Part shown: piece after piece, positions 1 through 64,000 of the stretch
How positions within the stretch are numbered: position 1 is the stretch's first letter
Layout of the letters: each line of letters begins with the position of its first letter
NCBI GenBank assembly: GCA_018818405.1
Contig: JAHIRY010000038.1
Location: forward strand, 35,449-99,448
Source: Patescibacteria group bacterium
GTDB taxonomy: Bacteria; Patescibacteriota; Patescibacteriia; UBA11705; JABHMO01
Length of the DNA: 64,000 nt
Direction: 5' to 3'
Program-made: the position numbers and the translations under genes
The notes under the pieces: model-generated
What the model was told of the DNA's origin: nothing
Databases searched by the model: none
The model's input: only the letters and a program-made list of their open reading frames with translations

Positions 1-28
1 ATTCATTGACCTTTGCGCGGGAAATTTT

Positions 29-916
29 CTATTTCTTTTCCATCAACGCTTTCACCCAGTCCGGCGGATTTCCGTCGTAGACCTGTCTGAGAGCATCGCC
101 CACCGTCATATCGCCGAGCTCGGCGCGGATTTCTTCCGGCGTCAGCTCGGCAGAGGACAAATCGAGCGAATTTCCCTTTTCCGCGAGATAGTCCGCCAGG
201 TTCTGACCTTCTTCGGTCGAGAGCAAGGCTCGCGCCTCGTCTCTCGACAAAACCAAAACGCCGTCCGGCGACAGTCGCTCTCGCAAAAATGATTTGAAAA
301 TGTCAGCCGCTTCATTGCGCGCCAACTCTTCCTCCTCGGACATTTCTTCATCTTCCTCATCCGAAATAATTTCCGTGAACCACCAGTGATCCGGCGAAGC
401 TGGATCAGGCAGATCTGCCGCAAGGCCGGAGCGCTTCGGTCCGAGAACCGCACAACGCTGCAGAAGTTCTCGCAGTTCAGCATCGCAGGTGAATTTCATT
501 GAAATCTTTTCGCCGAACATCTCCCCCATCGCCAACCGAAATCTCTGCAGACGTTCACGAGCAATCAGCGCCTGCAGGATCTTCTCCTGAAGACGCTCCG
601 CTTGTCGCGGATTCCCGCTCAAAAGCGGAACATCATAGAAATCAGGCGGCGCATCTTTGGCCGATGCCAGAATCATCAAAATATTTTCCTCTTCAACCCG
701 ACAGGATTCCAAGAGGAGACAGGCAATTATCTGACGATCAGACTCTGTCAACTTCGCCATCATTGGCACCGCTTCATCCGGCTGCCACTCAGCCGCATAG
801 CCGAGCGCCAACAAAGCGTCTGACAGGTTGCATGCAAAAATCGCTTTCTCATAAATATCATCAGCACCATTCCAAGAATGAAAAAGATCACAGATCGTCT
901 GTCTCGGACTTTCCAT
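29..916 (-). CDS. hypothetical protein with an acidic EED-rich segment; GC-rich relative to the core. The ORF runs to 943, but an AGGAGG SD sits 5 nt before the internal ATG at 916.
   Basis: 295-304 aa ORF; SD AGGAGG upstream of MESPRQ start; no recognisable domain. Confidence 0.55.
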   Translation of the reverse strand: MESPRQTICDLFHSWNGADDIYEKAIFACNLSDALLALGYAAEWQPDEAVPMMAKLTESDRQIIACLLLESCRVEEENILMILASAKDAPPDFYDVPLLSGNPRQAERLQEKILQALIARERLQRFRLAMGEMFGEKISMKFTCDAELRELLQRCAVLGPKRSGLAADLPDPASPDHWWFTEIISDEEDEEMSEEEELARNEAADIFKSFLRERLSPDGVLVLSRDEARALLSTEEGQNLADYLAEKGNSLDLSSAELTPEEIRAELGDMTVGDALRQVYDGNPPDWVKALMEKK

Positions 917-1031
917 GGGAACCTCCTGTACGCCTGAGAACATATTACAATATCACTAAAAATTATTTTTGTCAATCCATTATCTAAAATTACTTAAAAA
1001 TTACATTTTTAATAAACTGTAAATTCTAACC

Positions 1032-1060
1032 TTGCCAATATTATAAAATTGCGTTAAACT
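1032..1060 (+). promoter_or_regulatory. putative sigma70-like promoter TTGCCA-17-TAAACT for the 1107 gene
   Basis: hexamers seen in sequence; same TAAACT -10 recurs at the rpmA and HAD promoters. Confidence 0.35.
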
Positions 1061-1106
1061 TTCGCTGAGTGTGAATTTCCCACAACAGCGGGCAAGGAGG
1101 TAAACA

Positions 1107-2090
1107 ATGGAAGTCGAACTGTTTCTCGATCAAATTACCAGAGGAATTGAAAGCTACCATGGCGCGAGTCTGCGCCAACTTGATCTTTCAATGCACAAAG
1201 CATTCGATGGCGGTGACGCAGTGCCGGACGAATTGTATGTGGTTGATTTTCCCGGTCTCGGATTGGGACAAGATCTCCTGCTCAACCGCCAACTGTGCGG
1301 CCTGCCTAAACTTCTGAGAATTCAAAAAACAGCGCACACCATGATGAGAACATTCGCGCTGTTTCATCCGGAATTTTTCACCGGTTCGAATCTCTCAGTC
1401 GCACAATTCGTCATTCACTGGGGCGGTCGGCCGATGGATCTGACAATCGCCAACCCGCCGCTGTTCCCGCAGATGATCGATACCTGTCTGCTCAAAATCA
1501 GACGATTTCCACAAGGAGATGATTGGAGAGGAGAACTGCAAGACAAAATCGGCGATTGGTATCAAGACGATCTTTATATCGCGGCTGAAGAATGCTCCGC
1601 ATCCGGCGCGTCATTCGAGTGCTTCGCTGAACTGGCATTTCAGAATCATGTGCCGAAAACGCTGATCGTCTTCCCTGTCTGCTGCAGTCTGGAAGGAATT
1701 CAGCGGCTGCACAAAGTTTGCCTCAAATACAATGTGCGGCTAATCGCTCTGCTCAATTCCGCACTCATCCAAGTAAACCCGATCGGAACAACGCTGCACA
1801 AGACCGATCTCGGTCTTCTGCCGAAAACAGTTGTCACTCGCGAATTTTACGATTTGCTTGATAAGCGATACCAAGGAACTCCGATCTGCTGGGTGGGAGA
1901 CATGGGCGAGAGCATTCACAAAATGCCAAAGCATATTCGAGACATGCTCGCCGATATGCGCAAACTGCAATTTGATCCAAAAAAAGAAAACTGGAAACTC
2001 TGGCCAACCTTCATCAGGGAAGCGCAATTCCAAACAGAACTCCTGCAAAAAGATCCGGAAACATATCGATACTTTCAGGAAATTTTCTAA
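1107..2090 (+). CDS. hypothetical protein (327 aa), GC-rich, divergent from the 29..916 gene
   Basis: strong SD AAGGAGG 7 nt upstream; long ORF; no recognisable domain. Confidence 0.6.
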   Translation: MEVELFLDQITRGIESYHGASLRQLDLSMHKAFDGGDAVPDELYVVDFPGLGLGQDLLLNRQLCGLPKLLRIQKTAHTMMRTFALFHPEFFTGSNLSVAQFVIHWGGRPMDLTIANPPLFPQMIDTCLLKIRRFPQGDDWRGELQDKIGDWYQDDLYIAAEECSASGASFECFAELAFQNHVPKTLIVFPVCCSLEGIQRLHKVCLKYNVRLIALLNSALIQVNPIGTTLHKTDLGLLPKTVVTREFYDLLDKRYQGTPICWVGDMGESIHKMPKHIRDMLADMRKLQFDPKKENWKLWPTFIREAQFQTELLQKDPETYRYFQEIF

Positions 2091-2096
2091 AAAAAA

Positions 2097-2133
2097 ACGG
2101 CGAACCGGAAACCGGTTCGCCGCATTTTTTTAC
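2097..2133. terminator. bidirectional intrinsic terminator between convergent genes
   Basis: A-run, hairpin CGGCGAACCGG-AAA-CCGGTTCGCCG, T-run overlapping the miaA stop. Confidence 0.7.
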
Positions 2134-3047
2134 TTCAAAAATTCCAAAGCTATTTCCTCCGCTTGTTCTTCATTTTTCACCCAATGAATCCGCTCGTCGC
2201 GCCGAAACCAAGTCATCTGGCGCTTCGCGTATCTTCGCGTGTCGCGTTTGATCAGTTCAATCGCTTGTTCCAAAGAATATTTTCCGTTCAAATAATCGCA
2301 AACTTGCCAATAACCGATTCCGGTCATGCTCGGCAAATCGCAGGAATATCCGCCAGCCATTAATTTTTTCACTTCTTCGATCAAACCCGATTCAATCATC
2401 CGGTCAACGCGCTGATTTATTTTCTCATAAAGTTTTTCCCGCGGCGCGCCAACGCCGATTTGCAAAAATTCAAATTCAGAATCAATTTCTTTTTTCATTC
2501 GTTCAAACGGTTTTCCCGTGGCAAAACAAATCTCAGCCGCGCGCGCAACGCGCCGGGGATTTTTTGCGTCAATTTTATTTTCAATTTTCGGATCGATTTT
2601 TTTTATCTCTTCCAAGACGGCCGCAATCCCCTTTTCCTCAATCATTTTCTCAAATTTAATTCTCAATTTCTCATCAAAGCCGCCTCGCAAATCATAATTA
2701 TCTATCAACGCGGAAACATACAATCCGGTTCCGCCGACAATTATCGGCAATTTCATCTGACCGACTTCGCTTATTTGTTTTCGCGCCGATCCGAGCCAAT
2801 CATCCAATGTAGAATTTTCATCCGGCGCAACAACATTCACCAAAAATTCTTCTATTCCGTCAAAAAAATATTTTCCGTTTTTCTCGGTCAGCGGATCTTT
2901 GTTTGTTCCGATATCCATTTCTCGATAAACCTGCCGCGAATCAGCGGAAATCAAAAAACCGTTGAACTTTTTTGCCAGTTCAAGCGCGACTTTTGATTTT
3001 CCAGAGGCTGTCGGCCCGAGTACGACAATGATTTTTATTTTTTTCAT
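2130..3047 (-). CDS. miaA: tRNA dimethylallyltransferase; the ORF extends to 3080, likely start is MKKIKII at 3047
   Basis: P-loop GPTASGKS, DSRQVYREMDIGT and overall MiaA-length match. Confidence 0.85.
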   Translation of the reverse strand: MKKIKIIVVLGPTASGKSKVALELAKKFNGFLISADSRQVYREMDIGTNKDPLTEKNGKYFFDGIEEFLVNVVAPDENSTLDDWLGSARKQISEVGQMKLPIIVGGTGLYVSALIDNYDLRGGFDEKLRIKFEKMIEEKGIAAVLEEIKKIDPKIENKIDAKNPRRVARAAEICFATGKPFERMKKEIDSEFEFLQIGVGAPREKLYEKINQRVDRMIESGLIEEVKKLMAGGYSCDLPSMTGIGYWQVCDYLNGKYSLEQAIELIKRDTRRYAKRQMTWFRRDERIHWVKNEEQAEEIALEFLK

Positions 3048-3258
3048 AATACTTGACCGAAAACACTTCAATCTGCTCATAACGCTAAATTAGCGCTTTA
3101 TTATATCAAAGCAGACAACAAAACATGGAACAATCCAATGTCGAATAAGTATATCTCATTTCTAATATTTTTGGAAGCGATTTGAACAAATATTATTATT
3201 CATAAAATTTTCGTGCTATAATTAACTCGTAAAAATTAATGAATAAACTTGTAAATTT

Positions 3259-3663
3259 ATGATGGGATTCAACGCAAACATTGAAAAAGAAACATTGGAA
3301 AATGAAAATTTCCGCAAAGTTTTGTACACAGCGAAACACAGCCAATTGGTGCTGATGAATTTAAAACCGAATGAAGAAATCGGAATGGAAATCCATGCGG
3401 ACAACGATCAATTCTTCCGTTTTGAAAAAGGCCAAGGGAAATGCGTAATCAACGGCAATGAATATGAAGTCAGCGACGGAAGCGCTGTCATTATTCCCGC
3501 CGGAGCGGAACACAACATAATTAACGCTTCAGATACGGAAGATTTAAAACTCTATACGATTTATTCACCGGCTCATCACAAAGACGGAGTTGTCAGATCC
3601 ACGAAAGAAGAAGCTGAAGCCGAAGGGAATGAAGAAGAATTTGACGGCGTGACAACGGAATAA
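3259..3663 (+). CDS. cupin-fold small protein
   Basis: EIHADNDQ...GAEHNI cupin His motifs, 134 aa. Confidence 0.65.
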   Translation: MMGFNANIEKETLENENFRKVLYTAKHSQLVLMNLKPNEEIGMEIHADNDQFFRFEKGQGKCVINGNEYEVSDGSAVIIPAGAEHNIINASDTEDLKLYTIYSPAHHKDGVVRSTKEEAEAEGNEEEFDGVTTE

Positions 3664-3806
3664 TTTTTAAACTTTTCTTCACCCCAAAAATTGCTTATAA
3701 AATAAAATTTATTAGCTATCACCGTTAACATCTAACAATGCCCCAAAATGAATAAACAAAAAAAGAGGCTCAAAATTGCTGGGAATATTGGGATTGCGAT
3801 ATTGAA

Positions 3807-4040
3807 GTGCGAAAAAAATGCGCCGCCTACACAACTGATTCGGGACGGGAATGCTGGATGCTCGCCGGATCATTTAATAAAGCGCCAAATTGTCCGAAAC
3901 TAAAACAGCATTTCAAAGATTGCTGGGAATGTCCATGGTTTTTGAAAATGAACCCGTCATTCAAAGATGAACCAGCTTCGTCGAGGGAAGAACTGTTCAG
4001 CAGTCTCTGGCGATCGGGAGAAACGCTGGGATCTTATTGA
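3807..4040 (+). CDS. small Cys-rich hypothetical protein (77 aa)
   Basis: ORF in a 430-nt gap; 5 Cys including CWEC; no SD; weak support. Confidence 0.3.
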   Translation: MRKKCAAYTTDSGRECWMLAGSFNKAPNCPKLKQHFKDCWECPWFLKMNPSFKDEPASSREELFSSLWRSGETLGSY

Positions 4041-4097
4041 AAAATAAATCCACATTTCAAAATGTCCGAACCGATTTTTTATAATTTTAAATAATCA

Positions 4098-4817
4098 ATG
4101 TCCATCCTTTACATCACATTGCTCACAATAGGCGCGGCCGCGATCGGAACAATAACCGGATTCGGAACTTCGACAATCATGCTTCCGATCCTGCTTTTGT
4201 TCTTTCCTTTGCATGAAACGCTTCTGCTCGTCGGAATCATCCACGGATTCGGCAATATCTGGAAAATATATTTTTTCAAAAAAGGCCTGCGCTGGAAATT
4301 GATTTTGTTATTCGGAATTCCCGGAATTTTCGCCTCTTACTTGGGCGCGCGAATCGTATTTTCTTTTCCGGAAAAAACACTGTCGCAAATTCTCGGCGGA
4401 TTTTTGGTCGCTTATGTAATTTTTTTATTTTTCAATCCGAAATTCAAAGCGCCGAAAAACAGTATTACCGCAATGGCCGGAGGAACTCTCTCCGGATTGT
4501 TCTCCGGAATTTTCGGAATGGGCGGCGCGGTCAGAAGCGCATTTCTCAGCGCATTTGATCTGCGGAAATCAATCTTCATCGCCACTGCCGGCGCGATCGG
4601 CCTGTTCATCGACACCACGAGAATCGCAACTTATCTGACAAACGGCGCGCGATTGGAAACAAATCTGCTGATCGGACTTTTTATTTTCATTCCCGCTTCT
4701 TTCCTCGGAGCGTTTGTCGCGAAAAAAATCGTATCGCGAATTCCTCAAAATAAATTTCGCATAATTATCACTGCATTTATATTTATCATCGGAATAAAAT
4801 TATTGGTATTCCCATAA
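4098..4817 (+). CDS. TauE/SafE (DUF81) family membrane exporter
   Basis: multi-TM, glycine-rich GFGTSTIM / GMGGAV motifs typical of the family. Confidence 0.75.
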   Translation: MSILYITLLTIGAAAIGTITGFGTSTIMLPILLLFFPLHETLLLVGIIHGFGNIWKIYFFKKGLRWKLILLFGIPGIFASYLGARIVFSFPEKTLSQILGGFLVAYVIFLFFNPKFKAPKNSITAMAGGTLSGLFSGIFGMGGAVRSAFLSAFDLRKSIFIATAGAIGLFIDTTRIATYLTNGARLETNLLIGLFIFIPASFLGAFVAKKIVSRIPQNKFRIIITAFIFIIGIKLLVFP

Positions 4818-4833
4818 AAAATAACGGCAACTT

Positions 4834-5307
4834 ATGAAACCATCAATAAAAAAAGGCTTCAGCTTCGGACTCACTTCCGGCATTATTACCACGCTCGGCT
4901 TGATTGTGGGATTGAATTACAGCACGCATTCGCAAATCGTCGTAATCAGCGGAATTATCGTCATTGCCATCGCTGACGCGCTTTCCGACGCATCCGGCAT
5001 TCATCTCTCCGAAGAATCGGAAAATAAACATTCGACAAAAGAAATCTGGGAATCAACCGTCTCAACATTTTTGTCAAAATTTTTTTTCGCCATAACCTTT
5101 GTAATTCCCTTTTTGCTTTTTTCCCTTTCAACGGCAATGATTATCAGCGTATTCTGGGGATTATTATTAATTTCCATTTTCAGCTTTTATATCGCAAAAC
5201 AAACAAAATCAAGATCATACAAAGTAATCGCCGAACATTTACTTATCGCCATAACGGTTGTCATCGTCACAAAGTTTGTCGGCGCGTGGACGGCAACCCT
5301 TCGTTAA
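4834..5307 (+). CDS. small integral membrane protein, possibly VIT1/CCC1-like
   Basis: GLTSGIITTLGLIVGL resembles the VIT-family N-terminal helix; 3-4 TM. Confidence 0.5.
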   Translation: MKPSIKKGFSFGLTSGIITTLGLIVGLNYSTHSQIVVISGIIVIAIADALSDASGIHLSEESENKHSTKEIWESTVSTFLSKFFFAITFVIPFLLFSLSTAMIISVFWGLLLISIFSFYIAKQTKSRSYKVIAEHLLIAITVVIVTKFVGAWTATLR

Positions 5308-5323
5308 TAAATTATTCTTTCTT

Positions 5324-5761
5324 ATGAATATAAAAAAAATACTGGCGCCAAATTTTTTCTCTCTTCTCGGAATTTTTGCGATTATTGCCGCTTATCTCGC
5401 GATTCCTTTTTCAATGGAACTGAAACAAAAACTTTTTCCCGCCATTGCCGTACTGGCGATTTTATTTTTTCTCCTCGGAATAGCATTGCTTGTCATGACG
5501 ATAAAATCAAAAACAAAAGGCAAACTCAAATTATTTCTTATTTTCACCGGAGCATCGGCAATCGCTTTTCCCGTCAGCGTCATTCTGCACAATGTCATTT
5601 ACGGATTGTTCATTCATTTCTTCGGAGAAAATTTCTGGGGAAACGGCGGAGACGAACCTGTTTTTTTCATTTTGGCGACAATGGTTTGTCCGATAATTTT
5701 TCTCATCGGAGCGATCGGAAGTTCGATTATTTTTTTCAAACAAAATAAAAAATTTTCATAA
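5324..5761 (+). CDS. hypothetical membrane protein; ORF from 5258, likely start is MNIKKIL at 5324
   Basis: hydrophobic ORF; upstream extension overlaps the previous gene. Confidence 0.5.
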   Translation: MNIKKILAPNFFSLLGIFAIIAAYLAIPFSMELKQKLFPAIAVLAILFFLLGIALLVMTIKSKTKGKLKLFLIFTGASAIAFPVSVILHNVIYGLFIHFFGENFWGNGGDEPVFFILATMVCPIIFLIGAIGSSIIFFKQNKKFS

Positions 5762-5807
5762 CACCGCCGTCCCGCTTATCAAATTTTAGAAATAGTTGCA
5801 AACAGCC

Positions 5808-5850
5808 AAAATAAAAAACTCGGACAAATAATTTCCGAGTCTTTTTGTTT
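5808..5850. terminator. bidirectional intrinsic terminator
   Basis: A-run, ACTCGGA-loop-TCCGAGT hairpin, CTTTTTGTTT. Confidence 0.65.
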
Positions 5851-5856
5851 AAAAAA

Positions 5857-7128
5857 TCAAACGATTAAAATCCAAGTCAACGCTTCTTTTATTTTAACAT
5901 TAACAATATCTCCCTTTTTGCAATTTGAATTGTAAATTCTCACGCGCTTCATTTCCCTTGAATTCCCTTCGGCAAAATCTTTTTCCGCTTTATCAATCAA
6001 CACTGAAACTTCTGTTCCCAAATATTTTTGATTCTTTTTCAGCGTGATTTTTTCCATCAGATCTTGCAACTCATGCCAGCGCCGCTTTTTTTCGTCGCGG
6101 GAAACATCGTCTTTCAACTTTGCCGCCACCGTTCCTCTTCTCGGCGAATACATGGCGAGAAAAGCGATATCGAATTTTATTTTCTCATAAAATTTCAAAG
6201 TGTTTTCAAATTGCTCGCGCGTTTCTCCGGGAAATCCGACAATAATGTCAGTGCCGATGGCAATATTCGGTTTGATTTTTCCTAGTTTCAAAATTATATT
6301 CTCATAATCTTCAACCGTGTACTTTCTGTTCATTGCATTCAAAATTTCATTGTCCCCTGATTGCAAAGCCAAATGCAAATAATTCGCCATTTTCGGCAAA
6401 GCCATCGCTGCTATCACTTCATCATTCATGTCCTTCGGATGAGCGGCAACAAATAAAATTCTTTCGATGCCGACTGTTTGATTCACTTCCCAGAGAAGCT
6501 TGGCAAAAGCATGATTGAAAGGATTTTGCTCGGAAAAACTTTCCGCGTCCTCAGGCGAAAAAGAATTTACATTTTGGCCGAGCAATGTTATTTCCTTGCA
6601 TCCGTTCTTTGCCGATTCATTTATTTCCGCCAAAATTTCTTTTATCTTTCTGCTGGATTCCCCGCCTCGAACATAAGGCACCGCGCAATAACTGCAATAA
6701 TTGTCGCAACCTGACATGATCGGAACATTTGATTGAAAATAATTATCATACTTCGGCAAAATATCAAAATAATTTTTACTAATATACAAATTTCTTCCGC
6801 TCAAAAACATTTCCAGTTCATTCAAATTTTTAATATTGAATACAAAATCAAAATTTTTTGACAAACGTTTTCTATCCTCCGGAAGCACGCAGCCGGTGAG
6901 AATGGTTGTCATCTTTTTTTCGTTTCTTTCATTTTCAAACTTTTTCAAAAATCCCCAAATGCGATTGATCGCGGTCTGGCGAACCGAACAAGCGTTGACA
7001 GCAACAATGTCCGCCCGTTCCGCGCTATCAGCCAAACGATAACCCAACCGTTCGAAAACAGCGGCCGCTCGCTCCGAGTCTGACCTGTTCATCTGACAGC
7101 CAAAGGTAATAATATGATATGTTTGCAT
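5857..7128 (-). CDS. miaB: tRNA-i6A37 methylthiotransferase (radical SAM, TRAM domain)
   Basis: TFGCQMN N-terminal MTTase motif, CSYCAVP radical-SAM CxxxCxxC, C-terminal TRAM. Confidence 0.9.
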   Translation of the reverse strand: MQTYHIITFGCQMNRSDSERAAAVFERLGYRLADSAERADIVAVNACSVRQTAINRIWGFLKKFENERNEKKMTTILTGCVLPEDRKRLSKNFDFVFNIKNLNELEMFLSGRNLYISKNYFDILPKYDNYFQSNVPIMSGCDNYCSYCAVPYVRGGESSRKIKEILAEINESAKNGCKEITLLGQNVNSFSPEDAESFSEQNPFNHAFAKLLWEVNQTVGIERILFVAAHPKDMNDEVIAAMALPKMANYLHLALQSGDNEILNAMNRKYTVEDYENIILKLGKIKPNIAIGTDIIVGFPGETREQFENTLKFYEKIKFDIAFLAMYSPRRGTVAAKLKDDVSRDEKKRRWHELQDLMEKITLKKNQKYLGTEVSVLIDKAEKDFAEGNSREMKRVRIYNSNCKKGDIVNVKIKEALTWILIV

Positions 7129-7281
7129 AAAAATTTGACAAAATAAAACATTTATTTCATTGTTTTATCTAATTTTATTTAATTAAATATATCAAATGAA
7201 AAAATAAAATTCAAGCGCCAAGCTCTTCAAAAATCATAAAAAAAATGTTATGATAGGGACATTACTTTCACATGACTTAAT

Positions 7282-7683
7282 ATGATTATCCATTTCTACA
7301 AATTCATCAACAATATTAAATCAAGTCCGGCCAGGAAAAACAAATTGCTTTTGATTTCCACCGGCATTGGCCTCGTACTAAACGGATTGATTTGGGCGTT
7401 AATTCTCCTAAAACTCCGACCGGTCGTGAGCCATCTTCCGGCTGACCAGGCATTCATTCCCCTGCATTACAACATTTATTTGGGAGTTGATTCCTATGGC
7501 CGCTGGGAAAAACTTTTTCTTTTGCCCGGAGCCGGAATATTATTTTGGTTTGTTAATTCCCTGTTCGCGGCGATTTTATTCAGCAAAAAAGAAATTCTCA
7601 GTTATTTTTTATCACTAACCTCAACGATTCTTCAAGTATTTCTATTGATCTCAACTATTTTTATAGTTCTAATTAACATCTAA
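7282..7683 (+). CDS. hypothetical membrane protein
   Basis: 133 aa, 3-4 TM helices, immediately upstream of mraY. Confidence 0.5.
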   Translation: MIIHFYKFINNIKSSPARKNKLLLISTGIGLVLNGLIWALILLKLRPVVSHLPADQAFIPLHYNIYLGVDSYGRWEKLFLLPGAGILFWFVNSLFAAILFSKKEILSYFLSLTSTILQVFLLISTIFIVLINI

Positions 7684-7697
7684 ACAATTTTATAATT

Positions 7698-8747
7698 ATG
7701 GAAACTTCCATTGTATTCAAAATCGGAGTACTTAGCATTTTATCTTTTCTCATAGCTTTTTTTTGCACTCCGTTGCTTTCTCATTTTCTCTATAAATTCA
7801 AACTGGGAAAACAAATTCGCGACGCAAAAGAAACTCCGATTTTTTCCAATTTGCACAAAGAGAAAGAAGGCACGCCGACAATGGGAGGAATTCTGATCTG
7901 GGGAGCGACACTGATTATCGCATTAACATTTTATATTTTGCATTTTTTCTTTCCCGGATCTTTTCTCGGAGATTTGAATTTTCTGACGAGAGGCCAGACG
8001 CTTTTGCCGCTCGGAGCGCTCATCATTGCCGCCATTCTCGGACTTGTTGACGATTATCTGGGAGTAAAAAAAATCGGACCCAAAGGAGGCGGACTGGGAA
8101 TGCTTTACCGGCTCGGACTTTACGCAGTCATCGCTCTTGGCGGCGCTCTCTGGTTTTATTTCAAACTTGGCTGGGATGTTTTCCATGTTCCTTTTGTCGG
8201 AAATTTTGAAATCGGATTTTGGTATCTCCCGCTTTTCATATTTATCATTGTGGCCACCGCTTTTTCCGTCAATGAAACAGACGGACTCGACGGATTGGCC
8301 GGAGGAACATTGGCCACCGCTTTTGCGGCTGAAGGCGCGATCGCTTTTGCGCAGGGAAAATTCGAGCTGGCCGCTTTTTGCGGAGTGATCATGGGAGCTC
8401 TGATCGCTTTTCTCTGGTTCAATATCAATCCCGCCAGATTTTTTATGGGAGACACCGGCGCGATGAGCCTCGGAATCGTGCTCGGTATTATTGCAATGCT
8501 CACAAACACCGCATTGCTCTTGCCGATCATCGGATTTATTTTTGTAATAGAATCATTGTCCGTCATTATTCAAATATTATCAAAAAAAATTCGCGGCAAA
8601 AAAGTTTTTCTATCCGCTCCCATTCACCATCATCTGCAAGCCATCGGCTGGTCGGAAACAAAAATAGTAATGCGTTTCTGGCTGATTTCCTCCATTACCG
8701 CGGTCATCGGCGTTGTAATATTTTTATTGGACAAAGGGTGGTATTAA
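7698..8747 (+). CDS. mraY: phospho-N-acetylmuramoyl-pentapeptide transferase
   Basis: GTPTMGG, DDYLGV, NETDGLDGLA signature motifs. Confidence 0.9.
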   Translation: METSIVFKIGVLSILSFLIAFFCTPLLSHFLYKFKLGKQIRDAKETPIFSNLHKEKEGTPTMGGILIWGATLIIALTFYILHFFFPGSFLGDLNFLTRGQTLLPLGALIIAAILGLVDDYLGVKKIGPKGGGLGMLYRLGLYAVIALGGALWFYFKLGWDVFHVPFVGNFEIGFWYLPLFIFIIVATAFSVNETDGLDGLAGGTLATAFAAEGAIAFAQGKFELAAFCGVIMGALIAFLWFNINPARFFMGDTGAMSLGIVLGIIAMLTNTALLLPIIGFIFVIESLSVIIQILSKKIRGKKVFLSAPIHHHLQAIGWSETKIVMRFWLISSITAVIGVVIFLLDKGWY

Positions 8748-8802
8748 ATAAGCGAGATAAGTTTATCCCGCCCGCGGCGGGGCGAGTTAAGTGTATCATT
8801 CA
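8748..8802. repeat. dispersed repeat family R3, copy 1 (AGCGAGATAAG...GTTAAGTTTATCCCGCCC)
   Basis: shares ~45 nt with 42398-42485 and a partial/inverted copy at 11329-11423. Confidence 0.7.
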
Positions 8803-8869
8803 ATATTCTATATTCTGTCACCTCAAACCCCTAAAATGAAAAAGCTTGCGCCAATGTTAAACGAACAGT

Positions 8870-10207
8870 ATGAAAAAATTTCCCAGTTTCAAAAACAAAA
8901 AAATTCTCATCCTCGGACTCGGTTTGCTCGGACGCGGAATCAAGGATGCTATTTTTTTTGCGGAAAAAGGAGCTGACGTTAGAATTACGGATTTGAAGAC
9001 AGCTGATCAACTGAAAGAATCATTGGAAAAATTGAAAAAATATAATTTTAAATTCACTCTGGGCGAACACAAGGAGCAAGATATTTTGGAAGCTGATCTT
9101 ATTATTCGCAACGCCGCTGTTCCCGCATCTTCCGAATTTTTAAAATTTGCAAAAAAGAAAAAAATTCCGGTTGACATGGATGAATCTTTGTTCGCCGAAT
9201 ATTGTCCTTGTCCGATCATCGGCATTACCGGCACCAGAGGCAAGAGCACCACAACCGCGCTGATCGGAAAAATTTTGCAAAACAATCTGGAATTTTTAAA
9301 AAGAAAAAATGTTTATGTGGCGGGCAACATAAAAGGAGAAGCCACGCTTCCGCTGATCGACAAAGTGACAAAAGATGATTTGGTTGTTCTCGAACTTTCC
9401 AGCTGGCAACTCCAAGGATTCGGCCGAAAAAAAATCAGTCCCCATATTTCGATTGTCACCAATATTTATCCGGATCATCTCAATTCCTACAAAAACATGA
9501 GAGAATACGCCAATGACAAAAAATTTATTTTTCTTTTCCAGAAAAAAAAGGACTTCTGCATTTTGAATGAAAAAAATCCTTACACAAAAAAAATGGGACC
9601 GGAAGTAAAATCAAAATTGATCTGGTTTTCAAAAAAAGATGTGCCAAAAAATTGGAAATTAACAATGCTCGGAAAACATAATTTAGAAAACGCGTCCTCC
9701 GCCATGGCAGTGGGAAAAATTCTCGGACTTTCAAAAAAACAAATGCAATCAAGCATCTCTGAATTTCCCGGTCTGGAACATCGGCTTGAATTTGTAAAAA
9801 AATTGAATAATGTGAACTTTATAAACGACACAACCAGCACCACTCCCATTGCCGGCCAAAAAGCGCTCGAAGCCATTCCCGGACCAATCATTCTCATCGC
9901 CGGCGGCGCGAGCAAAAATTTGATATTAAAAGATTTCGCGAAAACAATAGTAAAAAAAGCGAAAAGCGTTATTCTTCTCGACGGAAATGCCACGGACGCG
10001 CTGGAACGCGATATCAAATATTTTGGCGGCGATCATCTGATCATCGGACGCTTCAACGATTTCAATGAAGCTGTGACGCGAGCGTATGACCATAGCTTGC
10101 CCGGCGATACTATTTTATTGTCTCCCGGTTGCGCCAGTTTTGGATTGTTTGTCAATGAATTTGACCGCGGAGAACAATTCAAAAAAATAGTTAACAAACT
10201 TCAATAA
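8870..10207 (+). CDS. murD: UDP-N-acetylmuramoylalanine--D-glutamate ligase
   Basis: N-terminal Rossmann GLGLLGRG, GITGTRGKSTTT P-loop; stop overlaps the ftsW ATG (TAATG). Confidence 0.9.
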   Translation: MKKFPSFKNKKILILGLGLLGRGIKDAIFFAEKGADVRITDLKTADQLKESLEKLKKYNFKFTLGEHKEQDILEADLIIRNAAVPASSEFLKFAKKKKIPVDMDESLFAEYCPCPIIGITGTRGKSTTTALIGKILQNNLEFLKRKNVYVAGNIKGEATLPLIDKVTKDDLVVLELSSWQLQGFGRKKISPHISIVTNIYPDHLNSYKNMREYANDKKFIFLFQKKKDFCILNEKNPYTKKMGPEVKSKLIWFSKKDVPKNWKLTMLGKHNLENASSAMAVGKILGLSKKQMQSSISEFPGLEHRLEFVKKLNNVNFINDTTSTTPIAGQKALEAIPGPIILIAGGASKNLILKDFAKTIVKKAKSVILLDGNATDALERDIKYFGGDHLIIGRFNDFNEAVTRAYDHSLPGDTILLSPGCASFGLFVNEFDRGEQFKKIVNKLQ

Positions 10208-11328
10208 TGCTTAAATTTAAAAAAACATCAGGCTATCACGCGCCAGATTATGTTTTGATTGCCGCCTTCGGATTACTCGTCTTTCTCGGCATTATCATAT
10301 TGTCTTCCGCCGGAGCTGCCATCGGATATCAAAAATTTTCCGACAGCTATTATCTGGTAAAGCATCAAATATTCTACGGACTTTTGCCGGGAATTGCTTT
10401 GTTTTTTCTTTTCTCGAAAATCAATTATCAAATTTGGAAAAAACTGACGCTTCCACTGCTGGTAATTTCCATTCTTCTGCTCATCATTGTTTTTATTCCC
10501 GGAATCGGCGCTGAATACGGAACAGCGAAAAGCTGGATAAATCTGGGAAATTTTTCTTTTCAGCCGGCAGAGCTGGTAAAGCTGACTTTTTTGCTTTACT
10601 TGGCAACATGGCTGGAAAAAAGAGGAATTTTTGGCGTCAAAGATTTTTATTCCGGATTTTTGCCTTTTTTATTTTTGATCGGCGTGATTTCCATTCTAAT
10701 GCTCTTGCAACCGGACATGGGAACCTTGACAATCATAATTTTCATGTGCATTTCGGTTTTCTTCGCATCCGGCGCAAAATTCAAACATGTCGCTTCATTG
10801 CTCATGGCCGGAGCGCTGGCGATTTATCTGTTGATCGTCAAATCTCCGTATCGCGCGGCGAGGCTAACCACTTTTCTCCATCCGGAGCTCGATCCGCAAG
10901 GAATCGGCTATCATATCAACCAAGCTTTTCTGGCAATCGGATCCGGCGGATTTTTCGGCCGAGGATTCGGACATTCCAGACAAAAATTTCTTTATCTTCC
11001 GGAAGTCACCGGCGATTCCATTTTCGCGGTAATGGCCGAGGAGCTCGGATTTTTCCTCTGTCTGTTAATCGTCGGACTTTACATTTTAATTTTTCTGCGC
11101 GGATTGAATATTGCAAAAAAATCTCCCGATCAATTCGGGAAATTAATTGTAATCGGCGTTCTGAGCTGGATTACCTTTCAATCATTTTTTAACATTTCCT
11201 CAATGCTCGGACTCCTGCCCATGACCGGCGTGCCTCTTCCATTCATCAGCTACGGCGGTTCTGCGCTGGCCGTGGGAATGGCCGCTTTCGGCATTGTCAC
11301 AAATATTTCAAAACAAACGCAAGAGTGA
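10207..11328 (+). CDS. ftsW: SEDS-family peptidoglycan polymerase FtsW/RodA
   Basis: 10-TM SEDS architecture, conserved PEVTGDSIFA and C-terminal GGSA motifs; dcw context. Confidence 0.85.
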   Translation: MLKFKKTSGYHAPDYVLIAAFGLLVFLGIIILSSAGAAIGYQKFSDSYYLVKHQIFYGLLPGIALFFLFSKINYQIWKKLTLPLLVISILLLIIVFIPGIGAEYGTAKSWINLGNFSFQPAELVKLTFLLYLATWLEKRGIFGVKDFYSGFLPFLFLIGVISILMLLQPDMGTLTIIIFMCISVFFASGAKFKHVASLLMAGALAIYLLIVKSPYRAARLTTFLHPELDPQGIGYHINQAFLAIGSGGFFGRGFGHSRQKFLYLPEVTGDSIFAVMAEELGFFLCLLIVGLYILIFLRGLNIAKKSPDQFGKLIVIGVLSWITFQSFFNISSMLGLLPMTGVPLPFISYGGSALAVGMAAFGIVTNISKQTQE

Positions 11329-11423
11329 ACGAAGCGTTAAAGCGAGAAAGCAAGAAAGCAAGTTAAGCTTGTAAGCTCGCGAGCAAAATACGTTAATTCT
11401 TCGTACAATGCTTATCTCGCTAA
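11329..11423. repeat. repeat family R3, copy 2, with an internal inverted AGCGAGATAAGCA arm
   Basis: AGCGAGAAAGCAAGAAAGCAAGTTAAGC ... TGCTTATCTCGCT. Confidence 0.6.
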
Positions 11424-12605
11424 TTACGGCGCCATCTCCCGTAATTTTTTTATTGCCACGGTCAGAGATTTGATAAAAGTATTTACTTCAACTTCAGTAT
11501 TATCTTTTCCCAACGAGATACGAATACTGCCATGCGCCCATTTCGGCTGAACGCCCATGGCGGTCAGCACATGCGACGGTTCCAACGAACCGGATGAACA
11601 CGCGGATCCGGTGGAAACCGCAACGCCATCCATATCGAGAAGCATGAGAATGCTCTCTCCTTCGGCATTTTGAAAACTCACATTGATAATATTCGGCAAT
11701 TGAAATTCTCCTTTGCCGTTGAATCTCACATTTTCGAATTTTTCCAATTCACCGGCAATTTTACTTTTTATTTTTTTTATTTTCTGAATATTTTTTTCCT
11801 GTTCATCAGCCACCAGTTCGACCGCTTTGCCAAGACCGACAATCCCCGGGACATTCAATGTTCCCGGCCGCAAACTGTATTCCTGATGTCCGCCGAAAGC
11901 GAGCGGCTCAAACTTTATTCCTCTTTTTGCAAACAATCCGCCGATTCCTTTCGGTCCGAATATTTTGTGTCCGGAAAAAGAAAGAAAATCAACGCCCAGC
12001 CAATTTACCTGGCAGGGCAAATAATTAAAAGCTTGCACTGCGTCAACATGAAAATAAATCGGCAAACCTTTTTCTCCGCGCCGGTCTCTTTCAACTTTTA
12101 TGATTTCGCTGATTTCTCTGATCGGTTGAATTGATCCGACTTCATTATTGGCGTACATAATGGAAATCAAAACGGTATTCGGCTGAATCAATTCTTTCAA
12201 TTTTTCCAATTTCACAACGCCCGCCGAGTCAACTTCAACAAAACCAGCTTCAATCCCCTCTTTTTTTGAAATCGTTTTAAATACTTCCAAAACAGAAGGA
12301 TGTTCTATTTTCGAAGTGATGATATGCAAATTGTCTTGTGTCTGCAAAAGTGAATTTATAATTCCCTGAATCGCCAAATTATTACTCTCGGTAGCGCCGG
12401 AAGTAAAAATAATTTCCTGCGTTTCACAACTCAAATAATTGGCGATTTTTTCTCTCGCATCATCAATCGCGCTCAGCGCTGATTGTCCCGACGAATGCGC
12501 TGAATTGGGATTGCCGAAATTTTCCTGAAAAAACGGCAACATTTCCTGCAACACGCGAGGATCGACTTTTGTTGTCGCTGAATTATCGTAATAAATTTCT
12601 TTCAT
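11424..12605 (-). CDS. iscS: cysteine desulfurase (NifS/IscS class)
   Basis: PLP-lysine region SGHKIFGPKGIGGL, conserved C-terminal active-site Cys loop. Confidence 0.9.
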   Translation of the reverse strand: MKEIYYDNSATTKVDPRVLQEMLPFFQENFGNPNSAHSSGQSALSAIDDAREKIANYLSCETQEIIFTSGATESNNLAIQGIINSLLQTQDNLHIITSKIEHPSVLEVFKTISKKEGIEAGFVEVDSAGVVKLEKLKELIQPNTVLISIMYANNEVGSIQPIREISEIIKVERDRRGEKGLPIYFHVDAVQAFNYLPCQVNWLGVDFLSFSGHKIFGPKGIGGLFAKRGIKFEPLAFGGHQEYSLRPGTLNVPGIVGLGKAVELVADEQEKNIQKIKKIKSKIAGELEKFENVRFNGKGEFQLPNIINVSFQNAEGESILMLLDMDGVAVSTGSACSSGSLEPSHVLTAMGVQPKWAHGSIRISLGKDNTEVEVNTFIKSLTVAIKKLREMAP

Positions 12606-12641
12606 AAAAATTATTTTTAAAATTCGTGATAAATTTATTTC

Positions 12642-12902
12642 TTATTCCACGGCAATCACTTCCGTCACTTCAGGCACGGCTTTTTTTATTTTCGCTTCTA
12701 CGAAATTTTTCAAAGTAATCGAAGCCATGGGACAATGCTTGCACGCTCCCTGCAAACGCACTTTTACTATTCCATTGTCATCAACTTCGACAAATTCCAA
12801 ATCGCCGCCATCCATCTGAATCGCCGGACGAATTTCTTCTATTACTTTTTTTACATCTTGCAACATAAACAATTTATTATTTTTAAAATTTGTTAATCGC
12901 AT
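12642..12902 (-). CDS. NifU C-terminal-domain (Nfu-type) Fe-S carrier; the start may be the internal MLQDVKK at 12866
   Basis: IRPAIQMDGGDLEFVEV...CKHCPMAS motif. Confidence 0.75.
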   Translation of the reverse strand: MRLTNFKNNKLFMLQDVKKVIEEIRPAIQMDGGDLEFVEVDDNGIVKVRLQGACKHCPMASITLKNFVEAKIKKAVPEVTEVIAVE

Positions 12903-12928
12903 CAGGCGGGTGCAACCCGCCTCTACAT
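12903..12928. repeat. hairpin module R1 (AGGCGGGTGCAACCCGCCTCTACA)
   Basis: identical 25-mer recurs inside the composite repeat at 39262-39286. Confidence 0.7.
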
Positions 12929-12934
12929 TTTTGA

Positions 12935-13330
12935 TTATCTCGCTTTCTCGCTCACCAACAAATAATTTTCAATCGCTTTTTTCAACGCATTCTGCGCCAA
13001 AATGGAACAATGCTGTTTGATCAACGGCACGCCGCCCAATTCTTCCACAATATCTTGTTTTGTAATTTTCATCGCCGAATCCAAGGTTTTTCCTTTTGCC
13101 AAATCTGTCAGAGAAGAAGAGGCGGCAATGGCAGCGGCGCAACCCAAAGTTTCGAATTTGATGTCATCAATGATTTCCTCGCCGGCTTGATTCTTTTTCA
13201 CTTTAATATAAATTTTCATGATATCACCGCATTTGATATTTCCCGCTTCACCGACAGCGTCAGCATCTTTAATTTTTCCCTGATTGTGCGGATTTTTGAA
13301 ATATTCCAATAATTTTTTTGAATACTGCAT
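12935..13330 (-). CDS. iscU: Fe-S cluster scaffold IscU/NifU N-terminal domain
   Basis: three conserved Cys (GNIKCGD, LGCAAA, QHCSILA), 131 aa. Confidence 0.9.
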   Translation of the reverse strand: MQYSKKLLEYFKNPHNQGKIKDADAVGEAGNIKCGDIMKIYIKVKKNQAGEEIIDDIKFETLGCAAAIAASSSLTDLAKGKTLDSAMKITKQDIVEELGGVPLIKQHCSILAQNALKKAIENYLLVSEKAR

Positions 13331-13420
13331 ATTTTGTTGATTAATTAATGAATTTATAAATGCGACTAGCCAATAATTTATTCCAGGCTACATGATTTAC
13401 TGTTCTATTACTGATTTACG

Positions 13421-13540
13421 CAATTTCGAATTTAGGATTTAATTGAATTCTAGGCGCAAGATTTTGCGCCTCTACGAAATTCAAAATTTTAAATTGTGCT
13501 CCCTGCCAAGTGCTCTTTGCTCCCTGCTCATTGCTCGCTG
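13421..13540. repeat. composite structured intergenic repeat, copy 1 (nested hairpins plus CT-rich GCTCCCTGC tail) inserted between iscR and iscU
   Basis: near-identical TTTCGAATTTAGGATTTAATTGAATTCTAGGCGCAAGATTTTGCGCC and TGCTCCCTGC blocks at 39203-39345. Confidence 0.75.
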
Positions 13541-13574
13541 AAACCAAACTTTCAACTAACACTATATTCTAACC

Positions 13575-13964
13575 TCAAATCAACTCCGCCAAACTAATCT
13601 CACCCAATGTTTTTCTGATCTGGCTGTAAAGCTTTGCCCAGACAGGATGAATTTTGCATTTTTTCGAATTGCAATGGATTCCTTTATCCGCGCAAGAAAA
13701 CGGCGCAACAGAACCATCCAAAGCTTCAATCATTTCCAAAACACTGATTTCTTTTGCCGGCCGAGTCAAATAATATCCGCCCTTTGCGCCCAGATCAGCC
13801 CGAATAAGCTCAGCTTTTTTCAGCTGAGCGAACAATCTTTCCAGATAAGCAAGGGAAAGGCCTTCTTCCTTGGCAATCATTGCCAAAGAAACCGGATTTT
13901 CTCCGTTTTTGTCCAGATGCACGATGGCGCGCAATCCGTATTCCGATTTGGTTGAAAATTTCAT
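13575..13964 (-). CDS. iscR: Rrf2-family transcriptional regulator (IscR-like)
   Basis: N-terminal wHTH, C-terminal Cys cluster; heads the iscU-nfu-iscS operon. Confidence 0.8.
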   Translation of the reverse strand: MKFSTKSEYGLRAIVHLDKNGENPVSLAMIAKEEGLSLAYLERLFAQLKKAELIRADLGAKGGYYLTRPAKEISVLEMIEALDGSVAPFSCADKGIHCNSKKCKIHPVWAKLYSQIRKTLGEISLAELI

Positions 13965-13993
13965 AAAACCAACCCTTTTAGTAGGTCTTTGTC

Positions 13994-14021
13994 ATTATAG
14001 CAAAAAAATAAACCTTGTCAA
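13994..14021 (-). promoter_or_regulatory. sigma70-type promoter TTGACA-16-TATAAT for the iscR operon (minus strand)
   Basis: reverse complement of 13994-14021 gives TTGACAaggtttatttttttgcTATAAT about 30 nt upstream of the iscR ATG. Confidence 0.5.
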
Positions 14022-14027
14022 TAAAAA

Positions 14028-14078
14028 AATTCGCCCGGCAACAGTTGTTGCCGGGCTCGGTTTTTTTCTACAGCTCCG
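14028..14078. terminator. intrinsic terminator after prs (bidirectional form)
   Basis: A7, GCCCGGCAACA-GT-TGTTGCCGGGC hairpin, T7. Confidence 0.65.
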
Positions 14079-15081
14079 GATCAATGTCATCATAAAGCTT
14101 GCGCTTGTATGCTTCCAATGAACCGCCATCATGAATGATTTGAATCGCGTCAGCAAAGTATCTCATTGCCGAAAGAACTCGAAGTTTCGGAATTCTCTTT
14201 TCCGCGGGAATGGGAATCGTATCCATGAAAATAACTTCCTTGACCAAAGGATGCTCTTGCAACTTTCTCAAATTTGCCAGATTGGTCAAAACAGGATGCG
14301 TCACCGCGATTCGCAAAGAAGCCAATCCCTGTTCCGCTAAAAAATCGGCGGAAACGAGAATTGTCCCCAAACTCATCGCCTCATCATCAAACATCCAGCC
14401 GTGCTTGCCCTTGACCTCGCCGATCATTGCCACAGGCACCGCCTTTTCCGAGTCATCATAGCGCCGTTTATCAATAATCGCGATCGGAATTTTCAACATG
14501 CTGGCAATGGGACCGGCATGCTTCCCTTCATTGATATCCGGAGCAATAACCACCGAATCGGTCAAATCATAATTGAGAATAATTTCTCGAGAAAAAATTG
14601 CTTTGGAGCGAAGAGTTTCCACTTTGCACTTGCCTTCGTCGAAAAACCCATTTATTTGCAAAAAATGAGGATCCATCAAAAGAACGCCTTGCGCTCCCGC
14701 CTCTTGCAACAAATCCGCAAAAAGTTTGGCTCCGAGAGTTGATCGCGGATGATCCTTTTTGTCGCTTCGAATATATGGCATATACGGAAGAACCGCAATA
14801 ATCCGTTCAGAGCCATTGTCACGCAAAGTTCGAAGAAGACAGAGCAACTCGAGGATATGCTCGCTCACATTCGGCGACTGCGTCTGAATAACGAAACAAG
14901 TAAACCCGCGGACATTTTTTTTGACATCCACCAAAAAATTTCCATTGGAAAACAATTTGATTTGCGGGCTGTCCGGCGGTCCATCTGTCGGCTCTTCCAG
15001 CGGCACGCACAGTTGGCGCGCCACCATTCTGGCAAATTCGATATGCGAACTGCCAGAGAAAAGTCTGATTCCGTGCGACAT
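14068..15081 (-). CDS. prs: ribose-phosphate pyrophosphokinase
   Basis: N-terminal LFSGSS, RIIAVLPYMPY, divergent PRPP loop MFDDEAMSLGT; length 337 aa. Confidence 0.8.
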   Translation of the reverse strand: MSHGIRLFSGSSHIEFARMVARQLCVPLEEPTDGPPDSPQIKLFSNGNFLVDVKKNVRGFTCFVIQTQSPNVSEHILELLCLLRTLRDNGSERIIAVLPYMPYIRSDKKDHPRSTLGAKLFADLLQEAGAQGVLLMDPHFLQINGFFDEGKCKVETLRSKAIFSREIILNYDLTDSVVIAPDINEGKHAGPIASMLKIPIAIIDKRRYDDSEKAVPVAMIGEVKGKHGWMFDDEAMSLGTILVSADFLAEQGLASLRIAVTHPVLTNLANLRKLQEHPLVKEVIFMDTIPIPAEKRIPKLRVLSAMRYFADAIQIIHDGGSLEAYKRKLYDDIDPEL

Positions 15082-15200
15082 GATTTGTCCCTCCTTTTGC
15101 TGCGGAAATCCGCTTAAATTTTAACGCTAATCATTCATCGTGTCAAAAAAAAACGCCCGATTGTGGACAGTTTTGAAAAAATTAAATTAACCACTTATTT

Positions 15201-15331
15201 TACCTGTCAAACGGGGAGGAAAGAGATTGAGAGATTGAGAGATTCAGTAAATGAATAATTTTAGAACTAAAAATTACTCAATCTCTCTATCTCTAAATCT
15301 CTCAGTATCTCAATCCCACCTTCCGTCAAAC
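15201..15331. mobile_element. MITE-like hairpin element (~110 bp) with arms built from GAGATT hexamer repeats, flanked by a 7-bp direct repeat GTCAAAC
   Basis: GAGATTGAGAGATTGAGAGATTCAGTA ... TACTCAATCTCTCTATCTCTAAATCTC inverted arms; GTCAAAC at both ends. Confidence 0.45.
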
Positions 15332-16221
15332 TATTTGGAAATCAACAAAATCCGCTTTTGTCCTTCCAATATTTTCACGGCCTTTTCCGAGTCGCTCAGA
15401 TTAGACTCGTACATGCGGATCGGCGAACCGTTTTTGTCCGGCGGCAAGTCATGAATCGCGTTCATTATAACATCTTGCTTAAATTTAAAACCGTTTCCCT
15501 TTGTGCGAGTGCCCGGATCATTGGTAATAAAATATTTGCCGTCATATCCGCGAATTACCAAATAATGAAAAATCGGCCCGAGGCCGGAATAATACGGTCC
15601 ATTAAGCTCTCTGCCGGCGGTCGGAACAATCACAATCGAATTATCAGCCAATGCTTTTTTAATGGAATCAATGGAAACATCATCTCTTATCTCCGCTTTC
15701 AATCCGAAATATTCTTCAGCCATTTTTTTCGATTCATCCAAAGTCGTATCAGTATATGCTCCGAACATTTTCTTTTCCCACTCAACCAATTTTAAAATTT
15801 CCGTATTTGCAACCGATTCTGAAACTTCTTTTTCTCCCTTAAAATATTTGGCCGCTGAAATCAAGGCCGCTTCTTCGCAAGCTTCCTGATACGGCAATCC
15901 CCAATCGCCGGTCGGAGCTTGAGATACGAAAGGAGCTTTCAAATCCAAACTTTTCGGCAAATCCGATTCATCATCTTGATTCATATTTGCAATATTCGCG
16001 ACAGTTTCTCTGATCGGTTCTGTCACTTTCGCCACGGCTTCAACCGCTTTTTTTACAACAGAAGTTTCCTCTTTTTCCACAGCGACAACCGCGGCTTCTT
16101 CCTTCACTGCGGGAATATTATCAATCTTTGTTTCATTCAAATCAAAATCTGCTTCACTCGTACATCCGGAAAGCAAAAATGCTAAAATTAGAATTCCCAG
16201 GATTGAAATTTCTTTATTCAT
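15331..16221 (-). CDS. lipoprotein with papain-like C39-like peptidase domain (ORF to 16269; likely start is MNKEISIL, lipobox LLSGC)
   Basis: QAPTGDWGLPYQEACEEAAL Gln/Cys block and downstream His/Asn-Asp; signal peptide plus lipobox. Confidence 0.7.
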   Translation of the reverse strand: MNKEISILGILILAFLLSGCTSEADFDLNETKIDNIPAVKEEAAVVAVEKEETSVVKKAVEAVAKVTEPIRETVANIANMNQDDESDLPKSLDLKAPFVSQAPTGDWGLPYQEACEEAALISAAKYFKGEKEVSESVANTEILKLVEWEKKMFGAYTDTTLDESKKMAEEYFGLKAEIRDDVSIDSIKKALADNSIVIVPTAGRELNGPYYSGLGPIFHYLVIRGYDGKYFITNDPGTRTKGNGFKFKQDVIMNAIHDLPPDKNGSPIRMYESNLSDSEKAVKILEGQKRILLISK

Positions 16222-16262
16222 ATTGGATAATATACAACATTTCGTATATTTGCACAAATCGC

Positions 16263-16291
16263 TTGACATTTGGGAATATTTTGGATAAACT
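16263..16291 (+). promoter_or_regulatory. putative promoter TTGACA-17-TAAACT for rpmA
   Basis: hexamers seen 35 nt upstream of rpmA. Confidence 0.4.
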
Positions 16292-16325
16292 GATTAAGCG
16301 ATAAAATAATAATAATTTTAGCGAT

Positions 16326-16607
16326 ATGGCACATAAGAAAGCGGGCGGCAGTACCGCCCTGGGCCGAGACTCTGCCGGACAAAGGCTCGGAATAAAAAAA
16401 TCTGGCGGACAGACGGTAAAATCGGGAAATATCATTGTGCGCCAGAGAGGAACAAAGGTTCATCCCGGTAAAAATGTAATGATCGGCGGCGATGACACGC
16501 TCTTCGCCACATCAGCCGGCAATGTAAAATTCCTGCGCAAAAAAGTCAAAAATTTTACCGGCAAATTGAAAAAACGAATTTTTGTCAGTATTGTAGCGGC
16601 AAAGTAA
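16326..16607 (+). CDS. rpmA: 50S ribosomal protein L27
   Basis: [10 protein letters not shown]...IIVRQRGTK near-universal L27 sequence. Confidence 0.95.
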
Positions 16608-16618
16608 AACTTCTAAAA

Positions 16619-16680
16619 ACAGAGTTAAATCTCTGTTTTTTGTTTGACAAAAAAATGCGGGAGAAAATGTTATTTCTCCC
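16619..16680. terminator. two back-to-back intrinsic terminators, one per strand
   Basis: ACAGAG-TTAAAT-CTCTGT plus T-run for rpmA; A-run plus GCGGGAGA-loop-TCTCCCGC for the minus-strand gene. Confidence 0.6.
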
Positions 16681-16689
16681 GCGTATTAC

Positions 16690-18720
16690 TCATTCAAAGC
16701 ACTGAAAATCCCTGAACCAAATTTCTCCTTCTCCTCGAGGATCGATTTGGCCGGGAATGATATCGATTTCATGATTGCATGAAACATTGGCCGCCCGCCA
16801 ATCATAACAGCTCCATTCATGCGGAGCGATGCAAGCGCAATTGAAATCAATCCACGAATTTCCCCGCAGACAGATCTCATCAATGTCCGAATCGATCACC
16901 GCCGGATTGCCGACCGCGCTCTTGTCCGCGGAATACCACGCATACGCGCGCATTCCCGCCGGACAAGTGATGGTGCAGCGAACCGACAAATCGATTTCAT
17001 CGCTCGCTTCGTTTTCTTCTTCCCGCTCAACTCCTTCATCATCAATCGCTTCTTCCGGCACATTTTCCGCTGATTCAACTTCTTCTTCCGGAGGATTTTC
17101 CAACGCTGGGGATTCTTCTTCAGGCAAAGAAACTTCCTCTTCTTCAACCGGTTCTTCTTCCGACTCCGGTTCTTCATCATCAATCGCTTCTTCCGGCAAA
17201 GATTCTGCCGGTTCTTCCGGAGGATTTTCATTCGGTATTTGAAATTCTTCCTCATCCAGAATCATTGTGCATTGGCCATTGACGCAAGAGCAGTCCGCCG
17301 GACACCAAGATCCGACATCCACCGCTCCATCGCAATCATTGTCCAGTCCGTCGCAAACTTCTTCCGCTCCCGGAAAGATTCGCGCATTGTTGTCATCGCA
17401 ATCGCCTTCTTCAATGCCGGAACCGTCGCCATCCGAATCAGTTGATTCCACCTCGGCAACGCCGGCGACGCTCAGAAGTCCGTCCATCAAACATTGGCTC
17501 GCGCTTTCCATGGAAATCATCTGTCCGAGTGAAGAAACACTCGAATTGAACTGTTCCTCATTTGCGAGCCAATAAACCTGGCGGCTGTATCCCATCAAAT
17601 TGAAAACTTCCCAGCCGTCAAAAGGCATCAATTCTCCATTTCCCGTCACAAAGAAAATCACTCCGCTCCCATAGCCCGGAAGATCGAATGACGGCTTGAT
17701 CAACGTTCCCGCCCGGCTATAGAGAACTCCGCCAAAATTGCAGCGGTTGTAATATTCGGCTCTGGCGACCGGTTCTGCCAGATTGCGGAGCGCTCCGGGA
17801 ATTTTCCATGTATTGAAACTGAATTCCGATGAAAATTGATAGTAAGCGCAAGACTCGCTGTCAGCGCTCTGCCGTTCCATGAGATAAATTCTTGAATTGA
17901 CTTGAAAAACTTCTCTATACGGCTCCCAGGAAATTTCTCCGCCATATTGATAGCAGGAGAGCTCGCGCTGAGAAACCGTCAGAATTCTCTGCCAATCGAA
18001 ATTGTGCGCATTGAAAACATCTTCATCGAAAATCCAAAACGCGCTTCCGCCGATCAGCAGATATACGCGCGGATCACCGGCCACTTTTATCAACGAATCA
18101 TTCGGATGCCAGGAAACCGCATTGTTGTCATCATGGACAACGAGCGCGCTTCTATTGGATGTTCGCCACGAACGGTCAAAATCATCCAATGAATAGCGCA
18201 AAAAAGCGCCGTGCGTTTTTCCCGGATCATGGACAATCAATTCTTCTCCTTCGATGCCGACCGCAACCATGAAATGTCCCAACCTCTGCGGATCCATTTG
18301 GATATTGACTCCGACGATCACCGGATTTCCGGCTGACAATTCATCTCTGATAAAATCAATATTGCTGTTCGCCTGACTGCTGACAAGACTGAACTGGTAA
18401 TAAACCTCCAAAATATCTTTGAGCTGACTGATGGAAGTGACATTTCCGTCGTAATATTCGGCATTTGCCTGAGGAGAAATGTAATCCCAATGGTACAGCC
18501 AATCAACGATGCTCATGGTGTCGCCGGCGGTCGGCTCGAATTGCAGATGGTAGGCCGCAACCATGAGCGCGCTTGTCGGTCCGCAATTCATGTTTTTGTT
18601 CCAATCTCCGGGCGGTGATTGCGGAATGAACGGCGCGCCGTCCAACAACGTTGCTTGCGCTGAGGTTGCTGAAAGCAAAAGACCGATGATGACGGCAAAG
18701 GCGAAAACTTTACGGTTCAT
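16690..18720 (-). CDS. secreted multidomain protein: signal peptide, C39-like peptidase domain, acidic PEE-rich repeats, MopE-like DNDCDG Cys-rich motif, Cys-rich C-terminus
   Basis: QSPPGDWNKNMNCGPTSALMVAAY block; repeats ENPPEE/ESEEEPVEEEE; CDGLDNDCDGAVD; SD CAGGAGAA. Confidence 0.75.
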   Translation of the reverse strand: MNRKVFAFAVIIGLLLSATSAQATLLDGAPFIPQSPPGDWNKNMNCGPTSALMVAAYHLQFEPTAGDTMSIVDWLYHWDYISPQANAEYYDGNVTSISQLKDILEVYYQFSLVSSQANSNIDFIRDELSAGNPVIVGVNIQMDPQRLGHFMVAVGIEGEELIVHDPGKTHGAFLRYSLDDFDRSWRTSNRSALVVHDDNNAVSWHPNDSLIKVAGDPRVYLLIGGSAFWIFDEDVFNAHNFDWQRILTVSQRELSCYQYGGEISWEPYREVFQVNSRIYLMERQSADSESCAYYQFSSEFSFNTWKIPGALRNLAEPVARAEYYNRCNFGGVLYSRAGTLIKPSFDLPGYGSGVIFFVTGNGELMPFDGWEVFNLMGYSRQVYWLANEEQFNSSVSSLGQMISMESASQCLMDGLLSVAGVAEVESTDSDGDGSGIEEGDCDDNNARIFPGAEEVCDGLDNDCDGAVDVGSWCPADCSCVNGQCTMILDEEEFQIPNENPPEEPAESLPEEAIDDEEPESEEEPVEEEEVSLPEEESPALENPPEEEVESAENVPEEAIDDEGVEREEENEASDEIDLSVRCTITCPAGMRAYAWYSADKSAVGNPAVIDSDIDEICLRGNSWIDFNCACIAPHEWSCYDWRAANVSCNHEIDIIPGQIDPRGEGEIWFRDFQCFE

Positions 18721-18753
18721 GGCTATTCTCCTGTTGTCTGTGAGTTTGCCGGG

Positions 18754-19479
18754 TTAAAACCGAAACCAACGAAGAAACGTGTTGAAAACCCGTTTCAATT
18801 CTTCCTGATTCCGGCCGGCGGGAAAAAAGGCAATGTCGTAAATGAAACCGGAACCCTGGACAAAAATTCTCGGTTCTCCGTAATAAATTCCGGAAACCCG
18901 TTTTGCTTGAATTGCGTTCAACTCTTTTCGCACGGGGATGACCAGCTTTTCATGTTCAGTGACAATTCCGCTGTAGATTTCTTCGAAAAATTGATTCCAA
19001 TCAGACACAGTCGTCTGATATACATCCACGCTGATCAAATTGAATTCCGTCGCGTATTTCTCAGAATTCACTTCCACGCTTCCCGACTCTCCGGTAAAAT
19101 AATCCGCCGGCGCCGCGCCTCCCTGAGCAATGAATTTTTCCGTGTCTTTCACTCGGATCGAATAGCGGATGAATTTTCCTCCGCCGCTGTCATTTCCCAG
19201 CAATTCCACTTGCCAACCGGCCGGATACTTGAAATCAAAACGATTGACGGAAAACTGCAGCCAATTGTCAGCCGGAATTGTGTCCGCGGTCAGAGCCGCC
19301 GGAGCGACAGCGTCGCCGAAACGGGTTTGCTTCACTTCTCCCGCTTCCGGCAAAAGCTCTGTCTCGATCTCTTTCTGTTGCCGGCATCCGGCGAGAAAAA
19401 TGAGCGACCAGAAAACGATCACTGTGAAAACCGGCAAATTTTTTTTGAAAGTTGTCATAGCGTTTCTCCTTTTTGCCAA
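18754..19479 (-). CDS. secreted lipoprotein, hypothetical (lipobox LAGC)
   Basis: signal peptide; same operon as the 16690 gene. Confidence 0.6.
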   Translation of the reverse strand: MAKRRNAMTTFKKNLPVFTVIVFWSLIFLAGCRQQKEIETELLPEAGEVKQTRFGDAVAPAALTADTIPADNWLQFSVNRFDFKYPAGWQVELLGNDSGGGKFIRYSIRVKDTEKFIAQGGAAPADYFTGESGSVEVNSEKYATEFNLISVDVYQTTVSDWNQFFEEIYSGIVTEHEKLVIPVRKELNAIQAKRVSGIYYGEPRIFVQGSGFIYDIAFFPAGRNQEELKRVFNTFLRWFRF

Positions 19480-19502
19480 ACAAGTTGTTCAGCTGTTATT
19501 TG

Positions 19503-20159
19503 TTAGTTGCTCCGAGCCAAGGCTCTCCACGGAAATTTATTCATGAGACGATTGACATACGATTGGCTCAAACCTCGGTAAAGCAGAGTCATCTCGTAGG
19601 AAGAACCCTCGCTTTTTGCCATGACGCGAGGCGCGTCCCAATAATGATCTCCGCTCGCATTGAGCAAAGTCACTTCGATTTCTCCGACTTTCGCGACTTC
19701 GTGCGCGCCGGAAAAAGAGGTTCTCAGCATTTTCGATGAATTTACGGAAGCGCCTTCCATTTTTTTGATCAAGAACAAAGAATATTCAGCTGACTTTTTT
19801 CGGCTCTTGTATTCCACCGCGTTCGGTCTGATCAGACAAAACAATGATGACGCTCCGACCTGTTTCACAACATAAATCTGTTTTCCCAAATCCCGCTGTT
19901 GCAGCCACATGACGGGGAAAAGAAAGTTTTGCAATTCAGATTCCTGCCACTGCCGTTCATTGCCGGCAAAAACCGTCGGACTGACATTCTGATCGCGAGG
20001 CAAAATCATATCCGCCTCCGGCGGATCCACTCCTTCCAGAGAAAACCGATCTTCAAAATGCAACTTTCTTCCGATTGTTTTTCCATGGCCTGCGCAGCCA
20101 ATGAAAATCGTTGCAAAAAAAACGAGAGACAAAACCAGCTGAAACTTTTTCATTTCCAT
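19503..20159 (-). CDS. secreted lipoprotein, hypothetical (lipobox FIGC)
   Basis: signal peptide; first gene of a three-gene minus-strand operon. Confidence 0.6.
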   Translation of the reverse strand: MEMKKFQLVLSLVFFATIFIGCAGHGKTIGRKLHFEDRFSLEGVDPPEADMILPRDQNVSPTVFAGNERQWQESELQNFLFPVMWLQQRDLGKQIYVVKQVGASSLFCLIRPNAVEYKSRKKSAEYSLFLIKKMEGASVNSSKMLRTSFSGAHEVAKVGEIEVTLLNASGDHYWDAPRVMAKSEGSSYEMTLLYRGLSQSYVNRLMNKFPWRALARSN

Positions 20160-20392
20160 TCTCCTTGTTCAAAAGGTTGAATTGTCAAAGAACCGAATTC
20201 ATTTCATGCGAACCTCCGTTTCCAAAAAGTCAGTTCAACCATCCCATTTCTCAACTTCATTGTATGGAGGAATCAAGCGCAACCGAAGAAAAATGTTATA
20301 AACACTCGTCAAAAAAATTAAAAATCAAAAATCTCCTTGGTAAAAAGAGATTTTTCTTGTCGAAAGACTTCAACAAAAATCACACAAGCCGA

Positions 20393-20421
20393 TTGACAGT
20401 GGCGTTTTTTACGGTTAAACT
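20393..20421 (+). promoter_or_regulatory. putative promoter TTGACA-16-TTAAAC(T) for the HAD pair
   Basis: hexamers seen 40 nt upstream of the 20460 ATG. Confidence 0.35.
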
Positions 20422-20459
20422 GATGACGTTCGTTCATTTCACAACAAAGGAGGCGCGGT

Positions 20460-21308
20460 ATGACGAAAAGGCTTGTTCTGATTGATATTGATAATACTCT
20501 GGTCAACATTGATCTGGGATTTGACGGCTGTTCCGCCGACCAAATAAAAATCGCCTTGAGAAAAGCGATGTCAAGCGGACTGACGATAGGATTGCATTCG
20601 GATCGCCCCGCATTTGACCTGTTCGCGATTCACAAAAATCTGGGACTGAACGGTCCTATCATTGCGGAAAAAGGAAACATTCTTCACTTTCCTCCCAAAT
20701 GGGACATGGAGCCGAATCAAGATCACCGGTTTCTCATGTTTCAATTTCTAAAGACCGAACTTCTGAATATTCTGCTCACCGAATTTTCCGATATTGATGT
20801 ATTTGTCGGCAAAAATCAGAAAATGTTTCGCTTTCTGGCGCAAAACAGGCCGGCTGAAAATCGCAAAATTGTTCTGATCAATAATTACCGAAAGCTGAGT
20901 TTGGCTTTCAATGTGTGCGAGCAAGATCCTGAATCGGAAAATTTGTGCATGAATTTGGTGGAACAAACAGCCAAGATTATTCGCAACTTGTTCACTGCAA
21001 TCTTTGAACAAGAGCCGACAATAGAAATCTATCCGGCGACCAGAGCTTGCATCATCCATCTCCGCGATTCCCACAAACGCAATTCTCTGCCAAAACTCTT
21101 CAGACAATACGGCGCGGGACACAAAATTATTATGATCGGCGATTCGGCTTTTGATTTTCTCGGCAAAGACATCACTCACTGCGCAGTGGAAAACGCATCC
21201 GCCGAATACAAAGCTCTTTGCAACTTTATCGCGCAAAAAGACAGAACCTGCGGTGTGATTGAATGCCTGAAATGGATTCAACGAGGAGGCCACCATGGAA
21301 AAAGATAA
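20460..21308 (+). CDS. HAD-superfamily phosphatase (HAD-IIB/Cof-like)
   Basis: motif I LIDIDNTL (DxDxT), motif IV IMIGDSAFD; SD AAAGGAGG. Confidence 0.75.
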   Translation: MTKRLVLIDIDNTLVNIDLGFDGCSADQIKIALRKAMSSGLTIGLHSDRPAFDLFAIHKNLGLNGPIIAEKGNILHFPPKWDMEPNQDHRFLMFQFLKTELLNILLTEFSDIDVFVGKNQKMFRFLAQNRPAENRKIVLINNYRKLSLAFNVCEQDPESENLCMNLVEQTAKIIRNLFTAIFEQEPTIEIYPATRACIIHLRDSHKRNSLPKLFRQYGAGHKIIMIGDSAFDFLGKDITHCAVENASAEYKALCNFIAQKDRTCGVIECLKWIQRGGHHGKR

Positions 21309-22128
21309 ATTGATTCTCATTGATGTTGACGGAACATTGACCGACGCCTCGTATCAAATCACCGACTCCGGAATCACAAGAAAAATAATGGAAATGCAGA
21401 AACAAGGCTGGACAATCGGGCTGAACTCGGATACGCCGTTTTCTCGTTTGGAAGCAAGAGCGCGGGCTCTTCATTTGAATGGACTGCTCATCTGCGAGCT
21501 GGGCAACAGCATTCATCAAATCAATCCGACGCAACTGATTTGGGAAGAACGGCACAAAGAATCTTTTGCCGAGCTGAATGAAAGATTTCAAGAGGCTGCC
21601 AAAAAATCATTCCCGGAAATAATTCGCAGAGAAAACGACCTGAAATTTTCCCTCGAACGCTTCCGGAATGAATTGCTCCCACACGGATCCGAAATCTGGA
21701 TATTGCATCATGCATCCCGCCGGCACAGCTTTGCGTTTCAGCTGATAAAAAAAACGCCGAGAGGCGACATTTTCGTTGACAGACTCCTCATTCGACTGGC
21801 CGAATGCGCGCAACGGCTTTTCCTCGAAATTTTCCATAAAGAGCCGCTTGCCGATGTGAATCACAAATACGGGGTCTGCATCCTGCATCACAAAGATTCA
21901 CGCAAATCAAAAGCCGCGGCCGCCGTTTTCGCGATCCTCGGCTATGAAAAAATATATATGATCGGAGACAGCATGTCCGACTTTCTCAATCATCCATGCG
22001 TTGTGCAATGCGCGGTCGGCAATGCCTCAATCGAATACAAACGAGAATGCTCCATTGTTGCCAAAAATCACCTCGCCTCAGGTGTAATCGAATGCCTGGG
22101 GCAAATCAAAGAAATGAAAGACGAATAA
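21295..22128 (+). CDS. HAD-superfamily phosphatase, tandem paralog (overlaps the upstream gene by 14 nt)
   Basis: LIDVDGTL, YMIGDSMSD; colinear similarity to the 20460 protein. Confidence 0.75.
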   Translation: MEKDKLILIDVDGTLTDASYQITDSGITRKIMEMQKQGWTIGLNSDTPFSRLEARARALHLNGLLICELGNSIHQINPTQLIWEERHKESFAELNERFQEAAKKSFPEIIRRENDLKFSLERFRNELLPHGSEIWILHHASRRHSFAFQLIKKTPRGDIFVDRLLIRLAECAQRLFLEIFHKEPLADVNHKYGVCILHHKDSRKSKAAAAVFAILGYEKIYMIGDSMSDFLNHPCVVQCAVGNASIEYKRECSIVAKNHLASGVIECLGQIKEMKDE

Positions 22129-22133
22129 ACAAA

Positions 22134-22170
22134 AAAGCGCCGGACAATGTTCCGCCGCTTTTTCATTTTT
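22134..22170 (+). terminator. intrinsic terminator after the HAD pair
   Basis: AAGCGCCGG-ACAATGTT-CCGCCGCTT, T-run. Confidence 0.6.
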
Positions 22171-22269
22171 CGCTGATATTAAATAAACAAATTTCACGCA
22201 TGATTGACGTAAAAAAATGAAAATGATAAATTTCAAATGGAAATAACCTGCGCACAAGGAGGAAAAAGC

Positions 22270-22923
22270 ATGCGCAATGCGAAATTTGTTCCGGTCATTC
22301 TTTTCTTTGCGGCGACCATGTTCGCCGCTTGCACAGACGAAAATGACAATTCGAAAAAAAAAGCAAGCGAAGGTGAAGCAGAATCGGTCGGCTCGATGAC
22401 AATCATTTCCATGCCGGTGGAAGACGCGGAAATCATTCTCAATGAAGAGGAAACCGGCCACCGCACGCCGCAGACTTTTCACAATCTTTCGCTCGGTCTT
22501 CACCAAATAGAACTGAAACTCGCCGGTCGGCGGCAAGCTGATATTCCGCTGGCGGTTTCTCTGACCGCCAAGGAGGAAGACTCCGATACTCCGCAATTAT
22601 TGAATGTTGAAATTTTCCTGTACCGAGAACTCTCGGGGGGATGGAAAGATGAATCCGGCGCGCGCGTCGAGGCGGAAATGGAAATTGTGACCGAGGAATA
22701 TGAATATCTGTGTCCTGACACGCCGCTCAGCGTTCGCGGATTCGATCCTGTCGGATCGCTCTGCGTGGAAAAAGACGATACGCTCTCACTCTGCAAAACG
22801 CATGACGCGAAATGCGGCGAGCAGTTTGCTCAAGGCAGGATCGCTGATGACGGCAATGTCGTGGAATTCACGGTAGCCGAATCTGAAAAAGTGATTCGCT
22901 ACACCAGACTCCCGACAATGTAA
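22270..22923 (+). CDS. lipoprotein with PEGA-like beta-sandwich domain (ORF from 22237; SD indicates the 22270 start)
   Basis: signal plus lipobox FAAC; MTIISMPVEDAEIILNEEETGHRTPQTF...HQIELKL PEGA-like pattern; paralog of 24046. Confidence 0.7.
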   Translation: MRNAKFVPVILFFAATMFAACTDENDNSKKKASEGEAESVGSMTIISMPVEDAEIILNEEETGHRTPQTFHNLSLGLHQIELKLAGRRQADIPLAVSLTAKEEDSDTPQLLNVEIFLYRELSGGWKDESGARVEAEMEIVTEEYEYLCPDTPLSVRGFDPVGSLCVEKDDTLSLCKTHDAKCGEQFAQGRIADDGNVVEFTVAESEKVIRYTRLPTM

Positions 22924-22954
22924 TCCGCGCGCAAACGCGCAATCAACTGAAAAA

Positions 22955-22990
22955 CCCGCGAACGCGCAGAGCGTCGCGGGAATTTTTTTT
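22955..22990 (+). terminator. intrinsic terminator
   Basis: CCCGCGA-loop-TCGCGGG hairpin, T8. Confidence 0.6.
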
Positions 22991-23030
22991 AAGTGAAACT
23001 ATTTATAAACCTGCGCCCCGATCAGCGAAA

Positions 23031-23250
23031 CTACGACGACAGCAGACTCTGAATCGAGTTCAGAGTGACAGGTGTGGGGCGCGAATTACTAACAATTGCA
23101 ATGAACCTCGAATAGTTGCCACAGTTTCGCAAATACGCAAATGCACAGTTACTCTTACTCCGTCGTCGGCTCTCCCATCGTCACTCTGAACTCGATTCAG
23201 AGTCTGCTTCCGGTTCGCTTAGTCGATTCGCTTACAATGTCGTCATCGCG
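23031..23250. repeat. palindromic repeat family R4, units a (inverted) and b (direct) (core CGTCACTCTGAACTCGATTCAGAGTCT plus ~45-nt tail)
   Basis: 23045-23069 and 23178-23250 are mutually inverted copies; core is itself a 9-bp-stem hairpin. Confidence 0.8.
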
Positions 23251-23267
23251 CAACAACTCACATACCG

Positions 23268-23573
23268 CTAATTCCACGTTGCGCTCAAATCTTCAAAATT
23301 AGGATTTTCCTTTTTTATCAAATCAATTTTCCACGGCCGATGCCATCGCTTCAATTGTTTTTCTCTGGCAATGGCAGAATACACATCCGTAAAATCCTCG
23401 TAATAAACTAATTTTTGTAAACAATAACGAGCGCTGAATGAATTTGGATTGTATTTATTTTTGTGTTCCCACAAACGCCGCTCAACATTGTTCGTCACGC
23501 CAATATAAAAAACCGTATTCCTTGTGTTTGTAATAATATATACATAATAATTACGTTGAACAAATTTTCGCAT
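23268..23573 (-). CDS. small GIY-YIG nuclease (YhbQ/COG2827-like)
   Basis: YVYIITNTRNTVFYIGVTNNVERRLWEH GIY-YIG core; 101 aa; paralog of 33838. Confidence 0.8.
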   Translation of the reverse strand: MRKFVQRNYYVYIITNTRNTVFYIGVTNNVERRLWEHKNKYNPNSFSARYCLQKLVYYEDFTDVYSAIAREKQLKRWHRPWKIDLIKKENPNFEDLSATWN

Positions 23574-23676
23574 ATCATTTTTTAAATCATGCTAACTAAT
23601 ACTTTCAGAATAGCACAATTTTTTTTCGACCGGAATAAACAACGAAACAATCGCGCCTTCGTTCAGCGAAACTTCC

Positions 23677-23905
23677 GACGCTAACAGACTCTGAATCGAG
23701 TTCAGAGTGACGGGGTGCGGCGCGTCGTCTCATCATCATCATGATTATCCTCGTCACTCTGAACTCGATTCAGAGTCTCCCTCCGGTTTCACCTAGTCGG
23801 TTCCGCTACGACAGCGTCCGCCCGCCCCTCCTCATCGTCACTCTGAACTCGATTCAGAGTCTCTTTTCGGTTTCGCTTAGTCGATTCGACTGCAACGGCG
23901 TCGCG
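23677..23905. repeat. repeat family R4, units c (inverted), d and e (direct, tandem)
   Basis: 23677-23712, 23749-23819, 23833-23905 share the CGTCACTCTGAACTCGATTCAGAGTCT core and tail. Confidence 0.8.
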
Positions 23906-24045
23906 AAACATTCGTCTGCCGTGTACAGGCGTCACAAACGCAAACATTCCCGTAAATTTACACGCAACCTTGACAAAAACCAAAGCAAATGATATATTCG
24001 GCATAGAAAGAAATCACATGGCGATTTAAACAAGGAGGTGTAGCC

Positions 24046-24756
24046 ATGAAGACGAGAACCATGTTTCTCTGTGTCCTGTTCCTTTTTTTGACAACCGTAG
24101 CCGCATCCTGCGGCGAAGACCCCACCAACGCGCCGGGCGAAGGCGAAGGCGAAGGCGAAGGCGAGGGTGAAGGCGAGGGCGAAGGCGAAGGCGAGGGCGA
24201 AGGCGAGCAGCTCGGCTCGCTTACCGTCACCTCCGCGCCGCACGACGGCGCGCAGATCATCATGGATGGCGTGGACACCGGATTCGTCACCCCGCACACG
24301 TTCGACGAGATCAGTGTGGGACGGCACGAGGTCGAGCTCAAGCTCGACGGCCGGATCCAGGCCTACATCCCGCAGGAGGTCGTCCTGACCTCCGGCAAGG
24401 AAGACAGCACCGTGCCGCCAAGCGCCACGGCCGAAATCTTTCTGTATCTGGATCTGACGGGAAAATGGTATGAAGCGGAAATAAATCGGACGACCGAAGC
24501 AGTGGTTTTCCCAAGTGCCAGACTCCAACAACCGGAAATCTCCTGCCCAACCACGGAGATGGCGGCAGGCAAATTTCCCCTATACAACACACTGTGCATC
24601 GAGAGAGACGACTCTCTCTCTCTCTGCAAAGACCATGCCAGCGACTGTTATGGAGCCGAAGTCCGCGGCTCCGTTCAGGAAAACGGCACGAAGATCGAAG
24701 TCACAGATTTCTTTTTTTCTCCGCCGAGGGTACTACACTACACTCTGGTGCAGTGA
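24046..24756 (+). CDS. PEGA-domain lipoprotein paralog with (GE)13 low-complexity linker, strikingly GC-rich (~60%)
   Basis: signal plus lipobox AASC; LTVTSAPHDGAQIIMDGVDTGFVTPHTF aligns colinearly with the 22270 protein; SD AAGGAGG. Confidence 0.75.
   Translation: MKTRTMFLCVLFLFLTTVAASCGEDPTNAPGEGEGEGEGEGEGEGEGEGEGEGEQLGSLTVTSAPHDGAQIIMDGVDTGFVTPHTFDEISVGRHEVELKLDGRIQAYIPQEVVLTSGKEDSTVPPSATAEIFLYLDLTGKWYEAEINRTTEAVVFPSARLQQPEISCPTTEMAAGKFPLYNTLCIERDDSLSLCKDHASDCYGAEVRGSVQENGTKIEVTDFFFSPPRVLHYTLVQ
24136..24207 (+). repeat. (GGCGAA/GGCGAG)n hexanucleotide tandem repeat encoding (GE)n
   Basis: about 11-12 tandem hexamers seen directly. Confidence 0.85.
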
Positions 24757-24794
24757 ACTGCTCTATAGTGTAGTAGCATTTGGCCAATCAAAAA

Positions 24795-24826
24795 CTCCCA
24801 CCGTCAAGAACGGTAGGAGTTTTTTT
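24795..24826. terminator. bidirectional intrinsic terminator between convergent genes
   Basis: CTCCCACCGT-CAAGAA-CGGTAGGAG, T7. Confidence 0.65.
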
Positions 24827-24831
24827 AATTG

Positions 24832-27800
24832 CTACGGTAATACTATAATTTTTCCATCGAAAGAAGTCCCCGGCTCTCCGTGCTCATCCAGTGGATCACA
24901 CAATGGAAAATCACCTTCATTATAACACCCATCCGCACCCCCGCACGTCCCATTACACCACCCCCAATTATCCGTCACAATCACCCGCGGAATATACTGG
25001 CAGGCGGGATTGCCTTGGTATGTTGTTCTGCAGTAATTCGGGTCTGCGCCGGCAGTGCCGCAATCCTTCAAAACAGGATCAGACAAATTACAAGTATAAG
25101 TATTATTGTAAGAGAAATACGATTCCATGCATGCATCAGTCGTGTCGCCGAAACGATCATCCTTTTGATCGGAACATTTCCCGGTGAAGAAACATCTGCT
25201 CGGATCGCTTCCCTCTTCACATCGCGGATCGTCAGCATCATAGCACGCGGAATCATCAGAGCAAGCCAGACCGGAAACTCCGTTGCATATTCCCAACGGT
25301 TCATTGGCCGGTCTCTGACATCGAGGCTTATGATTTTGGTACTTTCCATCAACGCCCACTCCCTGAACTCTCTCACCCCAATCGATCGTCACATTTCTTA
25401 TCGGCATCTGATCATCATTCGCCCAAGCATAGAAATTCATTGTCACTGCCAACTGACCATCCAGACTTACAATATCGCCGCTCGTCTGTCCGCGAATGGT
25501 CATCGTATTGGGAATAGCGCCATACAAAACATTTCCTTTCGCGTCAGACCTGCCACTGGGTATTGCGGCCGCAATCATCGGAACACCGACTTTTTGCTCA
25601 TTACTGATATCCCAAATTTTATTAGGATTATTCAAGTAGCCTATTCCATCGGCATTGCTCGGAATGTTAATAATATTTGAGCAGGATGCGCTCGGATCGC
25701 TTTTCATTTCCGGAGGATTTGTCGCGACCACTTCTTTTAGAATAACCGTGCCGACATACCCAAATGGAGTATGCTCATATTTTTCTATTGGGCAACTATT
25801 ATTCTCCAATGTCCTGCCGACATAACATTCCGCAGATATTTCCTGCTGTGCAAAGTTATAACTGTCTATGAAAAGCCAATGTTCTGCCAAAATGCTCCGA
25901 TCAGCTTTCTGCCATATGCAATTCGCCTCATTGCGTTCAATATTTGGCAAATTGGCAGTGCAATAAACACGATTTCCAGCATTGCCGACTACCGGAGCGG
26001 TATTCACACATTCGGTATCCCAGAAGCAAGGATTGCCGGAATTCGCTCCCGATTGATTATTGCAATGGCGAAGAGTAAGAATATTGCATTCCAACGGATA
26101 TTGAGCGGTTGTACAAACATTTGAATCACTGGTGCAAGACAATCCGTTTATTTCAGGATGAATGCTGGTGCAGGTTTTTTCTTCAATATTTTGAATTTTC
26201 ATTTCGTAATAAGTCTTTGCCGCAGCAAAATACTTTTTCAAAGCATCAATACTTTGATAAACAATTCCGCCCTCAGGATAGTTCTCTTCCTGATTGCACC
26301 CAGCACCCAAAAATAAATTGTAAATAGTCTCGCCAATACCGCCCGTCAATGCCAAGGCTCCAAGCGGATTGCACTTTGGCTGATCAGGAATTTGAACGGA
26401 TTTATAAATTTCATTAGTAAATGCTTTGTTTTTTCCATTCTCATCGGATACTCCGACAGCAGTATCACAGCTTTGCTTTGATATTTCGCCGATCGCCGCA
26501 TTCGTATTGCCGGCTGCATCCTTGTACCAGCCAGCCGATTGATCAGCGGGCATATTTATCGGTTTACATTGATATGTCATTTTAAACCAATCTTCATCCT
26601 CTAGGCTACACTCATCTGTAGCGCCATCATGGTCGAATATACCGCCATCATGTTCGAATGAATTCGCTCCGCCGATATTATAATTCTTATCACAACTGGG
26701 ACGTTCAAACTTCTCGCCACCGCAATCTCTGGTCCAACAAGATGCTGTATTTCCAATGCCTCCAAACGGATCAGTATTCGCATTAATTGTTCCGGCTGAA
26801 ACATTGGAGCTTCCCACCAAGCGATCCCATAATTTGTCCGCTGTCCACCGAGTATAAACATTTGGATTGCCGCTCACGCAAGCGGAACCGTTTCCATCGC
26901 ATTCTATTCCGGCAGTACTGGAAGCTAGGCCGGCCGGCAAACAATTTTCACGAACTTCTTTTGTTTCTCCATTACACGCATCCAGAGCCCCTCCATCGCA
27001 ATCCCTATACCCTTCTTCCGTTTGATTATAATTCTGTCTCTTTTCCCAATTACTGCTTTTCAGACAATAGTAAGGACTGCCATCGCTAAATCCATAATCT
27101 TGCGGCCAGAAGCCGGCGGAATCATATTGATTCTGCAAATCCTGCAATCCGGCCAACGCTTCCGTCGGATACCAAGTAATGCAAGGATGTTCTTCTTGTT
27201 TGTTATTTTTCGGCAGACTGATGTCCTCTTGCAGACAATATCCTTCCCAGCCATGATAATCTATGGCAGTGCCTTTCTTTTTCATGCATAACCCCGGTTC
27301 ATTTCCTTTTGAGATAGGTTTTGAAGAATTGAGAGAACACTGGATAGAAGAACACATTGTTTTATTATTTATCTTTACCATGGGAGAACTATCAATTTGC
27401 GGATAATCAAAATCATCGCACTGACATTGAATATCAGGTGAATCCTGACAAAAGCCTTGTTCCGGATCTGCTGGCGAATATAATTCTGTTTTCGGCACAT
27501 ATTTTGTGATCGCCCCACCACCATATTGAACCTCTCGATAATAACAACCGTAGTCTTCATTTTTATTAATTTCCGCAAAATCCACATCCAGCCAAGAAAT
27601 ATTCGCGTTTACGTATAAATCAGTGCCTGCAATACCGGCTGGAAACGGCGAATCATCCTTCGGATAAGCACGGCATTCCGGAGCTGCAGCTTCTTGAAAT
27701 GTTCTTTCTGATTCCGAGGTCTGCACACAAATTCCACTCAAACATCGACAATTTTCTCCGCTTGGATTTGCAACAGTACAAGCATCCGTGCAATCACTAT

Positions 27801-30800
27801 CCTGTTCACAAGAGGTATCGGTTAATTGATTTACCAATCTAAAATCTTTTTCTTTATAAACTTGCCCGCGAACTTCTTCACAACTAACGACTGCCTCAAT
27901 CCTGCAAATATTGCCTAAGGAAATGCAGTTTCGTCCTCCGCTACAATCATCGGCTGCTTCGCAACGGCCATATTCTCTTTCTCCACCGCAATAACTTCCG
28001 CAATCAGCATCCGTGGAACACAACCCTTCGTTCGGATTACCAAAACAATATTGTTGACCGCAATCATTGTCATTCACACAAAGATTGCCTGAAGTTACTC
28101 CTCCGCATCTCTTGTCCGGTTCAACCCCGCGTCCCTGCCTCAAATCAAAAGAATTATAAAAATTTACCGGCGCCATATCCGGAATCGCCATTCCGGTATA
28201 ATCGAGCGAAGACCAGCTGACATTTCTATTCTGATAACCGTCAGTTTCATCCGTTCCCTTCAAAGGTTTGTTCAATGACAATAAATTATTATTATCTTCA
28301 CCGACAATGAAATGCGCGCACTTCAATGTATCTTCCGCCGGACTGAGCTTGTCGCAAACTCCGACATCATCGCAAACCTCAATATATTTATTTTTATTCG
28401 AATCCCACGCCCAGTGACTGGACTTGCAATCGTACCAAGCCGCGCATTCGCGATCGCGGACGACTTTTACTATGGAATTCGCATCATTTTTTGAAGCAAT
28501 CAATTCAAATGTACAGGCAATCTGTCTATCAGTACATGTATTAATCTGCTCGGCGCGCGCTTCTCCTGCGCAAGTCAAATAATCTTTTTCAGCATTCACA
28601 CAAGATTCGACTTTTTTACAATAATCATCTTCAGTACAATCACCCACCCGCCCCAGAGCATAACTATCAAACGTCGAAGCATTCTTTGGCGGAACAGCAC
28701 TTTGTTTATCATTTCCTTCAAAATATGTTAAATATCCCTGCCATTTCAAATCAGGTTCGCCATTGGCATTTAACATAGAGGTATCATTCATCAAAATACA
28801 ACCTTCTTTACGACTGACATCTGAACAGGAAGTCTTGTCTATGTCTTCATTATTAACATAATAATAAGCTTTTCCTTTGTCTGACAAAGTTTTATCAGTG
28901 GGATCCACGAACGCGGTGCACAAATCCGCGCTTGACTTGCAGATACCGGCCCAGCCTGAGAAATCTTCATCATTTATTCGAATAATCTGCGAATTTCCAT
29001 CTTCATAATAATTCTTTGTCTCGCATAGTACATCCGGATCATTATCATTCAGTTTCTTTTTGAACCATCCAAATATACTCTCAGAACCTTGCTGAGCTTT
29101 TCTGTATTCGCAAGTTTTATCACCCGGATCCTTAAAATAATAAGTTTCACCTTTTACTCCCTTGAATTCCTCACATCTCAAATCACTATTAGCGCACAGA
29201 GGACTGTTCTCACTATCAAAAGTATCAGGATCCAGTTTGTAAAATACATTGTTCCATTTGTCCTGGGATGGAATATAATTCCCCTCAGCATCCACCATCA
29301 AAGTCGGCAATCCCAGAGCCGTACAACCCTTTTCCGTGTTTTTACATTGTTTATCTTTTGTGTTAACGAGATAAATCAATGAATCTTTTTCTATTTCTTG
29401 AAGGTAGCAGACACCATCGTTCCAATTTCCATCCAAATAACCACACATGTTTTCATAAGTCTGTGAAAGAGCGGGAGGTTCACCGCCAACCTTTGCACGA
29501 ACTTGGAATGTACATGCTTGCAAATTTTCATTCACAACGGCTGCAGTTCCCGGTATCTGGAAAAAATTATTCGTTGGAACTGCCTCCCATTTACTCATAT
29601 AAGAGGAACACAATTCAACATTCAACGGAATTTTCTTGTATCCTTGTTCAAATGGAGACGAACTGTTCTTCGTATCAATCATCGTCTCGCAACCGACCTT
29701 GTCAGCCGAACAGATATTGGTAAAGTTTTTCAGATAATGAGTATTCTTGCCGCTGTCGCGATATTCGCGGCAACCCAGCTGAGCTTGCGGAATTTGTCTG
29801 TCAGCTTCATTTGCCGGAGTATGGGTCAGCTCATTGTCGCAGATCGCCGGAGTACTCCATGAATTTTTGATTAAATATTTGAGATCATTTACTTTTGTGA
29901 TTTTGAAATTGTCGATGTAAAAAGTTCTTTCGCACTGGGACGCGCGTATGCCTATAACACCGGAGGCATAAGTCTCATCCACACTCAAATTAAAAGTATG
30001 AAACTGCCAATCAGCATTAACCGTGCCGTCACCCAATAAAAATTTTCGATCTCCGGTGTTTATATTTTCAACCGGCCTCACATCAACATTGAAATTCGTG
30101 GGATCGCCTTTGATCCAAAAAGAAACAACATAATCACCGACTGCTGATAAAAGCGCATTTTTTGTATATATTCTTGGTGATTCAACACAACTCAATCCCT
30201 CAATCCCGTTAACAGACTCTATTTCAGTCTTCTCTTCCACCATTAAATACTGCCCATCCGCTTGTGTCGTAAGCGACATTGGACTTCCTTGCAAACTAGT
30301 TACCTCTCCGGTCGCAAAATTATTCTCATAAACAATTTCCTCATCACCGCTGAAATTGCCTTTGTATTCTCTGCAGCCGGCGGCAGGCGCTGAACATTTC
30401 TTGCCTTCGCCCGGAATTGCCATGAAAACGCATTCGCCAGTGTTCCACTGCCCCTGCCTCAGTTCGCATTGAGCCTGATCCGCGTATTGCAATGTTCGGC
30501 GATAAGGATGACAATTTTCCGAACAAGTCAGAGTCTTTGAATACAAACGATAAGAAACTCTGCCGGCATCATCGTAAAATTCACGGCAGTCGGGATTTGA
30601 TTTTACAGCGAATATTTCCGCGTTGCACCGGGTTAGATTTTCTTCCTCTGCAATCGTCATTGCCGGAGCATTTCCTCCGAGTTCTTTTTTCAATACATAA
30701 TTCTGCAATTGATAACCGGAAACTCCGCCTCCGACCCAAGTATAATAATTGGCGCACTGAGCCTCGCCCTCGGGAAGTTTCTGGCATTGCCTCAATTCGG

Positions 30801-33753
30801 AATAATATTCTTTTGATTCTCCGCCTCGCGACAATTCATCCAGATTGGTAAATTCATCGCATCCGGCGCTGGCCGCGCTGCAAGTTTTTGCAGTATTCGG
30901 CATGAAATAAAGCGGAAACTCTCCATTTTCAAAATAAGTTTTCGACTGGTTGAATGTCGCATAGCCAGCGCATTGCTGAGGACAATAATCCGCGAATCCG
31001 GCAACGCCGTTGATAGCGCGTCCGCGATCAGTCGGCGTGAAATTCTGACAGCCGACATCTTCGGCAGAACAAAGTCCGGCAAAATCAGAACAGCCTTTGT
31101 TTTTCTCGGTTTTTACCGCATCATCGGAAACATCAATATCAGCCTCAGTCTTCGGCCTGCCATAATCCGCCTCTTCAATTGTATTGTAGCAACCCAAATA
31201 TTCAGGCGCTTTTTTCACATAAACAACATTCTGGCTGGCATATTCATTGAATTCATGCATTTCGGAAATTGCCGGCAGAGAAAGTTCCTCAACCATTACA
31301 TTGTCCACGATCGCGTCTCCGCCGGCCACAGCCAATTGAAATTGCAACTTGTCAAGTACGATTGGATTCGCTCCGGTCGATACTTTCACTTGCCAAATTT
31401 TATAAATTTTTTCCCAGCTGTCCGTTGCTGTCGCCGCTGTAATATCTTTATTGGCAACAGCTGACATGGCCAATCCATCTGCATCGGGAGCAACCAATTC
31501 GATCACTGCCGACGCATTGGCCTGTTTCTTTTTCACAAACCCGGAAACCGCAAAATATCGGGCTGTTTTCTTTGGCGCGATTTCAATATTCGGAATAATT
31601 AAATTTTCCAAAGCGGCTAATTTAACGGCCGCTCCTCCTTCATAAGACTCGGAAACCACATTTTTCCCGCCCGCCCAGCCGGTGACAATGTTCGTTGATT
31701 GCAATTCATCAATTCTCCCTGAAAAAATTTCAAAATCTCCGTTTACCACCAGATTCGTTCCCAATCCGCTCGCTGTTTTCACAAATCTCGTGCAACCCTC
31801 TTGATTCGGATTGCATTGCGCGTTTTCGATATTTTTATTCAATAAAATTTTTGAAGCATCCGCGTCCACCCAATTCCAAGAATTATCCGCCAATATTTTC
31901 TCAGTGCTGTACCACTTGCAACCCGCGTTCGTCGCGTCGCAAACCGATCGATCGACAGTGTTCATCACCAAATTAACGGATTTTCCCTTCCTCATCTGCA
32001 AAGAACGGCAACTGTCATAAACGCCCGAACATTCATCTCCGCCCAATCGGAAAACATTTTTCTCAGCCGCGCAATATCCCCAGGAAAGACACTTGCCCTT
32101 TGCATCAGTGCGCACACAGCTCGGCATATCAACGCAGACTTCAGCTCGAGTGTTCGAACCCGCGTCAATCAACAATGGTCCGTTAACCAACGCATTGCAT
32201 TGCGTTGCCGGATATTTCAAAATCCAATTCGGATCAATCAACTGCCTGAATTTATAACCCGCGTCATTTGGATTAGTTTGATTGAATTGACTGATTACAT
32301 AATTCAATGAGACAACTTCTTCCGAACCAACCTGACTGGCGGCAAGCTCCCAGCCGATTGGAATTATTCTCGCTGTTCTCAGTTTCACCAAATTGGAATA
32401 ACAAAAACCGTATTGATAGCAATCGGCATTGGAATTTCTCGCATCATACTTTCCGATCAAACGGCGCTTGCCGTCAATCAGTCCCTGATCAATGGCCTCC
32501 TGCACTGACAGCGGCTTGTCCTGAGTTGAACGGCGAACAGCATCGGCAAACGCATTATCCATGACGCAATTGTTTATCTGCCTTGTCCGGGGACAAGAGG
32601 TATATTCAGTCAATAAATCAATTTGCTTGGTGGAATAAGTGAAATTAACCTGCTTTATTTTTATTACGTCTTTTTCCACCTGCTTTTTCGTATCAAACAT
32701 ATTGTCAGCCGGCTGATAACTCTCCGAAGTTTGCACCAATCCCTTTTCAAAAAACTTCTTGCTCATGAAGTCAACAAATCCTTTTGAAATAAAAGTATTA
32801 ACAAAAGCGCCGATTACCGATTCCGGTATATCGGAAATCACATAACTGGCCGGTTCCATTTCAGTATTCTTCGCCTCGGTAATTGCTTGCAGTTCGTTTG
32901 TCATGTGTCCGCGCAAAAGGAAAGAAGGCGTTTTTATAATATCGCCACTCAGACTGGTTATCGCCTTTGCTCCTAAATTTTCCGTTCTTTGCTTTTCTTC
33001 CGCCATGCTTGTAATGCGCTGTTGTCTCTGCAATTCATCTTCCATTGTCAGATACATCCCGATGTCAGAACTTTTGCGATCAAACTTCACTTCAATGATT
33101 CTCTGCAATGCGATAAGAGTACCGGCGGCCGGATTATCAGAAATATTATCAGCTGTTCGTTTAACATCCTCGACAAATGATTCCCAATTATCTAACAAAT
33201 TACTTAAAGAACAATCCGGTTTTACCCTTGTTTTATCTTTTAGATATTGATTATCCAAACCAATAACGATTTTCAATTTTACATCAGCTCCGGGATCGCA
33301 AATATCAAATCCCAAATCATCCCAAAATACATCTCTGACATAGGTAATGAATGTCGCTGCCGTGTAATCCATTATATCCTGCTTGAATTTTTCCCACGAC
33401 TGAGTGTAAAACATCGGTCCCTCGCCCTTGTCGCCGGTAGTGACAAAATTATAATATTGAGACGCCGCTGTTTGCGCCAGAAAAACCATAGTATTGCGCA
33501 AAGTAATGGCTGCGGATAAAATCAATGCTTTCTGCAAACGATTTTCCACATTTTTTTGAGTTTTATCAACCGTTTTCTCAATGTTGCGCTTGACTTCAAA
33601 ACCCATATCCTGCGCATTTTTAGCGGGATCAATGACCGGCAATTCAGCGCGAGCCTCTCGCGGGAACAACATGCCGGCAGCAATGAAATTTGAAAACGCA
33701 AAACAAAACACCAAAATCGCGATTGATATTTTTTTGTTTTTATTTAAAGTCAT
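24832..33753 (-). CDS. giant (2973 aa) Cys-rich secreted/surface protein with CBM4/9-like beta-sandwich segments
   Basis: uninterrupted 8.9-kb ORF; N-terminal signal/TM; many Cys; NGDFE...GW CBM-like blocks. Confidence 0.85.
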   Translation of the reverse strand: MTLNKNKKISIAILVFCFAFSNFIAAGMLFPREARAELPVIDPAKNAQDMGFEVKRNIEKTVDKTQKNVENRLQKALILSAAITLRNTMVFLAQTAASQYYNFVTTGDKGEGPMFYTQSWEKFKQDIMDYTAATFITYVRDVFWDDLGFDICDPGADVKLKIVIGLDNQYLKDKTRVKPDCSLSNLLDNWESFVEDVKRTADNISDNPAAGTLIALQRIIEVKFDRKSSDIGMYLTMEDELQRQQRITSMAEEKQRTENLGAKAITSLSGDIIKTPSFLLRGHMTNELQAITEAKNTEMEPASYVISDIPESVIGAFVNTFISKGFVDFMSKKFFEKGLVQTSESYQPADNMFDTKKQVEKDVIKIKQVNFTYSTKQIDLLTEYTSCPRTRQINNCVMDNAFADAVRRSTQDKPLSVQEAIDQGLIDGKRRLIGKYDARNSNADCYQYGFCYSNLVKLRTARIIPIGWELAASQVGSEEVVSLNYVISQFNQTNPNDAGYKFRQLIDPNWILKYPATQCNALVNGPLLIDAGSNTRAEVCVDMPSCVRTDAKGKCLSWGYCAAEKNVFRLGGDECSGVYDSCRSLQMRKGKSVNLVMNTVDRSVCDATNAGCKWYSTEKILADNSWNWVDADASKILLNKNIENAQCNPNQEGCTRFVKTASGLGTNLVVNGDFEIFSGRIDELQSTNIVTGWAGGKNVVSESYEGGAAVKLAALENLIIPNIEIAPKKTARYFAVSGFVKKKQANASAVIELVAPDADGLAMSAVANKDITAATATDSWEKIYKIWQVKVSTGANPIVLDKLQFQLAVAGGDAIVDNVMVEELSLPAISEMHEFNEYASQNVVYVKKAPEYLGCYNTIEEADYGRPKTEADIDVSDDAVKTEKNKGCSDFAGLCSAEDVGCQNFTPTDRGRAINGVAGFADYCPQQCAGYATFNQSKTYFENGEFPLYFMPNTAKTCSAASAGCDEFTNLDELSRGGESKEYYSELRQCQKLPEGEAQCANYYTWVGGGVSGYQLQNYVLKKELGGNAPAMTIAEEENLTRCNAEIFAVKSNPDCREFYDDAGRVSYRLYSKTLTCSENCHPYRRTLQYADQAQCELRQGQWNTGECVFMAIPGEGKKCSAPAAGCREYKGNFSGDEEIVYENNFATGEVTSLQGSPMSLTTQADGQYLMVEEKTEIESVNGIEGLSCVESPRIYTKNALLSAVGDYVVSFWIKGDPTNFNVDVRPVENINTGDRKFLLGDGTVNADWQFHTFNLSVDETYASGVIGIRASQCERTFYIDNFKITKVNDLKYLIKNSWSTPAICDNELTHTPANEADRQIPQAQLGCREYRDSGKNTHYLKNFTNICSADKVGCETMIDTKNSSSPFEQGYKKIPLNVELCSSYMSKWEAVPTNNFFQIPGTAAVVNENLQACTFQVRAKVGGEPPALSQTYENMCGYLDGNWNDGVCYLQEIEKDSLIYLVNTKDKQCKNTEKGCTALGLPTLMVDAEGNYIPSQDKWNNVFYKLDPDTFDSENSPLCANSDLRCEEFKGVKGETYYFKDPGDKTCEYRKAQQGSESIFGWFKKKLNDNDPDVLCETKNYYEDGNSQIIRINDEDFSGWAGICKSSADLCTAFVDPTDKTLSDKGKAYYYVNNEDIDKTSCSDVSRKEGCILMNDTSMLNANGEPDLKWQGYLTYFEGNDKQSAVPPKNASTFDSYALGRVGDCTEDDYCKKVESCVNAEKDYLTCAGEARAEQINTCTDRQIACTFELIASKNDANSIVKVVRDRECAAWYDCKSSHWAWDSNKNKYIEVCDDVGVCDKLSPAEDTLKCAHFIVGEDNNNLLSLNKPLKGTDETDGYQNRNVSWSSLDYTGMAIPDMAPVNFYNSFDLRQGRGVEPDKRCGGVTSGNLCVNDNDCGQQYCFGNPNEGLCSTDADCGSYCGGEREYGRCEAADDCSGGRNCISLGNICRIEAVVSCEEVRGQVYKEKDFRLVNQLTDTSCEQDSDCTDACTVANPSGENCRCLSGICVQTSESERTFQEAAAPECRAYPKDDSPFPAGIAGTDLYVNANISWLDVDFAEINKNEDYGCYYREVQYGGGAITKYVPKTELYSPADPEQGFCQDSPDIQCQCDDFDYPQIDSSPMVKINNKTMCSSIQCSLNSSKPISKGNEPGLCMKKKGTAIDYHGWEGYCLQEDISLPKNNKQEEHPCITWYPTEALAGLQDLQNQYDSAGFWPQDYGFSDGSPYYCLKSSNWEKRQNYNQTEEGYRDCDGGALDACNGETKEVRENCLPAGLASSTAGIECDGNGSACVSGNPNVYTRWTADKLWDRLVGSSNVSAGTINANTDPFGGIGNTASCWTRDCGGEKFERPSCDKNYNIGGANSFEHDGGIFDHDGATDECSLEDEDWFKMTYQCKPINMPADQSAGWYKDAAGNTNAAIGEISKQSCDTAVGVSDENGKNKAFTNEIYKSVQIPDQPKCNPLGALALTGGIGETIYNLFLGAGCNQEENYPEGGIVYQSIDALKKYFAAAKTYYEMKIQNIEEKTCTSIHPEINGLSCTSDSNVCTTAQYPLECNILTLRHCNNQSGANSGNPCFWDTECVNTAPVVGNAGNRVYCTANLPNIERNEANCIWQKADRSILAEHWLFIDSYNFAQQEISAECYVGRTLENNSCPIEKYEHTPFGYVGTVILKEVVATNPPEMKSDPSASCSNIINIPSNADGIGYLNNPNKIWDISNEQKVGVPMIAAAIPSGRSDAKGNVLYGAIPNTMTIRGQTSGDIVSLDGQLAVTMNFYAWANDDQMPIRNVTIDWGERVQGVGVDGKYQNHKPRCQRPANEPLGICNGVSGLACSDDSACYDADDPRCEEGSDPSRCFFTGKCSDQKDDRFGDTTDACMESYFSYNNTYTCNLSDPVLKDCGTAGADPNYCRTTYQGNPACQYIPRVIVTDNWGWCNGTCGGADGCYNEGDFPLCDPLDEHGEPGTSFDGKIIVLP

Positions 33754-33781
33754 TTGATTTTATATTTATGATTTTATTAAT

Positions 33782-33860
33782 GTCGCACTTCGACAAGCTC
33801 AGTGTGACAGGGGGGGGGAAGCGCCCCCTCTCACTTGTCAGGCTGAGCCTGCCGAAGCCC
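33782..33860. repeat. repeat family R5 (inverted unit, G9/C5 hairpin, partial direct unit), downstream of the GIY-YIG gene
   Basis: GTCGCACTTCGACAAGCTCAGTGTGAC, AGGGGGGGGGAAGCGCCCCCT, CTGAGCCTGCCGAAG. Confidence 0.75.
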
Positions 33861-34143
33861 CGTTCGACAACTCCTTCAATCTTTCAATATTCCCCTCAAT
33901 TAATGCAACTTTCTTTCTGCGGCTCCAACCTTTTATTTGTTTTTCTCTGGCGATCGCGTCATTCACATAATAATGTTCTTCCGCATATACCAATCGAACC
34001 GGCCGCCGCGAATATGTATAACTTTTTTCGCTTATTCCCAAATTATGTTCATCCAGCCTTCGTTCAATATTATTTGTTATTCCCGTATACAAACTCCGAT
34101 CGCTGCATTCAACTATATAAACCGTGTATATCTTTCTAAACAT
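33838..34143 (-). CDS. small GIY-YIG nuclease, second paralog (ORF to 34167; likely start is MFRKIY at 34143)
   Basis: YTVYIVECSDRSLYTGITNNIERRLDEH GIY-YIG core; C-terminus is read through the R5 repeat. Confidence 0.8.
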   Translation of the reverse strand: MFRKIYTVYIVECSDRSLYTGITNNIERRLDEHNLGISEKSYTYSRRPVRLVYAEEHYYVNDAIAREKQIKGWSRRKKVALIEGNIERLKELSNGASAGSA

Positions 34144-34160
34144 TTGCAATAAACTTTTAT

Positions 34161-34311
34161 GTCGCACTTCGGCAGGCTCAGTGTGACATGAATTTAACTG
34201 TCACACTGAGGCTAAAAGCCTGTCCCGAGTCGCATCGAGCGGAAGCGTGCTATCATCGTCATCGCAATAACTGTCACACTGAGCCTGCCGAAGTGCCGCT
34301 TCGCTTAACAC
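34161..34311. repeat. repeat family R5: one inverted and two direct units (GTCACACTGAGCCTGCCGAAGTGC...TTCGCTTAACAC)
   Basis: 34161-34187 (inverted), 34200-34222, 34273-34311; 11-bp stem between the first two. Confidence 0.8.
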
Positions 34312-35162
34312 TAATCCCCCTGCTTCGCCTGTTCCAACGCGTCCAAATACATCTGCTTCAAAGTCGCATCATCGAATTCCTGCAACATTGATTCCTCTAC
34401 GCCCTGATCCAACAACAACTGTTTTATTTCCGCTACCGACAAATTTTCCGGAGCCGTTGTCGGCGATCCGTTCATTGAATCCTGCAAATCCGGATTATCT
34501 TTCAATGTTTGTTTGTATGCTTCGAGAATTGTCGCGTCATCGATCGCGTCAACTTGTTCTCTGGTAAAATTTCCCGAGCTGACCAAAATCTCGCGCAATT
34601 GCGCCGGCGAAATATTGTCAACATTCACTTCAGCGGTTGAACTTTGTTCCGCTGCCGCTTCACCGGTTGAACTGCGGAAACATTCCTGTCCGAGCGGACA
34701 ATTCGGATCTTCTCCTTTTGAAATTTCATCAAAATCGGAAATTCCATCACTGTCGCTGTCAGCCAAATACGGACTTGTTTCATAGACATACATTTCATCA
34801 AAATCATTTATCTGATCGCTGTCAGTGTCTTTGCCTTTTAAAACCGCCGGATCTTCATCGGCCGGATCAGTTGTTTGTTGTGAATTTGCTTGCGTATCCG
34901 TTGTTTTTCCGCCGATCAATGGAAATGGAATTGAAAGCGCTCTGGTAATTTGAATAAATCCCAGCGCAATTATGCTCAATCCGATAAACCCAATAAAAAT
35001 CAAAGCAACTTTTTGATTGCGTTTCAACGCTTCAGGCAAAATAAAATTTTCTTTATTCCCATCAAGTTTTTCTCCGAGAGAATTGCCTTCCGCGATAATC
35101 TCATTGCCGTTTTCATTATTTAAATCATTCAGCTCATCTTTCTCCGGCTGATTTTCATACAT
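34311..35162 (-). CDS. single-pass membrane protein with thrombospondin-type-3-like Ca-binding repeats
   Basis: TM helix ALIFIGFIGLSIIALGF; DSDSDGISDFDE, DTDSDQINDFDE motifs. Confidence 0.65.
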   Translation of the reverse strand: MYENQPEKDELNDLNNENGNEIIAEGNSLGEKLDGNKENFILPEALKRNQKVALIFIGFIGLSIIALGFIQITRALSIPFPLIGGKTTDTQANSQQTTDPADEDPAVLKGKDTDSDQINDFDEMYVYETSPYLADSDSDGISDFDEISKGEDPNCPLGQECFRSSTGEAAAEQSSTAEVNVDNISPAQLREILVSSGNFTREQVDAIDDATILEAYKQTLKDNPDLQDSMNGSPTTAPENLSVAEIKQLLLDQGVEESMLQEFDDATLKQMYLDALEQAKQGD

Positions 35163-35295
35163 AGTCTATTGGTAATTTTTCTATGTTAATTATACCACAA
35201 GAAAGCTCTTTCCCCAAAGGGAAAGTGGATAAAATATTTAAACTCGAAAAATTAAAAAATCTTATTTTTACAAACAAAATTTTTGAATGGCAAAT

Positions 35296-36138
35296 TCACC
35301 ATTTTAAATTCCGCGCCAAGAAAATCCAGTCTTCCACTGACAATTCCTGCGCGCGAACCGTCTCCTTCAAACCCAACTCGTGAAAAACGCTGAGAATCTT
35401 CAAAAGAGGAATATTCAATTTTTCCGCCAGATTGCTCTTTAAAAGTTTTCGCTTCGCGCCAAAACCCGCGCGCGCTATTTCAAAAAGCCGCGTTGAATCA
35501 ATATTATATTTATCGGAACGAATCCGACCGAGTCTGATCACCGCGCTTTCCACTTTCGGTACGGGAAAAAAACAATTGTGGCTGACGGAAAAAAGAATCT
35601 TCGGCTCGCAGGAAAAACGGACAGCCAATGACAGCAAATTCATATCGCCCGCGCGCGCCAAAATCCGCTGAGCCACTTCCTTTTGAATCATGAGAATCAT
35701 TTCTTCCGGCGGATAATCGCATTCCAAAAATCGTCTGATGAAATTGCTCGTAATATTGTAAGGCAAATTGGCGACAATCTTGTACGGTTTTCCGCCAAAC
35801 TCTTTCTTTATCTCAGCCATCGGTATTTTCAAAATATCAATGTTTTTTATTTTTAAATTTTCATATTTCTTTCCCAATTCTTCGGCCAAAACATCTGACA
35901 ATTTTTTGTCTTTTTCCACCGCGAGAACATGGCCGGTCCGCTCCGCCAGCTCAGCTGTCAAAAATCCGAGGCCCGGTCCGACTTCCAGCACATTGACGGT
36001 CTTTTTTAATTCCGCCGAATTGATAATTTTCTTCAATATATTTTTATCAATCAAAAAATTCTGGCTGAAATATTTTTTCGGCATCAATTGATATTTTTCC
36101 AATAATTCGAATATCTCTTGTTTCATTTTGAATAACAA
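35296..36138 (-). CDS. rsmA: 16S rRNA (adenine1518/1519-N6)-dimethyltransferase
   Basis: FSQNFLID, LEVGPGLGFLT SAM motif, NLPYNIT. Confidence 0.85.
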   Translation of the reverse strand: MLFKMKQEIFELLEKYQLMPKKYFSQNFLIDKNILKKIINSAELKKTVNVLEVGPGLGFLTAELAERTGHVLAVEKDKKLSDVLAEELGKKYENLKIKNIDILKIPMAEIKKEFGGKPYKIVANLPYNITSNFIRRFLECDYPPEEMILMIQKEVAQRILARAGDMNLLSLAVRFSCEPKILFSVSHNCFFPVPKVESAVIRLGRIRSDKYNIDSTRLFEIARAGFGAKRKLLKSNLAEKLNIPLLKILSVFHELGLKETVRAQELSVEDWIFLARNLKW

Positions 36139-36180
36139 AAATTATTTGTAATATTCCGCCGTCATCCGAAACAATCCGTT

Positions 36181-36238
36181 CGGAAATGTGGAATTGTAAG
36201 GGTTCAACATGTTGAACCCTTACAATTCCACATTTCCG
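36181..36238. repeat. 58-bp perfect palindrome (29-bp arms) between prfB and rsmA
   Basis: CGGAAATGTGGAATTGTAAGGGTTCAACA|TGTTGAACCCTTACAATTCCACATTTCCG verified base by base. Confidence 0.9.
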
Positions 36239-36262
36239 CAATTCCGTTATAATTCAACGTCC

Positions 36263-37357
36263 CTATTTTACGATGCTGCGCAAATACGATTCCATTAGCG
36301 GCATCAATTCTCCATCCAAAACCGCGTCAACATCAGTTGCTTCAAATCCGGTTCGATGATCTTTTACCAATTTGTAAGGATGAATCACATACGATCGCGC
36401 CTGATTTCCCCAGGCGGCTTCCGTGTATTCGCCGCGCAATTTTTGCCGTTCTTCTTCATGCTCGGCTTCAAAATATTTTTGCAATTTTGATTTCAAAACT
36501 TTCATTGCCGTTTCCTTGTTTTGCAATTGCGATCTTTCATTCTGACAGCTGACAACGATTTTTGTCGGCAGATGCGTTATTCTCACCGCCGAATCAGTCT
36601 TGTTCACTCCCTGCCCTCCGTGTCCGCCCGCCCTGAAAGTATCAATCCGCAAATCATTCGGATCGATTTCAATTTCTTTCAATTCTTCCACCATTGGCAA
36701 AACTTCAACCAAGGCAAAAGAAGTATGCCTCATCTTTTCCGCGTCAAAAGGAGAAATGCGCACCAATCGATGAACGCCGTTTTCGCTTTTGAAATAACCG
36801 TAACTGTTTTTTCCCGACACTTCAAACAAAACGCTTTTTATTCCAGCCTCTCCGCCGGATGAGATCGTGATTATTTTCGAATTCCAATTTCGCTTTTCAC
36901 AAAACCGCAAATACATTCTCAAGATCATTTCCGCCCAATCCTGCGCGTCTGTTCCGCCGGCTCCGGCATGAATGGCAACAATGCAATCGCCGCGATCGTA
37001 TTTTCCCTGAAACAACAAATCGATTTCCAGCTCATCAAATCTTTTTTCCAATCGGCCAAGCTGTTCTTCAATTTCTTTTTGCAGATTAACTTCCCTGTCT
37101 TCCTTGTCCATTTGCGCCAATTCTTCCAGATCTTTTATTTCATTTTTCATTTTTTCCCAATTTTCGATTTCCTGCTCAAAATCACTCGCCTCTTGACTCA
37201 CTTGTTTTGCTCGAGACTGATCGCTCCAAAATCCGGGCCGGCTCATTTGTTCTTGCAATTCAATGATTCTCTGTCTTTTTTCATCAATTCGAATAAGTTG
37301 CCAGACTTTTTGCAGGCGGTCTTTCAATTCTCCAATTTTTATTATTGTTTCATTCAC
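36263..37357 (-). CDS. prfB: peptide chain release factor 2, single uninterrupted ORF (no programmed +1 frameshift)
   Basis: SPF tripeptide, GGQ motif (GGHGGQGVNKT), RF2-specific N-terminus. Confidence 0.9.
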   Translation of the reverse strand: MNETIIKIGELKDRLQKVWQLIRIDEKRQRIIELQEQMSRPGFWSDQSRAKQVSQEASDFEQEIENWEKMKNEIKDLEELAQMDKEDREVNLQKEIEEQLGRLEKRFDELEIDLLFQGKYDRGDCIVAIHAGAGGTDAQDWAEMILRMYLRFCEKRNWNSKIITISSGGEAGIKSVLFEVSGKNSYGYFKSENGVHRLVRISPFDAEKMRHTSFALVEVLPMVEELKEIEIDPNDLRIDTFRAGGHGGQGVNKTDSAVRITHLPTKIVVSCQNERSQLQNKETAMKVLKSKLQKYFEAEHEEERQKLRGEYTEAAWGNQARSYVIHPYKLVKDHRTGFEATDVDAVLDGELMPLMESYLRSIVK

Positions 37358-37371
37358 AATATTTTTTCGTG

Positions 37372-38598
37372 TTATTGATTATCCTCCCGTTCAGCCAATT
37401 TAACTTTCAATGTTTTTTCCGCGTCTTTGTGAAAAATTTTCAAAGTAATTTCATCGCCCGGTTTGAATTTTGCGATAAAACCGACAAGCGAGTGTTCATG
37501 ATCAATCTTCTCGCCGTTTATTTCCAAAATAATGTCATTTTCCTCGATTCCCGCTTTTTCCGCCGGACTGCCGGGAACAATGGCAACACTGTCATCTCCA
37601 TCGCCGCGAACAATCAGCGCGCCGTATTCATATTTCAAATTTTCGCTTCTTGCCAATTCTTCATTGATTCCCGCATAACGCACACCCAGCCACGGCCGAA
37701 CGATTCTCCCAAAGGTTTTCACGCTTTCAATAACATTCTTCGCCTGATTTATCGGAATGGCAAAGCCGAGTGACTGACCGCCGTTGTTTACCGCCGTATT
37801 GATTCCAATAACCTGACCGGCAATATTCAAAAGAGGACCGCCGGAATTTCCCGGATTTATCGCCGCGTCCGTCTGCAAAGCTTCTTCAATCACCTCTGAA
37901 AAACCTCTGCCATCACCGGCAATGATCCGCCGATTGATTCCGCTTATGACCCCGCGAGTAACGGTATTTCTATATTCATCCAACGCATTGCCAATGGCAA
38001 TGGCTGTTTGTCCGATTTCAATTTTGTCAGAATCGCCAATATCGATCACCGGCAAATCATTGGCGTCAATTTTCAAAATGGCAAGATCGTAAACCGCGTC
38101 GCGGCCAAGAACCTTGGCTTCAAATTTTTTTCCGTCATTGAACACAACCGAATATTCCGCGTCAGGATCTGCCACCACATGTCTATTTGTCACAATCAAT
38201 CCGTCACTGCCGACAACAAAACCCGAACCTCCGCCAATCGCTTGCTTTTCCCCGTCGGCGCTCGGCTGTTGAAAATCATTTCCGAAAAAATCAAACGCAT
38301 CCGGTCCGGTCATATTGAAAACATTATTCACTTCTTTTGTGACAAGAATACTGACAACGGACGGAGAAACTTTTTTCACCACATCAATAGTGGAAGATTC
38401 TTCTGAAACTTCATAAACTTTCTTTTGGCCGGTAATCTGCTGAGTCAGATCATTTTCCAAAAATTTCTGTCCCCAAGAACTTCGCTCCAAATACGGCTTG
38501 ATAAAAAAAGAACCGCAAGCGCCGCCAAAAGCGCCGACAATCAAACTCACGATAACCAACATGGCGAACAATCCGCGAAAATCTTGTTTTGTCTTCAT
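37372..38598 (-). CDS. htrA: HtrA/DegP-family serine protease with PDZ domain, N-terminal TM anchor
   Basis: catalytic-His region GSGFVVGSDGLIVTNRHVV; GNSGGPLLN catalytic Ser motif; C-terminal PDZ. Confidence 0.85.
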   Translation of the reverse strand: MKTKQDFRGLFAMLVIVSLIVGAFGGACGSFFIKPYLERSSWGQKFLENDLTQQITGQKKVYEVSEESSTIDVVKKVSPSVVSILVTKEVNNVFNMTGPDAFDFFGNDFQQPSADGEKQAIGGGSGFVVGSDGLIVTNRHVVADPDAEYSVVFNDGKKFEAKVLGRDAVYDLAILKIDANDLPVIDIGDSDKIEIGQTAIAIGNALDEYRNTVTRGVISGINRRIIAGDGRGFSEVIEEALQTDAAINPGNSGGPLLNIAGQVIGINTAVNNGGQSLGFAIPINQAKNVIESVKTFGRIVRPWLGVRYAGINEELARSENLKYEYGALIVRGDGDDSVAIVPGSPAEKAGIEENDIILEINGEKIDHEHSLVGFIAKFKPGDEITLKIFHKDAEKTLKVKLAEREDNQ

Positions 38599-38752
38599 AT
38601 TTTTTTGCTCAAGAAACCGCTGATAAATATTTTTTTACACGAATTTTTTTATAAATTCCTTCATTCCGCCCGGCAAAAGAAAAAAAACTCGATTGAAAAA
38701 AATTTTTCAGAAGCTTCCCTACAAGTTAAAAATTTTTATTTGCTCATTATAC

Positions 38753-38785
38753 CAAAAAAAATACTGTTTCAAAACAGTATTTCTT
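38753..38785 (-). terminator. intrinsic terminator for the 38793 gene
   Basis: ATACTGTTT-CAA-AACAGTAT hairpin with adjacent A-run (U-run on the minus strand). Confidence 0.45.
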
Positions 38786-38792
38786 ATATTTC

Positions 38793-39062
38793 TCATTGGC
38801 CTAAAAAACCCTTCAAAAAATCACCCGGCACGCTCGAGCCGCCGCCAATATTCCCCATTAATTGTTTGTAGGTTTCAATCGCTTCGCGCAAAATCGGAAC
38901 CGCGTACAAAATGGCCAAAACCACCGGAACAATAATTATGACAAGCTTGATAATGCTGAAAATCTGCGACCACAAAATATACCGCTGAGTCCGAACCATC
39001 ATTTTGTGGATTCCTTTTGAATATTCCAAATTCTGACGCAACAACTTTTTTATTTCCTCCAT
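38793..39062 (-). CDS. small hypothetical membrane protein
   Basis: 89 aa, one TM helix; located downstream of the composite repeat. Confidence 0.45.
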   Translation of the reverse strand: MEEIKKLLRQNLEYSKGIHKMMVRTQRYILWSQIFSIIKLVIIIVPVVLAILYAVPILREAIETYKQLMGNIGGGSSVPGDFLKGFLGQ

Positions 39063-39202
39063 ATTATATTTTTATTTCGAATTTCATTTTGAGGTCGCTA
39101 ATTTACCGCCGCAGCGTGCGGGGTTCCGCTCGCAGCGGGACGAATGTCACAAATATTACGAATTATCCTTTGCAACTAAAAAATTTATAATTTATTATTT
39201 TA

Positions 39203-39345
39203 GTATTTCGAATTTAGAATTTTATTTAATTGAATTCCAGGCGCAAGATTTTGCGCCGGATTAGGCGGGTGCAACCCGCCTCTACAAAAATTGTTACATG
39301 CTTCATGTTATGTGCTCCTTGCTCCCTGCTCCTTTCTCCCTGCCA
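39203..39345. repeat. composite structured intergenic repeat, copy 2 (includes the R1 hairpin module)
   Basis: same blocks as 13421-13540 plus the AGGCGGGTGCAACCCGCCTCTACA module. Confidence 0.75.
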
Positions 39346-39348
39346 ACG

Positions 39349-40035
39349 CTACCGAACCCTGCAAACCCCGAACCAATCTTCAAATTTCCGACAGATTTCC
39401 TGCAATTGTCTTTTCGTATAAATATTCTCACTGATAAAATCCATATTTACCAGCTTTACCGCCGGACGGAATTGCTGGAGAAAAAATTTGTCAGCGCCTT
39501 TTACCTGCTCCGCCATTGCGACAATGTCATCTTCGGAATGAAGGCGCGGCAAAACAGTGGAACGAAATTCATGAGGCAATCCGCTCTCTTTTATTATTAT
39601 AACACTTTTCTTGATTGAATCTAAATCAACTTTGCGGCCGATAATTTGCGGATACTTTTCCCACGGAAATTTTATATCCATCGCCAGATAATCAACCAGC
39701 TTTGCCTTTACAAGATTTTCCAACACTTCCGGCCGGCTGCCGTTGGTGTCGATTTTTATGAGATAATCCAAATCTTTTAATTTTCCGACAAAAGAAATCA
39801 GATCATTCTGCACTGTCGGCTCTCCGCCGGTAATGCAAACCGCGTCAGTCAAATTTTTTCTTTTTTTCAAAAAATTCAAAACCGTTGACACCGGAATCAC
39901 CCGCGAAATTCCCTTGACAATTTCCGGATTATGACAAAAAGAGCAGCGAAAATTACACCCGATGGTGAAGATTGTCGCTGCCACTTTGTCCGGATAATCA
40001 ATGAGAGTTGTCTTCTGGAGTCCCCCGATTAACAT
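39349..40035 (-). CDS. nrdG: anaerobic ribonucleotide reductase activating protein (radical SAM)
   Basis: CNFRCSFCHNPE CxxxCxxC radical-SAM cluster; adjacent to nrdD. Confidence 0.8.
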   Translation of the reverse strand: MLIGGLQKTTLIDYPDKVAATIFTIGCNFRCSFCHNPEIVKGISRVIPVSTVLNFLKKRKNLTDAVCITGGEPTVQNDLISFVGKLKDLDYLIKIDTNGSRPEVLENLVKAKLVDYLAMDIKFPWEKYPQIIGRKVDLDSIKKSVIIIKESGLPHEFRSTVLPRLHSEDDIVAMAEQVKGADKFFLQQFRPAVKLVNMDFISENIYTKRQLQEICRKFEDWFGVCRVR

Positions 40036-40110
40036 TTGATTTCAATTAATCCAATCGAGTATTTAACGCGATTTTAAAAACAAAGAATTATAACAGATTA
40101 AACTTTTTAT

Positions 40111-40254
40111 CTATTTATTCAACATGCGGCTGAATGTTTTTCTGTCGCCGAATTCAGCTTTTTTTCCGTCATTCCACCGCTGAATCGGACTCAAGTATCC
40201 GACAACCCGTGAATAAACCTCGCATTTTTGTCTCTCAAGTTTTCTTGCTGCCAT
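40111..40254 (-). CDS. standalone 47-aa glycyl-radical domain ORF (the C-terminal tail missing from NrdD)
   Basis: MAARKLERQKCEVYSRVVGYLSPIQRWNDGKKAEFGDRKTFSRMLNK; RVxGYL glycyl-radical motif and downstream N.GK..E..R as in NrdD C-termini; not in the ORF track because it is under 60 aa. Confidence 0.6.
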   Translation of the reverse strand: MAARKLERQKCEVYSRVVGYLSPIQRWNDGKKAEFGDRKTFSRMLNK

Positions 40255-40300
40255 AATTTTTTTCATTTTATTTTTATTAAATTAAATTCTTTTTTTCGCT

Positions 40301-42367
40301 TTATTGAAATTGCTTTACTTCATTCGCCAGCAGAATATTCTCCGCATATCCCATTTCTTCGTCGCATGTCGGACAATATTCATATTCTCCTTCCAGATAT
40401 CCATGAATCGGACAAACGCTGAATGTGGGAGTAATGGTAAAATACGGCAAACGGAAATTTTCCGCGATTTTCCGAACCAATGCTTTTGTGCTCTCGGCCG
40501 ACGGCAGGCTCTCGCCGACAAATCCGTGCAAAACCGTTCCGCCGGTATAGCGCGTCTGCAATTCATCTTGCAATCTCAACGCTTCGAAAATATCATCAGT
40601 GTAATTCACCGGCAGATGAGTGGAATTCGTATAATACGGCGCAGCGCCGGTATTTTTGCACGCTTGTTCATTGGCAACGACAATTTCCGGATATTTTTCC
40701 TTGTCCAATCGGGCGAAACGATAAGAAGTTCCTTCAGCCGGAGTTGCTTCCAGATTGAAAAGCTCATTGCTGGCATTCTGATAATCCATCAGCCGCTCGC
40801 GCATGAAATCCAATAATTGCATTGCGAATTTGTGTCCTTCCGGAGCGGCGATATTTTCTCCCAACAAATTCAAGCAAGCTTCATTCGCGCCATTCAGTCC
40901 GATGGTATTGAAATGATTTTTCCAATATTCGCCGAAACGTTCCTTGATCCCGGTCAGATAATGTCTGGAATACGGATACAGACCGCCGTCAATGAATTTT
41001 TCCAAAATTCCGCGCTTCACTTTCAAGCTGTCTCTCGCCAGATCCATGAGTCTTGCCAATTGTTCAAAAAATTCTTCTTTTGTTTTCGACAAATATCCGA
41101 GCCGAGCCAAATTGATAGTCACAACTCCGATCGAGCCGGTCAGCGGATTGGCGCCGAAAAGTCCGCCTCCTCTTTTTCTCAATTCCCTATTGTCCAGACG
41201 CAGTCGGCAACACATGCTTCGCGCATCTTCCGGCGACATGTCGCTGTTGATAAAATTTGAAAAATACGGAATTCCGTATTTCGCGGTCATTCCCATTATT
41301 TTTTCAATAATCGGCGCTTCCCAATTCCAATCTTTGCTCACATTGTAAGTCGGAATCGGCCAGCTCAGAACTCTGCCCTTGCGATCGCCCTCGGTCATTA
41401 CTTCTATAAACGCCTGATTGAACATGTCCATTTCAACTTGATATTCGCCGTAAGTTTCATTTTGCGGTTCGCCGCCGATGAGAACTTGTTCATTCGCCAG
41501 ATTGCTAGGAACGAACAGATCCAGCGTCACATTGGTAAACGGAGTTTGAAAACCCACGCGCGTCGGCACATTCATATTGAAGAGGAACATTTGCACTTGC
41601 TGTTTCACCTGATCGTAATTCAAATTGTCATAACGGATAAACGGCGCGACCAAAGTATCCAAATTCGAAACAGCCTGCGCTCCTGCCGCCTCGCCCTGCA
41701 ATGTATAGAAAAAATTTACCAATTGGCTGAGAGCGGTTGTCAAATGTTTCGGCGGTTTGCTCTCCACTTTTCCGCGCACTCCGCCAAATCCGCGCAACAT
41801 CAAATCCTGCAAATCCCAACCGCAACAATATGGCGCCAGAAGTTGAAGATCATGAATATGAAAATCGCCCTGCACATGCGCGTCTCTGATTTCCGGAGAA
41901 TAAACTTTGTTCAGCCAATAATTCGTACTGATTGTAGATGCAACATAATTGTTCAATCCCTGAAGAGAATAATCCATGTTGCTGTTTTCGCGCACTTTCC
42001 AGTCCAACTGTTTCAAATATCCCTCCATCAATTCATCGGAATTTATCATGTTCTGAATATCGCGCATTTTCGAATGCTGATCGCGATATATGATGTAATA
42101 CTTTGCAACTCGCAACAGTTTGCTTTCGATTAAAATATTTTCAACAATATCCTGAATCTCTTCAACCGCGGGAATTGATCTCTCATGAAATTTTTTGTTC
42201 AATGTCTCAACCACCAAATCCGATAATGCCTCGGCTTTTTCCCGGTCAGGCTCGCCGGCCGCACGCATTGATTTAAAAATAGCCAATACTATTTTTTCCT
42301 GATCAAAATCAACGATTCGGTCGTCTCTTTTTCTTATTTGAATGATTTTGTTGGCAGAATAGGTCAT
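40301..42367 (-). CDS. nrdD: anaerobic ribonucleoside-triphosphate reductase, class III, truncated before the glycyl-radical loop
   Basis: N-terminal ATP-cone; class-III core; C-terminal CPIH...CPTC Zn-ribbon remnant, then stop; no RVxGY in this ORF. Confidence 0.9.
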   Translation of the reverse strand: MTYSANKIIQIRKRDDRIVDFDQEKIVLAIFKSMRAAGEPDREKAEALSDLVVETLNKKFHERSIPAVEEIQDIVENILIESKLLRVAKYYIIYRDQHSKMRDIQNMINSDELMEGYLKQLDWKVRENSNMDYSLQGLNNYVASTISTNYWLNKVYSPEIRDAHVQGDFHIHDLQLLAPYCCGWDLQDLMLRGFGGVRGKVESKPPKHLTTALSQLVNFFYTLQGEAAGAQAVSNLDTLVAPFIRYDNLNYDQVKQQVQMFLFNMNVPTRVGFQTPFTNVTLDLFVPSNLANEQVLIGGEPQNETYGEYQVEMDMFNQAFIEVMTEGDRKGRVLSWPIPTYNVSKDWNWEAPIIEKIMGMTAKYGIPYFSNFINSDMSPEDARSMCCRLRLDNRELRKRGGGLFGANPLTGSIGVVTINLARLGYLSKTKEEFFEQLARLMDLARDSLKVKRGILEKFIDGGLYPYSRHYLTGIKERFGEYWKNHFNTIGLNGANEACLNLLGENIAAPEGHKFAMQLLDFMRERLMDYQNASNELFNLEATPAEGTSYRFARLDKEKYPEIVVANEQACKNTGAAPYYTNSTHLPVNYTDDIFEALRLQDELQTRYTGGTVLHGFVGESLPSAESTKALVRKIAENFRLPYFTITPTFSVCPIHGYLEGEYEYCPTCDEEMGYAENILLANEVKQFQ

Positions 42368-42397
42368 AATTACTGACTAATAAAAATTAAATAATGG

Positions 42398-42485
42398 TAA
42401 GATAGTAAGCGAGATAAGCAAGAAAGAGAGATAAGCAAGTTAAGTTTATCCCGCCCTCGGTGGAACGAGTTAAGTTATAATTCGC
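42398..42485. repeat. repeat family R3, copy 3
   Basis: AGCGAGATAAGCAAGAAAGAGAGATAAGCAAGTTAAGTTTATCCCGCCCTCGG...GAGTTAAGT. Confidence 0.7.
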
Positions 42486-42766
42486 AATTATTCCTACAAG
42501 CTAAACAGCTACAACTTTTACAAATTAAAAAAAGATAGCCCCGCAAGCATATAAATCATCTCCATATGCTTAACTACATTATACGCCAATTGCAATGTCA
42601 CGGCAACTTACCGAATATTAAATTTTTTCACCTAAAAATCAGAAAAATTAAGTGTCGCCAAATTTTCAGGGAAATGCATTCTTTGTACTGTGGATAAATA
42701 AAAACTCGATTCATCTATTACAAAACCCGGACAATTGCCCGGGTTTAAACTATTTTAAAGTTTATT

Positions 42767-44080
42767 TTACATCATTTTTCGTCGAATAAATGCCGGGATT
42801 TCCAGATCTTCATCATCATTTGAAAGCAAATCATCATTTGAAGAATTCGACTCCTCCTGTTTATATCTGCTAAAATCATCCAACTGCGGCGGTTGTTGCC
42901 TCGGTTGTTGTTGCGGTTGTTGCTGAGGTTGCGGTTGCTGTTGCGGCTGTTGCGCCGGTTTTTCCGGCCGGCGGAAATCAAACAACGGTCGTTCTTCTTC
43001 CCGTTCCTTTGGCGCCGGAATCGGTTCTTCGCGAGGACGGATAGGAGCCGCAAAAAAATTCGGCGTTGGCTGTACCGGCTGAGAATTGGAATTTATTTTC
43101 GGAACAGATGAGAACGAAGCGGGAGATTTTTCATCAAATCCGGTTGCCACCACAGTCACTTTTATCTGCTCCTTTAAATTTTCATCAATAACCGCGCCAA
43201 AAATGATTCTCGCGTCATTGTCAGCTGATTCTGTGATTGTCTTTGCCGCTTCGCTCACTTCATACATAGACAAATCCGGTCCACCGGTGACTGTAAACAA
43301 TATTCCTTTCGCGCCTTCTATGGAAATTTCCAAAAGAGGACTGGCGATCGCGGCTCGCGCCGCTTCGACCGCGCGATCATCACCGCCCGCTTCGCCGATT
43401 CCCATGAGCGCTGAACCGCTGTTTTCCAAAATTGTTCTTAAATCAGCAAAATCAATATTGATCAAACCGGGCAGAGTGATCAATTCGGAAATTCCTTGCA
43501 CACCCTGACGCAGAACTTCATCCATAACCATGAAAGCCTCGATGAGCGGAGTTTTTTTGTCTATAATCTGCCAAATCTGATCATTGGGAATTGTTATCAA
43601 AGTATCCACTTTTCCTTTGAACTCTTTTAATGCTTCTTCCGCGATTTTCTTTCGCGGCGCGCCTTCAAATGAAAACGGTCTGGTCACTACCGCGATTGTA
43701 AGAGCTCCGATCTCTCTGGCAACTTCCGCGATCTTCGGTCCTGCGCCGGAACCTGTTCCTCCGCCCGCCCCGCATGTAATAAAAACCAGATCAGCGCCTT
43801 CCAATGCTTCTTTAATTTCCATTTGCGATTCTTCGGCCGCTTTTCTACCGATACTCGGGTTCATGCCAGCGCCCAATCCTCGGGTCGTCCCCTTTCCGAT
43901 GTGAATTTTATTTCCAGCCAAATTTGCATAGAGAGCTTGCAAATCATCATCCACAACAATAAATTCAACCCCTTTAATGCGAGATTGAATCATTCGATTA
44001 ATTGACGCTCCGCCAGCCCCTCCCACGCCCACTACCTTGATTCTGGCAAATGTTTGTATTTCCGGTTTTACTTCTGGCAT
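42767..44080 (-). CDS. ftsZ: cell division GTPase FtsZ with Q/P-rich C-terminal linker
   Basis: GVGGAGGASIN, tubulin signature GGGTGSG, C-terminal QQPQ repeats. Confidence 0.95.
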   Translation of the reverse strand: MPEVKPEIQTFARIKVVGVGGAGGASINRMIQSRIKGVEFIVVDDDLQALYANLAGNKIHIGKGTTRGLGAGMNPSIGRKAAEESQMEIKEALEGADLVFITCGAGGGTGSGAGPKIAEVAREIGALTIAVVTRPFSFEGAPRKKIAEEALKEFKGKVDTLITIPNDQIWQIIDKKTPLIEAFMVMDEVLRQGVQGISELITLPGLINIDFADLRTILENSGSALMGIGEAGGDDRAVEAARAAIASPLLEISIEGAKGILFTVTGGPDLSMYEVSEAAKTITESADNDARIIFGAVIDENLKEQIKVTVVATGFDEKSPASFSSVPKINSNSQPVQPTPNFFAAPIRPREEPIPAPKEREEERPLFDFRRPEKPAQQPQQQPQPQQQPQQQPRQQPPQLDDFSRYKQEESNSSNDDLLSNDDEDLEIPAFIRRKMM

Positions 44081-44154
44081 ATCATCGGCAGTTAATGTTA
44101 TTCATACAAAAAGACTTTTCAATTCCTCGATTTAATTATTTAATCATATTATTC

Positions 44155-45405
44155 TTATGAAATCAAATGCTTGAACCAATTTTTTATTTTGTCGGAAGTT
44201 TCTCTGACTGACATGAATTTATTGGAAAAATTAAATCGTCCGCCGCCTTTTTCATTCAACACATTATATCCCCACATCACCAGGCCCAAGGCCGTTGCGA
44301 ATGACAAATCATTCACCTTGTCAACCGCGGTATTGAATCTTCGGCTCACGCCGAGAGAAACCGGCAGCATTGATTTCTTTTTGCCCACTTCTATAATTCC
44401 GGGCAATTTCGCTCCGCCTCCGATCAACATTATCCCGGCAGGCAAGAGTCCGCTGCGATTTATTTTCTGCAATTCTCCGTCTATTTTTTCAAAAATCTCT
44501 TCTGTTCTCGCTTCAATTATTTCAGCAATATATTTTTTTGAAAAAGTTTGATCATCGCCGCCGAAATCGCGCAGATTTATTTCCACTCCCTTGTCAAAAA
44601 CACCGGGGATTGAATGCCCGACTTCCAATTTGATGCGCTCGGCAACATCAAGCGATGTCTGAAGTCCGATCGCCAGATCAGCTGTAATATGATCCGAACC
44701 AAGCGGCAAAACCGCGACATGAATCACATCGCCTTCTTCAAAAACGATTATTTTTGTTGTTGACGCTCCGATATCAACCAATGCAACGCCCAATTCTCGC
44801 TGTCGGACAGAAAGAACCGCTTCCGCTGCCGCCAAAAAAGACAGCACCAAATCATTGATATCCAAACCGGTGCGATAAATTCCTTTTGTTAAATTTTTAA
44901 TATGAGAGCTGAGTCCGCGCACTACCTGAGTGGATACTTCCAGCCGAATTCCCGACATTCCGATGGGATCTTTGATACCGATCTGATTGTCAATGGAAAA
45001 AGTCTTTGGAATTACATGCAAAACTTCATAATTTACCGGAGCCGCCACCGAGCGCGCGGCTTCTATTACTCTCTCAACGTCATTTTCCTGAATTTCTCCG
45101 CTGGTTCTGGAAATCGCGATCACGCCATTGCTTTCCTGAGAATTGATATGAGTTCCTCCCAATCCGACCCAAGCATTTTCAATCGGAAGGCCGATCATTC
45201 GTTCGGCTTTTTCCAAACAAGCGGAAATACTGGAAACCGCGTCTTCAATACTAACAACCGAGCCTTTGTTCAGGCCGGCTGACGGGACTTCCACCACGCC
45301 AATGATATTCAATTGTTCGGCTTCACTGTTCTTTGTGATTTGCCCTACCACTATACGAACATTGGCAGAGCCAACATCCAAGCCGGTTATTATATGTTCT
45401 GCCAT
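44155..45405 (-). CDS. ftsA: cell division protein FtsA
   Basis: actin-fold ITGLDVGS start; adjacent to ftsZ. Confidence 0.9.
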   Translation of the reverse strand: MAEHIITGLDVGSANVRIVVGQITKNSEAEQLNIIGVVEVPSAGLNKGSVVSIEDAVSSISACLEKAERMIGLPIENAWVGLGGTHINSQESNGVIAISRTSGEIQENDVERVIEAARSVAAPVNYEVLHVIPKTFSIDNQIGIKDPIGMSGIRLEVSTQVVRGLSSHIKNLTKGIYRTGLDINDLVLSFLAAAEAVLSVRQRELGVALVDIGASTTKIIVFEEGDVIHVAVLPLGSDHITADLAIGLQTSLDVAERIKLEVGHSIPGVFDKGVEINLRDFGGDDQTFSKKYIAEIIEARTEEIFEKIDGELQKINRSGLLPAGIMLIGGGAKLPGIIEVGKKKSMLPVSLGVSRRFNTAVDKVNDLSFATALGLVMWGYNVLNEKGGGRFNFSNKFMSVRETSDKIKNWFKHLIS

Positions 45406-45596
45406 AAATAATGAATGTACAAAACTAATAGTAAAAACTATCTTTTTGTCGTTTTTTTGTTTTATTTTTGTTTTTTATCATGAATCCCGCTCGATCGCGA
45501 GCTGGATGCTAATACCAGTATAGAATAATTTTTAAAAAACTCCAACTAACAAATTTATTCACATGAACAAAAAGTTATGTGAATTCGAGCAATTTT

Positions 45597-45956
45597 CTAG
45601 TTCAAAAAATACGGAACAAATATAAGCAAAGCAATCGCCGCGCTCGCCATTGCGGAAACCAGAACAACCGCTGACATAATATCCTTTATTTCTCCTACAT
45701 ATTCATGCAGTCGAGGCTTGAACATATCCACAAGCCGTTCAAATGCGGTGTTTAACATTTCCAGAATAATCACTGCCGCGATCATCAAAATTATCAGGCA
45801 CCATTGCCACAACTTTATCTGCAAATACACTGACAAAAAAACCACAACCATGGTCGCAATCAATTGAAGACGGAAATTCTGTTCCTTTTTCACCAAAAAA
45901 GAAAAACCTCGGAAAGCGAACTTAAAACTCCGCGCCAATCGCTTTAAATTAATCAT
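45597..45956 (-). CDS. dgkA: diacylglycerol/undecaprenol kinase, DgkA family
   Basis: ILEMLNTAFERLVD and KDIMSAVVL match the DgkA core; 3 TM; overlaps ybeY by 8 nt. Confidence 0.75.
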   Translation of the reverse strand: MINLKRLARSFKFAFRGFSFLVKKEQNFRLQLIATMVVVFLSVYLQIKLWQWCLIILMIAAVIILEMLNTAFERLVDMFKPRLHEYVGEIKDIMSAVVLVSAMASAAIALLIFVPYFLN

Positions 45957-46371
45957 AAAATAATTTTAATATTTTTTTCTCCAGCGCTTCCATTTTTTCA
46001 GCTTCCGTCTCTTTTTCATGATCATAACCGAGCAAATGCAGATAACCGTGAAGCGCCAATCGCGCCAATTCATCGGTCAATCCGTTTTCAGCCTGGCGTT
46101 TTGCCCGGCTCGGACTGATAATAATCTCGCCCAGCGGTTCTTCCGGCAATTCAGCGCTCGGCTCTCCGCAAAAAGACAAAACATCGGTCGCCTTGTCTTT
46201 CTTCCTGTAAATGCGATTCAACTTCTTGATCTGATAATCGGAAACCAACGCAAGAGAGATCAACTGTTTCTTGTTAATTTTCAATAATTTTTGCGCTAAA
46301 CTCAATAAATCATTCAATTGCTTTTTCGGCGCTCTAAATTTTGTCTGATTATTTATTTCCAGTATTATCAT
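45949..46371 (-). CDS. ybeY: rRNA maturation endoribonuclease YbeY
   Basis: HGYLHLLGYDHE zinc motif. Confidence 0.85.
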   Translation of the reverse strand: MIILEINNQTKFRAPKKQLNDLLSLAQKLLKINKKQLISLALVSDYQIKKLNRIYRKKDKATDVLSFCGEPSAELPEEPLGEIIISPSRAKRQAENGLTDELARLALHGYLHLLGYDHEKETEAEKMEALEKKILKLFYD

Positions 46372-46397
46372 AATTCATCAGTCTTTCGGCAATAATA

Positions 46398-47486
46398 TTA
46401 TTTCGTCAAAAATTGAAAACTGTTTACAATCATGCCAAACAATGCCGGAAAATCAGCTGTTTCCTTCAGACCGATATTATAATTGATAATGTAAACTGTG
46501 TCCTCTTTTGCCAGATAAACGGTAAAAGCATCCGGACTTTCGATCACTGTCAATTTTTCAGTTGTGGTATAGGATTTCAAATCGGATTTGTTTACATCCG
46601 GAGCTTTTTCCAGATACCAATCTTCCAGACTTTGCTCCGGCGCTTTTTCCGACATCAGAACATTTACAAATTCATTGCGCGCTGAAGTGATCATAACATC
46701 TCGACCGGCTTCATCCACAGCATTCAAAAGCCATGTGGACGGATACAAGAGACTATAACCCCATTGTTCATTTGTATATAATTTCACAAAATCTTTTTCC
46801 GACAACATGACAGCTGTCGCGTCAATCGGGCTGTAAAGATTTTTCAATTCACCTCCATCCGGATAACCATCGCCGTCAGTGTCTGACAATCCCGCGTTAG
46901 TTCCGATTAAATTTTCCTCAACATCAGTCAATCCGTCTTTGTCAGTATCAAGACTGCCAACCATGGAAAGAGCTGTTTGGCGAATTTTAGATGGATCAAA
47001 TGCTTCTATTTCCGGAATTTCCTCTTCCGCAACTTCAGTTTCAACTACCGGAATCTCCGTAATTGCGACTTCCTCTTCCGGAACAACAGGAACTTCAACT
47101 GCCGGCGCGGCCGGCGCTTCGCCCAACTGCGGAGTCACTGCCGGAGCCGGTGTTTGCATGCTTTGATACAAGAGCCAGGCAGAACCGGCGACAAGCACAA
47201 CCAAAATTATTATCACAATGATTGTCAATCCTTTTTTACCGCCCTTCTTTTCTCCGGCCGGAGCGGCAACATTTCCCGAAACGCCGGCAGATGTTTTTAC
47301 TCCTTGATAATATTCCATTGGCATGGTGTGAATAACTTCCGCGCCAACAGGTTCAGCGGTTTTAACAGGAGCGCTCGCTTCCATCGGTTGAGCCGGTGCA
47401 ACGGGCGGCGGAGGCGCGGCAACTTGCGGTGCCGGAACTGCGGCCGGCGTCGGTTGATTTTGTTTTGGTGTCAAATCATCGAACAT
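46398..47486 (-). CDS. membrane protein: P/A-rich N-terminus, single TM, thrombospondin-type-3 repeats (ORF to 47516; start taken at MFDD)
   Basis: DTDKDGLTDVEE, DTDGDGYPDGGE; paralog of 47694, which also starts MFDD. Confidence 0.65.
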   Translation of the reverse strand: MFDDLTPKQNQPTPAAVPAPQVAAPPPPVAPAQPMEASAPVKTAEPVGAEVIHTMPMEYYQGVKTSAGVSGNVAAPAGEKKGGKKGLTIIVIIILVVLVAGSAWLLYQSMQTPAPAVTPQLGEAPAAPAVEVPVVPEEEVAITEIPVVETEVAEEEIPEIEAFDPSKIRQTALSMVGSLDTDKDGLTDVEENLIGTNAGLSDTDGDGYPDGGELKNLYSPIDATAVMLSEKDFVKLYTNEQWGYSLLYPSTWLLNAVDEAGRDVMITSARNEFVNVLMSEKAPEQSLEDWYLEKAPDVNKSDLKSYTTTEKLTVIESPDAFTVYLAKEDTVYIINYNIGLKETADFPALFGMIVNSFQFLTK

Positions 47487-47526
47487 ACAATATTTAAAAT
47501 AAAAATTAATTCGCAATGAATTTTTA

Positions 47527-47669
47527 TCGTTTCATGGCGGTGTAGAGACGCATTGCAATGCGTCGCTACATCGCCATGAAGCGATGACGGCGGCGTGTGT
47601 TTTGTCGCGACAATATACGGCGCGGCGGTAAGTAGCGGCGGGTCTAGACCCGCCGCTACTTACCGCCGC
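47527..47669. repeat. GC-rich nested palindromes: a 9-bp outer stem enclosing an 18-bp perfect palindrome, plus a separate 48-bp perfect palindrome
   Basis: TTCATGGCG...GACGCATTGCAATGCGTC...CGCCATGAA; GCGGCGGTAAGTAGCGGCGGGTCT|AGACCCGCCGCTACTTACCGCCGC. Confidence 0.85.
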
Positions 47670-47693
47670 TACACATTTTCAAAAAATAAACAA

Positions 47694-48464
47694 TTACAAT
47701 TTCCCCGGACCATTCGGATTATAACCGCCGTCCACCTCGTCGCCATCGCTGTAAGTATCTTTGTCAGTATCAGGATCCAGCGGATTTGTTTTGTGAACTT
47801 TTACTTCATCATAATCAGACAAACCGTCTCCGTCAGTATCAACAACTTTTTCATCTGTTTTCAATTCCATTTCTTCAGCATCAGTCAGTCCGTCTCCGTC
47901 AGTATCAAGACTATCATTGGTCGGCGCAACATTCGCCTCCACCGGTTTTGGAATTTCAACCGCAGGCGTCGGAGTCGGCTTTGCGGGCGCCGGTTCTATT
48001 GTTTCTTTTATAACTTGCACATTTTGATCGACAATGACAAAAGGATTTTTTTCTCCTTCCAAGCGCGCCGATATAAATCCATACAAAACATAACCCGAAG
48101 CGCCGAGCAATATTAAAAGCAATACAAGCACGGCAATCCATTTCACTTTTCCGGGACTTGACGGCGCGGGCATTGCCGGCTGAGTCGGCATATTTGCCGC
48201 TGGCGGAGAAACCGGAGCCGACGGTTTAATGTTTTCATAAATATCAACAACTTTTTGTTCGCCTGTCGGTGCCGGGTTCAATGGTTGTTGCATCGGAGCC
48301 GAAACATTCGGCGCGGGCGCAACCGGCGGAGGCGTTGGAACCGCGGGTTGCGGTACGGAAGCTGGAACCATTGGTTGAGGAGCCGGAGCCGGCGGAGTTG
48401 TTGATTGCGGAGCCGGAACAGCTGGCTGAGTCGGCGCACTTGATTGCGATTGATCATCAAACAT
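47694..48464 (-). CDS. membrane protein with P-rich N-terminus, TM helix and thrombospondin-type-3 repeats
   Basis: DTDGDGLTDAEE, DTDGDGLSDYDE, DPDTDKDTYSDGDE. Confidence 0.65.
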   Translation of the reverse strand: MFDDQSQSSAPTQPAVPAPQSTTPPAPAPQPMVPASVPQPAVPTPPPVAPAPNVSAPMQQPLNPAPTGEQKVVDIYENIKPSAPVSPPAANMPTQPAMPAPSSPGKVKWIAVLVLLLILLGASGYVLYGFISARLEGEKNPFVIVDQNVQVIKETIEPAPAKPTPTPAVEIPKPVEANVAPTNDSLDTDGDGLTDAEEMELKTDEKVVDTDGDGLSDYDEVKVHKTNPLDPDTDKDTYSDGDEVDGGYNPNGPGKL

Positions 48465-48488
48465 AATATTTTTCTATTATCGATTTAA

Positions 48489-51400
48489 TTATTTACACAC
48501 AGGGAAAGCAAGCCCCGGCACAACACTGTAATTGTAAGTATAACCGTCGGAGTTTGTTTCCAATCGATATTTCAATTCATAACAATTTTGCAAGCCTGAA
48601 GCGGAAGCTTTGTATGAATAAACCGGATGATCGGTTTCATGCCCGGCGTAAATATTGGCAAAAAGCTGATTACTGCTATTATAACATGTTTCGCCGTTAT
48701 AGCCTTGGGCGCAGTTGACGCAGGCAAATCCCGGAACAGCGCATTGATAACTCAAATCCGGACATTTCAAAATCGGAGTTTCGTCCTCGACCGAGCAAAT
48801 TTCACCGGTATAATCGCCGCTCTCCGCCGGTGTTTCCCATTTGAAATGATTCTCCGGATCTCTCGGCAATTCCGCGCCGAGTTCCCGACCCAATTCTCCC
48901 TGCCATGACGGCCAAACGCTGAATGTTTGTCCGCGGACATAAGATCCCGATTCGAGCATTGGGACTTTATTTCCATGAGCATTCTTGTAATTTTCCAGAT
49001 AAATTCTCATCAAAACCATGTCGCTGATTCTCTTTGTATCGCGAATGATTTGCGATTTGTCCGGATCAGAGCTCGCGTCGCGGTTCAGATTGAACTTGAT
49101 GTATTTCACCATTTGGCTGTAAATGTTCATTGTTTCCGCGCCGGAATTTCGGGAATAACCCAGCAAATAAATATTATTGTAAACCGTCTTGTTAGCGGAA
49201 ATATTGGCCGCTGAAATATAAATGCTCGAACCGTCCTGCGCCGCAGCATAACAATTTCCCTGAAGATCGCAATCCACTTCCACTTTTGAAGTGCTCGCAG
49301 CCGGATTCGGCGCATAATTCTGATACCACACATCAGGCGGCAATGCTTCCGGATTTTCATAAATTCTGAGAGAAATAACATCAGCTGACGGAATTCCGTC
49401 CGGAGTGAAGAAATATTGCGCCAAGAGTTTCGGCTCCTCAGCCGGATCATCGGCGGAAACGCATTTTTTGTCATCCGGAAAATCAATCAATCCGTTTCGA
49501 TCATTGTCAATTCCGTCTCTGCATTGATTCTCGGATTGAAGACGCACTTGCTCTGCCGCCGCTCCCACATCCGAGCCGAATTGGCTGAACAGATTTACAT
49601 AATTAAATGAACCGCCAGAACAATGATCATCTCCGGTACAAACGCCGATCGCGTTTTGCTGATCATCGGAATTTTTCAAATTATGTTCAAAATCAAGATG
49701 AACAATCAAATTCGGATCATTCTGATCAGTTAAAACATATTGATTTGCAATTATCTCTCCGGTTGTTCTTGCCGTTTTCCAAATTCTAAAATCTTCCAAA
49801 TACCCGTTCAAGCCTCTATCCGGAGTTCCAAAAGATGAACCCACATAAATATCTTTATTCTGAGAAACGCCAGCTACAGGAAAGCTGGAAGCAGCAAAAT
49901 TGCTTCTTTCTCCATCAATAAAAATCTGATACTGCAATCCTCCCGGATGTTCTCCGTCATAAACGACCGAAATTGCATGATACCCTGCAGAAACCGATTG
50001 CGTTGTCTGCAATTTGATGGAATTTAACTGACCATATCTCAGATTCCAATAAACTTTGTTTACCAATCGACCATTTTCCTGAATCGGAAACAAACCAATC
50101 AAAATCTGCGGACATCCTCCGGGAACGGCAGCTTCACAATTGAGATTTTTCGTAAAAATCGGTTGAAACACTTGCCCCGACGGCTCCGGCACATATATCA
50201 GTGATTCAATAGTCCACGGTTTGCTGAAATCTGAAAAGTCCAATTTATTTTGCAAAGCGTCGGTATATGGAATTCGCAATTTATCGTTTTGATCAAATTT
50301 AATGGCAAATCTGTTCGGCGGGATTGCCACTGCCGGCGATTCTTTCAATTTCGGCAGATCATCCGTCGTGTCATTTCCTTCGCCGAAATCGCGGCAGTAG
50401 AAGAGACCGACATTATATTCTTTTTCATTCAGATGAACCGGTACTTTTGTTCCCGTTCCGGTTTCATATTCCAACAAATCCCATTTATCCTCTTCAAAAT
50501 GTTCCGGCGACCATGGATTCTCGCAAATCATCATTTCTATTGTTGCCGCGCCTTCGACAAATGCTCCGGTCGAATCAGCGGAATTAACATCAGCGCAAAC
50601 GCAATTTTCCGCGCCTTCCGCACAGGCGACCGCCGGATCCTGCGTCGCGTCGCGGCATACGCGGCGAATCTCGCCCAGAAAACCGCCTTGGTCAAGGCCC
50701 AATTTGTCAACCGTTATCACCGCTTTCGCGTGAATCTGAGTTTCTCCGTTTTTCGCCGTTGTTGTCACTTTAACCTCGTTTTTATTCTTTTTATCAGATC
50801 CGTTCTGCACAACATTGCAAACTTCCTCATCCTGTCCTTCCACCGCTTCCATCGAACAAATTTTCCCGACAATGGAAGAATCATCGGTTCTCCATTCCCA
50901 GCGCCAATCATAAACTCCGGGAATTGCCTGAATCAAATTTCCTTTGCTCTTGGCGATTGCCCTGTAATCTTCCACATGATCCTGATCGAGAATCAATCGG
51001 TAATCAGGATCCAGACTCACCTGATCGAGCTTGCAAACTTCATTGCCGGTTGAAAATTGAGTGGTGAATTGTCCCAAAACATCGCCGCAAATATTGGTCA
51101 TGTCATCCATTACAACCAAGATTTGTTTTCCGGCGGGCAGAGCTTGTTTCGGAGTAATCATAATGGCGGTTCTTCTGTCAGCCGGATTTTGCTCGCCCGT
51201 GCTCTCAACCGAAACATTATCTATCTCAATACGGCACAAATAAGCTTCCTGCGCAAATGTCACTTTTGCCAATAAATTCTTCAGCGCCAATTTCAATCTC
51301 TGGAAAAATCCCATGGCAGTCTCCGCCGGACATGCCTCTGCGCTCAAATAAAATAATTTTATATTTGTTGAAATATTTTGCTCTCCGATTTTCTTGTTGA

Positions 51401-54400
51401 ACGGAATATAAATCAATGCATTCCGGCAAACACCCGCCGAATTTCTAGCCGGAACTATGTTATTCACATCCATGCGAATATCCGGAGACACGCATTGTCT
51501 GTCGCGAAAAGTCAATTCCGTTGTTCCTGTTTTTGAAATCGGATTATCGCCCGTTTCAGTGCCGGTGGCGCTGATATCGGTGCTGTCCTGCGCATAATGC
51601 TTTTCCGGATCATACAAATTCAGAATATCAATATTGCCGACAACCGTTGCCGACTGATACGGACTCTGACCGATGGACTGACCGCCCGGCTCGCATTGAT
51701 CATCCTCTCCGCTTCCAACAATTCCATCTCCGCAGGCAGAGCCGGCTTCAACCGATGAACCTTGATTCAGACATTTTCCATTGCAATATGAAGGAAATCG
51801 ACAGACGCATCCCTGATCAACGCCATAGACGCAACCGGAACCATCGGCTTTTTTGCATTCTGACTCGCATTCTTCATTTCCATCAATCGTTCCATTTCCG
51901 CAACAATTCTCCGTCACCGCGCCGATACAGCTCGTAAATCCTCTCCACAAACATCTTTCATTGCAATCCGGATTGTCAGCCAATGAACAGACACAGCCCT
52001 GAACTCCGTAAGCGCAAGCTGAATTATTGGCGTTTTTACAAATGGCTTCGCATTCTTCTCCGCCTTCCAGCTCTCCGTTGCCGCAGAGCGCTGACGCCGC
52101 CGGCTCTCCTTTTTTATATTTTGAACCTTCATTTAAACATTTGTTCGAACAACCGTCTCCATTGGAAGTATTGCCGTCATCGCAATCTTCGCCTTCTTCC
52201 ACTATTCCATTGCCGCAGACAAATCCGGCAGCGGTTCCCGCTTTCAAACAACCGGCAGTGCAAGCAGGATCCTTTGCCACGCAAACGCAACCTGCATCTT
52301 CATCTTCCGGGTCGCAGGCTTCGCCATCTTTCAAGAATTGACAAGCGAAATCGCATTCTTCCGTATATGCAATATCTTCGATCGAATAAGTTCCGTCTTC
52401 CCTGCCGTTGCCGCAACATTTTTCATTTTCCGCTCCGGTGCAAAGATTCGGCACCGCCTCGCGCAAACAGTTGGCGGAACAACCGTCTCCATTGGCAATG
52501 TTATCAATTACATCGCATTCTTCACCGCTTTCCCTGATCCCGTTTCCGCAAACCGATGCCAAAGAACCGCTGCCTCTGGACAAACATTTGTCAGTGCAAA
52601 ATTCCGGCAACCCCAAATGATAAAGCGTATCGGAAATTGTCGCCACATTCGGCTTGCCGCTCATCCATGCCCAAGTATAATCATATTGATTCAAAATCTG
52701 TCCCTCCGGATCGCAAGCATCCGGCGCGCTCCTCGGCAGAGCTGAATATGAGATTCTCTGTTCCTTCGTCTCGCTGAGATAACTCTGAGGCATGACTGAA
52801 ACCGAATTGATCCGGCATTTCTCTTCTGTATTTTTTGTTTTGAAAACCCAGCTGAACGAGTCCGTTGTTCCTTGTTCCGCTAGCGCGGTGCTGTAATTCA
52901 AACCTGTCAGATCGACTCCGCTCGCACTCTGAGTATTTCCGGAGATTACCACTCGATAAAATTTGTTCGGCAGTAATTCGTTGCTCGGATTTACAGTCAA
53001 TCGGTTGGTCAGTTTTCCCTCTGCGTCCAATTCGAATTGATAATTCGGAATACTTCCCGCCAAATCAACTTCATCAAAAGTGACGCAATCGGCGCCCGCT
53101 CTGCAGGCAAACAATTTAACATTATCCGTATTCAAGGTTTCAGACCCGTCGACAGCAACATTAATCAAACTTGAAGATTTCATCTGAATATTGAAATCAG
53201 CGCCAAAACCGGCATTAATGCACGCTTCATCGCAAGCCGGAAAATATGAAACCACTTTCGGATCAGCGAATTTTATTTCCAGTTGCGCGTCCTTTGAAAC
53301 ATTGCCGGCAGTACGGAAAATCATTGAATCGGTCGCGATGGTTGCGTATGCTCGCACTCCGACAAGTTCATCAACGGTTGTTTCCAAATTTACCGGATTC
53401 GCTTTTGCCTCGGCTGACAATCCGAAAATTCCAATATCTTTTCGCAATCCATCTTCATCGAATGCGTTTCTCTGGAATGAAACTCGCTCGCTGTTCTCCC
53501 GCGGATCATTCGCCGTCCAGCGCCAATTTTCATCCATTAGCGAAATATCCTGGCACTGATATTGTCCGGAAACCATGAAAGATTCCGTGTCATCCAGTGA
53601 ATCAATCAAACCTTTGATCGGCTTCATCAACAATGTATCGGCAGAACACAATTCCGGCAAAGTTCTGAATTGCCATGAATAATCTCTGGGCATGAATTCT
53701 CCTTTTTCTGTCGCAATACCGTCCGCGCCTCCTTTTATTTCAACTTTATACAATGTATTTTTGAACAAATTGGCGTAAAATCTTGGACCCTCCGCTATCG
53801 GAGCCGCTCCGCCCTTAAACAAAGACTTATTCAAAGTTCTGGCCAAATGAAATTCAGTCAACTGTTTTCCGGAAACTTCACACTCGCAATTCGGCGTTCC
53901 GGCGGCGCAAGAACTTCCGTTTCTGAGACAAACGGCAGATTCATTGGTCGTGCCGATATCATTCGGATCAATCGCCCCGACCGGCTGAGTAATGCAATTC
54001 TCTTCGCACTTGTCCAGATCGCATTGGCCGAGATCAACGGTGCAAGTGCAGGCAGCGGAAGTTTCAACGCATTCTTCACTTTTATTTTCCTCGCATCTCA
54101 GCGTACGCAGAGGATACTCGCATTTTTTTATCGTAATATTATTATTCAATGTCGCTGAATTGATAATCATGTTAAAAGTTCCGGAAATCATTCCATTCGG
54201 ACAAGCGTCAATAGAACCTCTGAACGGCGAAGGCGATTGCGGCAAATATCCGCGAGTGCAGGATCGCTCCAATATTTTCGGGACTTTCGGCAAGGAGCCG
54301 GTGCTCACAATCCAGGCAAACTCAGAATCAGCGCCCTCTGCCGGAGCAACGCATCCGTCTGCAAGGTTTGCGCAAATTCCGGTTGCGCAACATATTCTTC

Positions 54401-56957
54401 CTTCACCGCAACTTTCTCCGCTGCAACTGCCGACAGTAAAATGAACTTCATTGCTTTTCTGCGCATTATCATTATTCTCAACATAAACTTTTCCGGAAAC
54501 CGCTTCAGCCGGAATACGCGCTTTCTTAATGGCAGTGTTAGCCCAAGCCGCAGTTTCAGTCACCTCAATTCCCGGATCATCAGCCACTCCTGTTTTGGCA
54601 AATTTAAGTGTGTAATTCGCTTTCGCTCCGAAATTTTGTCCGCTCAAATCCACCAAAATTCCTCGCGGACCATTGTCCGGAGAAATAGAACAAATCGCCG
54701 GACCGGCAGACTCTTCATTTACCGCCAAATTCTTCGGTTCACTGCGAACAGCATCGGAAGTCACCAGCACAACGCCGTAAGTTCCGGCCGGCAGAGTATC
54801 GGAAATTTTTACTTTTACCTCAGAATCATTCCAGCTGTTATTCTCACAACCAAGGCCGGCATTCGTTTTTTCTCCAGCCGCATCCAACAATTCCACCCAG
54901 CCGACTTTTGTTCCGAAATTTTCTCCGCTCAGAGTAATAATTTGTCCTTGTGGCGCCGGACTCGGCGAAATTTCTTTTATTTCCGGCAAATTCTCCAACA
55001 CGGAAATTCTGAAACGAACCGGATTGCTCACAATAAAAGTGCAGACGCAACCGTCTGTTCCTTTTTCACATTCTTTATTATCAACATTAATGCAACGCTC
55101 GCCCTGGCTGACGGAAACATTTACCAACCCTGATTTTAAATTCGGAATTTGTATTTTTGTAATTCTATCTCTAGTCCATTGCGCGCCAGCTGACAACTGC
55201 GTGGGATTTTCTCCGAAATAAACGCGATATTCCGCCGCGCCCGGATCATTGGACGAACCAAAATTGGTTCCGTTCGCCACGACGCTCTGTCTCAGATCGC
55301 CGGCCAGACAATTGGAGCACTCCGCTCCTTCGCAAACGCAATCTTCCCGCGCAACCGAGCACAATCCCGGATATGTCAGCGTTTCATTTATTACAAAATC
55401 TTTTTTCCACCCGCGATCATTTATTGTGTCATCATATTTATTGTCCTTGTTTACAATTTTAATCGGACCGTCGGTCGCGCCTTCCGGCACTTTTGCGATC
55501 ACTTGCCGGTCAGACCAAGCGAAATTATCAGCGCAGCCCATTTCCGCTTCAATATAAACCGGATTATTGTCACTATCAAGTCCGCCGGTAAAATAAACTT
55601 TGCTTGTTCCGGCGACAAAATTTTTAAATCCCGAACCGTAGACGGAAACCAGATTTCCCGTTGCGCTCTCATCGGGCGTCACATTTGTAATTACCGGCAA
55701 AGCAATACATTTATTCGGTTCATCAACGCCTTGCTCGGCGCAATAATATCCGCTCGCGCAATCAACATCATCGCGGCAAGCGCCGTCGCAAGCTCCGCAC
55801 TCGGCTCGTCCGCAAACAGCGACTCCGTCTTCAAAACATGATTCAGGCAAAACTTTCACTCTTATTTGCTTTGTCGCGGAATGATCATCCACATCATCAG
55901 CCTTTGCTTCCAGAGTATGCATTCCTATTGCCAGATCCGCCGTGTCCCATTCAAAGGAAGATTCTCTCGGCGTGGCTCCGTCTTTGCCTTCTTCTGCGAC
56001 CAGCTCGCCGTCAGCGGAAAATGAAATCGCGCTAATGCCCGAATCATCGACAGCCGAAATATTCATATCAACAAAATCATTGACAGAAACCTTGGCTCCG
56101 TCCAGCGGCGAAGTGAAACTGACTTGCGGCGCGGTGACATCAACATTTTCACCGGTTGTAAAATCCGATCGGCACACACTGCCGGGAGCGCAAGACAATC
56201 CCTTTCCGCCGGTCGATTTTATTTCCGTCGGAACAAGAGAGACCGAATATTCGGTATTCGCGCCAAAACATTTTAAATTATCATTCGGCGCCGGACATTT
56301 TTCAGATGGAGTAAATACAACTTTACTGCCAATGACCACAAAATCGCCGGCAACCGCATTACCCTCTTTGTCAATTATCTTTACTGTTTGATCATTAATT
56401 GTTCGAGAATTTACGGTCGAAGAAAAATTGATGCGGACTTTTACATTTCGCACTTTCAATTCAGTACTCGGCGAAATGGATCGTCCGACAAAAGATCGGA
56501 CATTAGCGACTTGCAAACCGCCGATCGGCGCCGCGCCTTGAATTTCAACTCCCGGTCCGGCCTGCAAACCGGTTGCTTCTGACAATCGGCTGATAACAAA
56601 AGATGTAATCGCGTAAGCTGAAAAAACAATTGCCAAACCGATAAAAGAATTGATTAAAATTTTCTTTGCTTTCGCCACTTTCGCCTCTTCTCCTCCGCTC
56701 GTCATGTAAACAAAGCCGCCGTACAAAACCAAAACAATCGCGATCACGCCGACAAAACCGAGAATAATTCTGATAATATTGCCGATCGTCACGCGCAGAT
56801 CAACTCCGGCTGAAAGTCCGGTCGCCTCGCCCACTGTTTCCACTCCCAGATCCGGCGCCTGAGCAAACACTCCGCTTGCAAATGAAAATCCGCTGACAAT
56901 TATGAAGAATATTATCAGCCATTTAATCAATTTTTTTATTTTTCCTTCGTTAAACAT
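48489..56957 (-). CDS. giant (2822 aa) surface protein: pilin-like two-helix N-terminal anchor, Myxococcus-type Cys-rich repeats, LamG/ConA-like domain
   Basis: N-terminus YMTSGGEEAKVAKAKK between two TM helices; repeats CGNGxxExGEECDxxxxxxGDGCSxxC; GYLEDFRIWKTARTTGEI LamG_3-like. Confidence 0.85.
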   Translation of the reverse strand: MFNEGKIKKLIKWLIIFFIIVSGFSFASGVFAQAPDLGVETVGEATGLSAGVDLRVTIGNIIRIILGFVGVIAIVLVLYGGFVYMTSGGEEAKVAKAKKILINSFIGLAIVFSAYAITSFVISRLSEATGLQAGPGVEIQGAAPIGGLQVANVRSFVGRSISPSTELKVRNVKVRINFSSTVNSRTINDQTVKIIDKEGNAVAGDFVVIGSKVVFTPSEKCPAPNDNLKCFGANTEYSVSLVPTEIKSTGGKGLSCAPGSVCRSDFTTGENVDVTAPQVSFTSPLDGAKVSVNDFVDMNISAVDDSGISAISFSADGELVAEEGKDGATPRESSFEWDTADLAIGMHTLEAKADDVDDHSATKQIRVKVLPESCFEDGVAVCGRAECGACDGACRDDVDCASGYYCAEQGVDEPNKCIALPVITNVTPDESATGNLVSVYGSGFKNFVAGTSKVYFTGGLDSDNNPVYIEAEMGCADNFAWSDRQVIAKVPEGATDGPIKIVNKDNKYDDTINDRGWKKDFVINETLTYPGLCSVAREDCVCEGAECSNCLAGDLRQSVVANGTNFGSSNDPGAAEYRVYFGENPTQLSAGAQWTRDRITKIQIPNLKSGLVNVSVSQGERCINVDNKECEKGTDGCVCTFIVSNPVRFRISVLENLPEIKEISPSPAPQGQIITLSGENFGTKVGWVELLDAAGEKTNAGLGCENNSWNDSEVKVKISDTLPAGTYGVVLVTSDAVRSEPKNLAVNEESAGPAICSISPDNGPRGILVDLSGQNFGAKANYTLKFAKTGVADDPGIEVTETAAWANTAIKKARIPAEAVSGKVYVENNDNAQKSNEVHFTVGSCSGESCGEGRICCATGICANLADGCVAPAEGADSEFAWIVSTGSLPKVPKILERSCTRGYLPQSPSPFRGSIDACPNGMISGTFNMIINSATLNNNITIKKCEYPLRTLRCEENKSEECVETSAACTCTVDLGQCDLDKCEENCITQPVGAIDPNDIGTTNESAVCLRNGSSCAAGTPNCECEVSGKQLTEFHLARTLNKSLFKGGAAPIAEGPRFYANLFKNTLYKVEIKGGADGIATEKGEFMPRDYSWQFRTLPELCSADTLLMKPIKGLIDSLDDTESFMVSGQYQCQDISLMDENWRWTANDPRENSERVSFQRNAFDEDGLRKDIGIFGLSAEAKANPVNLETTVDELVGVRAYATIATDSMIFRTAGNVSKDAQLEIKFADPKVVSYFPACDEACINAGFGADFNIQMKSSSLINVAVDGSETLNTDNVKLFACRAGADCVTFDEVDLAGSIPNYQFELDAEGKLTNRLTVNPSNELLPNKFYRVVISGNTQSASGVDLTGLNYSTALAEQGTTDSFSWVFKTKNTEEKCRINSVSVMPQSYLSETKEQRISYSALPRSAPDACDPEGQILNQYDYTWAWMSGKPNVATISDTLYHLGLPEFCTDKCLSRGSGSLASVCGNGIRESGEECDVIDNIANGDGCSANCLREAVPNLCTGAENEKCCGNGREDGTYSIEDIAYTEECDFACQFLKDGEACDPEDEDAGCVCVAKDPACTAGCLKAGTAAGFVCGNGIVEEGEDCDDGNTSNGDGCSNKCLNEGSKYKKGEPAASALCGNGELEGGEECEAICKNANNSACAYGVQGCVCSLADNPDCNERCLWRGFTSCIGAVTENCCGNGTIDGNEECESECKKADGSGCVYGVDQGCVCRFPSYCNGKCLNQGSSVEAGSACGDGIVGSGEDDQCEPGGQSIGQSPYQSATVVGNIDILNLYDPEKHYAQDSTDISATGTETGDNPISKTGTTELTFRDRQCVSPDIRMDVNNIVPARNSAGVCRNALIYIPFNKKIGEQNISTNIKLFYLSAEACPAETAMGFFQRLKLALKNLLAKVTFAQEAYLCRIEIDNVSVESTGEQNPADRRTAIMITPKQALPAGKQILVVMDDMTNICGDVLGQFTTQFSTGNEVCKLDQVSLDPDYRLILDQDHVEDYRAIAKSKGNLIQAIPGVYDWRWEWRTDDSSIVGKICSMEAVEGQDEEVCNVVQNGSDKKNKNEVKVTTTAKNGETQIHAKAVITVDKLGLDQGGFLGEIRRVCRDATQDPAVACAEGAENCVCADVNSADSTGAFVEGAATIEMMICENPWSPEHFEEDKWDLLEYETGTGTKVPVHLNEKEYNVGLFYCRDFGEGNDTTDDLPKLKESPAVAIPPNRFAIKFDQNDKLRIPYTDALQNKLDFSDFSKPWTIESLIYVPEPSGQVFQPIFTKNLNCEAAVPGGCPQILIGLFPIQENGRLVNKVYWNLRYGQLNSIKLQTTQSVSAGYHAISVVYDGEHPGGLQYQIFIDGERSNFAASSFPVAGVSQNKDIYVGSSFGTPDRGLNGYLEDFRIWKTARTTGEIIANQYVLTDQNDPNLIVHLDFEHNLKNSDDQQNAIGVCTGDDHCSGGSFNYVNLFSQFGSDVGAAAEQVRLQSENQCRDGIDNDRNGLIDFPDDKKCVSADDPAEEPKLLAQYFFTPDGIPSADVISLRIYENPEALPPDVWYQNYAPNPAASTSKVEVDCDLQGNCYAAAQDGSSIYISAANISANKTVYNNIYLLGYSRNSGAETMNIYSQMVKYIKFNLNRDASSDPDKSQIIRDTKRISDMVLMRIYLENYKNAHGNKVPMLESGSYVRGQTFSVWPSWQGELGRELGAELPRDPENHFKWETPAESGDYTGEICSVEDETPILKCPDLSYQCAVPGFACVNCAQGYNGETCYNSSNQLFANIYAGHETDHPVYSYKASASGLQNCYELKYRLETNSDGYTYNYSVVPGLAFPVCK

Positions 56958-56984
56958 TTTATTTTTATTTTAAATTTTTTCCTT

Positions 56985-58916
56985 TTACTCCGCGCTCGGA
57001 AGAGGACAAGAATCCGCCGACACCTTTTGCAATGGGAAATTCGCTTCGTTCAAATTCGGACAACAAGAAGTTCCCGATCCCGCATCCGTGCAGTCAGCAA
57101 ACGATTTTGTCGGACTGAAACAATTTTGTCTGGAATCCCGCACCGTTGATTTGATAATCGGCGTATATTTCGGCGAAGCATTCGCAGTCTCCGGACTGAA
57201 CGCGCCATGATTAATTTCAATCTTAGCATCATCAACTTCACCGTCAGCCGTTTCTCCCAGATTCGCGTCAAACCAAGAAGTAAAATCTTCTCCAATCAAA
57301 GCAACCTCCCGATCAACCGATTCCGCGTCCAATCCTTCATTGAAAGTCGCAGACAAAATAACATTTACCGGCAATGAATCGCTGGCATTGTTCGGTTCAA
57401 GCAATGTAATCCAAGGCGGAGTCAAATCAAGCGAATCGCCGGTTTTGAATTTCCATTGAAAATCATCGGTGAGCGGACCGTCGCATTTATCATTAGCATT
57501 TCCATCCAGAGAATTTCCCGCCATATCCATAATTCCCGTGCCCGGAGTGCCCAGACAGCCTTCGATCAAATCAGCTGCCAATGCTTTGCCGGTAATTTCA
57601 ACATTGCTCGGCAAGCAAAATACCGGCTCGCCGCAAGAATTTTCTTGCACTCCCTCGCACGGAGTATTGCTGATAAACTGAATTGTTTTATAACTATTGA
57701 TTCCGACTTTCCAGTCGCCGGGAATATGATTTGTTTCACAATCATCTTTTGCATGATCCGGACCGAAGAGCTGCGCTTCATTGTCATTGTCAGCCGCATT
57801 GCACACCTGCTCCTGGCTCAACGGAGGAATCACCGGTTCATTGAAATTTATTGAAACTATTTGATTCAAATACACATAACCTTGTTTGTCCAACGCTCTA
57901 TCGCTCACATCAGGATATTCATGATCAGCCGGCACAACCGAACGAATCTGCGGCGGAATATTGTCAATGGTCGTGTTTGTCAGAAATCTCCATTTGTAAT
58001 CAGGCGTTGCCAGATTAAAAATGCTTTGGCCGTCCGATCCTTCTCTCAGAATTCCGGAGGTTAACTGAACAATATAAGAAACTTCATTTTCCGAACTGCC
58101 CATATGTTCATTGGCGCTTTGGCCGTACGGATTGAAAATAATTGTCCTGTGATCAGCGGTAATCATCGCATAACCGGGAACTTGTAATTCCGCGTTGCCC
58201 GGAACTTCCTTGCAATCCATCATTTTTTCTTCCGCGCACCCGAAAACCTTGAATGATTCGGTCAGCGAACCGCATATTCTTCCATCCGCCATTGCCGGAC
58301 ATGGATAAGCCGCGTTCGCAGATCCGATGACAGACGCCGGATCAACCGGCAAACGAAATGTCACAAGAATCATTGAATTGCGCGGCACTCCGGTCTGCTC
58401 GGGCAATGGATAATGGCTCTGAATCACCGAGCCGAAAGCTCCGCCTGATAAACTTACTCCCGGTCCGCCTCGTCCGGCGATTGTAACTCCGCCTCCGCCA
58501 CCGCCCGCGCCGACCAATCTATTGACAACAAAAGAAACGATCGCGTAAGCGGAAAAAATTATTACCAATCCTATGGCTCCGTTTATCATCCATTTTTTTG
58601 CTTTTTCCACCTTGGCCGGCTCTCCTCCGCTGGTCATGTAAAGCGCGCCCGCATACATGACAATGATTATCGCGATCGCGCCGACAAAACCGAGCGCGAT
58701 TTTGATAATATTTCCAATAATTACTCTGGGATCCTGCGCCGTGAGTATCGTTTGCTCGCCCACCGCAGTCAGTCCGGCTGTAATCTCAGACTCCGCCGCT
58801 TGCGCGTGAACCGAAACCGGCGAAAATAAAAAAATCGCCAAAACAAATATAAAACAACCGGCAGTTATCTTGATTATAAAATCCAACTGATTTGATTTTA
58901 TTTTGTTTGGCATCAA
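56985..58916 (-). CDS. 643-aa membrane/surface protein sharing the same N-terminal pilin-like anchor, then a Gly-rich linker
   Basis: DPRVIIGNIIKIALGFVGAIAIIIVMYAGALYMTSGGEPAKVEKAKKWMINGAIGLVIIFSAYAIVSFV aligns with the N-terminus of the 2822-aa protein. Confidence 0.75.
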   Translation of the reverse strand: MMPNKIKSNQLDFIIKITAGCFIFVLAIFLFSPVSVHAQAAESEITAGLTAVGEQTILTAQDPRVIIGNIIKIALGFVGAIAIIIVMYAGALYMTSGGEPAKVEKAKKWMINGAIGLVIIFSAYAIVSFVVNRLVGAGGGGGGVTIAGRGGPGVSLSGGAFGSVIQSHYPLPEQTGVPRNSMILVTFRLPVDPASVIGSANAAYPCPAMADGRICGSLTESFKVFGCAEEKMMDCKEVPGNAELQVPGYAMITADHRTIIFNPYGQSANEHMGSSENEVSYIVQLTSGILREGSDGQSIFNLATPDYKWRFLTNTTIDNIPPQIRSVVPADHEYPDVSDRALDKQGYVYLNQIVSINFNEPVIPPLSQEQVCNAADNDNEAQLFGPDHAKDDCETNHIPGDWKVGINSYKTIQFISNTPCEGVQENSCGEPVFCLPSNVEITGKALAADLIEGCLGTPGTGIMDMAGNSLDGNANDKCDGPLTDDFQWKFKTGDSLDLTPPWITLLEPNNASDSLPVNVILSATFNEGLDAESVDREVALIGEDFTSWFDANLGETADGEVDDAKIEINHGAFSPETANASPKYTPIIKSTVRDSRQNCFSPTKSFADCTDAGSGTSCCPNLNEANFPLQKVSADSCPLPSAE

Positions 58917-59008
58917 TTCCTCGCTGTCCTGTATTTACAGAACGGAATTATTTTTTATTTTTCTTTTAACAACTCTGCTTTTTTTATTTCACTAATTCTT
59001 CCAATGAT

Positions 59009-59470
59009 TTATCTCTCTATAATTTCTTTCACAATACCGCTCACAGTATTTCCATCCGCTTTTCCTTTTAATTCTTTCATTGCCGCTGACATTGCTTTGC
59101 CGAAATTTTTTCTGTCTTCTTCCGGCAAATTTTGAATCGCCGCCTCCGCCAGCGCTCTGACTTCTTCGACCGGCGCTTCATCCGGCAAAAAATCTTGCAG
59201 GATTTCGATTTCCGCTTTTTCTTTGTCAGCCAATTCCCTGCGTCCGCCTTGTTCAAAAGCCACAACAGATTCATTGCGCTTTTTTATTTCATTGCGAACG
59301 ATGGAAACAAAATCCTCCTCTGTCAATTCCCGCTTCAGCTCAATGGATTTATTTTTCAATCCGGCTTTCAGCATGCGCAGAGTATCTATCGTCAGACTGT
59401 CTTTCTTTTTTAATGCCTCGGTAAAAACCGCGTCAATTTCTTTGAATGATTTCATAAGATAATTATACAA
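59009..59470 (-). CDS. yqeY: GatB/YqeY-domain protein (the start may be MKSFKE at 59455)
   Basis: YqeY-like helical protein; conserved rpsU-yqeY neighbourhood. Confidence 0.7.
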   Translation of the reverse strand: MYNYLMKSFKEIDAVFTEALKKKDSLTIDTLRMLKAGLKNKSIELKRELTEEDFVSIVRNEIKKRNESVVAFEQGGRRELADKEKAEIEILQDFLPDEAPVEEVRALAEAAIQNLPEEDRKNFGKAMSAAMKELKGKADGNTVSGIVKEIIER

Positions 59471-59496
59471 TATTTTATTAAAAATGAGAATCCACA

Positions 59497-59621
59497 GGCA
59501 GCGGCGGAGAATTAAGATTAAGATTAAGGAGAAAAATTAAGGAAATAAAAATCCAAGCCCTAATTCTTAATCTTATCCTTATCCCTAATTCTTTCACCGC
59601 AACGGCGCCGGCGGAGAATCG
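59497..59621. mobile_element. second hexamer-repeat hairpin element (TAAGAT-type arms) flanked by an 11-bp direct repeat CGGCGGAGAAT
   Basis: GAGAATTAAGATTAAGATTAAGGAG ... CTAATTCTTAATCTTATCCTTATCCC; direct repeats at 59503-59513 and 59609-59619. Confidence 0.4.
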
Positions 59622-59739
59622 AAAACATTTCATCCGATCGCCGGCCGTACGGAACAAAAATCTTTGTTCCCCGTTTTCATTAAAAAAATTTTAAATTATT
59701 CATAAATAAAATATCAACGCAACATCCCGCGCAAAATAA

Positions 59740-59768
59740 AAAAATTCCGCAAACTGCGGAATTTTTTG
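59740..59768 (-). terminator. intrinsic terminator after rpsU
   Basis: AATTCCGCA-AAC-TGCGGAATT with flanking A/T runs. Confidence 0.7.
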
Positions 59769-59781
59769 AATGAATTCGAAT

Positions 59782-60024
59782 TTAATATCGTCGTCTTCGC
59801 TGCGGTTCTTCCGGCAATCGGCCGATCTTTTTCATGTATTCATGCGTTTCCCGTTTTTCTTTTTTCACGAGAGCGCTCTTCCGGCGCATGTTTCGATTGA
59901 CATCGCCCTTGAAAAAACGAATCTTCTTCGCCTGCAACAGCAAACCGCTCTGCATCAGCCGCTTGTTAAAGCGCCGAATAAAAGCTTCAAAAGTTTCGCC
60001 TTTTTTTCTCTTTGAATAAACCAT
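59782..60024 (-). CDS. rpsU: 30S ribosomal protein S21 (ORF to 60066; the SD GAAGGAG indicates the MVYSK start)
   Basis: IRRFNKRLMQSGLL...AKKIRFF, C-terminal RRRRY. Confidence 0.9.
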   Translation of the reverse strand: MVYSKRKKGETFEAFIRRFNKRLMQSGLLLQAKKIRFFKGDVNRNMRRKSALVKKEKRETHEYMKKIGRLPEEPQRRRRY

Positions 60025-60067
60025 TGTTTCGACTCCTTCTAGTAAAAATTTAATTATATTAACCACC

Positions 60068-60185
60068 CGTCACACTGAGCCTGCCGAAGTGCGCATTCGC
60101 CTAAAACGCCATCACCGCCCGTCACGCTGAGCCTGCCGAAGCACGCTCTTCTCTGTCACGCTGAGCCTGCCGAAGCGCACCTTCA
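60068..60185. repeat. three direct R5 units (GTCAC[A/G]CTGAGCCTGCCGAAG...TTCGCCTAAAAC), remote from any GIY-YIG gene
   Basis: units at 60068, 60121, 60157; same family as 33782-34311. Confidence 0.8.
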
Positions 60186-60236
60186 CTTAAACGTCGCCCA
60201 CATATTACCGCAAACATTCACTTCCGTCAAGATCCC

Positions 60237-61574
60237 CTATTTCTTCAACTTTTTCTTCAACTCAGCCACCACTCTCTTCGCGTTCACCACTTCCTGAATT
60301 CCGCTCTCCATGTCGCGCAAAATAACGGTTCCCTCTATCACTTCCTTTTGTCCGAGAATCAACACGAATTTCGCGCCGAGCTTTATCGCCGTATCCAGCT
60401 GAGCTTTCAGCGCGCCTTTTGTGAGATTTGCTCTGACTGAAAAATTTTCCTTGCGCAAAGCTTCAAAAAATGAAAAAGTCTTTTGTCTCGCCTGCTCGCT
60501 GATCTGAGCGACAAACACATCCGGCGCCGGCAAATTTGGAATTTCGCATTTGTTCACTTTCATCCGGCTGATCACTCGTTCGATTCCCATTGTAAATCCC
60601 GCGGCCGGCGTAGCTATTCCGCCCAACATTTGAATCAGATAATCGTAACGCCCGCCTCCGGCCAATGACAGCCGCGCGCTCTCGTCTTCGCCTTCTTTCT
60701 TTTCTTGTTTTTCCAGCGGATGAATTTCAAAAACCGTTTTCGTATAATAATCGAATGTTCTCAAAAGCGTTGGATCCAGCTTGTAGGGAATTTTCAATTC
60801 ATCCAAATATTCCAAAACCTTGAACAAATGATTGCGGCAATCATCGCACAACCAATCCATTGTTTGCGGAGCGTCTTCTTTCAATTTAACGCATTTGACG
60901 CTCTTGCAAATTAAAAATTTCATGGGATCTCTTGTCATCCTCTTTCGGCAATCCAGACAAACCGCGCCTCTTTTTGATTTTAAATATCCGCCCAGCGCTT
61001 TTGCGTATTCCACGCGGCAGCTCGCGCATCCGATGCTGTTCAGTCTGATCTCCGAATCAAGTCCGAAATTTTTCAATAAATAATGTCCGATAATAATCAA
61101 TTCCGCGTCAACCGCCGGCGACTTGTCTCCGATAATTTCAAAACCGACCTGAGTGAACTGGCGCAACTTTCCGGCATCGACTTTTCCCCGCCTGAACATC
61201 GGGCCGCAATAATAAAGTTTAATCGGCTGAGGCTGATTGTCCATATTATGATCAATATAAGCTCGGCAAGTCGACGCTGTTCCTTCCGGCCGCAACGCCA
61301 CTTTTTCTCCCTTGTCAATGAAATGAAAAATTTCTTTTTCCACAATGCCTCCTTGCTTGAAAAGAGTATGATTGAACAATTCATATTTTTCGAGGAGCGG
61401 AGTACGCATTAATCTGAAACTGTAATCGCGCACAACTTTTTTTATTTGTCCCTCCACAAAATCCCAATATTTTTCTTCAGGCGGAAGCACATCTTTCATC
61501 CCTCTTAACAAGGGCGGAGTTTTGATCACTTTTATTTCTTCCTGAGGCTGTTCTTCTTTTTTTCTTCGAGGCAT
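60237..61574 (-). CDS. hisS: histidine--tRNA ligase
   Basis: class-II motifs, LRGMKD N-terminus, GGGRYD motif 3. Confidence 0.9.
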   Translation of the reverse strand: MPRRKKEEQPQEEIKVIKTPPLLRGMKDVLPPEEKYWDFVEGQIKKVVRDYSFRLMRTPLLEKYELFNHTLFKQGGIVEKEIFHFIDKGEKVALRPEGTASTCRAYIDHNMDNQPQPIKLYYCGPMFRRGKVDAGKLRQFTQVGFEIIGDKSPAVDAELIIIGHYLLKNFGLDSEIRLNSIGCASCRVEYAKALGGYLKSKRGAVCLDCRKRMTRDPMKFLICKSVKCVKLKEDAPQTMDWLCDDCRNHLFKVLEYLDELKIPYKLDPTLLRTFDYYTKTVFEIHPLEKQEKKEGEDESARLSLAGGGRYDYLIQMLGGIATPAAGFTMGIERVISRMKVNKCEIPNLPAPDVFVAQISEQARQKTFSFFEALRKENFSVRANLTKGALKAQLDTAIKLGAKFVLILGQKEVIEGTVILRDMESGIQEVVNAKRVVAELKKKLKK

Positions 61575-61607
61575 ATTTTTTTAATTCAAAAATTATAAAA
61601 GAAATTT

Positions 61608-62255
61608 CTAATTGTTTTCAACGGTTATTCCATAATCAACTTCCGGAAAAACGGTCAATCGCCAGATCGGCCAGCCGCGCAACCAGACTTTGCCGACGAT
61701 AAGTTCGCGATTGAGCGGACCGAAACTTCGGGAATCCAAACTGAATTCTCTGTTATCGCCCATAACATAATATTCGTTTTTATTCAATTCCCATGTCTTG
61801 GGACCGCCCAGATGCAGACCTTCCGGCAAATATGCGCTCTCATCTATCATAAACTTTTTTCCTTCCAGAGTATAAATATAAATATGCTCATCAACTATTT
61901 CTATTTTTTCGCCCGGCAATCCTACAATTCTTTTAATAAAATATTGGCTCGGATCTTTCGGATAACGAAAAACCACAATATCTCCTCTGTTCGGCTCGCC
62001 GATGGGGACTATTTGTCCGTCGCTGAAAGGAATCTTCAAACCATAACTTATTTCATTGATAATCAAATATTCATTGTCATAAAAACTGGGCTCCATTGAC
62101 GCGCCCTTGACATAAAACGGTTTTATCAGAAAATATCGCACCGGTAAAATTATCATCAGTGAAATAACCACCACCTTTAACAAATCCCAAACAAAATGTA
62201 TGACTTTTTGCATTGGCGTTAATTCTTCGAAATAATCTCTTTCATCAAAATCCAT
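61608..62255 (-). CDS. lepB: signal peptidase I
   Basis: GASMEPSF catalytic Ser box, GDNREFSLDSR box E. Confidence 0.85.
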   Translation of the reverse strand: MDFDERDYFEELTPMQKVIHFVWDLLKVVVISLMIILPVRYFLIKPFYVKGASMEPSFYDNEYLIINEISYGLKIPFSDGQIVPIGEPNRGDIVVFRYPKDPSQYFIKRIVGLPGEKIEIVDEHIYIYTLEGKKFMIDESAYLPEGLHLGGPKTWELNKNEYYVMGDNREFSLDSRSFGPLNRELIVGKVWLRGWPIWRLTVFPEVDYGITVENN

Positions 62256-62588
62256 AAGCTTTGAATAAATATTCCATTCAATTATTTTAAAATAAAAATA
62301 TAAACTGTTCTTTTTCTAAAATCACGTTTTCGATCTCGATTTTCTTCATGCGCAAACTTCCGAAAATCTCTCAAATTTTTTTCATAAAAAAACCAATCGA
62401 ACCTCGAGCAACAGAACATTTACCGGAGATTCCAATACAAACGGAATTATATCATTGCAATCTTTTTTGGGCAAGAGCAATGCTTGTCAGATGAGTAATA
62501 TTGTTATATAATAAGGCGGTATATGGAATAACTTTCATACAGCGCATTGTTTTATTTGAAAATGGCTGTTTTTTATAATAATCATTTT

Positions 62589-64000
62589 ATGTTCGATAAA
62601 TCAAATAATCCGAAAGAAGAAGATATTGAACTTTCAAAAACAAGAATCAATCTGCTTTCAGCGGACTCAAATACCGGCCCGCGAAGCGCTAAAATATGGG
62701 GCGTCGGCAAATTCGTGCTCTATCTCACTGTCATCTGCTTTATCGCTTTTTTGGTTTTCTCCTATCAAGTGCTCCTGACCGGCAGCAGCATCACGGAAAT
62801 GTTTAATGGAAAACTGAATATTTTCAAACAATTGAACACTTGGGCCGGAGAATCCGGCAAATTGCAAGGAGAAGTTGACGATCGCGTCAACATTATACTT
62901 TCAGGAATGGGCGGACCCGGACATGACGGACCGTATTTGACAGACACTATCATTATTGCCAGCATTCAGCCGTCAACAAAAAGAATCTCTTTTATTTCCG
63001 TTCCGCGAGACTTGCTGGTGGAAATTCCCGGCTACGGCTGGTGGAAAATAAACAATGCCAACGCTCTGGGAGAACAAAAAAGCGAGGGACAAGGCGGAGC
63101 ATTATTAAAAGAAGTCATCCAGCGAACATTTGACATGCCCATTCATTATTATGTGCGAGTTGATTTTTCCGGATTTGAAAAAATTATTGATGATCTGCAA
63201 GGCGTGAGAGTTTATGTTGACAGGAGTTTCATTGACTACCAATTTCCGGCTGATGATTACAAATATCAAGTCGTTTCATTTGAACAAGGCTGGCACACCA
63301 TGGACGGAAAAGAAGCGCTGGAATTCGCCCGCTCCAGACACGGAAACAATGGCGAAGGATCTGACTTTGCCAGAAGCAAACGCCAGCAAAAAATATTGCA
63401 GGCTGCAAAAGAAAAAATATTTTCTTATAATTTTCTGCTCAATCCCGCGAAGATAAGCAGTCTGACAAAAGAACTGGCCAATCATCTCACCACCGACCTG
63501 GAACCTTGGGAAGTCATAAAACTGGCGACTCTGCTGGAAAAATGCGACACGGAAAATATTCTGAGCGGAGTTCTGGACGACAGTCCCGGCGGTTATCTCT
63601 ACGCGAATGTGGTAAATTCAGCCTATGTGCTCGAACCGAGAGGCGGAGATTTTTCAGAAATTCAAGCGATGGCAAAAAATATTTTCAACGAACAAACCAA
63701 AATCACTGAAAAGAAAATCGTTAATCTGGAAATCAGAAACGGAACGGTTATCCCCGGACTGGCATCGCGCAATGCGGAAGAAGTGAAACTCTTGGGTTAT
63801 CGAGTGCTGAACCTCAGCAACGCGCCGGAACAAACATATCAAGAAACCGTTATTTATAAATTATCAAAACATGACCTGCCTGAAGAAACAAAATTTCTGG
63901 CAGACAAATACGCAACAACAATTACCGCGGAATCAATACCCGACTGGATAAATGAAACAGCCGCGCCTGACATTGATTTCATAATAATTCTCGGGAAAAA
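62589..64000 (+). CDS. LytR-CpsA-Psr (LCP) family protein, partial; continues past the window end
   Basis: TM anchor, ILSGMGGPGHDGPYLTDTIIIASI...SVPRDL LCP core, C-terminal LytR_C-like region; no stop before 64000. Confidence 0.8.
   Translation, partial: MFDKSNNPKEEDIELSKTRINLLSADSNTGPRSAKIWGVGKFVLYLTVICFIAFLVFSYQVLLTGSSITEMFNGKLNIFKQLNTWAGESGKLQGEVDDRVNIILSGMGGPGHDGPYLTDTIIIASIQPSTKRISFISVPRDLLVEIPGYGWWKINNANALGEQKSEGQGGALLKEVIQRTFDMPIHYYVRVDFSGFEKIIDDLQGVRVYVDRSFIDYQFPADDYKYQVVSFEQGWHTMDGKEALEFARSRHGNNGEGSDFARSKRQQKILQAAKEKIFSYNFLLNPAKISSLTKELANHLTTDLEPWEVIKLATLLEKCDTENILSGVLDDSPGGYLYANVVNSAYVLEPRGGDFSEIQAMAKNIFNEQTKITEKKIVNLEIRNGTVIPGLASRNAEEVKLLGYRVLNLSNAPEQTYQETVIYKLSKHDLPEETKFLADKYATTITAESIPDWINETAAPDIDFIIILGK

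Follow-up and report, generated by a model that had tools for sequence, protein, structure and literature searches.

Composite Repeats in the Rrf2-IscU and nrdG-Downstream Spacers

The analyzed stretch of 64,000 nt (hereafter the window) belongs to a Patescibacteria group bacterium (JAHIRY010000038.1, positions 35,449-99,448), and the genes flanking the window copies are all encoded on its minus strand. One composite repeat (copy 1) is located in the spacer between the genes for Rrf2 and IscU, a second (copy 2) lies downstream of nrdG, and a solo hairpin is found in the IscU-NifU spacer, 8 nt past the IscU stop codon (Table 1). Read in the mRNA sense, the upstream gene's stop codon is followed in each copy by six to nine heptamers of the form NNGAGCA, then by one or two GC-rich hairpins preceded by GTAG, and finally by an AT-rich tail.

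The nested hairpins and CT-rich tail that had been described in copy 1 from the letters alone (the sequence-only reading) were found again, with GGCGCAAGATTTTGCGCC as the inner hairpin (13453-13470), the AATTTCG and CGAAATT arms at 13424-13430 and 13476-13482, and the tail at 13497-13540. The inner hairpin (hairpin 1) has an 8-bp stem and a 4-nt loop (-16.6 kcal/mol including flanks, z = -3.95). The arms are part of an AT-rich palindrome whose 20-nt halves (13421-13440 and 13477-13496) are 80% complementary and also contain AATTTNG heptamers; the MFE fold takes an alternative pairing, GAAUUUC/GAAUUC, and this outer stem is present in copy 1 only. In the mRNA sense, the tail consists of six NNGAGCA units beginning 34 nt past the Rrf2 stop codon (13575-13577), with a TRF period of 14 at 13511-13540.

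Copy 2 begins its heptamer array 1 nt past the nrdG stop codon (TAG, 39349-39351; TRF period 7, 4.4 copies, 39313-39343) and carries two unlike hairpins that stand in tandem with 5 nt between them and fold at -29.7 kcal/mol (z = -5.05). Its AT-rich array includes ATTTCGAATTT, which has just three exact occurrences in the window (13423, 39074, and 39205).

The two copies have in common a 34-nt block with 97% identity (13437-13470 and 39224-39257, E = 1e-11) and a 20-nt block with 95% identity (13510-13529 and 39312-39331, E = 0.003). Exact matches to TGCTCNNTGCTC occur at two loci only, the copy 1 array and 39313-39331. The AGGCGGGTGCAACCCGCCTCTACA hairpin of copy 2 (39263-39286) is 100% identical over 24 nt to the solo hairpin at 12904-12927 (E = 6e-8), which bears out the earlier observation that this extra module also stands alone. 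Judged from the sequence, the repetition within the window is far beyond chance. The second copy had been placed at 39203-39345 and called almost verbatim; the location was right, but the near-identical blocks account for no more than about 54 of the roughly 140 nt, and the mean column identity across both spacers is 75% (MAFFT).

Table 1. Coordinates of the repeat modules and family members in the window and on an overlapping contig of the same genome (L128).
Feature	Position	Strand	Sequence or basis
Solo hairpin 2, GTAG-tagged	12904..12927	-	T GTAG A GGCGGGT tgc ACCCGCC T
Copy 1 AT-rich imperfect outer palindrome enclosing hairpin 1	13421..13496	.	Inverted-repeat search
Copy 1 hairpin 1, GTAG-tagged	13452..13475	-	mRNA sense GTAG A GGCGCAA aatc TTGCGCC T
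Copy 1 heptamer array	13497..13540	-	Plus strand TGCTCCC TGCCAAG TGCTCTT TGCTCCC TGCTCAT TGCTCGC
Copy 2 second GC-rich module	39100..39141	-	Mini-hairpins CCGCAGCGTGCGG and CCGCTCGCAGCGG
Copy 2 AT-rich heptamer array	39182..39222	-	AATTTAG x5.7 (TRF)
Copy 2 hairpin 1 with GAATTCAATTAA module	39224..39257	-	GGCGCAA aatc TTGCGCC, no GTAG of its own
Copy 2 hairpin 2, GTAG-tagged extra module	39263..39286	-	Identity to solo 12904-12927, fold
Copy 2 heptamer array	39299..39347	-	Plus strand TGCTTCA TGTTATG TGCTCCT TGCTCCC TGCTCCT TTCTCCC TGCCAAC
Family member GTAGAGACGCAttgcaaTGCGTCGCTAC	47542..47569	.	Both sides tagged, outer stem CATGGCG/CGCCATG
Family member GTAGCGGCGGGTctagACCCGCCGCTAC	47632..47659	.	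Inside outer stem GGCGGTAA/TTACCGCC
Copy 3 composite	L128 1571-1798		1.4 kb past the window, downstream of der/EngA (GTPase), upstream of pth

GTAG Tags and Folding

The motif GTAGNGGCG occurs six times in the window versus 0.45 expected, a count reached in none of 100 shuffles. Immediately 5' of GC hairpins, GTAG ranks second among the 256 tetramers (7 matches against a mean of 1.1), where AAAA, which comes from terminators, is the sole tetramer above it, and GTAG precedes five of the six window hairpins. Stems are 7-8 bp with loops of 3-4 nt at 12904, 13452, 39240, and 39263, and 6-8 bp at 47542 and 47632. The stems differ by compensatory changes on a shared AGGCG/CGCCT base (GCAA/TTGC versus GGGT/ACCC versus ACGCA/TGCGT), as read from the sequences directly, MAFFT having put the 3' halves out of register owing to their differing loop lengths.

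The local hairpins are far stabler than their shuffled counterparts (z = -3.4 to -9.4), whereas the whole composites of 150-230 nt fold no better than shuffles (z = -0.74, -1.95, and -0.05). The idea of one large structured RNA was rejected on these global folds.

A Third Composite and Other Members in the Same Genome

A third composite (copy 3) was identified on a contig assigned to the same genome by its 100% identity with the window over 12,393 nt. It consists of nine heptamer units, one hairpin, and one degenerate hairpin, and shares the heptamers with copy 2, as well as a 43-nt block (TGTAACAATTTTTGTAGAGGCGGGTTGCACCCGCCTAATCCGG) and CCCCGCACGCTGCGGYGGTAAATT, the mRNA-sense sequence of 39100-39123 in copy 2. 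The block order and the orientation relative to the upstream gene are the same in all three composites (Rrf2-IscU, nrdG-downstream, and der-pth), and the heptamers begin 1-34 nt past the stop codon. Copy 3 is on the opposite DNA strand, and GC skew shows no clear flip. The composites vary in module content and are without common ends.

The 120-230 nt length of the composites, their presence at three loci, and their insertion-like state in comparison with relatives are features expected of a conventional MITE. This would be a non-autonomous transposon, about 120-150 nt long, that a DDE transposase moves and that is recognized by its terminal inverted repeats and target site duplications. However, terminal inverted repeats are absent; in copy 3 no inverted repeat reaches 9 nt, and the only long one of copy 1 is internal, around the hairpin. 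The three copies also have no termini in common, their modules occur solo as well, and no transposase was seen nearby, which makes a MITE very improbable.

Two further hairpins of the family lie between two TSP3-repeat protein genes, one at 47542-47569 (-32.7 kcal/mol, z = -9.4) and one at 47632-47659 (-50 kcal/mol, z = -8.0). A solo hairpin 1 on another contig (L130, 4292-4314) adjoins gatB and is antisense to its flanking genes. In about 77 kb of this genome, the tally comes to about eight GTAG hairpins and three composites. All window copies are located between same-strand genes, with sense-oriented hairpins 8-99 nt past the stop codon. In the assembly comparison, contigs from the same population end inside the repeats; the population showed no presence/absence polymorphism that would point to recent mobility. 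Separately, paralogous GIY-YIG genes in this genome stand among hairpins tagged with CGTC.

In the sequence-only reading, the placement of both large copies by Fe-S-related genes raised the possibility, besides coincidence, of a shared Fe-S-responsive cis-regulatory RNA or operator linking the isc operon and the radical-SAM gene nrdG. Although two of the three composites do flank such genes (Rrf2/IscU and NrdG), the location of copy 3 between der and pth removes this link, and other members are found by unrelated genes here and in at least eight phyla. Moreover, relatives that keep the isc and nrd synteny are without the element, no Rfam family matches it, and it lies downstream of the Rrf2 gene and nrdG rather than at a promoter. 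A common Fe-S regulator is thus largely refuted and has hardly any probability left. The modular hairpin and TCTAC units read as GTAG followed by a hairpin on the gene-sense strand. Of this family, which had been thought mobile or regulatory, the recurrence and the look of dispersed, mobile DNA stand, but the Fe-S regulatory role does not.

Relatives and Transcriptional Context

In relatives with a syntenic gene order, the Rrf2-IscU spacer is 91, 98, and 5 nt in length versus 244 nt here, which points to an insertion-like state. The element is absent from the relatives' syntenic Rrf2-IscU and nrdG-downstream spacers, which contain unrelated repeats instead.

The only strong promoter candidate is a consensus sigma-70 site upstream of Rrf2 (12/12, 14021-13994, minus strand), and neither promoter-like nor sense-strand terminator-like sites were found in the Rrf2-IscU spacer; the element is therefore probably co-transcribed with its flanking genes. 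A sense-strand intrinsic terminator (GC hairpin and U-tract) was absent from either spacer. Only the antisense candidate at 12904-12922 scored as terminator-like, on the plus strand, where CTACATTTTT comes next after the solo hairpin.

The stable hairpins in long AT-rich spacers, together with a weak promoter-like site on the plus strand (9/12, 39169-39198) that points into copy 2, would be compatible with an independently transcribed small RNA gene. On the other hand, promoter-like counts were no higher than in shuffles, the element is absent from relatives, and there is no sense-strand terminator. A search of the whole window against Rfam 15 returned no matches at the gathering thresholds, and at permissive thresholds the best scores were 13-20 bits against thresholds of 38-61. 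No tRNA or tmRNA was found in the corresponding search. A dedicated small RNA gene is accordingly extremely unlikely.

Genes that could have moved or bound the repeats were also not found within the sequence covered. No PF01797 (RAYT/Y1 transposase) came up in the precomputed Pfam lists or in a Pfam scan of the remaining ORFs, together covering about 77 kb of this genome, a crude six-frame scan of the window and 132 loci gave no HUH...YxxxNP motif, and a crude motif scan of the readable sequence for a CsrA-like protein, bearing on the idea of a GGA-repeat sponge, gave none.

The Hairpin across Phyla

The exact hairpin 19-mer was found at more than 114 loci among the matches listed, versus about 4 expected for 596 Gb, and these belong to at least eight phyla (Bacteroidota, Patescibacteria, Proteobacteria, Chloroflexota, Acidobacteriota, Spirochaetota, Fibrobacterota, and Synergistota). 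Among the matches listed, the 5' flank is GTAGA in 47 of 123, GTAAA in 16, GTTGA in 8, and GTGGA in 6, while TCTAC flanks 40 of 123; many cross-phylum copies are tagged on both sides (GTAG...CTAC) and thereby form a 28-nt perfect palindrome. The gene context among the matches listed is unidirectional for 41, convergent for 27, and divergent for only 5, with a median distance of 43 nt to the upstream stop codon and 155 nt to the downstream start codon. The loop shows no bias in orientation relative to transcription among the cross-phylum copies listed (24 versus 17). Copies nested in the tips of other hairpins occur at four loci (L025, L048, L076, and L089).

The hairpin 19-mer scan of viral contigs gave 0 matches and hence no sign of a phage vector. 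The composite-specific pattern TTAATTGAATTCNAGGCGCAA had a single match in a scan of metagenome contigs, a chance occurrence inside a leuA gene. A literature search with the literal sequences returned nothing, and short k-mers or peptide translations gave primer noise only.

The 28-nt palindrome GTAGAGGCGCAA-N4-TTGCGCCTCTAC keeps an identical sequence across at least eight phyla, even in streamlined CPR genomes without a visible RAYT. It could represent a single pan-bacterial 'nano' mobile element, which may insert into existing hairpin tips, or a target site for an enzyme that itself moves horizontally, but we consider this distinctly doubtful. If true, such spread would be independent of a resident, vertically inherited RAYT, unlike in the current REPIN/RAYT model. 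For the present locus, the identity of the hairpin across phyla is a side curiosity.

Comparison with Known Repeat Families

Di Nocera et al. (2013, PMC3733652) describe GTAG REPs as having stems of 6-13 bp, short loops, and a terminal GTAG, and as lying downstream of ORFs where the adjacent genes are unidirectional or convergent. Some families are found inside AT-rich palindromes, the GTAG sometimes provides a TAG stop codon, and REPtrons can be missing. Members of the superfamily are palindromes of 20-40 bp whose tag may be degenerate (GYRG) and which are dispersed in high copy number. The hairpins of the present genome are likewise small palindromes with a GC-rich stem of 6-8 bp, a short loop, GTAG at one end in five of the six window hairpins, and an extragenic downstream position. 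Among the cross-phylum matches listed, most have GTAG...CTAC flanks and are intergenic, close to where the upstream gene ends, in keeping with the published GTAG-tagged REP superfamily. Like the E. coli REPs, Pseudomonas REPs, and Stenotrophomonas SMAGs covered in that paper, the unit is 23-28 nt in length and carries GTAG at one foot; its GC-rich stem measures 7-8 bp and its loop 3-4 nt. Complementary stem variation, an extragenic location close to where the upstream ORF ends, placement between unidirectional genes, and occurrence as both singletons and groups are further likenesses, and the enclosure of hairpin 1 in an AT-rich palindrome resembles the GTAG-15 dimers of A. variabilis (PMC3733652). 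In contrast, the host is a member of the Patescibacteria (CPR), a phylum without mention in the accessible text of that paper or of the RepRanger paper, and unlike the GTAG REPs that have a REPtron, neither a RAYT nor a REPtron was seen in about 77 kb. The double tag of many cross-phylum copies is a further difference.

BIMEs are defined, as quoted in Nunvar et al. (2010, PMC2817692), by REPs that are spaced regularly, alternate in orientation, and have conserved motifs between them. The composites resemble the enterobacterial BIMEs described there in combining REP hairpins with other short motifs, in a composition that changes from copy to copy, and in their intercistronic or 3'-UTR site. Regularly alternating REPs, however, are absent from copies 1-3; there is a single hairpin in copy 1, a tandem in copy 2, and one hairpin plus a degenerate one in copy 3, and the accompanying motifs are heptamer arrays. 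The composites also differ from REPINs, which are inverted REP doublets forming one long hairpin (Bertels and Rainey, 2011, PMC3116915), as an inverted doublet of the same unit is absent from every composite and no RAYT was found.

Intergenic heptamer arrays near the upstream ORF are known from Xanthomonas (GGGAATC) and Nostoc (GGGGAYT) (Rehm et al., 2015, PMC4692102). The present arrays resemble these in their 7-nt period within spacers and in lying far nearer to where the upstream ORF ends than to the following start, but differ in their unit (NNGAGCA), which is not G4-forming, and in that each of the three arrays so far is tied to a GTAG hairpin. By TRF, head-to-tail 7-nt units near the end of the upstream ORF are located at 13511-13540, 39313-39343, and 39182-39222, as in STRRs.

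Heptamer STRRs in cyanobacteria are associated with very small hairpin repeats, sometimes nested in one another. Elhai and colleagues reportedly described such cyanobacterial STRR heptamers along with small dispersed repeats of 21-27 nt in 2008.

Origin and Possible Role

The element is probably a mosaic of small dispersed intergenic repeats, REP/BIME-like in character, rather than a gene-specific regulator. Its three building blocks are the 23-28-nt GC-rich hairpins with GTAG at the 5' foot, which match the GTAG-tagged REP superfamily; the tandem heptamer arrays (NNGAGCA in the mRNA sense) immediately behind the upstream gene's stop codon; and segments of AT-rich heptamers and palindromes. 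The hairpins may have spread as single-stranded DNA hairpins via a RAYT or IS200-type HUH transposase, or by template switching into existing palindromes, and the heptamer arrays would then have expanded through replication slippage. As described for REPs, a stable hairpin in an intercistronic or 3'-UTR position would hold back 3'-to-5' decay or alter read-through, and the most likely effect would be a generic one, namely adjusting the expression of the upstream gene relative to the downstream gene.

The orientation common to all three composites weakens the REP-like interpretation, as it could mean selection at the RNA level and not neutral or selfish spread. The heptamer array and hairpin might then be a generic 3'-UTR or intercistronic RNA device, kept for a transcript-specific role. 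Such a device could act as a decay barrier with GGAG-rich, Shine-Dalgarno-like repeats (CAGGGAG/CAAGGAG) holding ribosomes or an RNA-binding protein, or the antisense C-rich repeats (UGCUCCC)n could load Rho and thereby end transcription that runs antisense into the gene. The module order and upstream-gene orientation shared by 3/3 composites, with copy 3 on the opposite strand, and the start of the heptamers so close to the stop codon argue for this, and the unrelated repeat structures in the same syntenic spacers of relatives could mean that structure is repeatedly required there. There are, however, just three copies, the hairpin next to gatB is antisense to its flanking genes, and the cross-phylum matches listed are without loop-orientation bias. 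With composites no better folded than shuffles and no CsrA-like protein in the crude scan, we regard an RNA device as unlikely.

The assignment of the element to REP/BIME-like dispersed repeats removes a tempting false lead, that of a shared Fe-S regulatory RNA. It also shows that Patescibacteria genomes of the 1-Mb class (approximately) carry REP/BIME-like micro-repeats in essential operons. Such repeats break metagenome assemblies and give rise to spurious small ORFs. The 19-28-nt hairpin in many phyla, the lineage-specific repeats in the same syntenic spacers, and the CGTC-tagged hairpins with their GIY-YIG genes together suggest that uncultivated bacteria harbor a layer of small, fast-evolving repeats that is under-described.

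Architecture of the composite repeats

The element in the Rrf2-IscU spacer of this Patescibacteria (CPR) genome (43.6% GC), whose nearest relatives are Falkowbacteria- and Kuenenbacteria-like MAGs (65-72% identity), is best read as a mosaic resembling BIMEs, in which GTAG-tagged hairpins of the REP type (small GC hairpin repeats) are combined with heptamer arrays. All surrounding genes are on the minus strand, which is therefore the correct reading sense of the element. Every sequence named in the sequence-only reading was found, in place or 1-2 bases off. Window-against-window BLAST matched 13437-13470 to 39224-39257 (34 nt, 97%, E = 1e-11), 13510-13529 to 39312-39331 (20 nt, 95%, E = 0.003), and 12904-12927 to 39263-39286 (24 nt, 100%, E = 6e-8). 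These three significant shared blocks uphold a recurrence between the isc operon and the region downstream of nrdG, but the earlier wording of "almost verbatim" is too strong because the two full spacers are only ~75% identical (MAFFT).

The feature described as a CT-rich tail is a series of tandem heptamers (TGCTCNN x6-7 on the plus strand), and a second heptamer array (AATTTAG x5.7) makes up the AT-rich side of copy 2. The proposed outer stem is present in copy 1 as an inverted repeat with imperfect 20-nt arms (80% complementary) but is missing from the other copies. Single GC hairpins are very stable (z = -3.4 to -9.4); the three whole composites are no more stably folded than their shuffled versions (z = -0.74, -1.95, and -0.05).

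Genes and repeat units in the window and in loci of the same genome beyond its right (L128) and left (L130) ends
Feature	Position	Strand	Context or make-up
prs	14068-15081	minus	
Rrf2-family regulator	13575-13964	minus	
IscU (NifU_N)	12935-13330	minus	
NifU C-terminal-domain protein	~12642-12866	minus	
IscS (Aminotran_5)	11424-12605	minus	
nrdD	40301-42367	minus	688 aa
51-aa ORF	40111-40266	minus	
nrdG	39349-40035	minus	
89-aa ORF	38793-39062	minus	
GIY-YIG ORF, first	23268-23573	minus	
GIY-YIG ORF, second	33838-34167	minus	
Giant ORF	24832-33753	minus	2973 aa
Giant ORF	48489-56957	minus	2822 aa
Copy 1, 5' part			mRNA sense: Rrf2 stop, 34 nt, (NNGAGCA)x6, 21 nt
Copy 1, 3' part			mRNA sense: GTAG-A-GGCGCAA-aatc-TTGCGCC-T (hairpin 1), GAATTCAATTAAAT..AAATTCGAAAT, 120 nt to IscU start
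Copy 2, 5' part			mRNA sense: nrdG stop (TAG), 1 nt, heptamers x7, GTAG-A-GGCGGGT-tgc-ACCCGCC-T (hairpin 2), AATCC
Copy 2, 3' part			mRNA sense: GGCGCAA-aatc-TTGCGCC-T, same GAATTCAATTAAAT module as copy 1, AT-rich heptamers, second GC module
Solo unit TGTAGAGGCGGGTTGCACCCGCCT			8 nt past IscU stop codon
Copy 3 (third composite)	L128 1571-1798		between der/EngA and pth
Solo hairpin 1, GTAGcGGCGCAAaatcTTGCGCC	L130 4292-4314	antisense to neighbours	adjoins gatB
Two more tagged hairpins	47542-47569, 47632-47659		between TSP3-repeat protein genes

Further copies in the same genome

Contigs of other assemblies match the window at 100% identity over 2.6-12.4 kb and add 3.2 kb beyond its right end and 10 kb beyond its left end. 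Copy 3 begins at the der stop codon with nine NNGAGCA heptamers, followed by a 43-nt block that is identical to copy 2 and contains GTAG hairpin 2, and then by the same CCCCGCACGCTGCGGYGGTAAATT module. GTAG hairpins and modules thus recur in this genome as composites and alone, in agreement with the modular hairpin family that had been suggested. The suggested association with Fe-S genes fails, and an Fe-S regulatory reading is unsupported, because further copies lie beside the unrelated der/pth, gatB, and TSP3-repeat protein genes, a spread that the sequence-only reading had itself named as counting against it.

Independent assemblies of the same population end inside repeats: L127 at window position 39280, within hairpin 2, and L001, which starts at 23249, within a region of CGTC repeats. 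Such elements are therefore a cause of fragmented CPR MAGs.

Classification of the hairpins

For each possible tetramer, occurrences immediately 5' of perfect GC-rich stems (6 bp or longer) were counted. GTAG had 7 matches against a mean of 1.1, and AAAA alone, from terminator tails, scored higher; GTAGNGGCG was observed 6 times against 0.45 expected, with 0 of 100 shuffles reaching 6. The upper stems vary by compensatory changes (GCAA/TTGC, GGGT/ACCC, ACGCA/TGCGT) above a constant AGGCG/CGCCT base.

According to the accessible text of Di Nocera et al. (2013; PMC3733652), the GTAG-tagged REP superfamily spans more than 80 species in 8 phyla, with 6-13 bp stems, short loops, and complementary stem variants, as singletons, dimers, or groups. 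Its members follow ORFs, with neighbouring genes that are unidirectional or convergent, and sometimes supply a TAG stop codon; some families lie within AT-rich palindromes, and associated RAYT transposases can be missing. The hairpins described here agree with that text in all structural and positional respects. Patescibacteria are mentioned neither in the accessible part of that paper nor in the 2025 RepRanger survey. Intergenic heptamer arrays near the upstream ORF are known from Xanthomonas and Nostoc, with polymerase slippage as the proposed origin (PMC4692102).

Unlike BIMEs (REP mosaics), the composites do not alternate REP orientation, and unlike REPINs they contain no inverted doublet. 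Nor do they have the terminal inverted repeats of a MITE. Elhai et al. 2008 reportedly described 21-27-nt mobile dispersed repeats associated with heptamer arrays in Nostoc; these would come nearest to the mosaic as a whole.

Other repeats and ORFs in the window

Each of two paralogous small GIY-YIG ORFs (40% identical) lies in spacers crowded with a CGTC-tagged hairpin repeat of its own, CGTCACTCTGAACTCGATTCAGAGTC around the first (22924-23992) and CGTCACACTGAGCCTGCCGAAGTG around the second (33754-34310). The CGTCACACTGAGCCTGCCGAAGTG family also has three tandem copies at 60069-60193 (region 60067-60236), and its 4-bp stem covaries (CACT/AGTG, CGCT/AGCG, GGCT/AGCC). This layout resembles a REPtron (a RAYT gene flanked by REPs) in which a GIY-YIG nuclease would replace the RAYT. 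The regions 15222-15315, 59511-59580, 36139-36262, 8750-8800, and 42410-42480 hold inverted pairs of short tandem arrays (AGAGATTG / CTCAATCT; ATTAAG / CTTAAT), a long palindrome, and a further repeat, GAGATAAG..TTTATCCCGCCCNCGGNGG..CGAGTTAAGT, common to two loci, with AAGCGAG-type arrays on its flanks; arrays of this type also lie around the L130 solo hairpin.

NrdD (anaerobic ribonucleotide reductase) is split: the 688-aa ORF stops after the CxxC zinc site, and the glycyl-radical motif RVVGY is on the 51-aa ORF 34 nt downstream. Two relatives keep this split, with a 47-aa NRDD-domain ORF (L131 5824-5967; L132 5754-5897). The 2822-aa ORF and a 643-aa neighbour have T4SS_pilin and Big-type domains (precomputed Pfam matches).

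Transcription and potential effect

A bidirectional intrinsic terminator lies behind prs, directly followed by the Rrf2 promoter (region 13994-14056, minus), a perfect sigma-70 promoter, TTGACA-16-TGnTATAAT, at 14021-13994(-) (12/12, extended -10). Since the Rrf2-IscU spacer lacks both promoter-like sites and a terminator on the sense strand, copy 1 is most likely transcribed as part of the isc mRNA. Copies 2 and 3 are in the 3' regions of nrdG and der, respectively. By analogy with REPs, a stable hairpin would impede 3'-exonucleolytic decay or modulate read-through, and would generically set upstream-to-downstream expression ratios. The available portions of the REP literature describe mRNA stabilisation, termination, and context-dependent 3'-UTR regulators.

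Rated second to the REP-type mosaic is a functional 3'-UTR device, with GGAG-rich sense heptamers, or C-rich antisense heptamers as a Rho-loading site. In keeping with such a device, the three composites share one orientation relative to the upstream gene, with copy 3 on the opposite DNA strand; as GC skew has no clear reversal at copy 3, there is room for RNA-level selection.

Distribution in relatives and other phyla

The gene order prs-Rrf2-IscU-NifU-IscS-ftsW is conserved in relatives. The Rrf2-IscU spacer is 244 nt in the window versus 91 (L003), 98 (L006), and 5 nt (L008-L010), and the element is absent from all of these relatives' spacers; 20-kb stretches of L003 and of L008-L010 contained no GTAG hairpin. 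Judging from these syntenic spacers, the REP-type element appears to have been acquired specifically in this lineage, at spacers where small repeats are either tolerated or attracted.

Unrelated lineage-specific micro-repeats fill syntenic CPR spacers (L003 10388-10478, 11287-11410; L006 10391-10488; L131 6688-6863; L132 6688-6789), among them CCCCTAGGGG palindromes. The Rrf2-IscU spacer contains TACGGAT heptamers in L003 and a different hairpin repeat in L006, and the nrdG-downstream spacer contains 16-mers in inverted arrays in L131 and GAAAACAC / TTTCGTGA arrays in L132. Different repeats colonise the same syntenic positions again and again in related CPR genomes.

Among the matches listed from GTDB species representatives, the exact 19-mer AGGCGCAAGATTTTGCGCC occurs in more than 114 stretches, mostly of Bacteroidota, versus ~4 expected by chance for 596 Gb; viral contigs had none. 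Tagged copies among these matches occur in other Patescibacteria (L025, L104, L105) and in Gammaproteobacteria, Hyphomicrobiales, Chloroflexia, Acidobacteria, Spirochaetes, Fibrobacteres, and Synergistales. The listed 5' flank is GTAGA in 47/123, with a GYRG-type variant in many others, and the 3' flank is TCTAC in 40/123, which makes the 28-nt palindrome GTAGAGGCGCAA-GATT-TTGCGCCTCTAC the common form. Placement among the listed matches is REP-like (27 convergent, 41 unidirectional, 5 divergent), with median distances of 43 nt to the upstream stop and 155 nt to the downstream start and no loop-orientation bias. By crude ORF calls, about a quarter of the listed matches are inside ORFs; several untagged ones are probably chance matches in GC-rich genes.

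Many listed copies cap a longer palindrome that differs from copy to copy, or lie within a second copy (L025, L048, L076, L089), and several border heptamer-like arrays (e.g., L074 and MAG-134 loci). In these four nested cases, a GTAG hairpin lies exactly within the loop of another; the copy in the Patescibacteria MAG L025 (3250-3310) reads GTAGAGACGCAAAAT[GTAGAGGCGCAAGATTTTGCGCCTCTAC]ATTTTGCGCCTCTAC. Such nesting suggests insertion into hairpin tips. The most interesting remainder is that many phyla share a hairpin of identical sequence, while no transposase was visible in the sequence covered.

Follow-up and report, generated by a model that had tools for sequence, protein, structure and literature searches.

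Introduction

Short tandem repeats with units of 6-9 nt have been little studied in bacterial spacers (PMC4692102). The closest published precedent for the locus described here, a hairpin whose arms are arrays of a short unit, comes from Xanthomonas, where 70-75 convergent pairs of GGGAATC heptamer arrays have stem-loop potential (Rehm et al., 2015, PMC4692102). In both systems a G/A/T-rich unit of 7-8 nt is repeated in tandem between genes, and arrays lying close together on opposite strands form pairs that may fold into a stem-loop or a cruciform. The present locus differs from the Xanthomonas arrays in its unit, GAGATTGA, in having no G-quadruplex potential, in the phyla concerned (Patescibacteria and Chloroflexota) and in abundance, as 2 copies were found in ~77 kb compared with the dozens of pairs per genome in Xanthomonas. 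The cyanobacterial STRR heptamers and the TAACTGA repeats of the Beggiatoaceae are likewise intergenic tandem repeats on the 7-nt scale, with a patchy spread across phyla and a proposed post-transcriptional role, but they are almost always direct (169 direct sets versus 1 indirect set; MacGregor, 2015, PMC4679880), whereas the inverse array that forms a hairpin is the defining feature here.

The REPIN, a hairpin of ~100 nt made of two inverted repeats, is found without target duplication (Bertels & Rainey, 2011, PMC3116915). The hairpins described below share with REP, BIME, and REPIN elements that they are dispersed, intergenic, imperfect palindromes, often located right after stop codons inside operons. 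REP arms, however, have a fixed sequence with a GTAG or CGTC tag, while here the arms are arrays with a variable number of units, and neither GTAG nor CGTC was seen on reading the stem base of the copy studied or of the second copy in the same genome. REP hairpins reportedly stabilise the mRNA upstream of them, and those within ~15 nt of a stop codon are said to lower translation. Bacterial MITEs such as Correia/NEMIS and ERIC are small, non-coding elements with inverted ends, which are transcribed into mRNA hairpins and are possible targets of RNase III/E. They have a full-length consensus, a duplication of fixed length, and a related IS, none of which was seen here. Rho-independent terminators resemble the hairpin in being stem-loops directly downstream of a gene, but instead of a GC-rich stem of 5-12 bp with an immediate U-run the locus has an A-U-rich stem that is several times longer and lacks a U-tract, and the terminator scan did not call it.

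Judged by its sequence, the hairpin is a member of the known class of inverted short-tandem-repeat hairpins: its intergenic arrays of period 8 (2.9 and 4.9 units) lie close together on opposite strands. The literature search found no description of GAGATT arrays in a prokaryotic context, and both the link to Chloroflexota and the rule of arm order reported below were unexpected.

Genomic context of the hairpin

The locus was analysed within a stretch of 64,000 nt, referred to as the window. The hairpin sits in a 249-nt spacer (15082-15330), the flanking genes of which are both encoded on the minus strand (Table 1). The CTA beginning at base 15331 represents the TAG stop codon of the minus-strand gene 15331-16269; the right flank of the element, which according to the preliminary description abuts the stop codon of the lipoprotein gene, does so with an overlap of one base. 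Since the U9 terminator-like structure, the promoter, and the Shine-Dalgarno sequence all follow the hairpin, it is part of the upstream gene's 3′ UTR rather than of the prs leader. The position of the prs promoter downstream of the hairpin led us to discard a riboswitch for prs, and it makes a role as prs regulator unlikely. Inside the element a single ORF was listed (15251-15454, plus strand); it runs antisense to the lipoprotein gene and is not a plausible coding region. Two further candidates were rejected, namely a replication origin with iterons, because the sign of the GC skew is constant across the whole window, and a retron or CRISPR, because no reverse transcriptase or cas gene lies nearby.

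The nearest homologues of prs are ~50% identical, and the named ones belong to Parcubacteria/Patescibacteria; among the species-representative genomes, a protein-guided scan retrieved no relative of prs. Given the low identity of the homologues, the host probably belongs to an isolated lineage of the CPR, of which no close relative has been sequenced.

Table 1. Features of the hairpin locus and the other repeat-armed hairpins of the same genome (window coordinates unless stated otherwise)
Feature	Position	Strand	Remarks
prs, ribose-phosphate pyrophosphokinase	14068..15081	-	Shine-Dalgarno AAGGAGG just upstream
prs promoter-like site, TTGACA-17 nt-TAAAAT	15118..15146	-	11/12 matches
Weak terminator-like A5-stem-U9	15146..15175	-	-7 kcal/mol, z -1.6; ~30 nt downstream of the hairpin
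Whole hairpin element, 126 nt	15206..15331	-	Stem starts on the G of the UAG stop of the upstream gene
GTCAAAC, left copy of the 7-nt direct repeat	15206..15212		
G-rich outer stem segment, GGGGAGGAA	15213..15221	.	Pairs with 15315-15324 (CCCACCTTCC)
Left arm array, AGAGATTG x2.9, perfect, period 8	15222..15244	.	TRF, 100%
Inner AT-rich mini-hairpin, GAATAATTTT / AAAATTACTC	15253..15279	.	7-nt apical loop at 15263-15269
Right arm array, CTCAATCT x4.9, 74% matches	15277..15315	.	TRF; inverse complement of the left unit
GTCAAAC, right copy	15325..15331		One base shared with the stop codon
Upstream gene, 312-aa Peptidase_C39_2 (PF13529), lipoprotein-like N-terminus LLSGC	15331..16269	-	Hairpin in its 3′ UTR
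Second GAGATT-armed hairpin	L176 ~12318-12524, ~9.7 kb beyond window position 1		~25 kb from the window copy
Third repeat-armed hairpin, ATTAAG/GATAAG versus CTTAAT hexamers	59495-59605	-	-36.5 kcal/mol, z -4.6 on the minus strand

Repeat structure and folding

RNA folding, which had been proposed as a check, confirmed a long hairpin between the two co-directional genes. On the minus (gene-sense) strand the 126-nt element folds with -51.4 kcal/mol (z -6.9), and none of 200 shuffled sequences folded as well; the plus strand gave -38.8 kcal/mol (z -4.9). The stem is composed of 49 pairs (17 GC, 27 AU, and 5 GU). The two arms quoted in the preliminary description are indeed imperfect inverse complements (15223-15249 and 15275-15301, 24/27; also called as 29-nt arms with 90% complementarity), but the inverted repeat is longer than stated, as a call with 41-nt arms (15222-15262 and 15270-15310, 78% complementary) was also obtained and the full stem spans 15206-15331. 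The AT-rich loop is present too, and in addition forms a small hairpin of its own (Table 1). The hexamer period ascribed to the arms had to be corrected, since TRF gave a period of 8 and the hexamer GAGATT recurs at a spacing of 8 nt within the arrays. The unit GAGATTGA occurs in three perfect copies in one arm and in about five degenerate copies in the other, and the extra units of the right arm make alternative pairing registers possible, one of which (15225-15247 with 15293-15315) is found in the inverted-repeat listing. When up to two mismatches were allowed, GAGATTGAGAGATT had eight matches in the window versus 1.05 expected, six of which fell at the hairpin locus, and no further GAGAT array occurs in the window.

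Outward, the stem is extended by the clamp GGGGAGG / CCCACCTTCC, the two sides of which resemble a Shine-Dalgarno/anti-Shine-Dalgarno pairing, and reaches both GTCAAAC copies. The latter do stand at the two outer ends of the element, only the left one lies one base off the position given earlier. In the sense RNA this repeat appears as GUUUGAC, and its two copies are paired with one another at six of seven positions if G-U is counted, which allows them to be taken for the stem base. With 4 occurrences versus 7.3 expected, GTCAAAC is not enriched in the window.

Two further assemblies, ENA ERZ27247128 and Logan SRR6514274, contain the hairpin with an identical sequence, which indicates that it is not an assembly artefact. 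Both assemblies represent the same strain (1 mismatch in ~13 kb, 99.99% identity) and are therefore uninformative on variation in unit number. No Rfam family matched at the gathering threshold anywhere in the window; with E-values up to 10 only generic long-hairpin eukaryotic miRNA precursors appeared (best 36.6 bits versus a threshold of 74). A 22-mer query had no match in the viral collection.

Further copies in the same genome

A contig of the JGI sample 3300014656 (L176), which matches the window over 2622 nt with 100% identity and reaches 10 kb past window position 1, carries a second GAGATT-armed hairpin (Table 1). The search for other copies with different flanks that had been suggested earlier was thus successful in the same genome, and many more were found in other genomes (see below). 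The L176 hairpin folds with z -6.3 on the minus and -6.7 on the plus strand of its contig, and it is located 27 nt upstream of the thyA start codon in a spacer of >300 nt, not at a stop codon. Its outer arms are the GAGATT arrays AAAGAGATTGAGAGATTAGGAGATTAAGCGATTGAG and CACTTAATCTCTAAATCTCTCAATCTCGCAATCTCTTT, within which arrays of a GTAATT-type unit are nested as inner arms. Of the four ends of these two copies, three have the sequence (G/A)AAAGAGATTG, and the 12-nt junction GATTGAGTAATT is common to both, while their flanks, interior, and length (126 versus ~205 nt) differ. That the two copies have such similar ends hints at some process of copying, for which purely local slippage does not account. 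Two GAGATT hairpins in the ~77 kb examined are compatible with a density of tens per megabase.

The third repeat-armed hairpin, which is built of other hexamers (Table 1), follows a canonical terminator and precedes the start of the next gene by ~25-30 nt. [quoted passage not shown] The minus strand of the window is its G-rich strand, and composition skew may account for this bias. Because the same G-rich strand is favoured regardless of gene direction and the family has no bias of this kind, neither the sense-strand G-U pairs nor the 12.6 kcal/mol advantage of the sense strand was counted as evidence for a function at the RNA level.

Related hairpins in other genomes

The pattern GAGATWKAGAGATWKAGAGAT was scanned in the species-representative genomes, one genome per species, and matched at least 119 loci, while ~4 would be expected by chance according to our own estimate. 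Among the matches listed, 50 arrays have an inverse array within 60 nt (about 46-50 hairpins) and 120 more are direct only. The array-loop-inverse-array type was confined, among these matches, nearly entirely to Anaerolineae-type Chloroflexota, the carriers listed being Caldilineaceae, Ardenticatenaceae, Anaerolineales, and Litorilinea. The window hairpin is one copy of a dispersed family, which is scattered in its distribution and common in Chloroflexota. The Chloroflexota carriers often have two or three hairpins per 8-kb locus, and, extrapolated roughly from the additional copies at the loci of one assembly, their number would be in the hundreds per Chloroflexota genome. The same loci also hold hairpins made of other 7-9-nt units (GTAATTGG, CGTAAAC, CGGTAAA, and CACAAAGAA), indicating that the design is generic and that GAGATTG is one frequent unit of it. 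Two unit types, GAGATTG and GTAATTG, recur both here and in Chloroflexota. The arms follow an order: the purine-rich arm came first (5′) in 45 of the 50 GAGATT-type hairpins among the matches listed and in 39 of 45 hairpins when all units are considered, an order that reads the same on both DNA strands. Direct GAGAT-type arrays are present in three CPR genomes (Saccharimonadales and Peribacteria), in two of which the array lies ~10-40 nt before a canonical terminator.

A manual count placed 22 of the 30 hairpins that face the 3′-end of a gene within 12 nt of the stop codon, a closeness that is partly forced, as the spacers are short in those genomes. The distance to the next start codon is typically 11-45 nt, which leaves no room for a promoter, thus these hairpins are expected to lie within operon transcripts and to be read through. 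A bias toward gene 3′-ends was considered and rejected, because co-directional, convergent, and divergent spacers accounted for 25, 6, and 4 hairpins, close to the background of 109, 30, and 28. In 21 co-directional cases the sense strand folded better in 10 and worse in 11 (manual tally).

Evolution at orthologous sites

Three pairs of orthologous loci from Chloroflexota allowed the hairpins to be followed at the same site. L046 and L117 (68% identity) both keep a hairpin a few nt after the stop codon of the same gene, in one built from GGAGATT and in the other from CAGATTT with a GAGATTGA array near the apex. In L007 and L076 (75% identity) a GAGATT hairpin occupies the corresponding gene end with different unit counts, and one arm in L076 has been expanded as a 24-nt super-repeat. 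In L088 an array lies two bases past the stop codon, whereas the orthologous L023 has no array, so that gain or loss of arrays occurs as well. The retention of a hairpin at a site where both arms change fits slippage combined with either pairing selection or arm-to-arm correction, and such change in place does not fit the repeated insertion of a fixed element.

L007 also contains, relative to the orthologous L076 site, a GAGATT-flanked insertion of 1.8 kb. It holds a P450-like gene and a gene (1452-2000, minus strand) for what we take to be a 23S-rRNA-intervening-sequence/four-helix-bundle protein. The latter putative gene is bracketed, in the region 1407-2063, by a GAGATT hairpin and further inverse arrays. 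The possibility of a transposase within the insert was rejected, as neither of the two encoded proteins looks like one.

Origin and possible function

Taking these results together, we lean towards the reading that the element belongs to a family of repeat-armed hairpins, has evolved by slippage and acts post-transcriptionally as a stem-loop of a 3′ UTR. It is an intergenic inverted repeat, each arm being a short tandem array of a 7-8-nt unit (GAGATTGA and its complement), and the arms would gain or lose units by replication slippage rather than travel as a classical cut-and-paste MITE, their complementarity apparently being kept by pairing selection or by arm-to-arm template switching. In the mRNA of the lipoprotein/C39 peptidase gene the element would make up part of the 3′ UTR, and it is predicted to form a stem-loop of ~49 pairs, the pairing of which begins at the final G of the UAG stop codon. 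Its most likely action is after transcription, either as a block to 3′-to-5′ exonucleases or as a processing site for a double-strand-specific, RNase III-type enzyme, and processing would set the 3′-end of the mRNA ahead of the weak U9 terminator. As a ribosome at the stop codon must melt the base of the stem, the terminating ribosome may be slowed, and termination or expression of the upstream gene could be dampened. The exonuclease block, the cleavage by RNase III, and the slowing of ribosomes are all proposed by analogy with REP elements and MITE-derived hairpins. The GGAG/GGAGG-like motifs of the G-rich arm and the CUCC-like motifs of the other make an interplay with ribosome binding conceivable.

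The preliminary description called the element MITE-like, with a flank resembling a 7-bp target-site duplication. As a genuine MITE, with GAGATT arrays as terminal inverted repeats, it would have been inserted at GTCAAAC and have duplicated this 7-bp target. The inverted ends, the non-coding sequence, and the length of 126 nt agree with a MITE of ~50-500 bp, the same genome has another copy, the termini of which are similar while its flanks differ, and the 7-bp direct repeat lies exactly at both ends of the window copy, while a flank repeat of at least 7 nt was found in only 1.7% of mismatched pairs. The duplication, however, is not a property of the family: when the flanks of 45 hairpins (that of the window and 44 from other genomes) were compared with mismatched flank pairs, the mean length of the longest direct repeat was 4.13 versus 3.95 nt, only two of the 45, including the window copy, had a repeat of at least 7 nt, and no flanking direct repeat was seen by eye at the L176 copy. 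Moreover, the GUUUGAC pair doubles as stem base in the sense RNA. A conserved core is missing as well, since the two copies in ~77 kb share the terminal arrays and the 12-nt junction only, BLAST of the loop and both flanks of the window element against all fetched loci gave chance matches only, and similarity to these loci was confined to the arrays. No transposase-like product was found among the called genes with Pfam hits adjoining either copy, and the variation of unit number and sequence at orthologous sites points to evolution in place. Considering all this, the small size, the inverted ends, and the second copy are what stands of the proposal, and a genuine MITE seems improbable; a single flanking repeat is insufficient for such a label in annotation. 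The hairpins might instead be a neutral by-product of slippage-prone repeats and palindrome-generating template switches tolerated in spacers, as the high variability of units, unit numbers, and loops, the absence of strand asymmetry and of spacer-type bias in the family, and the array missing from the orthologous L023 site would all allow. We find this rather doubtful, because hairpins persist across 25-32% nucleotide divergence with both arms changing together, the polarity of the arms is strong (purine arm first in 45/50 of the GAGATT-type hairpins among the matches listed and 39/45 of any unit), and the GAGATTG and GTAATTG types recur here and in Chloroflexota. Furthermore, CPR genomes are compact and spare DNA is unusual in them.

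With respect to function, the hairpin had also been suggested to act as a long terminator; it would then terminate the lipoprotein gene without a U-tract and possibly work in both directions. Its place directly after the stop codon with co-directional genes on both sides, the 3′ arm rich in U and C, and the weakness of the only canonical-looking terminator of the spacer (-7 kcal/mol, z -1.6) are in line with this role. Nevertheless, its ~49 pairs are mostly A-U, the stem is followed by AGGUAAAAUAAG instead of a U-run, canonical terminators with a GC stem and a U-run are used elsewhere in the window (e.g. 14033-14056 and 16657-16682), and the Chloroflexota hairpins located 11-45 nt before the next start imply operon read-through, all of which makes an intrinsic terminator very unlikely. 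Least credible of all is a protein-binding site at the DNA level, at which iteron-like octamers or a cruciform would control prs or help to structure the nucleoid: although the octamers lie ~60-185 nt upstream of the predicted -35 hexamer of prs and the family has no strand asymmetry, successive units at a spacing of 8 bp would face different sides of the helix, the family adjoins unrelated genes, and no candidate binding protein is linked to it. A bolder reading, on balance unlikely, would see in these loci an undescribed cross-phylum family of GAGATTG/GTAATTG hairpins in Anaerolineae Chloroflexota and at least one member of the Patescibacteria, actively generated or mobilised without target duplication and standing at stop codons with the purine arm strictly first, in which pairing of a GGAG-like with a CUCC-like arm tunes termination, cistron coupling, or mRNA processing.

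The locus ties the reduced genome of a Patescibacteria member to a hairpin type abundant in Chloroflexota through the same unit. Should such hairpins influence the 3′-ends of mRNAs, or translation where two cistrons meet, they would constitute a REP-like layer of control in lineages about whose post-transcriptional regulation next to nothing is known; if they are neutral, they would still report slippage and palindrome-correcting replication errors in uncultured bacteria.

Additional repeats in the window

Several repeats other than the GAGATT arrays were also noticed. The dispersed repeat GTCACRCTGAGCCTGCCGAAG(TGC) has at least five copies in the window (33837, 34164-34188 (inverted), 34273, 60069, 60121, and 60155) and recurs without mismatch in 52 contigs of many unrelated metagenome samples (loci L124-L175), one of which, L136, contains seven copies, some 43 nt apart. 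No GAGAT array was found in these 52 contigs. The dispersed repeat resembles a widespread REP-like element. The self-complementary 26-mer GACTCTGAATCGAGTTCAGAGTGAC occurs in five copies and in both orientations in the region 23041-23865, where the copies flank a minus-strand ORF (23268-23573, 101 aa); two copies together give long hairpins of very high stability. Perfect or near-perfect palindromes with arms of 24-34 nt, some of them loopless, were found at 36181-36238, 47526-47585, 47622-47669, and 34164-34296; these are unique sequences in spacers of co-directional genes.

A three-copy intergenic module is present at 13415-13550 and 39195-39350 of the window and at 1610-1790 of L177. It consists of a GC hairpin (GGCGGGTGCAACCCGCC and/or GGCGCAAGATTTTGCGCC) and CTCTACAAAAATT, followed by TGCTCCC heptamer arrays, which in the gene sense read CAGGGAGCA / AAGGAGCA and are GGA-rich. 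The module, which had no Rfam match, is a candidate small RNA or regulatory leader. A 45-mer (ATAAGCGAGATAAGTTTATCCCGCC..GGCGAGTTAAGT) occurs twice (8748-8792 and 42431-42475), and the purine-rich tandem units AAGAGAGATAAGCAAGA (x1.9) and AAAGCAAG (x3), which resemble the GAGAT units, lie near it (42407-42439 and 11339-11362). Finally, the hexamer GGCGAA is repeated ~12 times at 24136-24206 inside the ORF 24046-24756, where it encodes a Gly-Glu-rich repeat.

Follow-up and report, generated by a model that had tools for sequence, protein, structure and literature searches.

A secreted modular C39_2 peptidase of Patescibacteria with M23-type syntenic orthologues, a candidate cell-wall peptide hydrolase

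We analyzed a window of 64,000 nt from a Patescibacteria group bacterium (GCA_018818405.1, contig JAHIRY010000038.1), in which a peptidase locus spans positions 15331-20159 (Table 1). The outer limits given in a preliminary description of this DNA coincide exactly with ORF ends, but the five minus-strand genes that it counted are four; the fifth gene in the span is rpmA, which lies on the plus strand and splits the others. The span is not one unit: the genes for two lipoproteins and a 676-aa enzyme form a three-gene operon, and beyond rpmA a paralogous 296-aa C39 lipoprotein is transcribed separately. A hairpin resembling an intrinsic terminator directly follows the stop codon of the 676-aa gene. 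By inspection, all four minus-strand proteins carry a signal peptide (AQA↓T in the 676-aa protein) or a lipobox, as had been noted, supporting the earlier assignment of these proteins to the extracellular compartment. Neither Rfam nor tRNA scanning gave a match anywhere in the window.

Table 1. Genes, domains and signals of the locus (positions in the window; residues refer to the 676-aa protein).
Feature	Position (nt)	Strand	Details
296-aa membrane-anchored lipoprotein	15331..16221	-	lipobox LLSG↓C; C39_2 domain nt 15514-15939
rpmA (ribosomal protein L27)	16326-16607	+	splits minus-strand genes
Intrinsic-terminator-like hairpin, end of three-gene operon	16657..16682	-	10-bp stem, 6 GC pairs, then T-run
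676-aa secreted modular peptidase	16690..18720	-	ORF, ribosome-binding site
C-terminal disulfide-rich beta-sandwich, residues 578-676	16693..16989	-	unclassified domain
Glu/Pro-rich acidic disordered linker, ~residues 485-575	16996..17268	-	pLDDT ~30
MopE-type Cys/Asp-rich putative metal-binding module, residues 440-468	17317..17403	-	PF11617
Middle domain, residues 200-414 (215 aa)	17479..18123	-	pLDDT 82-96
Papain-fold C39_2 catalytic domain, residues 25-196	18133..18648	-	Gln34, Cys46, His149, Asp165
234-aa lipoprotein	18754..19458	-	lipobox LAG↓C; directly upstream of 676-aa gene, 33-nt gap
218-aa putative lipoprotein, first operon gene	19503..20159	-	lipobox FIG↓C; ORF, AAGGAG ribosome-binding site

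Starting from its own Sec-type signal peptide, the 676-aa protein consists of a C39_2 domain, a middle domain, a MopE motif, an acidic linker and a Cys-rich C-terminal domain. In the AF2 model (mean pLDDT 73), the folded domains score 75-96 and the linkers below 50. Approximately 27 full-length homologues share 35-48% identity with it. A Pfam search detected no LysM, SH3b, PG_binding or SLH domain in this protein, and even at E values up to 10 Pfam gave no match for the middle domain, the C-terminal domain or either operon lipoprotein; NCBIfam offered weak sub-threshold matches and nothing better. The analysis delimits three sequence modules for which Pfam coverage is absent or marginal, namely the 215-aa middle domain, its 60-aa repeat and the Cys-rich C-terminal beta-sandwich.

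The QxPxGDW...C blocks on which papain-like domains had been proposed are present in two proteins, as 'QSPPGDWNKNMNCGPTSAL' in the 676-aa protein and as 'QAPTGDWGLPYQEACEEAAL' in the small lipoprotein. Both proteins exceed the gathering cutoff of 24 bits for Peptidase_C39_2 (PF13529, clan CA), scoring 43.5 and 32.7 bits, respectively. The papain-like alpha+beta fold of this family is present, and the catalytic Gln, Cys, His and Asp of the large protein are unchanged across 22 homologues. PF03412, the canonical C39 model, reached 15.8 bits (E 0.013), below its cutoff of 22. Structural neighbours of the C39_2 domain include the pseudomurein endoisopeptidase PeiR, papain-fold toxin-immunity pairs (9l5u, 9jdd, 8ssm), phytochelatin synthase and BtrH/CtaG. 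When the two C39 domains were compared by tblastn with 50,697 phage records, we obtained one weak unannotated match and no close homologue, so neither domain can be tied directly to a named endolysin.

The smaller C39 protein is encoded by a 312-aa ORF, of which Met17 is the most likely start, yielding the 296 aa of an identical NCBI "C39 family peptidase". Its C39 domain is a paralogue of that in the large protein (25% identity, E 8e-8), with Gln101, Cys115, His219 and Asp235 invariant in 22 homologues of the 296-aa protein from Falkowbacteria to Peregrinibacteria.

Foldseek matched the middle domain to EccB1 (5cyu; E 1e-4), and its first ~60 residues correspond to a repeat unit of EccB type, found widely elsewhere as tandem repeats in surface proteins. 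A profile search with the middle domain returned 3184 clusters, most of which match profile positions 6-65 and do so as 3-16 tandem copies. The partner domains of this 60-aa repeat are S8, SpoIID, Amidase_2, CHAP, Glucosaminidase, M23, LGFP, EccB and Ig-like domains, and it is also fused to CAP and nuclease domains. Because its partners extend to S8, CAP, nuclease and Ig-like domains, the repeat may be a general surface-retention module. Loci L022-L075 of our genome scan carry the 60-aa repeat only, without the peptidase family or its gene order.

A MopE-like motif had also been described in the 676-aa protein. The motif itself is there (CDGLDNDCDG at residues 456-465; PF11617 48.1 bits, cutoff 27), but the likeness extends only to MopE residues 3-44, which are the sole PDB similarity of the module (2VOV, E 0.03). 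A match of this extent implies nothing about copper, the site for which we take to be elsewhere in the MopE structure, and we rejected copper binding since only a short motif is common to MopE. Family members contain from none to ~10 copies of the module. The region that follows is indeed acidic (of residues 481-578, 98 in all, 37 are Glu and 12 are Pro), but the repeats attributed to it do not form a tandem array: TRF detected no tandem repeat in the region, which holds one imperfect 63-nt duplication (81% identical, copies 138 nt apart). The linker is weakly conserved and variable in length among homologues. The final 95 residues contain 8 Cys, consistent with the Cys-rich C-terminus noted earlier, and covarying Cys pairs indicate disulfides. 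The C-terminal beta-sandwich is probably a binding module. In one relative, a CBM_4_9 carbohydrate-binding module occupies the C-terminal slot.

The 218-aa lipoprotein has no known domain, with no match in Pfam, NCBIfam or PADLOC; homologues with 30-42% identity occupy the equivalent position in 7 of ~16 related loci. The 234-aa lipoprotein, whose 241-aa ORF is best started at Met8 and which is then identical to an NCBI hypothetical protein, retrieved only itself in a word-indexed homologue search. Its alignment, searched as a profile against the PDB, produced signal-peptide noise only. In 13 of 17 related C39-type loci, the large gene has a homologue of this lipoprotein (~25-35% identity) as its immediate upstream neighbour.

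The locus is conserved in ~16 Falkowbacteria/Kuenenbacteria-like genomes. FtsW-MurD-MraY genes are found near it, and one relative has Ddl inserted beside the small C39 gene; this nearness to cell-wall genes may reflect no more than an inherited order of housekeeping genes.

In L018, L076 and L077, three loci of unchanged gene order, the orthologous protein has an N-terminal M23 peptidase domain in place of C39 and retains the linker together with the middle and C-terminal domains. Eight cluster representatives are of this M23 type; 2 are above the Pfam cutoff, with most matches below it, and a profile of the domain aligned with solved M23 peptidases at E 1.3e-5, including the HxxxD and HxH motifs. 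M23 is a family of peptidoglycan endopeptidases, which cut peptidoglycan cross-links and not leader peptides, and the replacement of C39 by M23 therefore favours a wall substrate. The upstream gene changes as well: M23-type loci encode a different lipoprotein of ~230-240 aa, which resembles the 234-aa protein over only the first ~87 profile positions. In L077, the lipoprotein and peptidase genes are duplicated as a unit.

We hypothesize that the locus encodes a wall-targeted hydrolase of peptidoglycan peptides together with a cognate lipoprotein partner, an explanation to which we give about an even chance. The M23 swap in syntenic orthologues, together with a middle-domain repeat that numerous wall hydrolases and surface proteins share, points to peptide hydrolysis in the cell wall. 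In this model, the C39_2 papain-fold enzymes would act outside the cytoplasm, and their most likely targets would be the peptide bonds of peptidoglycan, either in the cell's own wall or in that of a host. The Sec signal peptide would export the 676-aa protein, the N-terminal Cys-His-Asp domain would do the cutting, and the middle domain, built around the EccB-type repeat, may keep the enzyme at the wall. The MopE-type module and the ~90-residue acidic spacer could serve as a stalk, and the disulfide-bonded beta-sandwich would bind a ligand on the surface, probably a glycan. One or two membrane lipoprotein genes likely share a transcript with the enzyme gene, and purely by inference we propose the adjoining 234-aa protein as the cognate partner of the enzyme, which may regulate, inhibit or anchor the catalytic domain. 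The 296-aa paralogue would be a membrane-tethered version acting near the cell's own membrane.

The preliminary description had instead suggested an extracellular processing or host-interaction module, for which we found no specific support. In one such alternative, the C39_2 enzymes would, like the C39 double-glycine leader peptidases, serve in the maturation or shedding of surface proteins (pilins, S-layer proteins, giant adhesins) or in the processing of leader peptides. Kinship to C39, with weak matches to PF03412 and PCAT1, would fit this explanation, as would the fusion of the 60-aa repeat to S8 proteases and the giant surface proteins encoded nearby in the same genome. However, PF03412 stays below its cutoff, the M23 replacement favours a wall substrate, and neither the window neighbourhood nor ~20 related loci contain an ABC transporter, a precursor peptide such as a double-glycine precursor, or sortase-like context. 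We rejected a bacteriocin-processing role given the lack of transporter context, and we consider protein or peptide processing unlikely.

Host interaction is possible, and a second alternative, which we rate equally unlikely, is that the enzyme is a weapon or nutrient scavenger directed at the wall or surface proteins of an epibiont's host, with the upstream lipoprotein as its immunity protein. The arrangement of a catalytic domain, spacer and C-terminal targeting domain is bacteriolysin-like, and the toxin-immunity pairs among the structural neighbours are in line with this role. So are the change of lipoprotein with the catalytic domain, the duplication of the pair as a cassette and the wide variation in linker and MopE copy number among homologues. 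Yet the gene is single-copy and has a fixed place among housekeeping genes, not in a variable or mobile region; the lineage has no known experimental host, there is no adjacent secretion system, and neither PADLOC nor any toxin family gave a match. A bolder combination, in which the swap would mark the widespread C39_2 peptidases of Patescibacteria as peptidoglycan endopeptidases that, with the upstream lipoprotein as a dedicated inhibitor, form a cassette by which these epibionts open the host wall and spare their own, seems to us decidedly improbable. The papain-fold domain could also be a transferase, ligase or glycosidase and not a hydrolase of peptide bonds, as its neighbours phytochelatin synthase and BtrH/CtaG and an archaeal C39-like protein reported to have glycosidase activity (PMC13642728) would allow, but we regard this as very unlikely.

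What is new here is the conservation across ~16 genomes, the modular large protein, and the C39-to-M23 swap with a changed upstream lipoprotein. Patescibacteria account for a large share of bacterial diversity, and little is understood of how they build, remodel or breach cell walls. C39_2 is common among them, and we know of no established substrate for the family. A natural exchange of C39 and M23 on an otherwise unchanged protein provides a concrete, testable substrate hypothesis for C39_2, and the locus also flags a possible pairing of an enzyme with a partner lipoprotein. If peptidoglycan hydrolysis is the wrong explanation, the region amounts to already-annotated C39 family peptidases and no more.

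Among known systems, the Peptidase_C39_2 proteins 3ERV of B. anthracis and YvpB of B. subtilis have, to our knowledge, no known function; compared with them, the large protein adds the EccB-repeat domain, the MopE module, the acidic spacer and the Cys-rich beta-sandwich. The C39 bacteriocin-processing domains of PCAT1 and ComA (PF03412) are cytoplasmic, whereas the enzymes described here are exported, with no transporter as fusion or neighbour and no double-glycine substrate encoded nearby. The periplasmic repeat domains of EccB from type VII secretion (PF05108; 5cyu, 4kk7) are homologous, or similar in structure, to the 60-aa repeat in the middle domain, but here there is no transmembrane anchor, there are no other ESX components, and the domain arrangement differs. 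With MopE of Methylococcus (2VOV), the protein has the short Cys/Asp-rich PF11617 motif in common and differs in the rest.

Endolysins offer a comparison within the same domain family. Pfam-based surveys count C39_2 among the catalytic domains of endolysins from Gram-positive phages (PMC8223927), and the N5 domain of mycobacteriophage LysA matches 3ERV (PMC3314691); the job of these endolysins is peptidoglycan cleavage (PMC3314691, PMC8223927). In the literature, we found no biochemical proof of peptidoglycan cleavage for any C39_2 domain or member of this family. Unlike the endolysin genes, the gene studied here is chromosomal and vertically inherited, and it has no close relative among the phage records searched. 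Modular M23 endopeptidases of the LytM/lysostaphin type likewise join a catalytic domain to targeting domains, but they use zinc instead of cysteine chemistry on an unrelated catalytic fold, and the targeting domains here are other than SH3b or LysM. The M23 sister proteins (P0252, P0254, P0259, that of L018 and others) have the identical chassis of middle domain, MopE module, linker and C-terminal domain and are encoded in the equivalent genomic slot, likewise with a lipoprotein upstream, and the swap that they represent points to a peptidoglycan-cleaving role and not to a new kind of system.

The region at 15331-20159, initially read as a five-gene cluster, holds four minus-strand genes and plus-strand rpmA (see table). 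Each of the first three minus-strand genes is preceded by a Shine-Dalgarno-like sequence, the gaps between them are short, and a terminator-like hairpin follows the third. These features refute the single cluster: the region is a predicted three-gene operon plus a separately transcribed paralogue. The public entry identical to the large protein (P0001, 535 aa, "putative metal-binding motif-containing protein") begins at Met142 of the 676-aa ORF, so that the annotation is without the signal peptide and catalytic Cys46. Met1 has a ribosome-binding site, and homologues align from it.

Features of the peptidase locus and of syntenic M23-type loci in other genomes
Feature	Coordinates	Strand	Remarks
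218-aa protein, lipobox FIG|C	19503-20159	minus	ORF; first in transcription order
234-aa protein, lipobox LAG|C	18754-19458	minus	ORF reaches TTG at 19479; identical NCBI protein begins at ATG
676-aa protein, Sec-type signal peptide ending AQA|T	16690-18720	minus	ORF
Terminator-like hairpin	16657-16682		3' of 676-aa gene; 10-bp stem + T-run, strong
rpmA, ribosomal protein L27	16326-16607	plus	Pfam 114 bits
296-aa protein, lipobox LLSG|C	15331-16221	minus	ORF reaches 16269; identical NCBI "C39 family peptidase" is 296 aa
M23 on same chassis, L018	7359-9308		syntenic orthologue
M23 on same chassis, L076	3232-5106		syntenic orthologue
M23 on same chassis, L077	6001-8706		syntenic orthologue

Both C39-like blocks noted previously are present, and their assignment is confirmed by Pfam: Peptidase_C39_2 matches the 676-aa protein at 43.5 bits and the 296-aa protein at 32.7 bits (gathering score 24). 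The canonical C39 model (PF03412) scored 15.8 bits, under its cutoff of 22. The domain family is already known, and in NCBI the C39 peptidase label is attached to the small protein and to several relatives of the large one. As paralogues, the two catalytic domains share 25% identity (E 8e-8). Conservation of the catalytic Cys and His held for each protein across 22 homologues, in which Gln34, Cys46, His149 and Asp165 of the large protein and Gln101, Cys115, His219 and Asp235 of the small lipoprotein are invariant, the latter out to Peregrinibacteria. The His149/Asp165 stretch aligns with the PCAT1 peptidase domain, where the matching residues are the catalytic pair. AlphaFold2 modelling of the 676-aa protein from 23 sequences predicts confident folded domains and disordered linkers. 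One family member (P0251, 577 aa) has Ser in place of the catalytic Cys ("RNSGLAV") and retains the His and Asp motifs; it may use serine as its nucleophile or may be inactive.

The remainder of the large protein forms a chassis of middle domain, MopE module, acidic linker and C-terminal domain. The preliminary description was largely correct, with sound peptidase and motif assignments; its gene count, its term "repeat" and its implied metal chemistry call for correction. The acidic segment (98 residues, 481-578) is indeed Glu/Pro-rich, with 37 Glu and 12 Pro; it has a pLDDT of ~30 and variable sequence and length across homologues, but a search of it for tandem repeats found none, only a single imperfect 63-nt duplication. 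The CDGLDNDCDG stretch lies inside a PF11617 match (48.1 bits, cutoff 27). Within the MopE structure it matches no more than residues 3-44 and is therefore uninformative on copper; copy number among relatives runs from none to ~10, which is consistent with a structural stalk module. The C-terminal ~100 residues are modelled as a small beta-sandwich (pLDDT 94.6) with six invariant Cys; two further Cys are jointly lost in two homologues, as would be expected of a disulfide. In one M23-type relative (P0275, 791 aa) a CBM_4_9 carbohydrate-binding module (52 bits) replaces this domain, a substitution that suggests ligand binding for the C-terminal slot.

The middle domain (residues 200-414) is well modelled and has no Pfam match. 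Its profile, searched against 1.84 billion representative proteins, matched 3184 clusters. Only ~30 contain the whole domain; the rest match positions 6-65, a ~60-residue unit repeated in tandem 3 to 16 times, frequently at the C-terminus, which corresponds to residues ~205-265 here (nt ~17926-18108 of the window). Pfam partners in the 69 repeat proteins scanned were Ig-like, S8 subtilases, SpoIID, Amidase_2, CHAP, Glucosaminidase, M23, LGFP, CAP and a nuclease. From the tandem copies in thousands of clusters and these partners, the repeat is probably a surface- or wall-associated module widespread in Patescibacteria. The EccB model recognises 3 of the 69, in agreement with Foldseek matches of the 676-aa model to EccB1; recognised by Pfam only occasionally in this way, the repeat looks like an undescribed Patescibacteria surface-repeat family. 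Peptidoglycan binding by EccB repeats is a published suggestion based only on weak PlyCB resemblance (PMC4769845).

Full-length relatives of the large protein occur in ~16 species-level genomes at 34-48% identity, labelled Falkowbacteria, Kuenenbacteria, Parcubacteria group or Patescibacteria, with some MAGs mislabelled. Gene order is constant in all: HAD hydrolase genes (opposite strand), the 218-aa-type lipoprotein (optional, 7 loci), the 234-aa type (13 loci), large peptidase, rpmA (opposite strand), small C39 lipoprotein, prs, rrf2, nifU, nifS and FtsW-MurD-MraY. Judged by this synteny, the setting is vertically inherited core genome rather than a mobile island. Here, two overlapping tandem HAD-family Hydrolase_3 genes (20460-22128, plus, opposite strand) lie just upstream of the operon, as a homologue does in most related loci. 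In L001 a D-Ala-D-Ala ligase (Ddl) gene (11321-12343) is inserted beside the small C39 gene, and in L002 an inserted IS200/IS605-type Y1 transposase (9997-10659) separates the large peptidase gene from rpmA. Two small PEGA-domain proteins are encoded at 22237-22923 and 24046-24756 (both plus); the first has a lipobox-like N-terminus, and relative L005 likewise has an upstream PEGA protein. Giant ORFs occupy 24832-33753 and 48489-56957 (both minus), one of 2973 aa with zero Pfam matches and one of 2822 aa that matches T4SS_pilin at its N-terminus and continues with Ig-like, TIG and Laminin_G_3 domains. In L002, L005 and L006 the locus is likewise flanked by giant genes. Across the window, GC skew is negative in all 2-kb bins (cumulative -4.75), long ORFs are mostly on the minus strand, and tRNA and Rfam scans detected none.

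In the related locus L018, the place of the large peptidase is taken by a protein that shares its middle domain, its acidic linker and its C-terminal domain but has a different N-terminal domain, with HxxxD and HxH motifs. This domain occurs in eight cluster representatives among proteins with the whole middle domain. Pfam identifies it as Peptidase_M23 (two above cutoff at ~35 bits, the others 18-27 bits), and its profile matches M23 peptidases of known structure (6jn7, E 1.3e-5) in an alignment that includes both metal-binding motifs. Contigs of two further M23-type proteins (P0259, P0254) carry the upstream lipoprotein, rpmA, rrf2, nifU and FtsW-MurD. With chassis and neighbours shared, one orthologous gene therefore occurs in two forms, distinguished by the catalytic domain alone.

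The M23 family consists of peptidoglycan endopeptidases, and the simplest reading of the swap, by analogy, gives the C39_2 domain a corresponding function on wall peptides. The main value of the locus is that this exchange yields a testable substrate hypothesis. Literature backing is modest: catalytic domains of Gram-positive phage endolysins include C39_2 (PMC8223927), a LysA domain from a mycobacteriophage has been matched to 3ERV (PMC3314691), and our literature search found no direct biochemical proof of C39_2 peptidoglycan cleavage.

We give roughly even chances to the combined proposal, the best supported of the mechanisms considered, that the large enzyme would be secreted, targeted to the wall and cleave peptidoglycan peptides as a cysteine peptidase, paired with a cognate lipoprotein, with the 296-aa paralogue tethered to the membrane. 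Its rivals are a protease processing surface proteins, a lysin aimed at the host and accompanied by an immunity protein, and an activity other than peptidase.

The 234-aa-type lipoprotein is always directly upstream of the large gene and is recognised by no database. In M23-type loci the same position holds a lipoprotein of 230-240 aa; these are mutually related (23-40% identity), and their resemblance to the 234-aa profile is limited to signal peptide, linker and first strand. Because the partner is exchanged along with the catalytic domain and accompanies it, we infer that its role may be a specific one, in regulation, inhibition or immunity. In L077 the lipoprotein-hydrolase pair is tandemly duplicated (2766-8706), and the 436-aa copy is a degenerate M23, as in LytM-type regulators: the metal ligands of HxxxD and HxH are gone. 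This copy is also without the C-terminal domain.

Follow-up and report, generated by a model that had tools for sequence, protein, structure and literature searches.

Two PEGA lipoprotein paralogues in the 64-kb window, the whole stretch of patescibacterial DNA analysed here, enclose a single small gene predicted to encode a 101-aa GIY-YIG nuclease, together with five copies of a hairpin-forming repeat, R4 (Table 1). The proteins of the two flanking genes are 33% identical (E=7e-40), so that the placement of the block between paralogous PEGA genes in an earlier note on this DNA is borne out, with the left-hand PEGA match, at 20.6 bits, slightly below the 20.8-bit cut-off. PEGA2 is preceded by a promoter-like site at 23970-23998. 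In base composition the nuclease gene is an outlier: its GC content is 34%, against 47-50% in its flanks, 47-58% when the PEGA genes are taken together with the intergenic DNA on either side, and 43.6% in the window.

Table 1 Genes and repeat units of the locus, with positions counted from the first letter of the window
Feature	Positions	Strand	Description
PEGA-like lipoprotein paralogue 1 (PEGA1)	22237..22923	plus	Left neighbour, outside the system; weak PEGA match
Unit A	23013..23083	minus	X type; core 26-mer 23044-23069; GTCA head at 23069
Unit B	23172..23255	plus	Y type; core 23180-23205; tail toward ssn stop codon
ssn-type gene	23268..23573	minus	101-aa single-domain GIY-YIG nuclease (predicted)
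Unit C	23653..23724	minus (ssn coding strand)	X type; core 23686-23711
Unit D	23748..23818	plus	Y type; core 23753-23778; head-to-head with C
Unit E	23828..23910	plus	Y type; core 23837-23862; tandem with D, 84-nt period
PEGA lipoprotein paralogue 2 (PEGA2)	24046..24756	plus	Right neighbour; PEGA match

The invariant block of the repeat is the 26-mer GTCACTCTGAACTCGATTCAGAGTCT, whose five exact copies around the GIY-YIG gene, two inverted and three direct, agree with the earlier count. The 21-mer ACTCTGAACTCGATTCAGAGT likewise has five exact copies, at 23046 (-), 23183 (+), 23688 (-), 23756 (+) and 23840 (+), where zero matches are expected by chance in the window, and no other copy was found in the 64 kb even at 3 mismatches. 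Units are 70-84 nt long and have one of two tail subtypes, X (A and C) or Y (B, D and E). Downstream (3') of the gene come B and A, and upstream (5') of it C, D and E, none more than 340 nt away; the ssn cassette has B as its inner partner on the downstream side and C on the upstream side, where the head of C stands 138 nt before the start codon. The long inverted repeats that had been proposed to form between inverted and direct copies are present, with 29-nt arms that are 100% complementary in the A/B pair and 30-nt arms that are 97% complementary in the C/D pair; as single-stranded DNA, C and D together fold into a long hairpin (-35.8 kcal/mol, z = -8.5). Each R4 unit has a perfect 8-bp stem (ACTCTGAA/TTCAGAGT) closed by a 5-nt loop, and this hairpin is both the MFE and the centroid structure in single-stranded DNA for all five. 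The perfect hairpin core described earlier therefore stands for these eight pairs; its ninth, C-G pair is absent, since C faces C at that position (C-ACTCTGAA...TTCAGAGT-C).

A match to PF01541 (E=1.4e-16) spans residues 8-83 of the 101-aa protein with no second domain, and an AF2 model (pLDDT 89) predicts one compact domain with a GIY-YIG fold. Residues Y12, Y23, G25, R33, H37, E71 and N90 are invariant across 20 homologues. Such small proteins have been described in the Ssn nucleases, which together with Ssn-related motifs (SRMs) constitute a GIY-YIG family of single-stranded-DNA nucleases with oriented hairpin repeats (Chenal et al. 2025, Nat Commun 16:2388, PMC11893778). Members are defined operationally by BLASTP to Neisseria meningitidis SsnA (E<1e-10, >=75% query coverage), and their top CDD assignment is cd10448 (GIY-YIG_unchar_3) (PMC11893778). 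As a close proxy for N. meningitidis SsnA in the comparisons with that protein, we used the N. gonorrhoeae orthologue, a 94-aa protein from NZ_CP119140.1 (L043:1489-1773), a chromosome mislabelled as a plasmid. It has Y6/Y17/E64, as in the published description (PMC11893778), and 9 canonical NTS, the Neisseria repeats, surround its gene. The window protein is 42% identical to it over 86 aa (E=8e-24), in an alignment that takes in residues 5-89 of 94, or 90% of that protein; with the orthologue standing in for SsnA, these values lie inside the published BLASTP limits. A tblastn comparison of the same two sequences in a 7.3-Gb plasmid collection gave E=2e-14. Y12, Y23 and E71 align with Y6, Y17 and E64 of SsnA, the catalytic Tyr/Tyr/Glu being retained, and at 101 aa the protein is within the 150-aa single-domain limit set for the family.

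Two other identities for the protein can be weighed on the same evidence. That it is a housekeeping YhbQ/UPF0213-type nuclease with no tie to the repeats is hardly credible. Its nearest PDB fold is a UPF0213 protein, BH0048 (Foldseek E=2.9e-4), and homologues carry the JGI annotation 'putative endonuclease', but phmmer similarity to the UPF0213 structures, which share its fold and size, is marginal (1zg2, E=0.095; 1ywl, E=0.27) against E=8e-24 for SsnA, and the link between gene and repeats recurs across homologues. We know of no described repeat association in UPF0213/YhbQ. The label 'YhbQ-like' given earlier is thus apt at the superfamily level and goes too far below it. Very improbable as well is a homing endonuclease of the classical GIY-YIG type, free-standing and cleaving a target site in duplex DNA. 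In favour of it are the foreign composition of the gene and a weak partial match of its product to TIGR01453 (group I intron endonuclease), yet this match scores 23.1 bits against a cut-off of 56 and covers only the GIY-YIG motif (residues 11-46), the 101-aa protein has no DNA-binding domain such as the one joined C-terminally to the GIY-YIG domain in I-TevI-type enzymes, and the nearest characterised relatives leave double-stranded DNA uncut (PMC11893778).

The repeats fit the Ssn family as well. All four characterised homologues cleave sequence-specifically, in single-stranded DNA only, 5' of the motif and on the forward strand, and the C after the palindrome is the most critical base for SsnA binding (PMC11893778). 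The frame of R4, CGTCA-[stem]-loop-[stem']-TC, is that of the NTS CGTCATTCCCGCGMAVGCGGGAATCYRG; the C follows the palindrome in all five units, and these oriented repeats (GTCW head, palindrome, C) flank ssn on both sides inside 500 bp. As in the Neisseria Ssn/NTS system, a single-domain protein of ~95-100 aa with conserved Tyr/Tyr/Glu is accompanied at no more than 150 nt on both sides of its gene by oriented hairpins, each headed by GTCA and with a C behind the stem, both repeat orientations and tandem copies occur, and the repeats adjoin surface-protein genes. Unlike NTS, the window repeat has an A/T-richer stem (ACTCTGAA), units that reach 70-84 nt and tails of two subtypes. Neisseria has hundreds of dispersed copies whereas R4 has none in 64 kb, which leaves a role across the genome, such as NTS have, without support here.

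We consider it probable (about 0.8) that the locus consists of an Ssn-family nuclease gene and its cognate SRM in a genome of the Patescibacteria (CPR), a group that goes unmentioned in the published study (PMC11893778). The tie that the earlier note had drawn between the mini-nuclease and the surrounding structured repeat corresponds to this pairing. Because protein homology and motif frame put the locus in the Ssn/SRM family, a claim of novelty fails: the architecture is already published, and the window system is a member of the family rather than a new kind, revealing no new principle. Of the two things that the earlier note said would count against it, one, confinement of R4 to this locus, holds across the 64 kb; a sequence-specific interaction with the repeat, whose absence was the other, is documented for four homologues (PMC11893778).

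The published degenerate SRM string, HGTCWYN(0-2)YYVSBRHN(0-5)WNVSBRGN(0-2)RNCYNB, which was built by hand from 29 genomes of 4 phyla (PMC11893778), has 0 matches in the window, where it is the left arm that keeps each of the five units from matching, and none in the close low-GC homologue loci; hairpins at proteobacterial homologue loci do fit it. The string is a search aid, not a definition. In N. meningitidis, a stem altered in sequence with its structure kept abolished activity (PMC11893778), which, with the failure of the window units to match the string, tells against the Ssn assignment; the specificity of the window protein for its own stem is accordingly a prediction.

Of 17 homologue loci, drawn from several phyla, 14 have hairpins of the form GTC-A...T-C at most 200 nt from the gene. 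Proteins sharing 54% identity or more with the window protein have A-NN-CTGAA stems beside their genes at L035, L038, L040 and L047, and L037 has one such stem and one ATTCCGAAC variant; the exception in this group is the Planktothrix locus L044, with long-loop hairpins. The two free stem pairs of the low-GC class covary: Watson-Crick pairing holds in 78 of 83 instances, spread over six dinucleotide types, and in 35 of 40 after removal of the type selected by the search, against ~2.5 expected. The C behind the palindrome is kept in 81 of the 83 members. The analysis of this locus shows the family membership, the motif frame, the covariation of the hairpin and the link of gene to repeat.

These regularities also bear on whether the hairpins might instead serve the neighbouring genes as transcription terminators or as regulatory elements in RNA, with the nuclease gene present by coincidence, a proposal to which we give very little credence. 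The units are intergenic and unit E has a T-rich run behind it, and since no other unit does, E is the only terminator-like one. However, four of five units have no U-tract, both orientations are present, the GTCA and TC flanks, which are not part of the palindrome, do not vary and the frame goes with ssn homologues at 14 of 17 loci across phyla; PEGA1 already has a separate terminator hairpin of its own (~22955-22993), an Rfam scan (by E-value) of 22000-25000 returned no relevant family, and SsnA does not bind RNA (PMC11893778). A literature search with the hairpin strings gave no matches.

A scan for the core returned 22 loci from genome contigs and 11 from metagenome contigs, none of them from the rest of the source genome, including gene-less doublets and arrays in other genomes (Profundicola, Gastranaerophilales). 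Among these 33 loci (1.2-14 kb; tblastn and a family HMM), an ssn gene beside the 21-mer was found only at L023, which is the ENA copy of the window locus. Horizontal transfer, as a reading of 21-mer identity across phyla, was set aside, because the fixed frame allows only ~100 variants and recurrence is expected. Some MAG labels look mis-binned, with contigs labelled 'Alphaproteobacteria' and 'Bacilli' carrying the Gastranaerophilales unit. Viral contigs yielded 3 homologue loci only. Searches for exact matches to PEGA1, PEGA2 and the nuclease found only other assemblies of the same organism, and those with identical proteins differ in unit number (5 versus 7). The window also has a second GIY-YIG gene (33838-34143) with a hairpin family of its own, which includes a gene-less cluster 26 kb from that gene; the encoded protein is much nearer UPF0213 (E=8e-11) than is the 101-aa protein.

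The earlier note had compared the block with REP/RAYT systems, a fair analogy that the Ssn authors also draw (PMC11893778). As with REP/REPIN and RAYT (TnpA-REP), a single small nuclease gene lies among short hairpin repeats, inverted doublets occur, a 5' tetranucleotide marks the repeat (GTAG in REP, GTCA in R4) and a single-stranded DNA hairpin is recognised, in R4 by prediction. RAYT is an HUH Y1 tyrosine transesterase, however, whereas the window enzyme is a GIY-YIG hydrolase of unrelated fold and chemistry, and R4 is not dispersed in the 64-kb window. IS200/IS605 TnpA likewise recognises imperfect single-stranded DNA hairpins, cleaves nearby and is encoded by a small hairpin-flanked gene; there both hairpins lie on one strand and the transposase is an HUH enzyme, whereas here the inner pair occupies opposite strands and the enzyme is hydrolytic.

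A stronger form of the analogy, which overlaps the Ssn reading, is a REP/RAYT-like or IS/MITE-like mobile system in which the GIY-YIG protein mobilises units or doublets and the cassette, spreading them by nuclease-triggered copying or by homing into existing doublets. We regard this as unlikely. The heads-outward inverted-repeat cassette (C -> gene <- B) is IS-like, as the Ssn authors say (PMC11893778), and is the commonest single layout, at 7 of 17 loci, a share that also makes it less than universal. The fuller layout [<-X][Y->] gene [<-X][Y->] recurs at the unrelated locus L040, and the gene-less copies of the core in other genomes (doublets and arrays), the variable unit number, the low GC content of ssn and the gene-less cluster of the sister repeat family point the same way. 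Against this, GIY-YIG enzymes are hydrolytic and leave no covalent intermediate for strand transfer, to our knowledge transposition or homing has been demonstrated for no Ssn, and no dispersed R4 copy occurs in the 64 kb, so that REP/RAYT serves as an analogy only. The extra units are moreover in tandem and could be accounted for by unequal recombination or assembly error, and a search for an empty site for comparison found none, PEGA1 having no non-identical homologue in a set of 5.8 billion proteins.

Under the Ssn/SRM assignment, the protein probably cuts single-stranded DNA in a sequence-specific way, just to the 5' side of every hairpin, as judged from the four characterised homologues, which do so. 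Units would become single-stranded, for example in replication, uptake during transformation or repair, and the strand reading GTCA-ACTCTGAA-loop-TTCAGAGT-C would fold into the 8-bp hairpin. The 101-aa protein would then bind this hairpin in a sequence- and orientation-specific manner and cut that strand by hydrolysis, a few nucleotides to the 5' side of the GTCA head, and would leave RNA, duplex DNA and the opposite strand uncut. As the sites of A and C are on the minus strand and those of B, D and E on the plus strand, the cuts predicted for the head-to-head pairs A/B and C/D would fall in the spacer between the heads. We infer that the window protein cuts these five sites. The most likely benefit to the cell would be controlled recombination of incoming single-stranded DNA at surface-protein genes, semi-selfish upkeep of the cassette, or both.

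The two GIY-YIG systems of the window, with their different hairpin families, bracket a giant surface-protein cluster. A speculative extension, which we think improbable, is that they might shape recombination of this cluster in transformation and that the A-NN-CTGAA class and its GIY-YIG partner form a mobile cross-phylum family. The cassette [Y-> ssn <-X] would in that case home into gene-less doublets [<-X][Y->] after nicks in the spacer, on each strand. If true, Ssn/SRM would be the GIY-YIG counterpart of RAYT/REPIN; if the second pairing is real, hairpin-directed ssDNase function would reach YhbQ-type proteins.

The locus extends the Ssn/SRM pairing of nuclease and hairpin to Patescibacteria. 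Its low-GC repeat class, GTCA-NN-CTGAA-N5-TTCAG-NN-TC, escapes the published SRM string, and because the string misses this class, the published figure of 71% for ssn genes associated with SRMs (PMC11893778) is probably too low. Every new pair of Ssn and hairpin is also a candidate reagent for sequence-specific cleavage of single-stranded DNA, and an episymbiont with a tiny genome and two distinct pairs beside surface-protein genes would be a reasonable place to study what such pairs do.

The first nuclease gene encodes a 101-amino-acid protein with a single GIY-YIG domain (PF01541, E = 1.4e-16), identical to a 'GIY-YIG nuclease family protein' deposited at NCBI from a 101-kb contig of a Patescibacteria group bacterium. 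The gene's GC content of 34% is lower than that of the intergenic DNA on either side (47-50%) and of the window as a whole (43.6%). Single-domain GIY-YIG proteins of about 94 residues (CDD cd10448) were recently described as the Ssn family (Chenal et al. 2025, PMC11893778), whose genes lie between oriented hairpin repeats; these are generally termed Ssn-related motifs (SRMs) and represented in Neisseria by the NTS, CGTCATTCCCGCGMAVGCGGGAATCYRG. Binding of the hairpin by Neisseria meningitidis SsnA and three homologues requires single-stranded DNA; cleavage falls a few nucleotides before the motif, on its 5' side, in the forward strand, and duplex DNA and RNA are not acted on (PMC11893778). Cutting depends most on the three head bases (GTC) that lie 5' of the palindrome, and binding on the C directly 3' of it (PMC11893778).

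As a proxy for SsnA, we used the gonococcal orthologue, from a chromosome mislabelled as a plasmid in the plasmid collection, where the window protein matched it with E = 2e-14 (tblastn). This orthologue has 94 residues, including Y6, Y17 and E64 as reported (PMC11893778), and nine canonical NTSs lie within about 1 kb of its open reading frame (ORF). The window protein shares 42% identity with it over 86 residues (BLASTP, E = 8e-24, 90% of SsnA covered) and, judged by sequence against this orthologue in place of the meningococcal protein, would be counted as an Ssn under the operational definition of Chenal et al. In an alignment of 20 homologues, Y12, Y23 and E71 (equivalent to SsnA Y6, Y17 and E64) were invariant, as were G25, R33, H37 and N90. 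The analysis shows both Ssn family membership and motif conservation. AlphaFold predicted a compact GIY-YIG domain (pLDDT 89.3, pTM 0.81) with UPF0213 BH0048, Slx1, HIGLE and the UvrC N-terminal domain as its best neighbours in the PDB, a comparison that returned no solved Ssn structure. The label 'YhbQ-like' in the earlier note holds at the superfamily level only, because in sequence the protein resembles UPF0213 structures only marginally (E = 0.095 and 0.27); an unrelated housekeeping YhbQ is a poor fit.

The description of the locus in that note was otherwise borne out with small corrections: the gene is accompanied by five copies of the R4 hairpin repeat (units A-E) and flanked by genes for paralogous PEGA-type lipoproteins (33% identity, E = 7e-40). 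Exactly five copies of the 21-mer ACTCTGAACTCGATTCAGAGT are present in the window, where none is expected by chance and no further copy turns up even at three mismatches; within these 64 kb, R4 is confined to the ssn locus. Aligned units share an invariant 26-mer, GTCACTCTGAACTCGATTCAGAGTCT. The perfect stem has 8 bp (ACTCTGAA/TTCAGAGT) around a 5-nt loop, and a ninth C-G pair proposed earlier is not real. Local alignments gave units of 70-84 nt in two subtypes: X-type units have the same head-side flank and the same tail, and Y-type units have a different tail in common. The Y-type tails of both repeat families in this genome include a TTCGCTTA-like box, 10-17 nt beyond the hairpin on its 3' side. 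The X-type tails contain TTCGCTGA rather than this box, which is also missing from units in other genomes that share the core.

Positions of features, relative to the window.
Feature	Position	Strand	Detail
HAD (Hydrolase_3) paralogues	20460-22128		two in tandem, 14-nt overlap
PEGA1 lipoprotein gene	22237-22923		
R4 unit A	23013-23083		X type; 21-mer at 23046 (-)
R4 unit B	23172-23255		Y type; 21-mer at 23183 (+)
ssn gene	23268-23573	-	
R4 unit C	23653-23724		X type; 21-mer at 23688 (-)
R4 unit D	23748-23818		Y type; 21-mer at 23756 (+)
R4 unit E	23828-23910		Y type; 21-mer at 23840 (+)
PEGA2 lipoprotein gene	24046-24756		
Cysteine-rich ORF	24832-33753		2973 aa
Second nuclease region	33785-34296		
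Second GIY-YIG gene	33838-34143	-	
Second-family hairpins	33808, 33837, 34187, 34273	-, +, -, +	around second gene
Both nuclease-hairpin loci	23013-34296		
Spacer-less palindrome	36181-36238		58 nt, perfect
Spacer-less palindrome	47622-47669		48 nt, perfect
Second-family cluster	60069-60193		three copies, no gene
TTCGCTTA-like boxes	23213-23240, 23790-23815, 23874-23895, 34297-34306, 60094-60102, 60180-60188		

Every unit folds as single-stranded DNA into the 8-bp hairpin. Units A and B form a head-to-head inverted repeat (29-nt arms, 100% complementary), as do C and D (30-nt arms, 97% complementary), for which an alternative 30-bp hairpin was predicted (-35.8 kcal/mol, z = -8.5). Terminators or RNA elements are a poor fit to these hairpins, as is a classical homing endonuclease to the gene. 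In gene orientation the inner pair reads C -> gene <- B, with the GTCA heads outward and the tails towards the gene. No other single layout is as frequent (7 of 17 homologue loci for this one), but it is not universal, the Neisseria and Azospirillum loci having heads inward. The full order, [<-A][B->] gene [<-C][D->][E->], recurs in an unrelated locus, L040. Several homologue ORFs (P0007, P0013, P0033, P0053 and P0063) and the second window gene (33838-33862) run on into the downstream hairpin, the TGA stop being the complement of the GTCA head, and acquire C termini such as DPETSSG or GASAGSA.

The unit CGTCA-CTCTGAA-CTCGA-TTCAGAG-TC matches the NTS frame exactly. The published degenerate SRM string, hand-built from 29 genomes in four phyla (PMC11893778), matches none of the five R4 units. 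Homologues of the window protein were examined at 17 loci, and at 14 of these GTC-A[stem]loop[stem']T-C hairpins occur no more than 200 nt from the gene. Hairpins beside proteobacterial homologues with 40-52% protein identity (Rhizobium, Azospirillum, Sphingobium, Photobacterium, Aeromonas and Neisseria) matched the string. Closer homologues, sharing at least 54% identity with the window protein and coming from Patescibacteria, Gastranaerophilales and metagenomes, mostly had A-NN-CTGAA stems instead (with a ATTCCGAAC variant in addition at L037), none of which fit the string. Searching all fetched DNA with GTCA-NN-CTGAA-N5-TTCAG-NN-T-N, which leaves two stem pairs free, returned 83 instances; both free pairs were Watson-Crick in 78, with six dinucleotide types. 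Without the CT/AG type, which the search itself selects, 35 of 40 were paired (about 2.5 expected), and the base 3' of the stem was C in 81 of 83. From this pairing and this C we conclude that the window repeat belongs to a low-GC SRM class in which selection maintains both the hairpin and the flanking bases found in the NTS; the published string is simply too narrow. The exception among the closer homologues is one with 56% identity to the window protein on Planktothrix agardhii plasmid p1 (NZ_LR882964.1; L044:1300-2000), located between an MmeI-type restriction-modification gene and DISARM drmA and flanked by long-loop GTCA hairpins, one being GTCATTCTGAGTGAAACGAAGAATC and another containing GCGAAGC; d(GCGAAGC) forms a DNA mini-hairpin of very high stability.

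A window-wide repeat search led to a second GIY-YIG gene (PF01541, E = 2e-18), whose product is 40% identical to the first protein and 35% to SsnA but is closer to UPF0213/YhbQ, with clear matches to UPF0213 structures (1zg2, E = 8e-11). It has the same [<-][->] gene [<-][->] layout with a different GTCA-headed hairpin, GTCA-NN-CTGAG-CCTGCC-GAAG-NN, whose NN positions covary (CA/TG, CG/CG, GG/CC); a gene-less cluster of this family lies 26 kb away. The two loci bracket PEGA2 and the cysteine-rich ORF. In Neisseria, NTSs cluster around surface-protein genes (PMC11893778), and the NTS-gene-NTS bracketing there is similar, but two different hairpin families are used here and the arrangement may be coincidence. 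The HAD paralogues lie directly upstream of PEGA1, and the window also contains two perfect spacer-less palindromes.

An ENA assembly with identical proteins has the locus on two contigs overlapping in unit E, with seven units rather than five; the two extras are both tandem units, namely B', with a G-to-T change in the core stem, and D'. A Logan contig terminates exactly inside the unit B core. Assemblies of this organism other than the window's own break at the repeats (L023:1-1150, L045:1-110, L057:3400-3435). The unit number therefore reflects either real copy-number variation in the population or assembly uncertainty. Elsewhere, the exact 21-mer was recovered by two collection scans, neither of which returned the source genome, at 33 loci of other organisms, including Gastranaerophilales MAGs, the isolate Profundicola chukchiensis, other Flavobacteriales and a Chloroflexota MAG. 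It usually lies there beside same-frame hairpins with different stems, and no ssn gene is present within the fetched 1.2-14 kb. Such recurrence across phyla should not be read as strong support for transfer, since only about 100 variants fit the fixed frame. In a comparison of L008, L017 and L011 with L001, L003, L006, L012 and L021, MAG contigs labelled 'Alphaproteobacteria' or 'Bacilli' carry the same long unit as the Gastranaerophilales MAG, which suggests mis-binning or mislabelling and hence an inflated phylum count for the 21-mer. REP/RAYT-type mobility, the parallel drawn in the earlier note and also raised by the Ssn authors (PMC11893778), is possible; against it, R4 has no dispersed copy in the window, GIY-YIG chemistry is hydrolytic, no case has been demonstrated and no empty site was found for comparison.

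The best-supported reading is that the window protein is a predicted site-specific single-stranded DNA endonuclease whose targets would be the five flanking R4 hairpins, with the cleavage chemistry carried over from the four tested homologues and a biological role that we infer. The locus is a real, well-formed Ssn/SRM locus of a kind already published in 2025 (PMC11893778). Modestly new are its CPR host, a hairpin class overlooked by the published string and the co-occurrence of two distinct nuclease-hairpin pairs in a single window; should the second protein belong to cd10456 and not cd10448, the association with hairpins would extend past the published Ssn clade.
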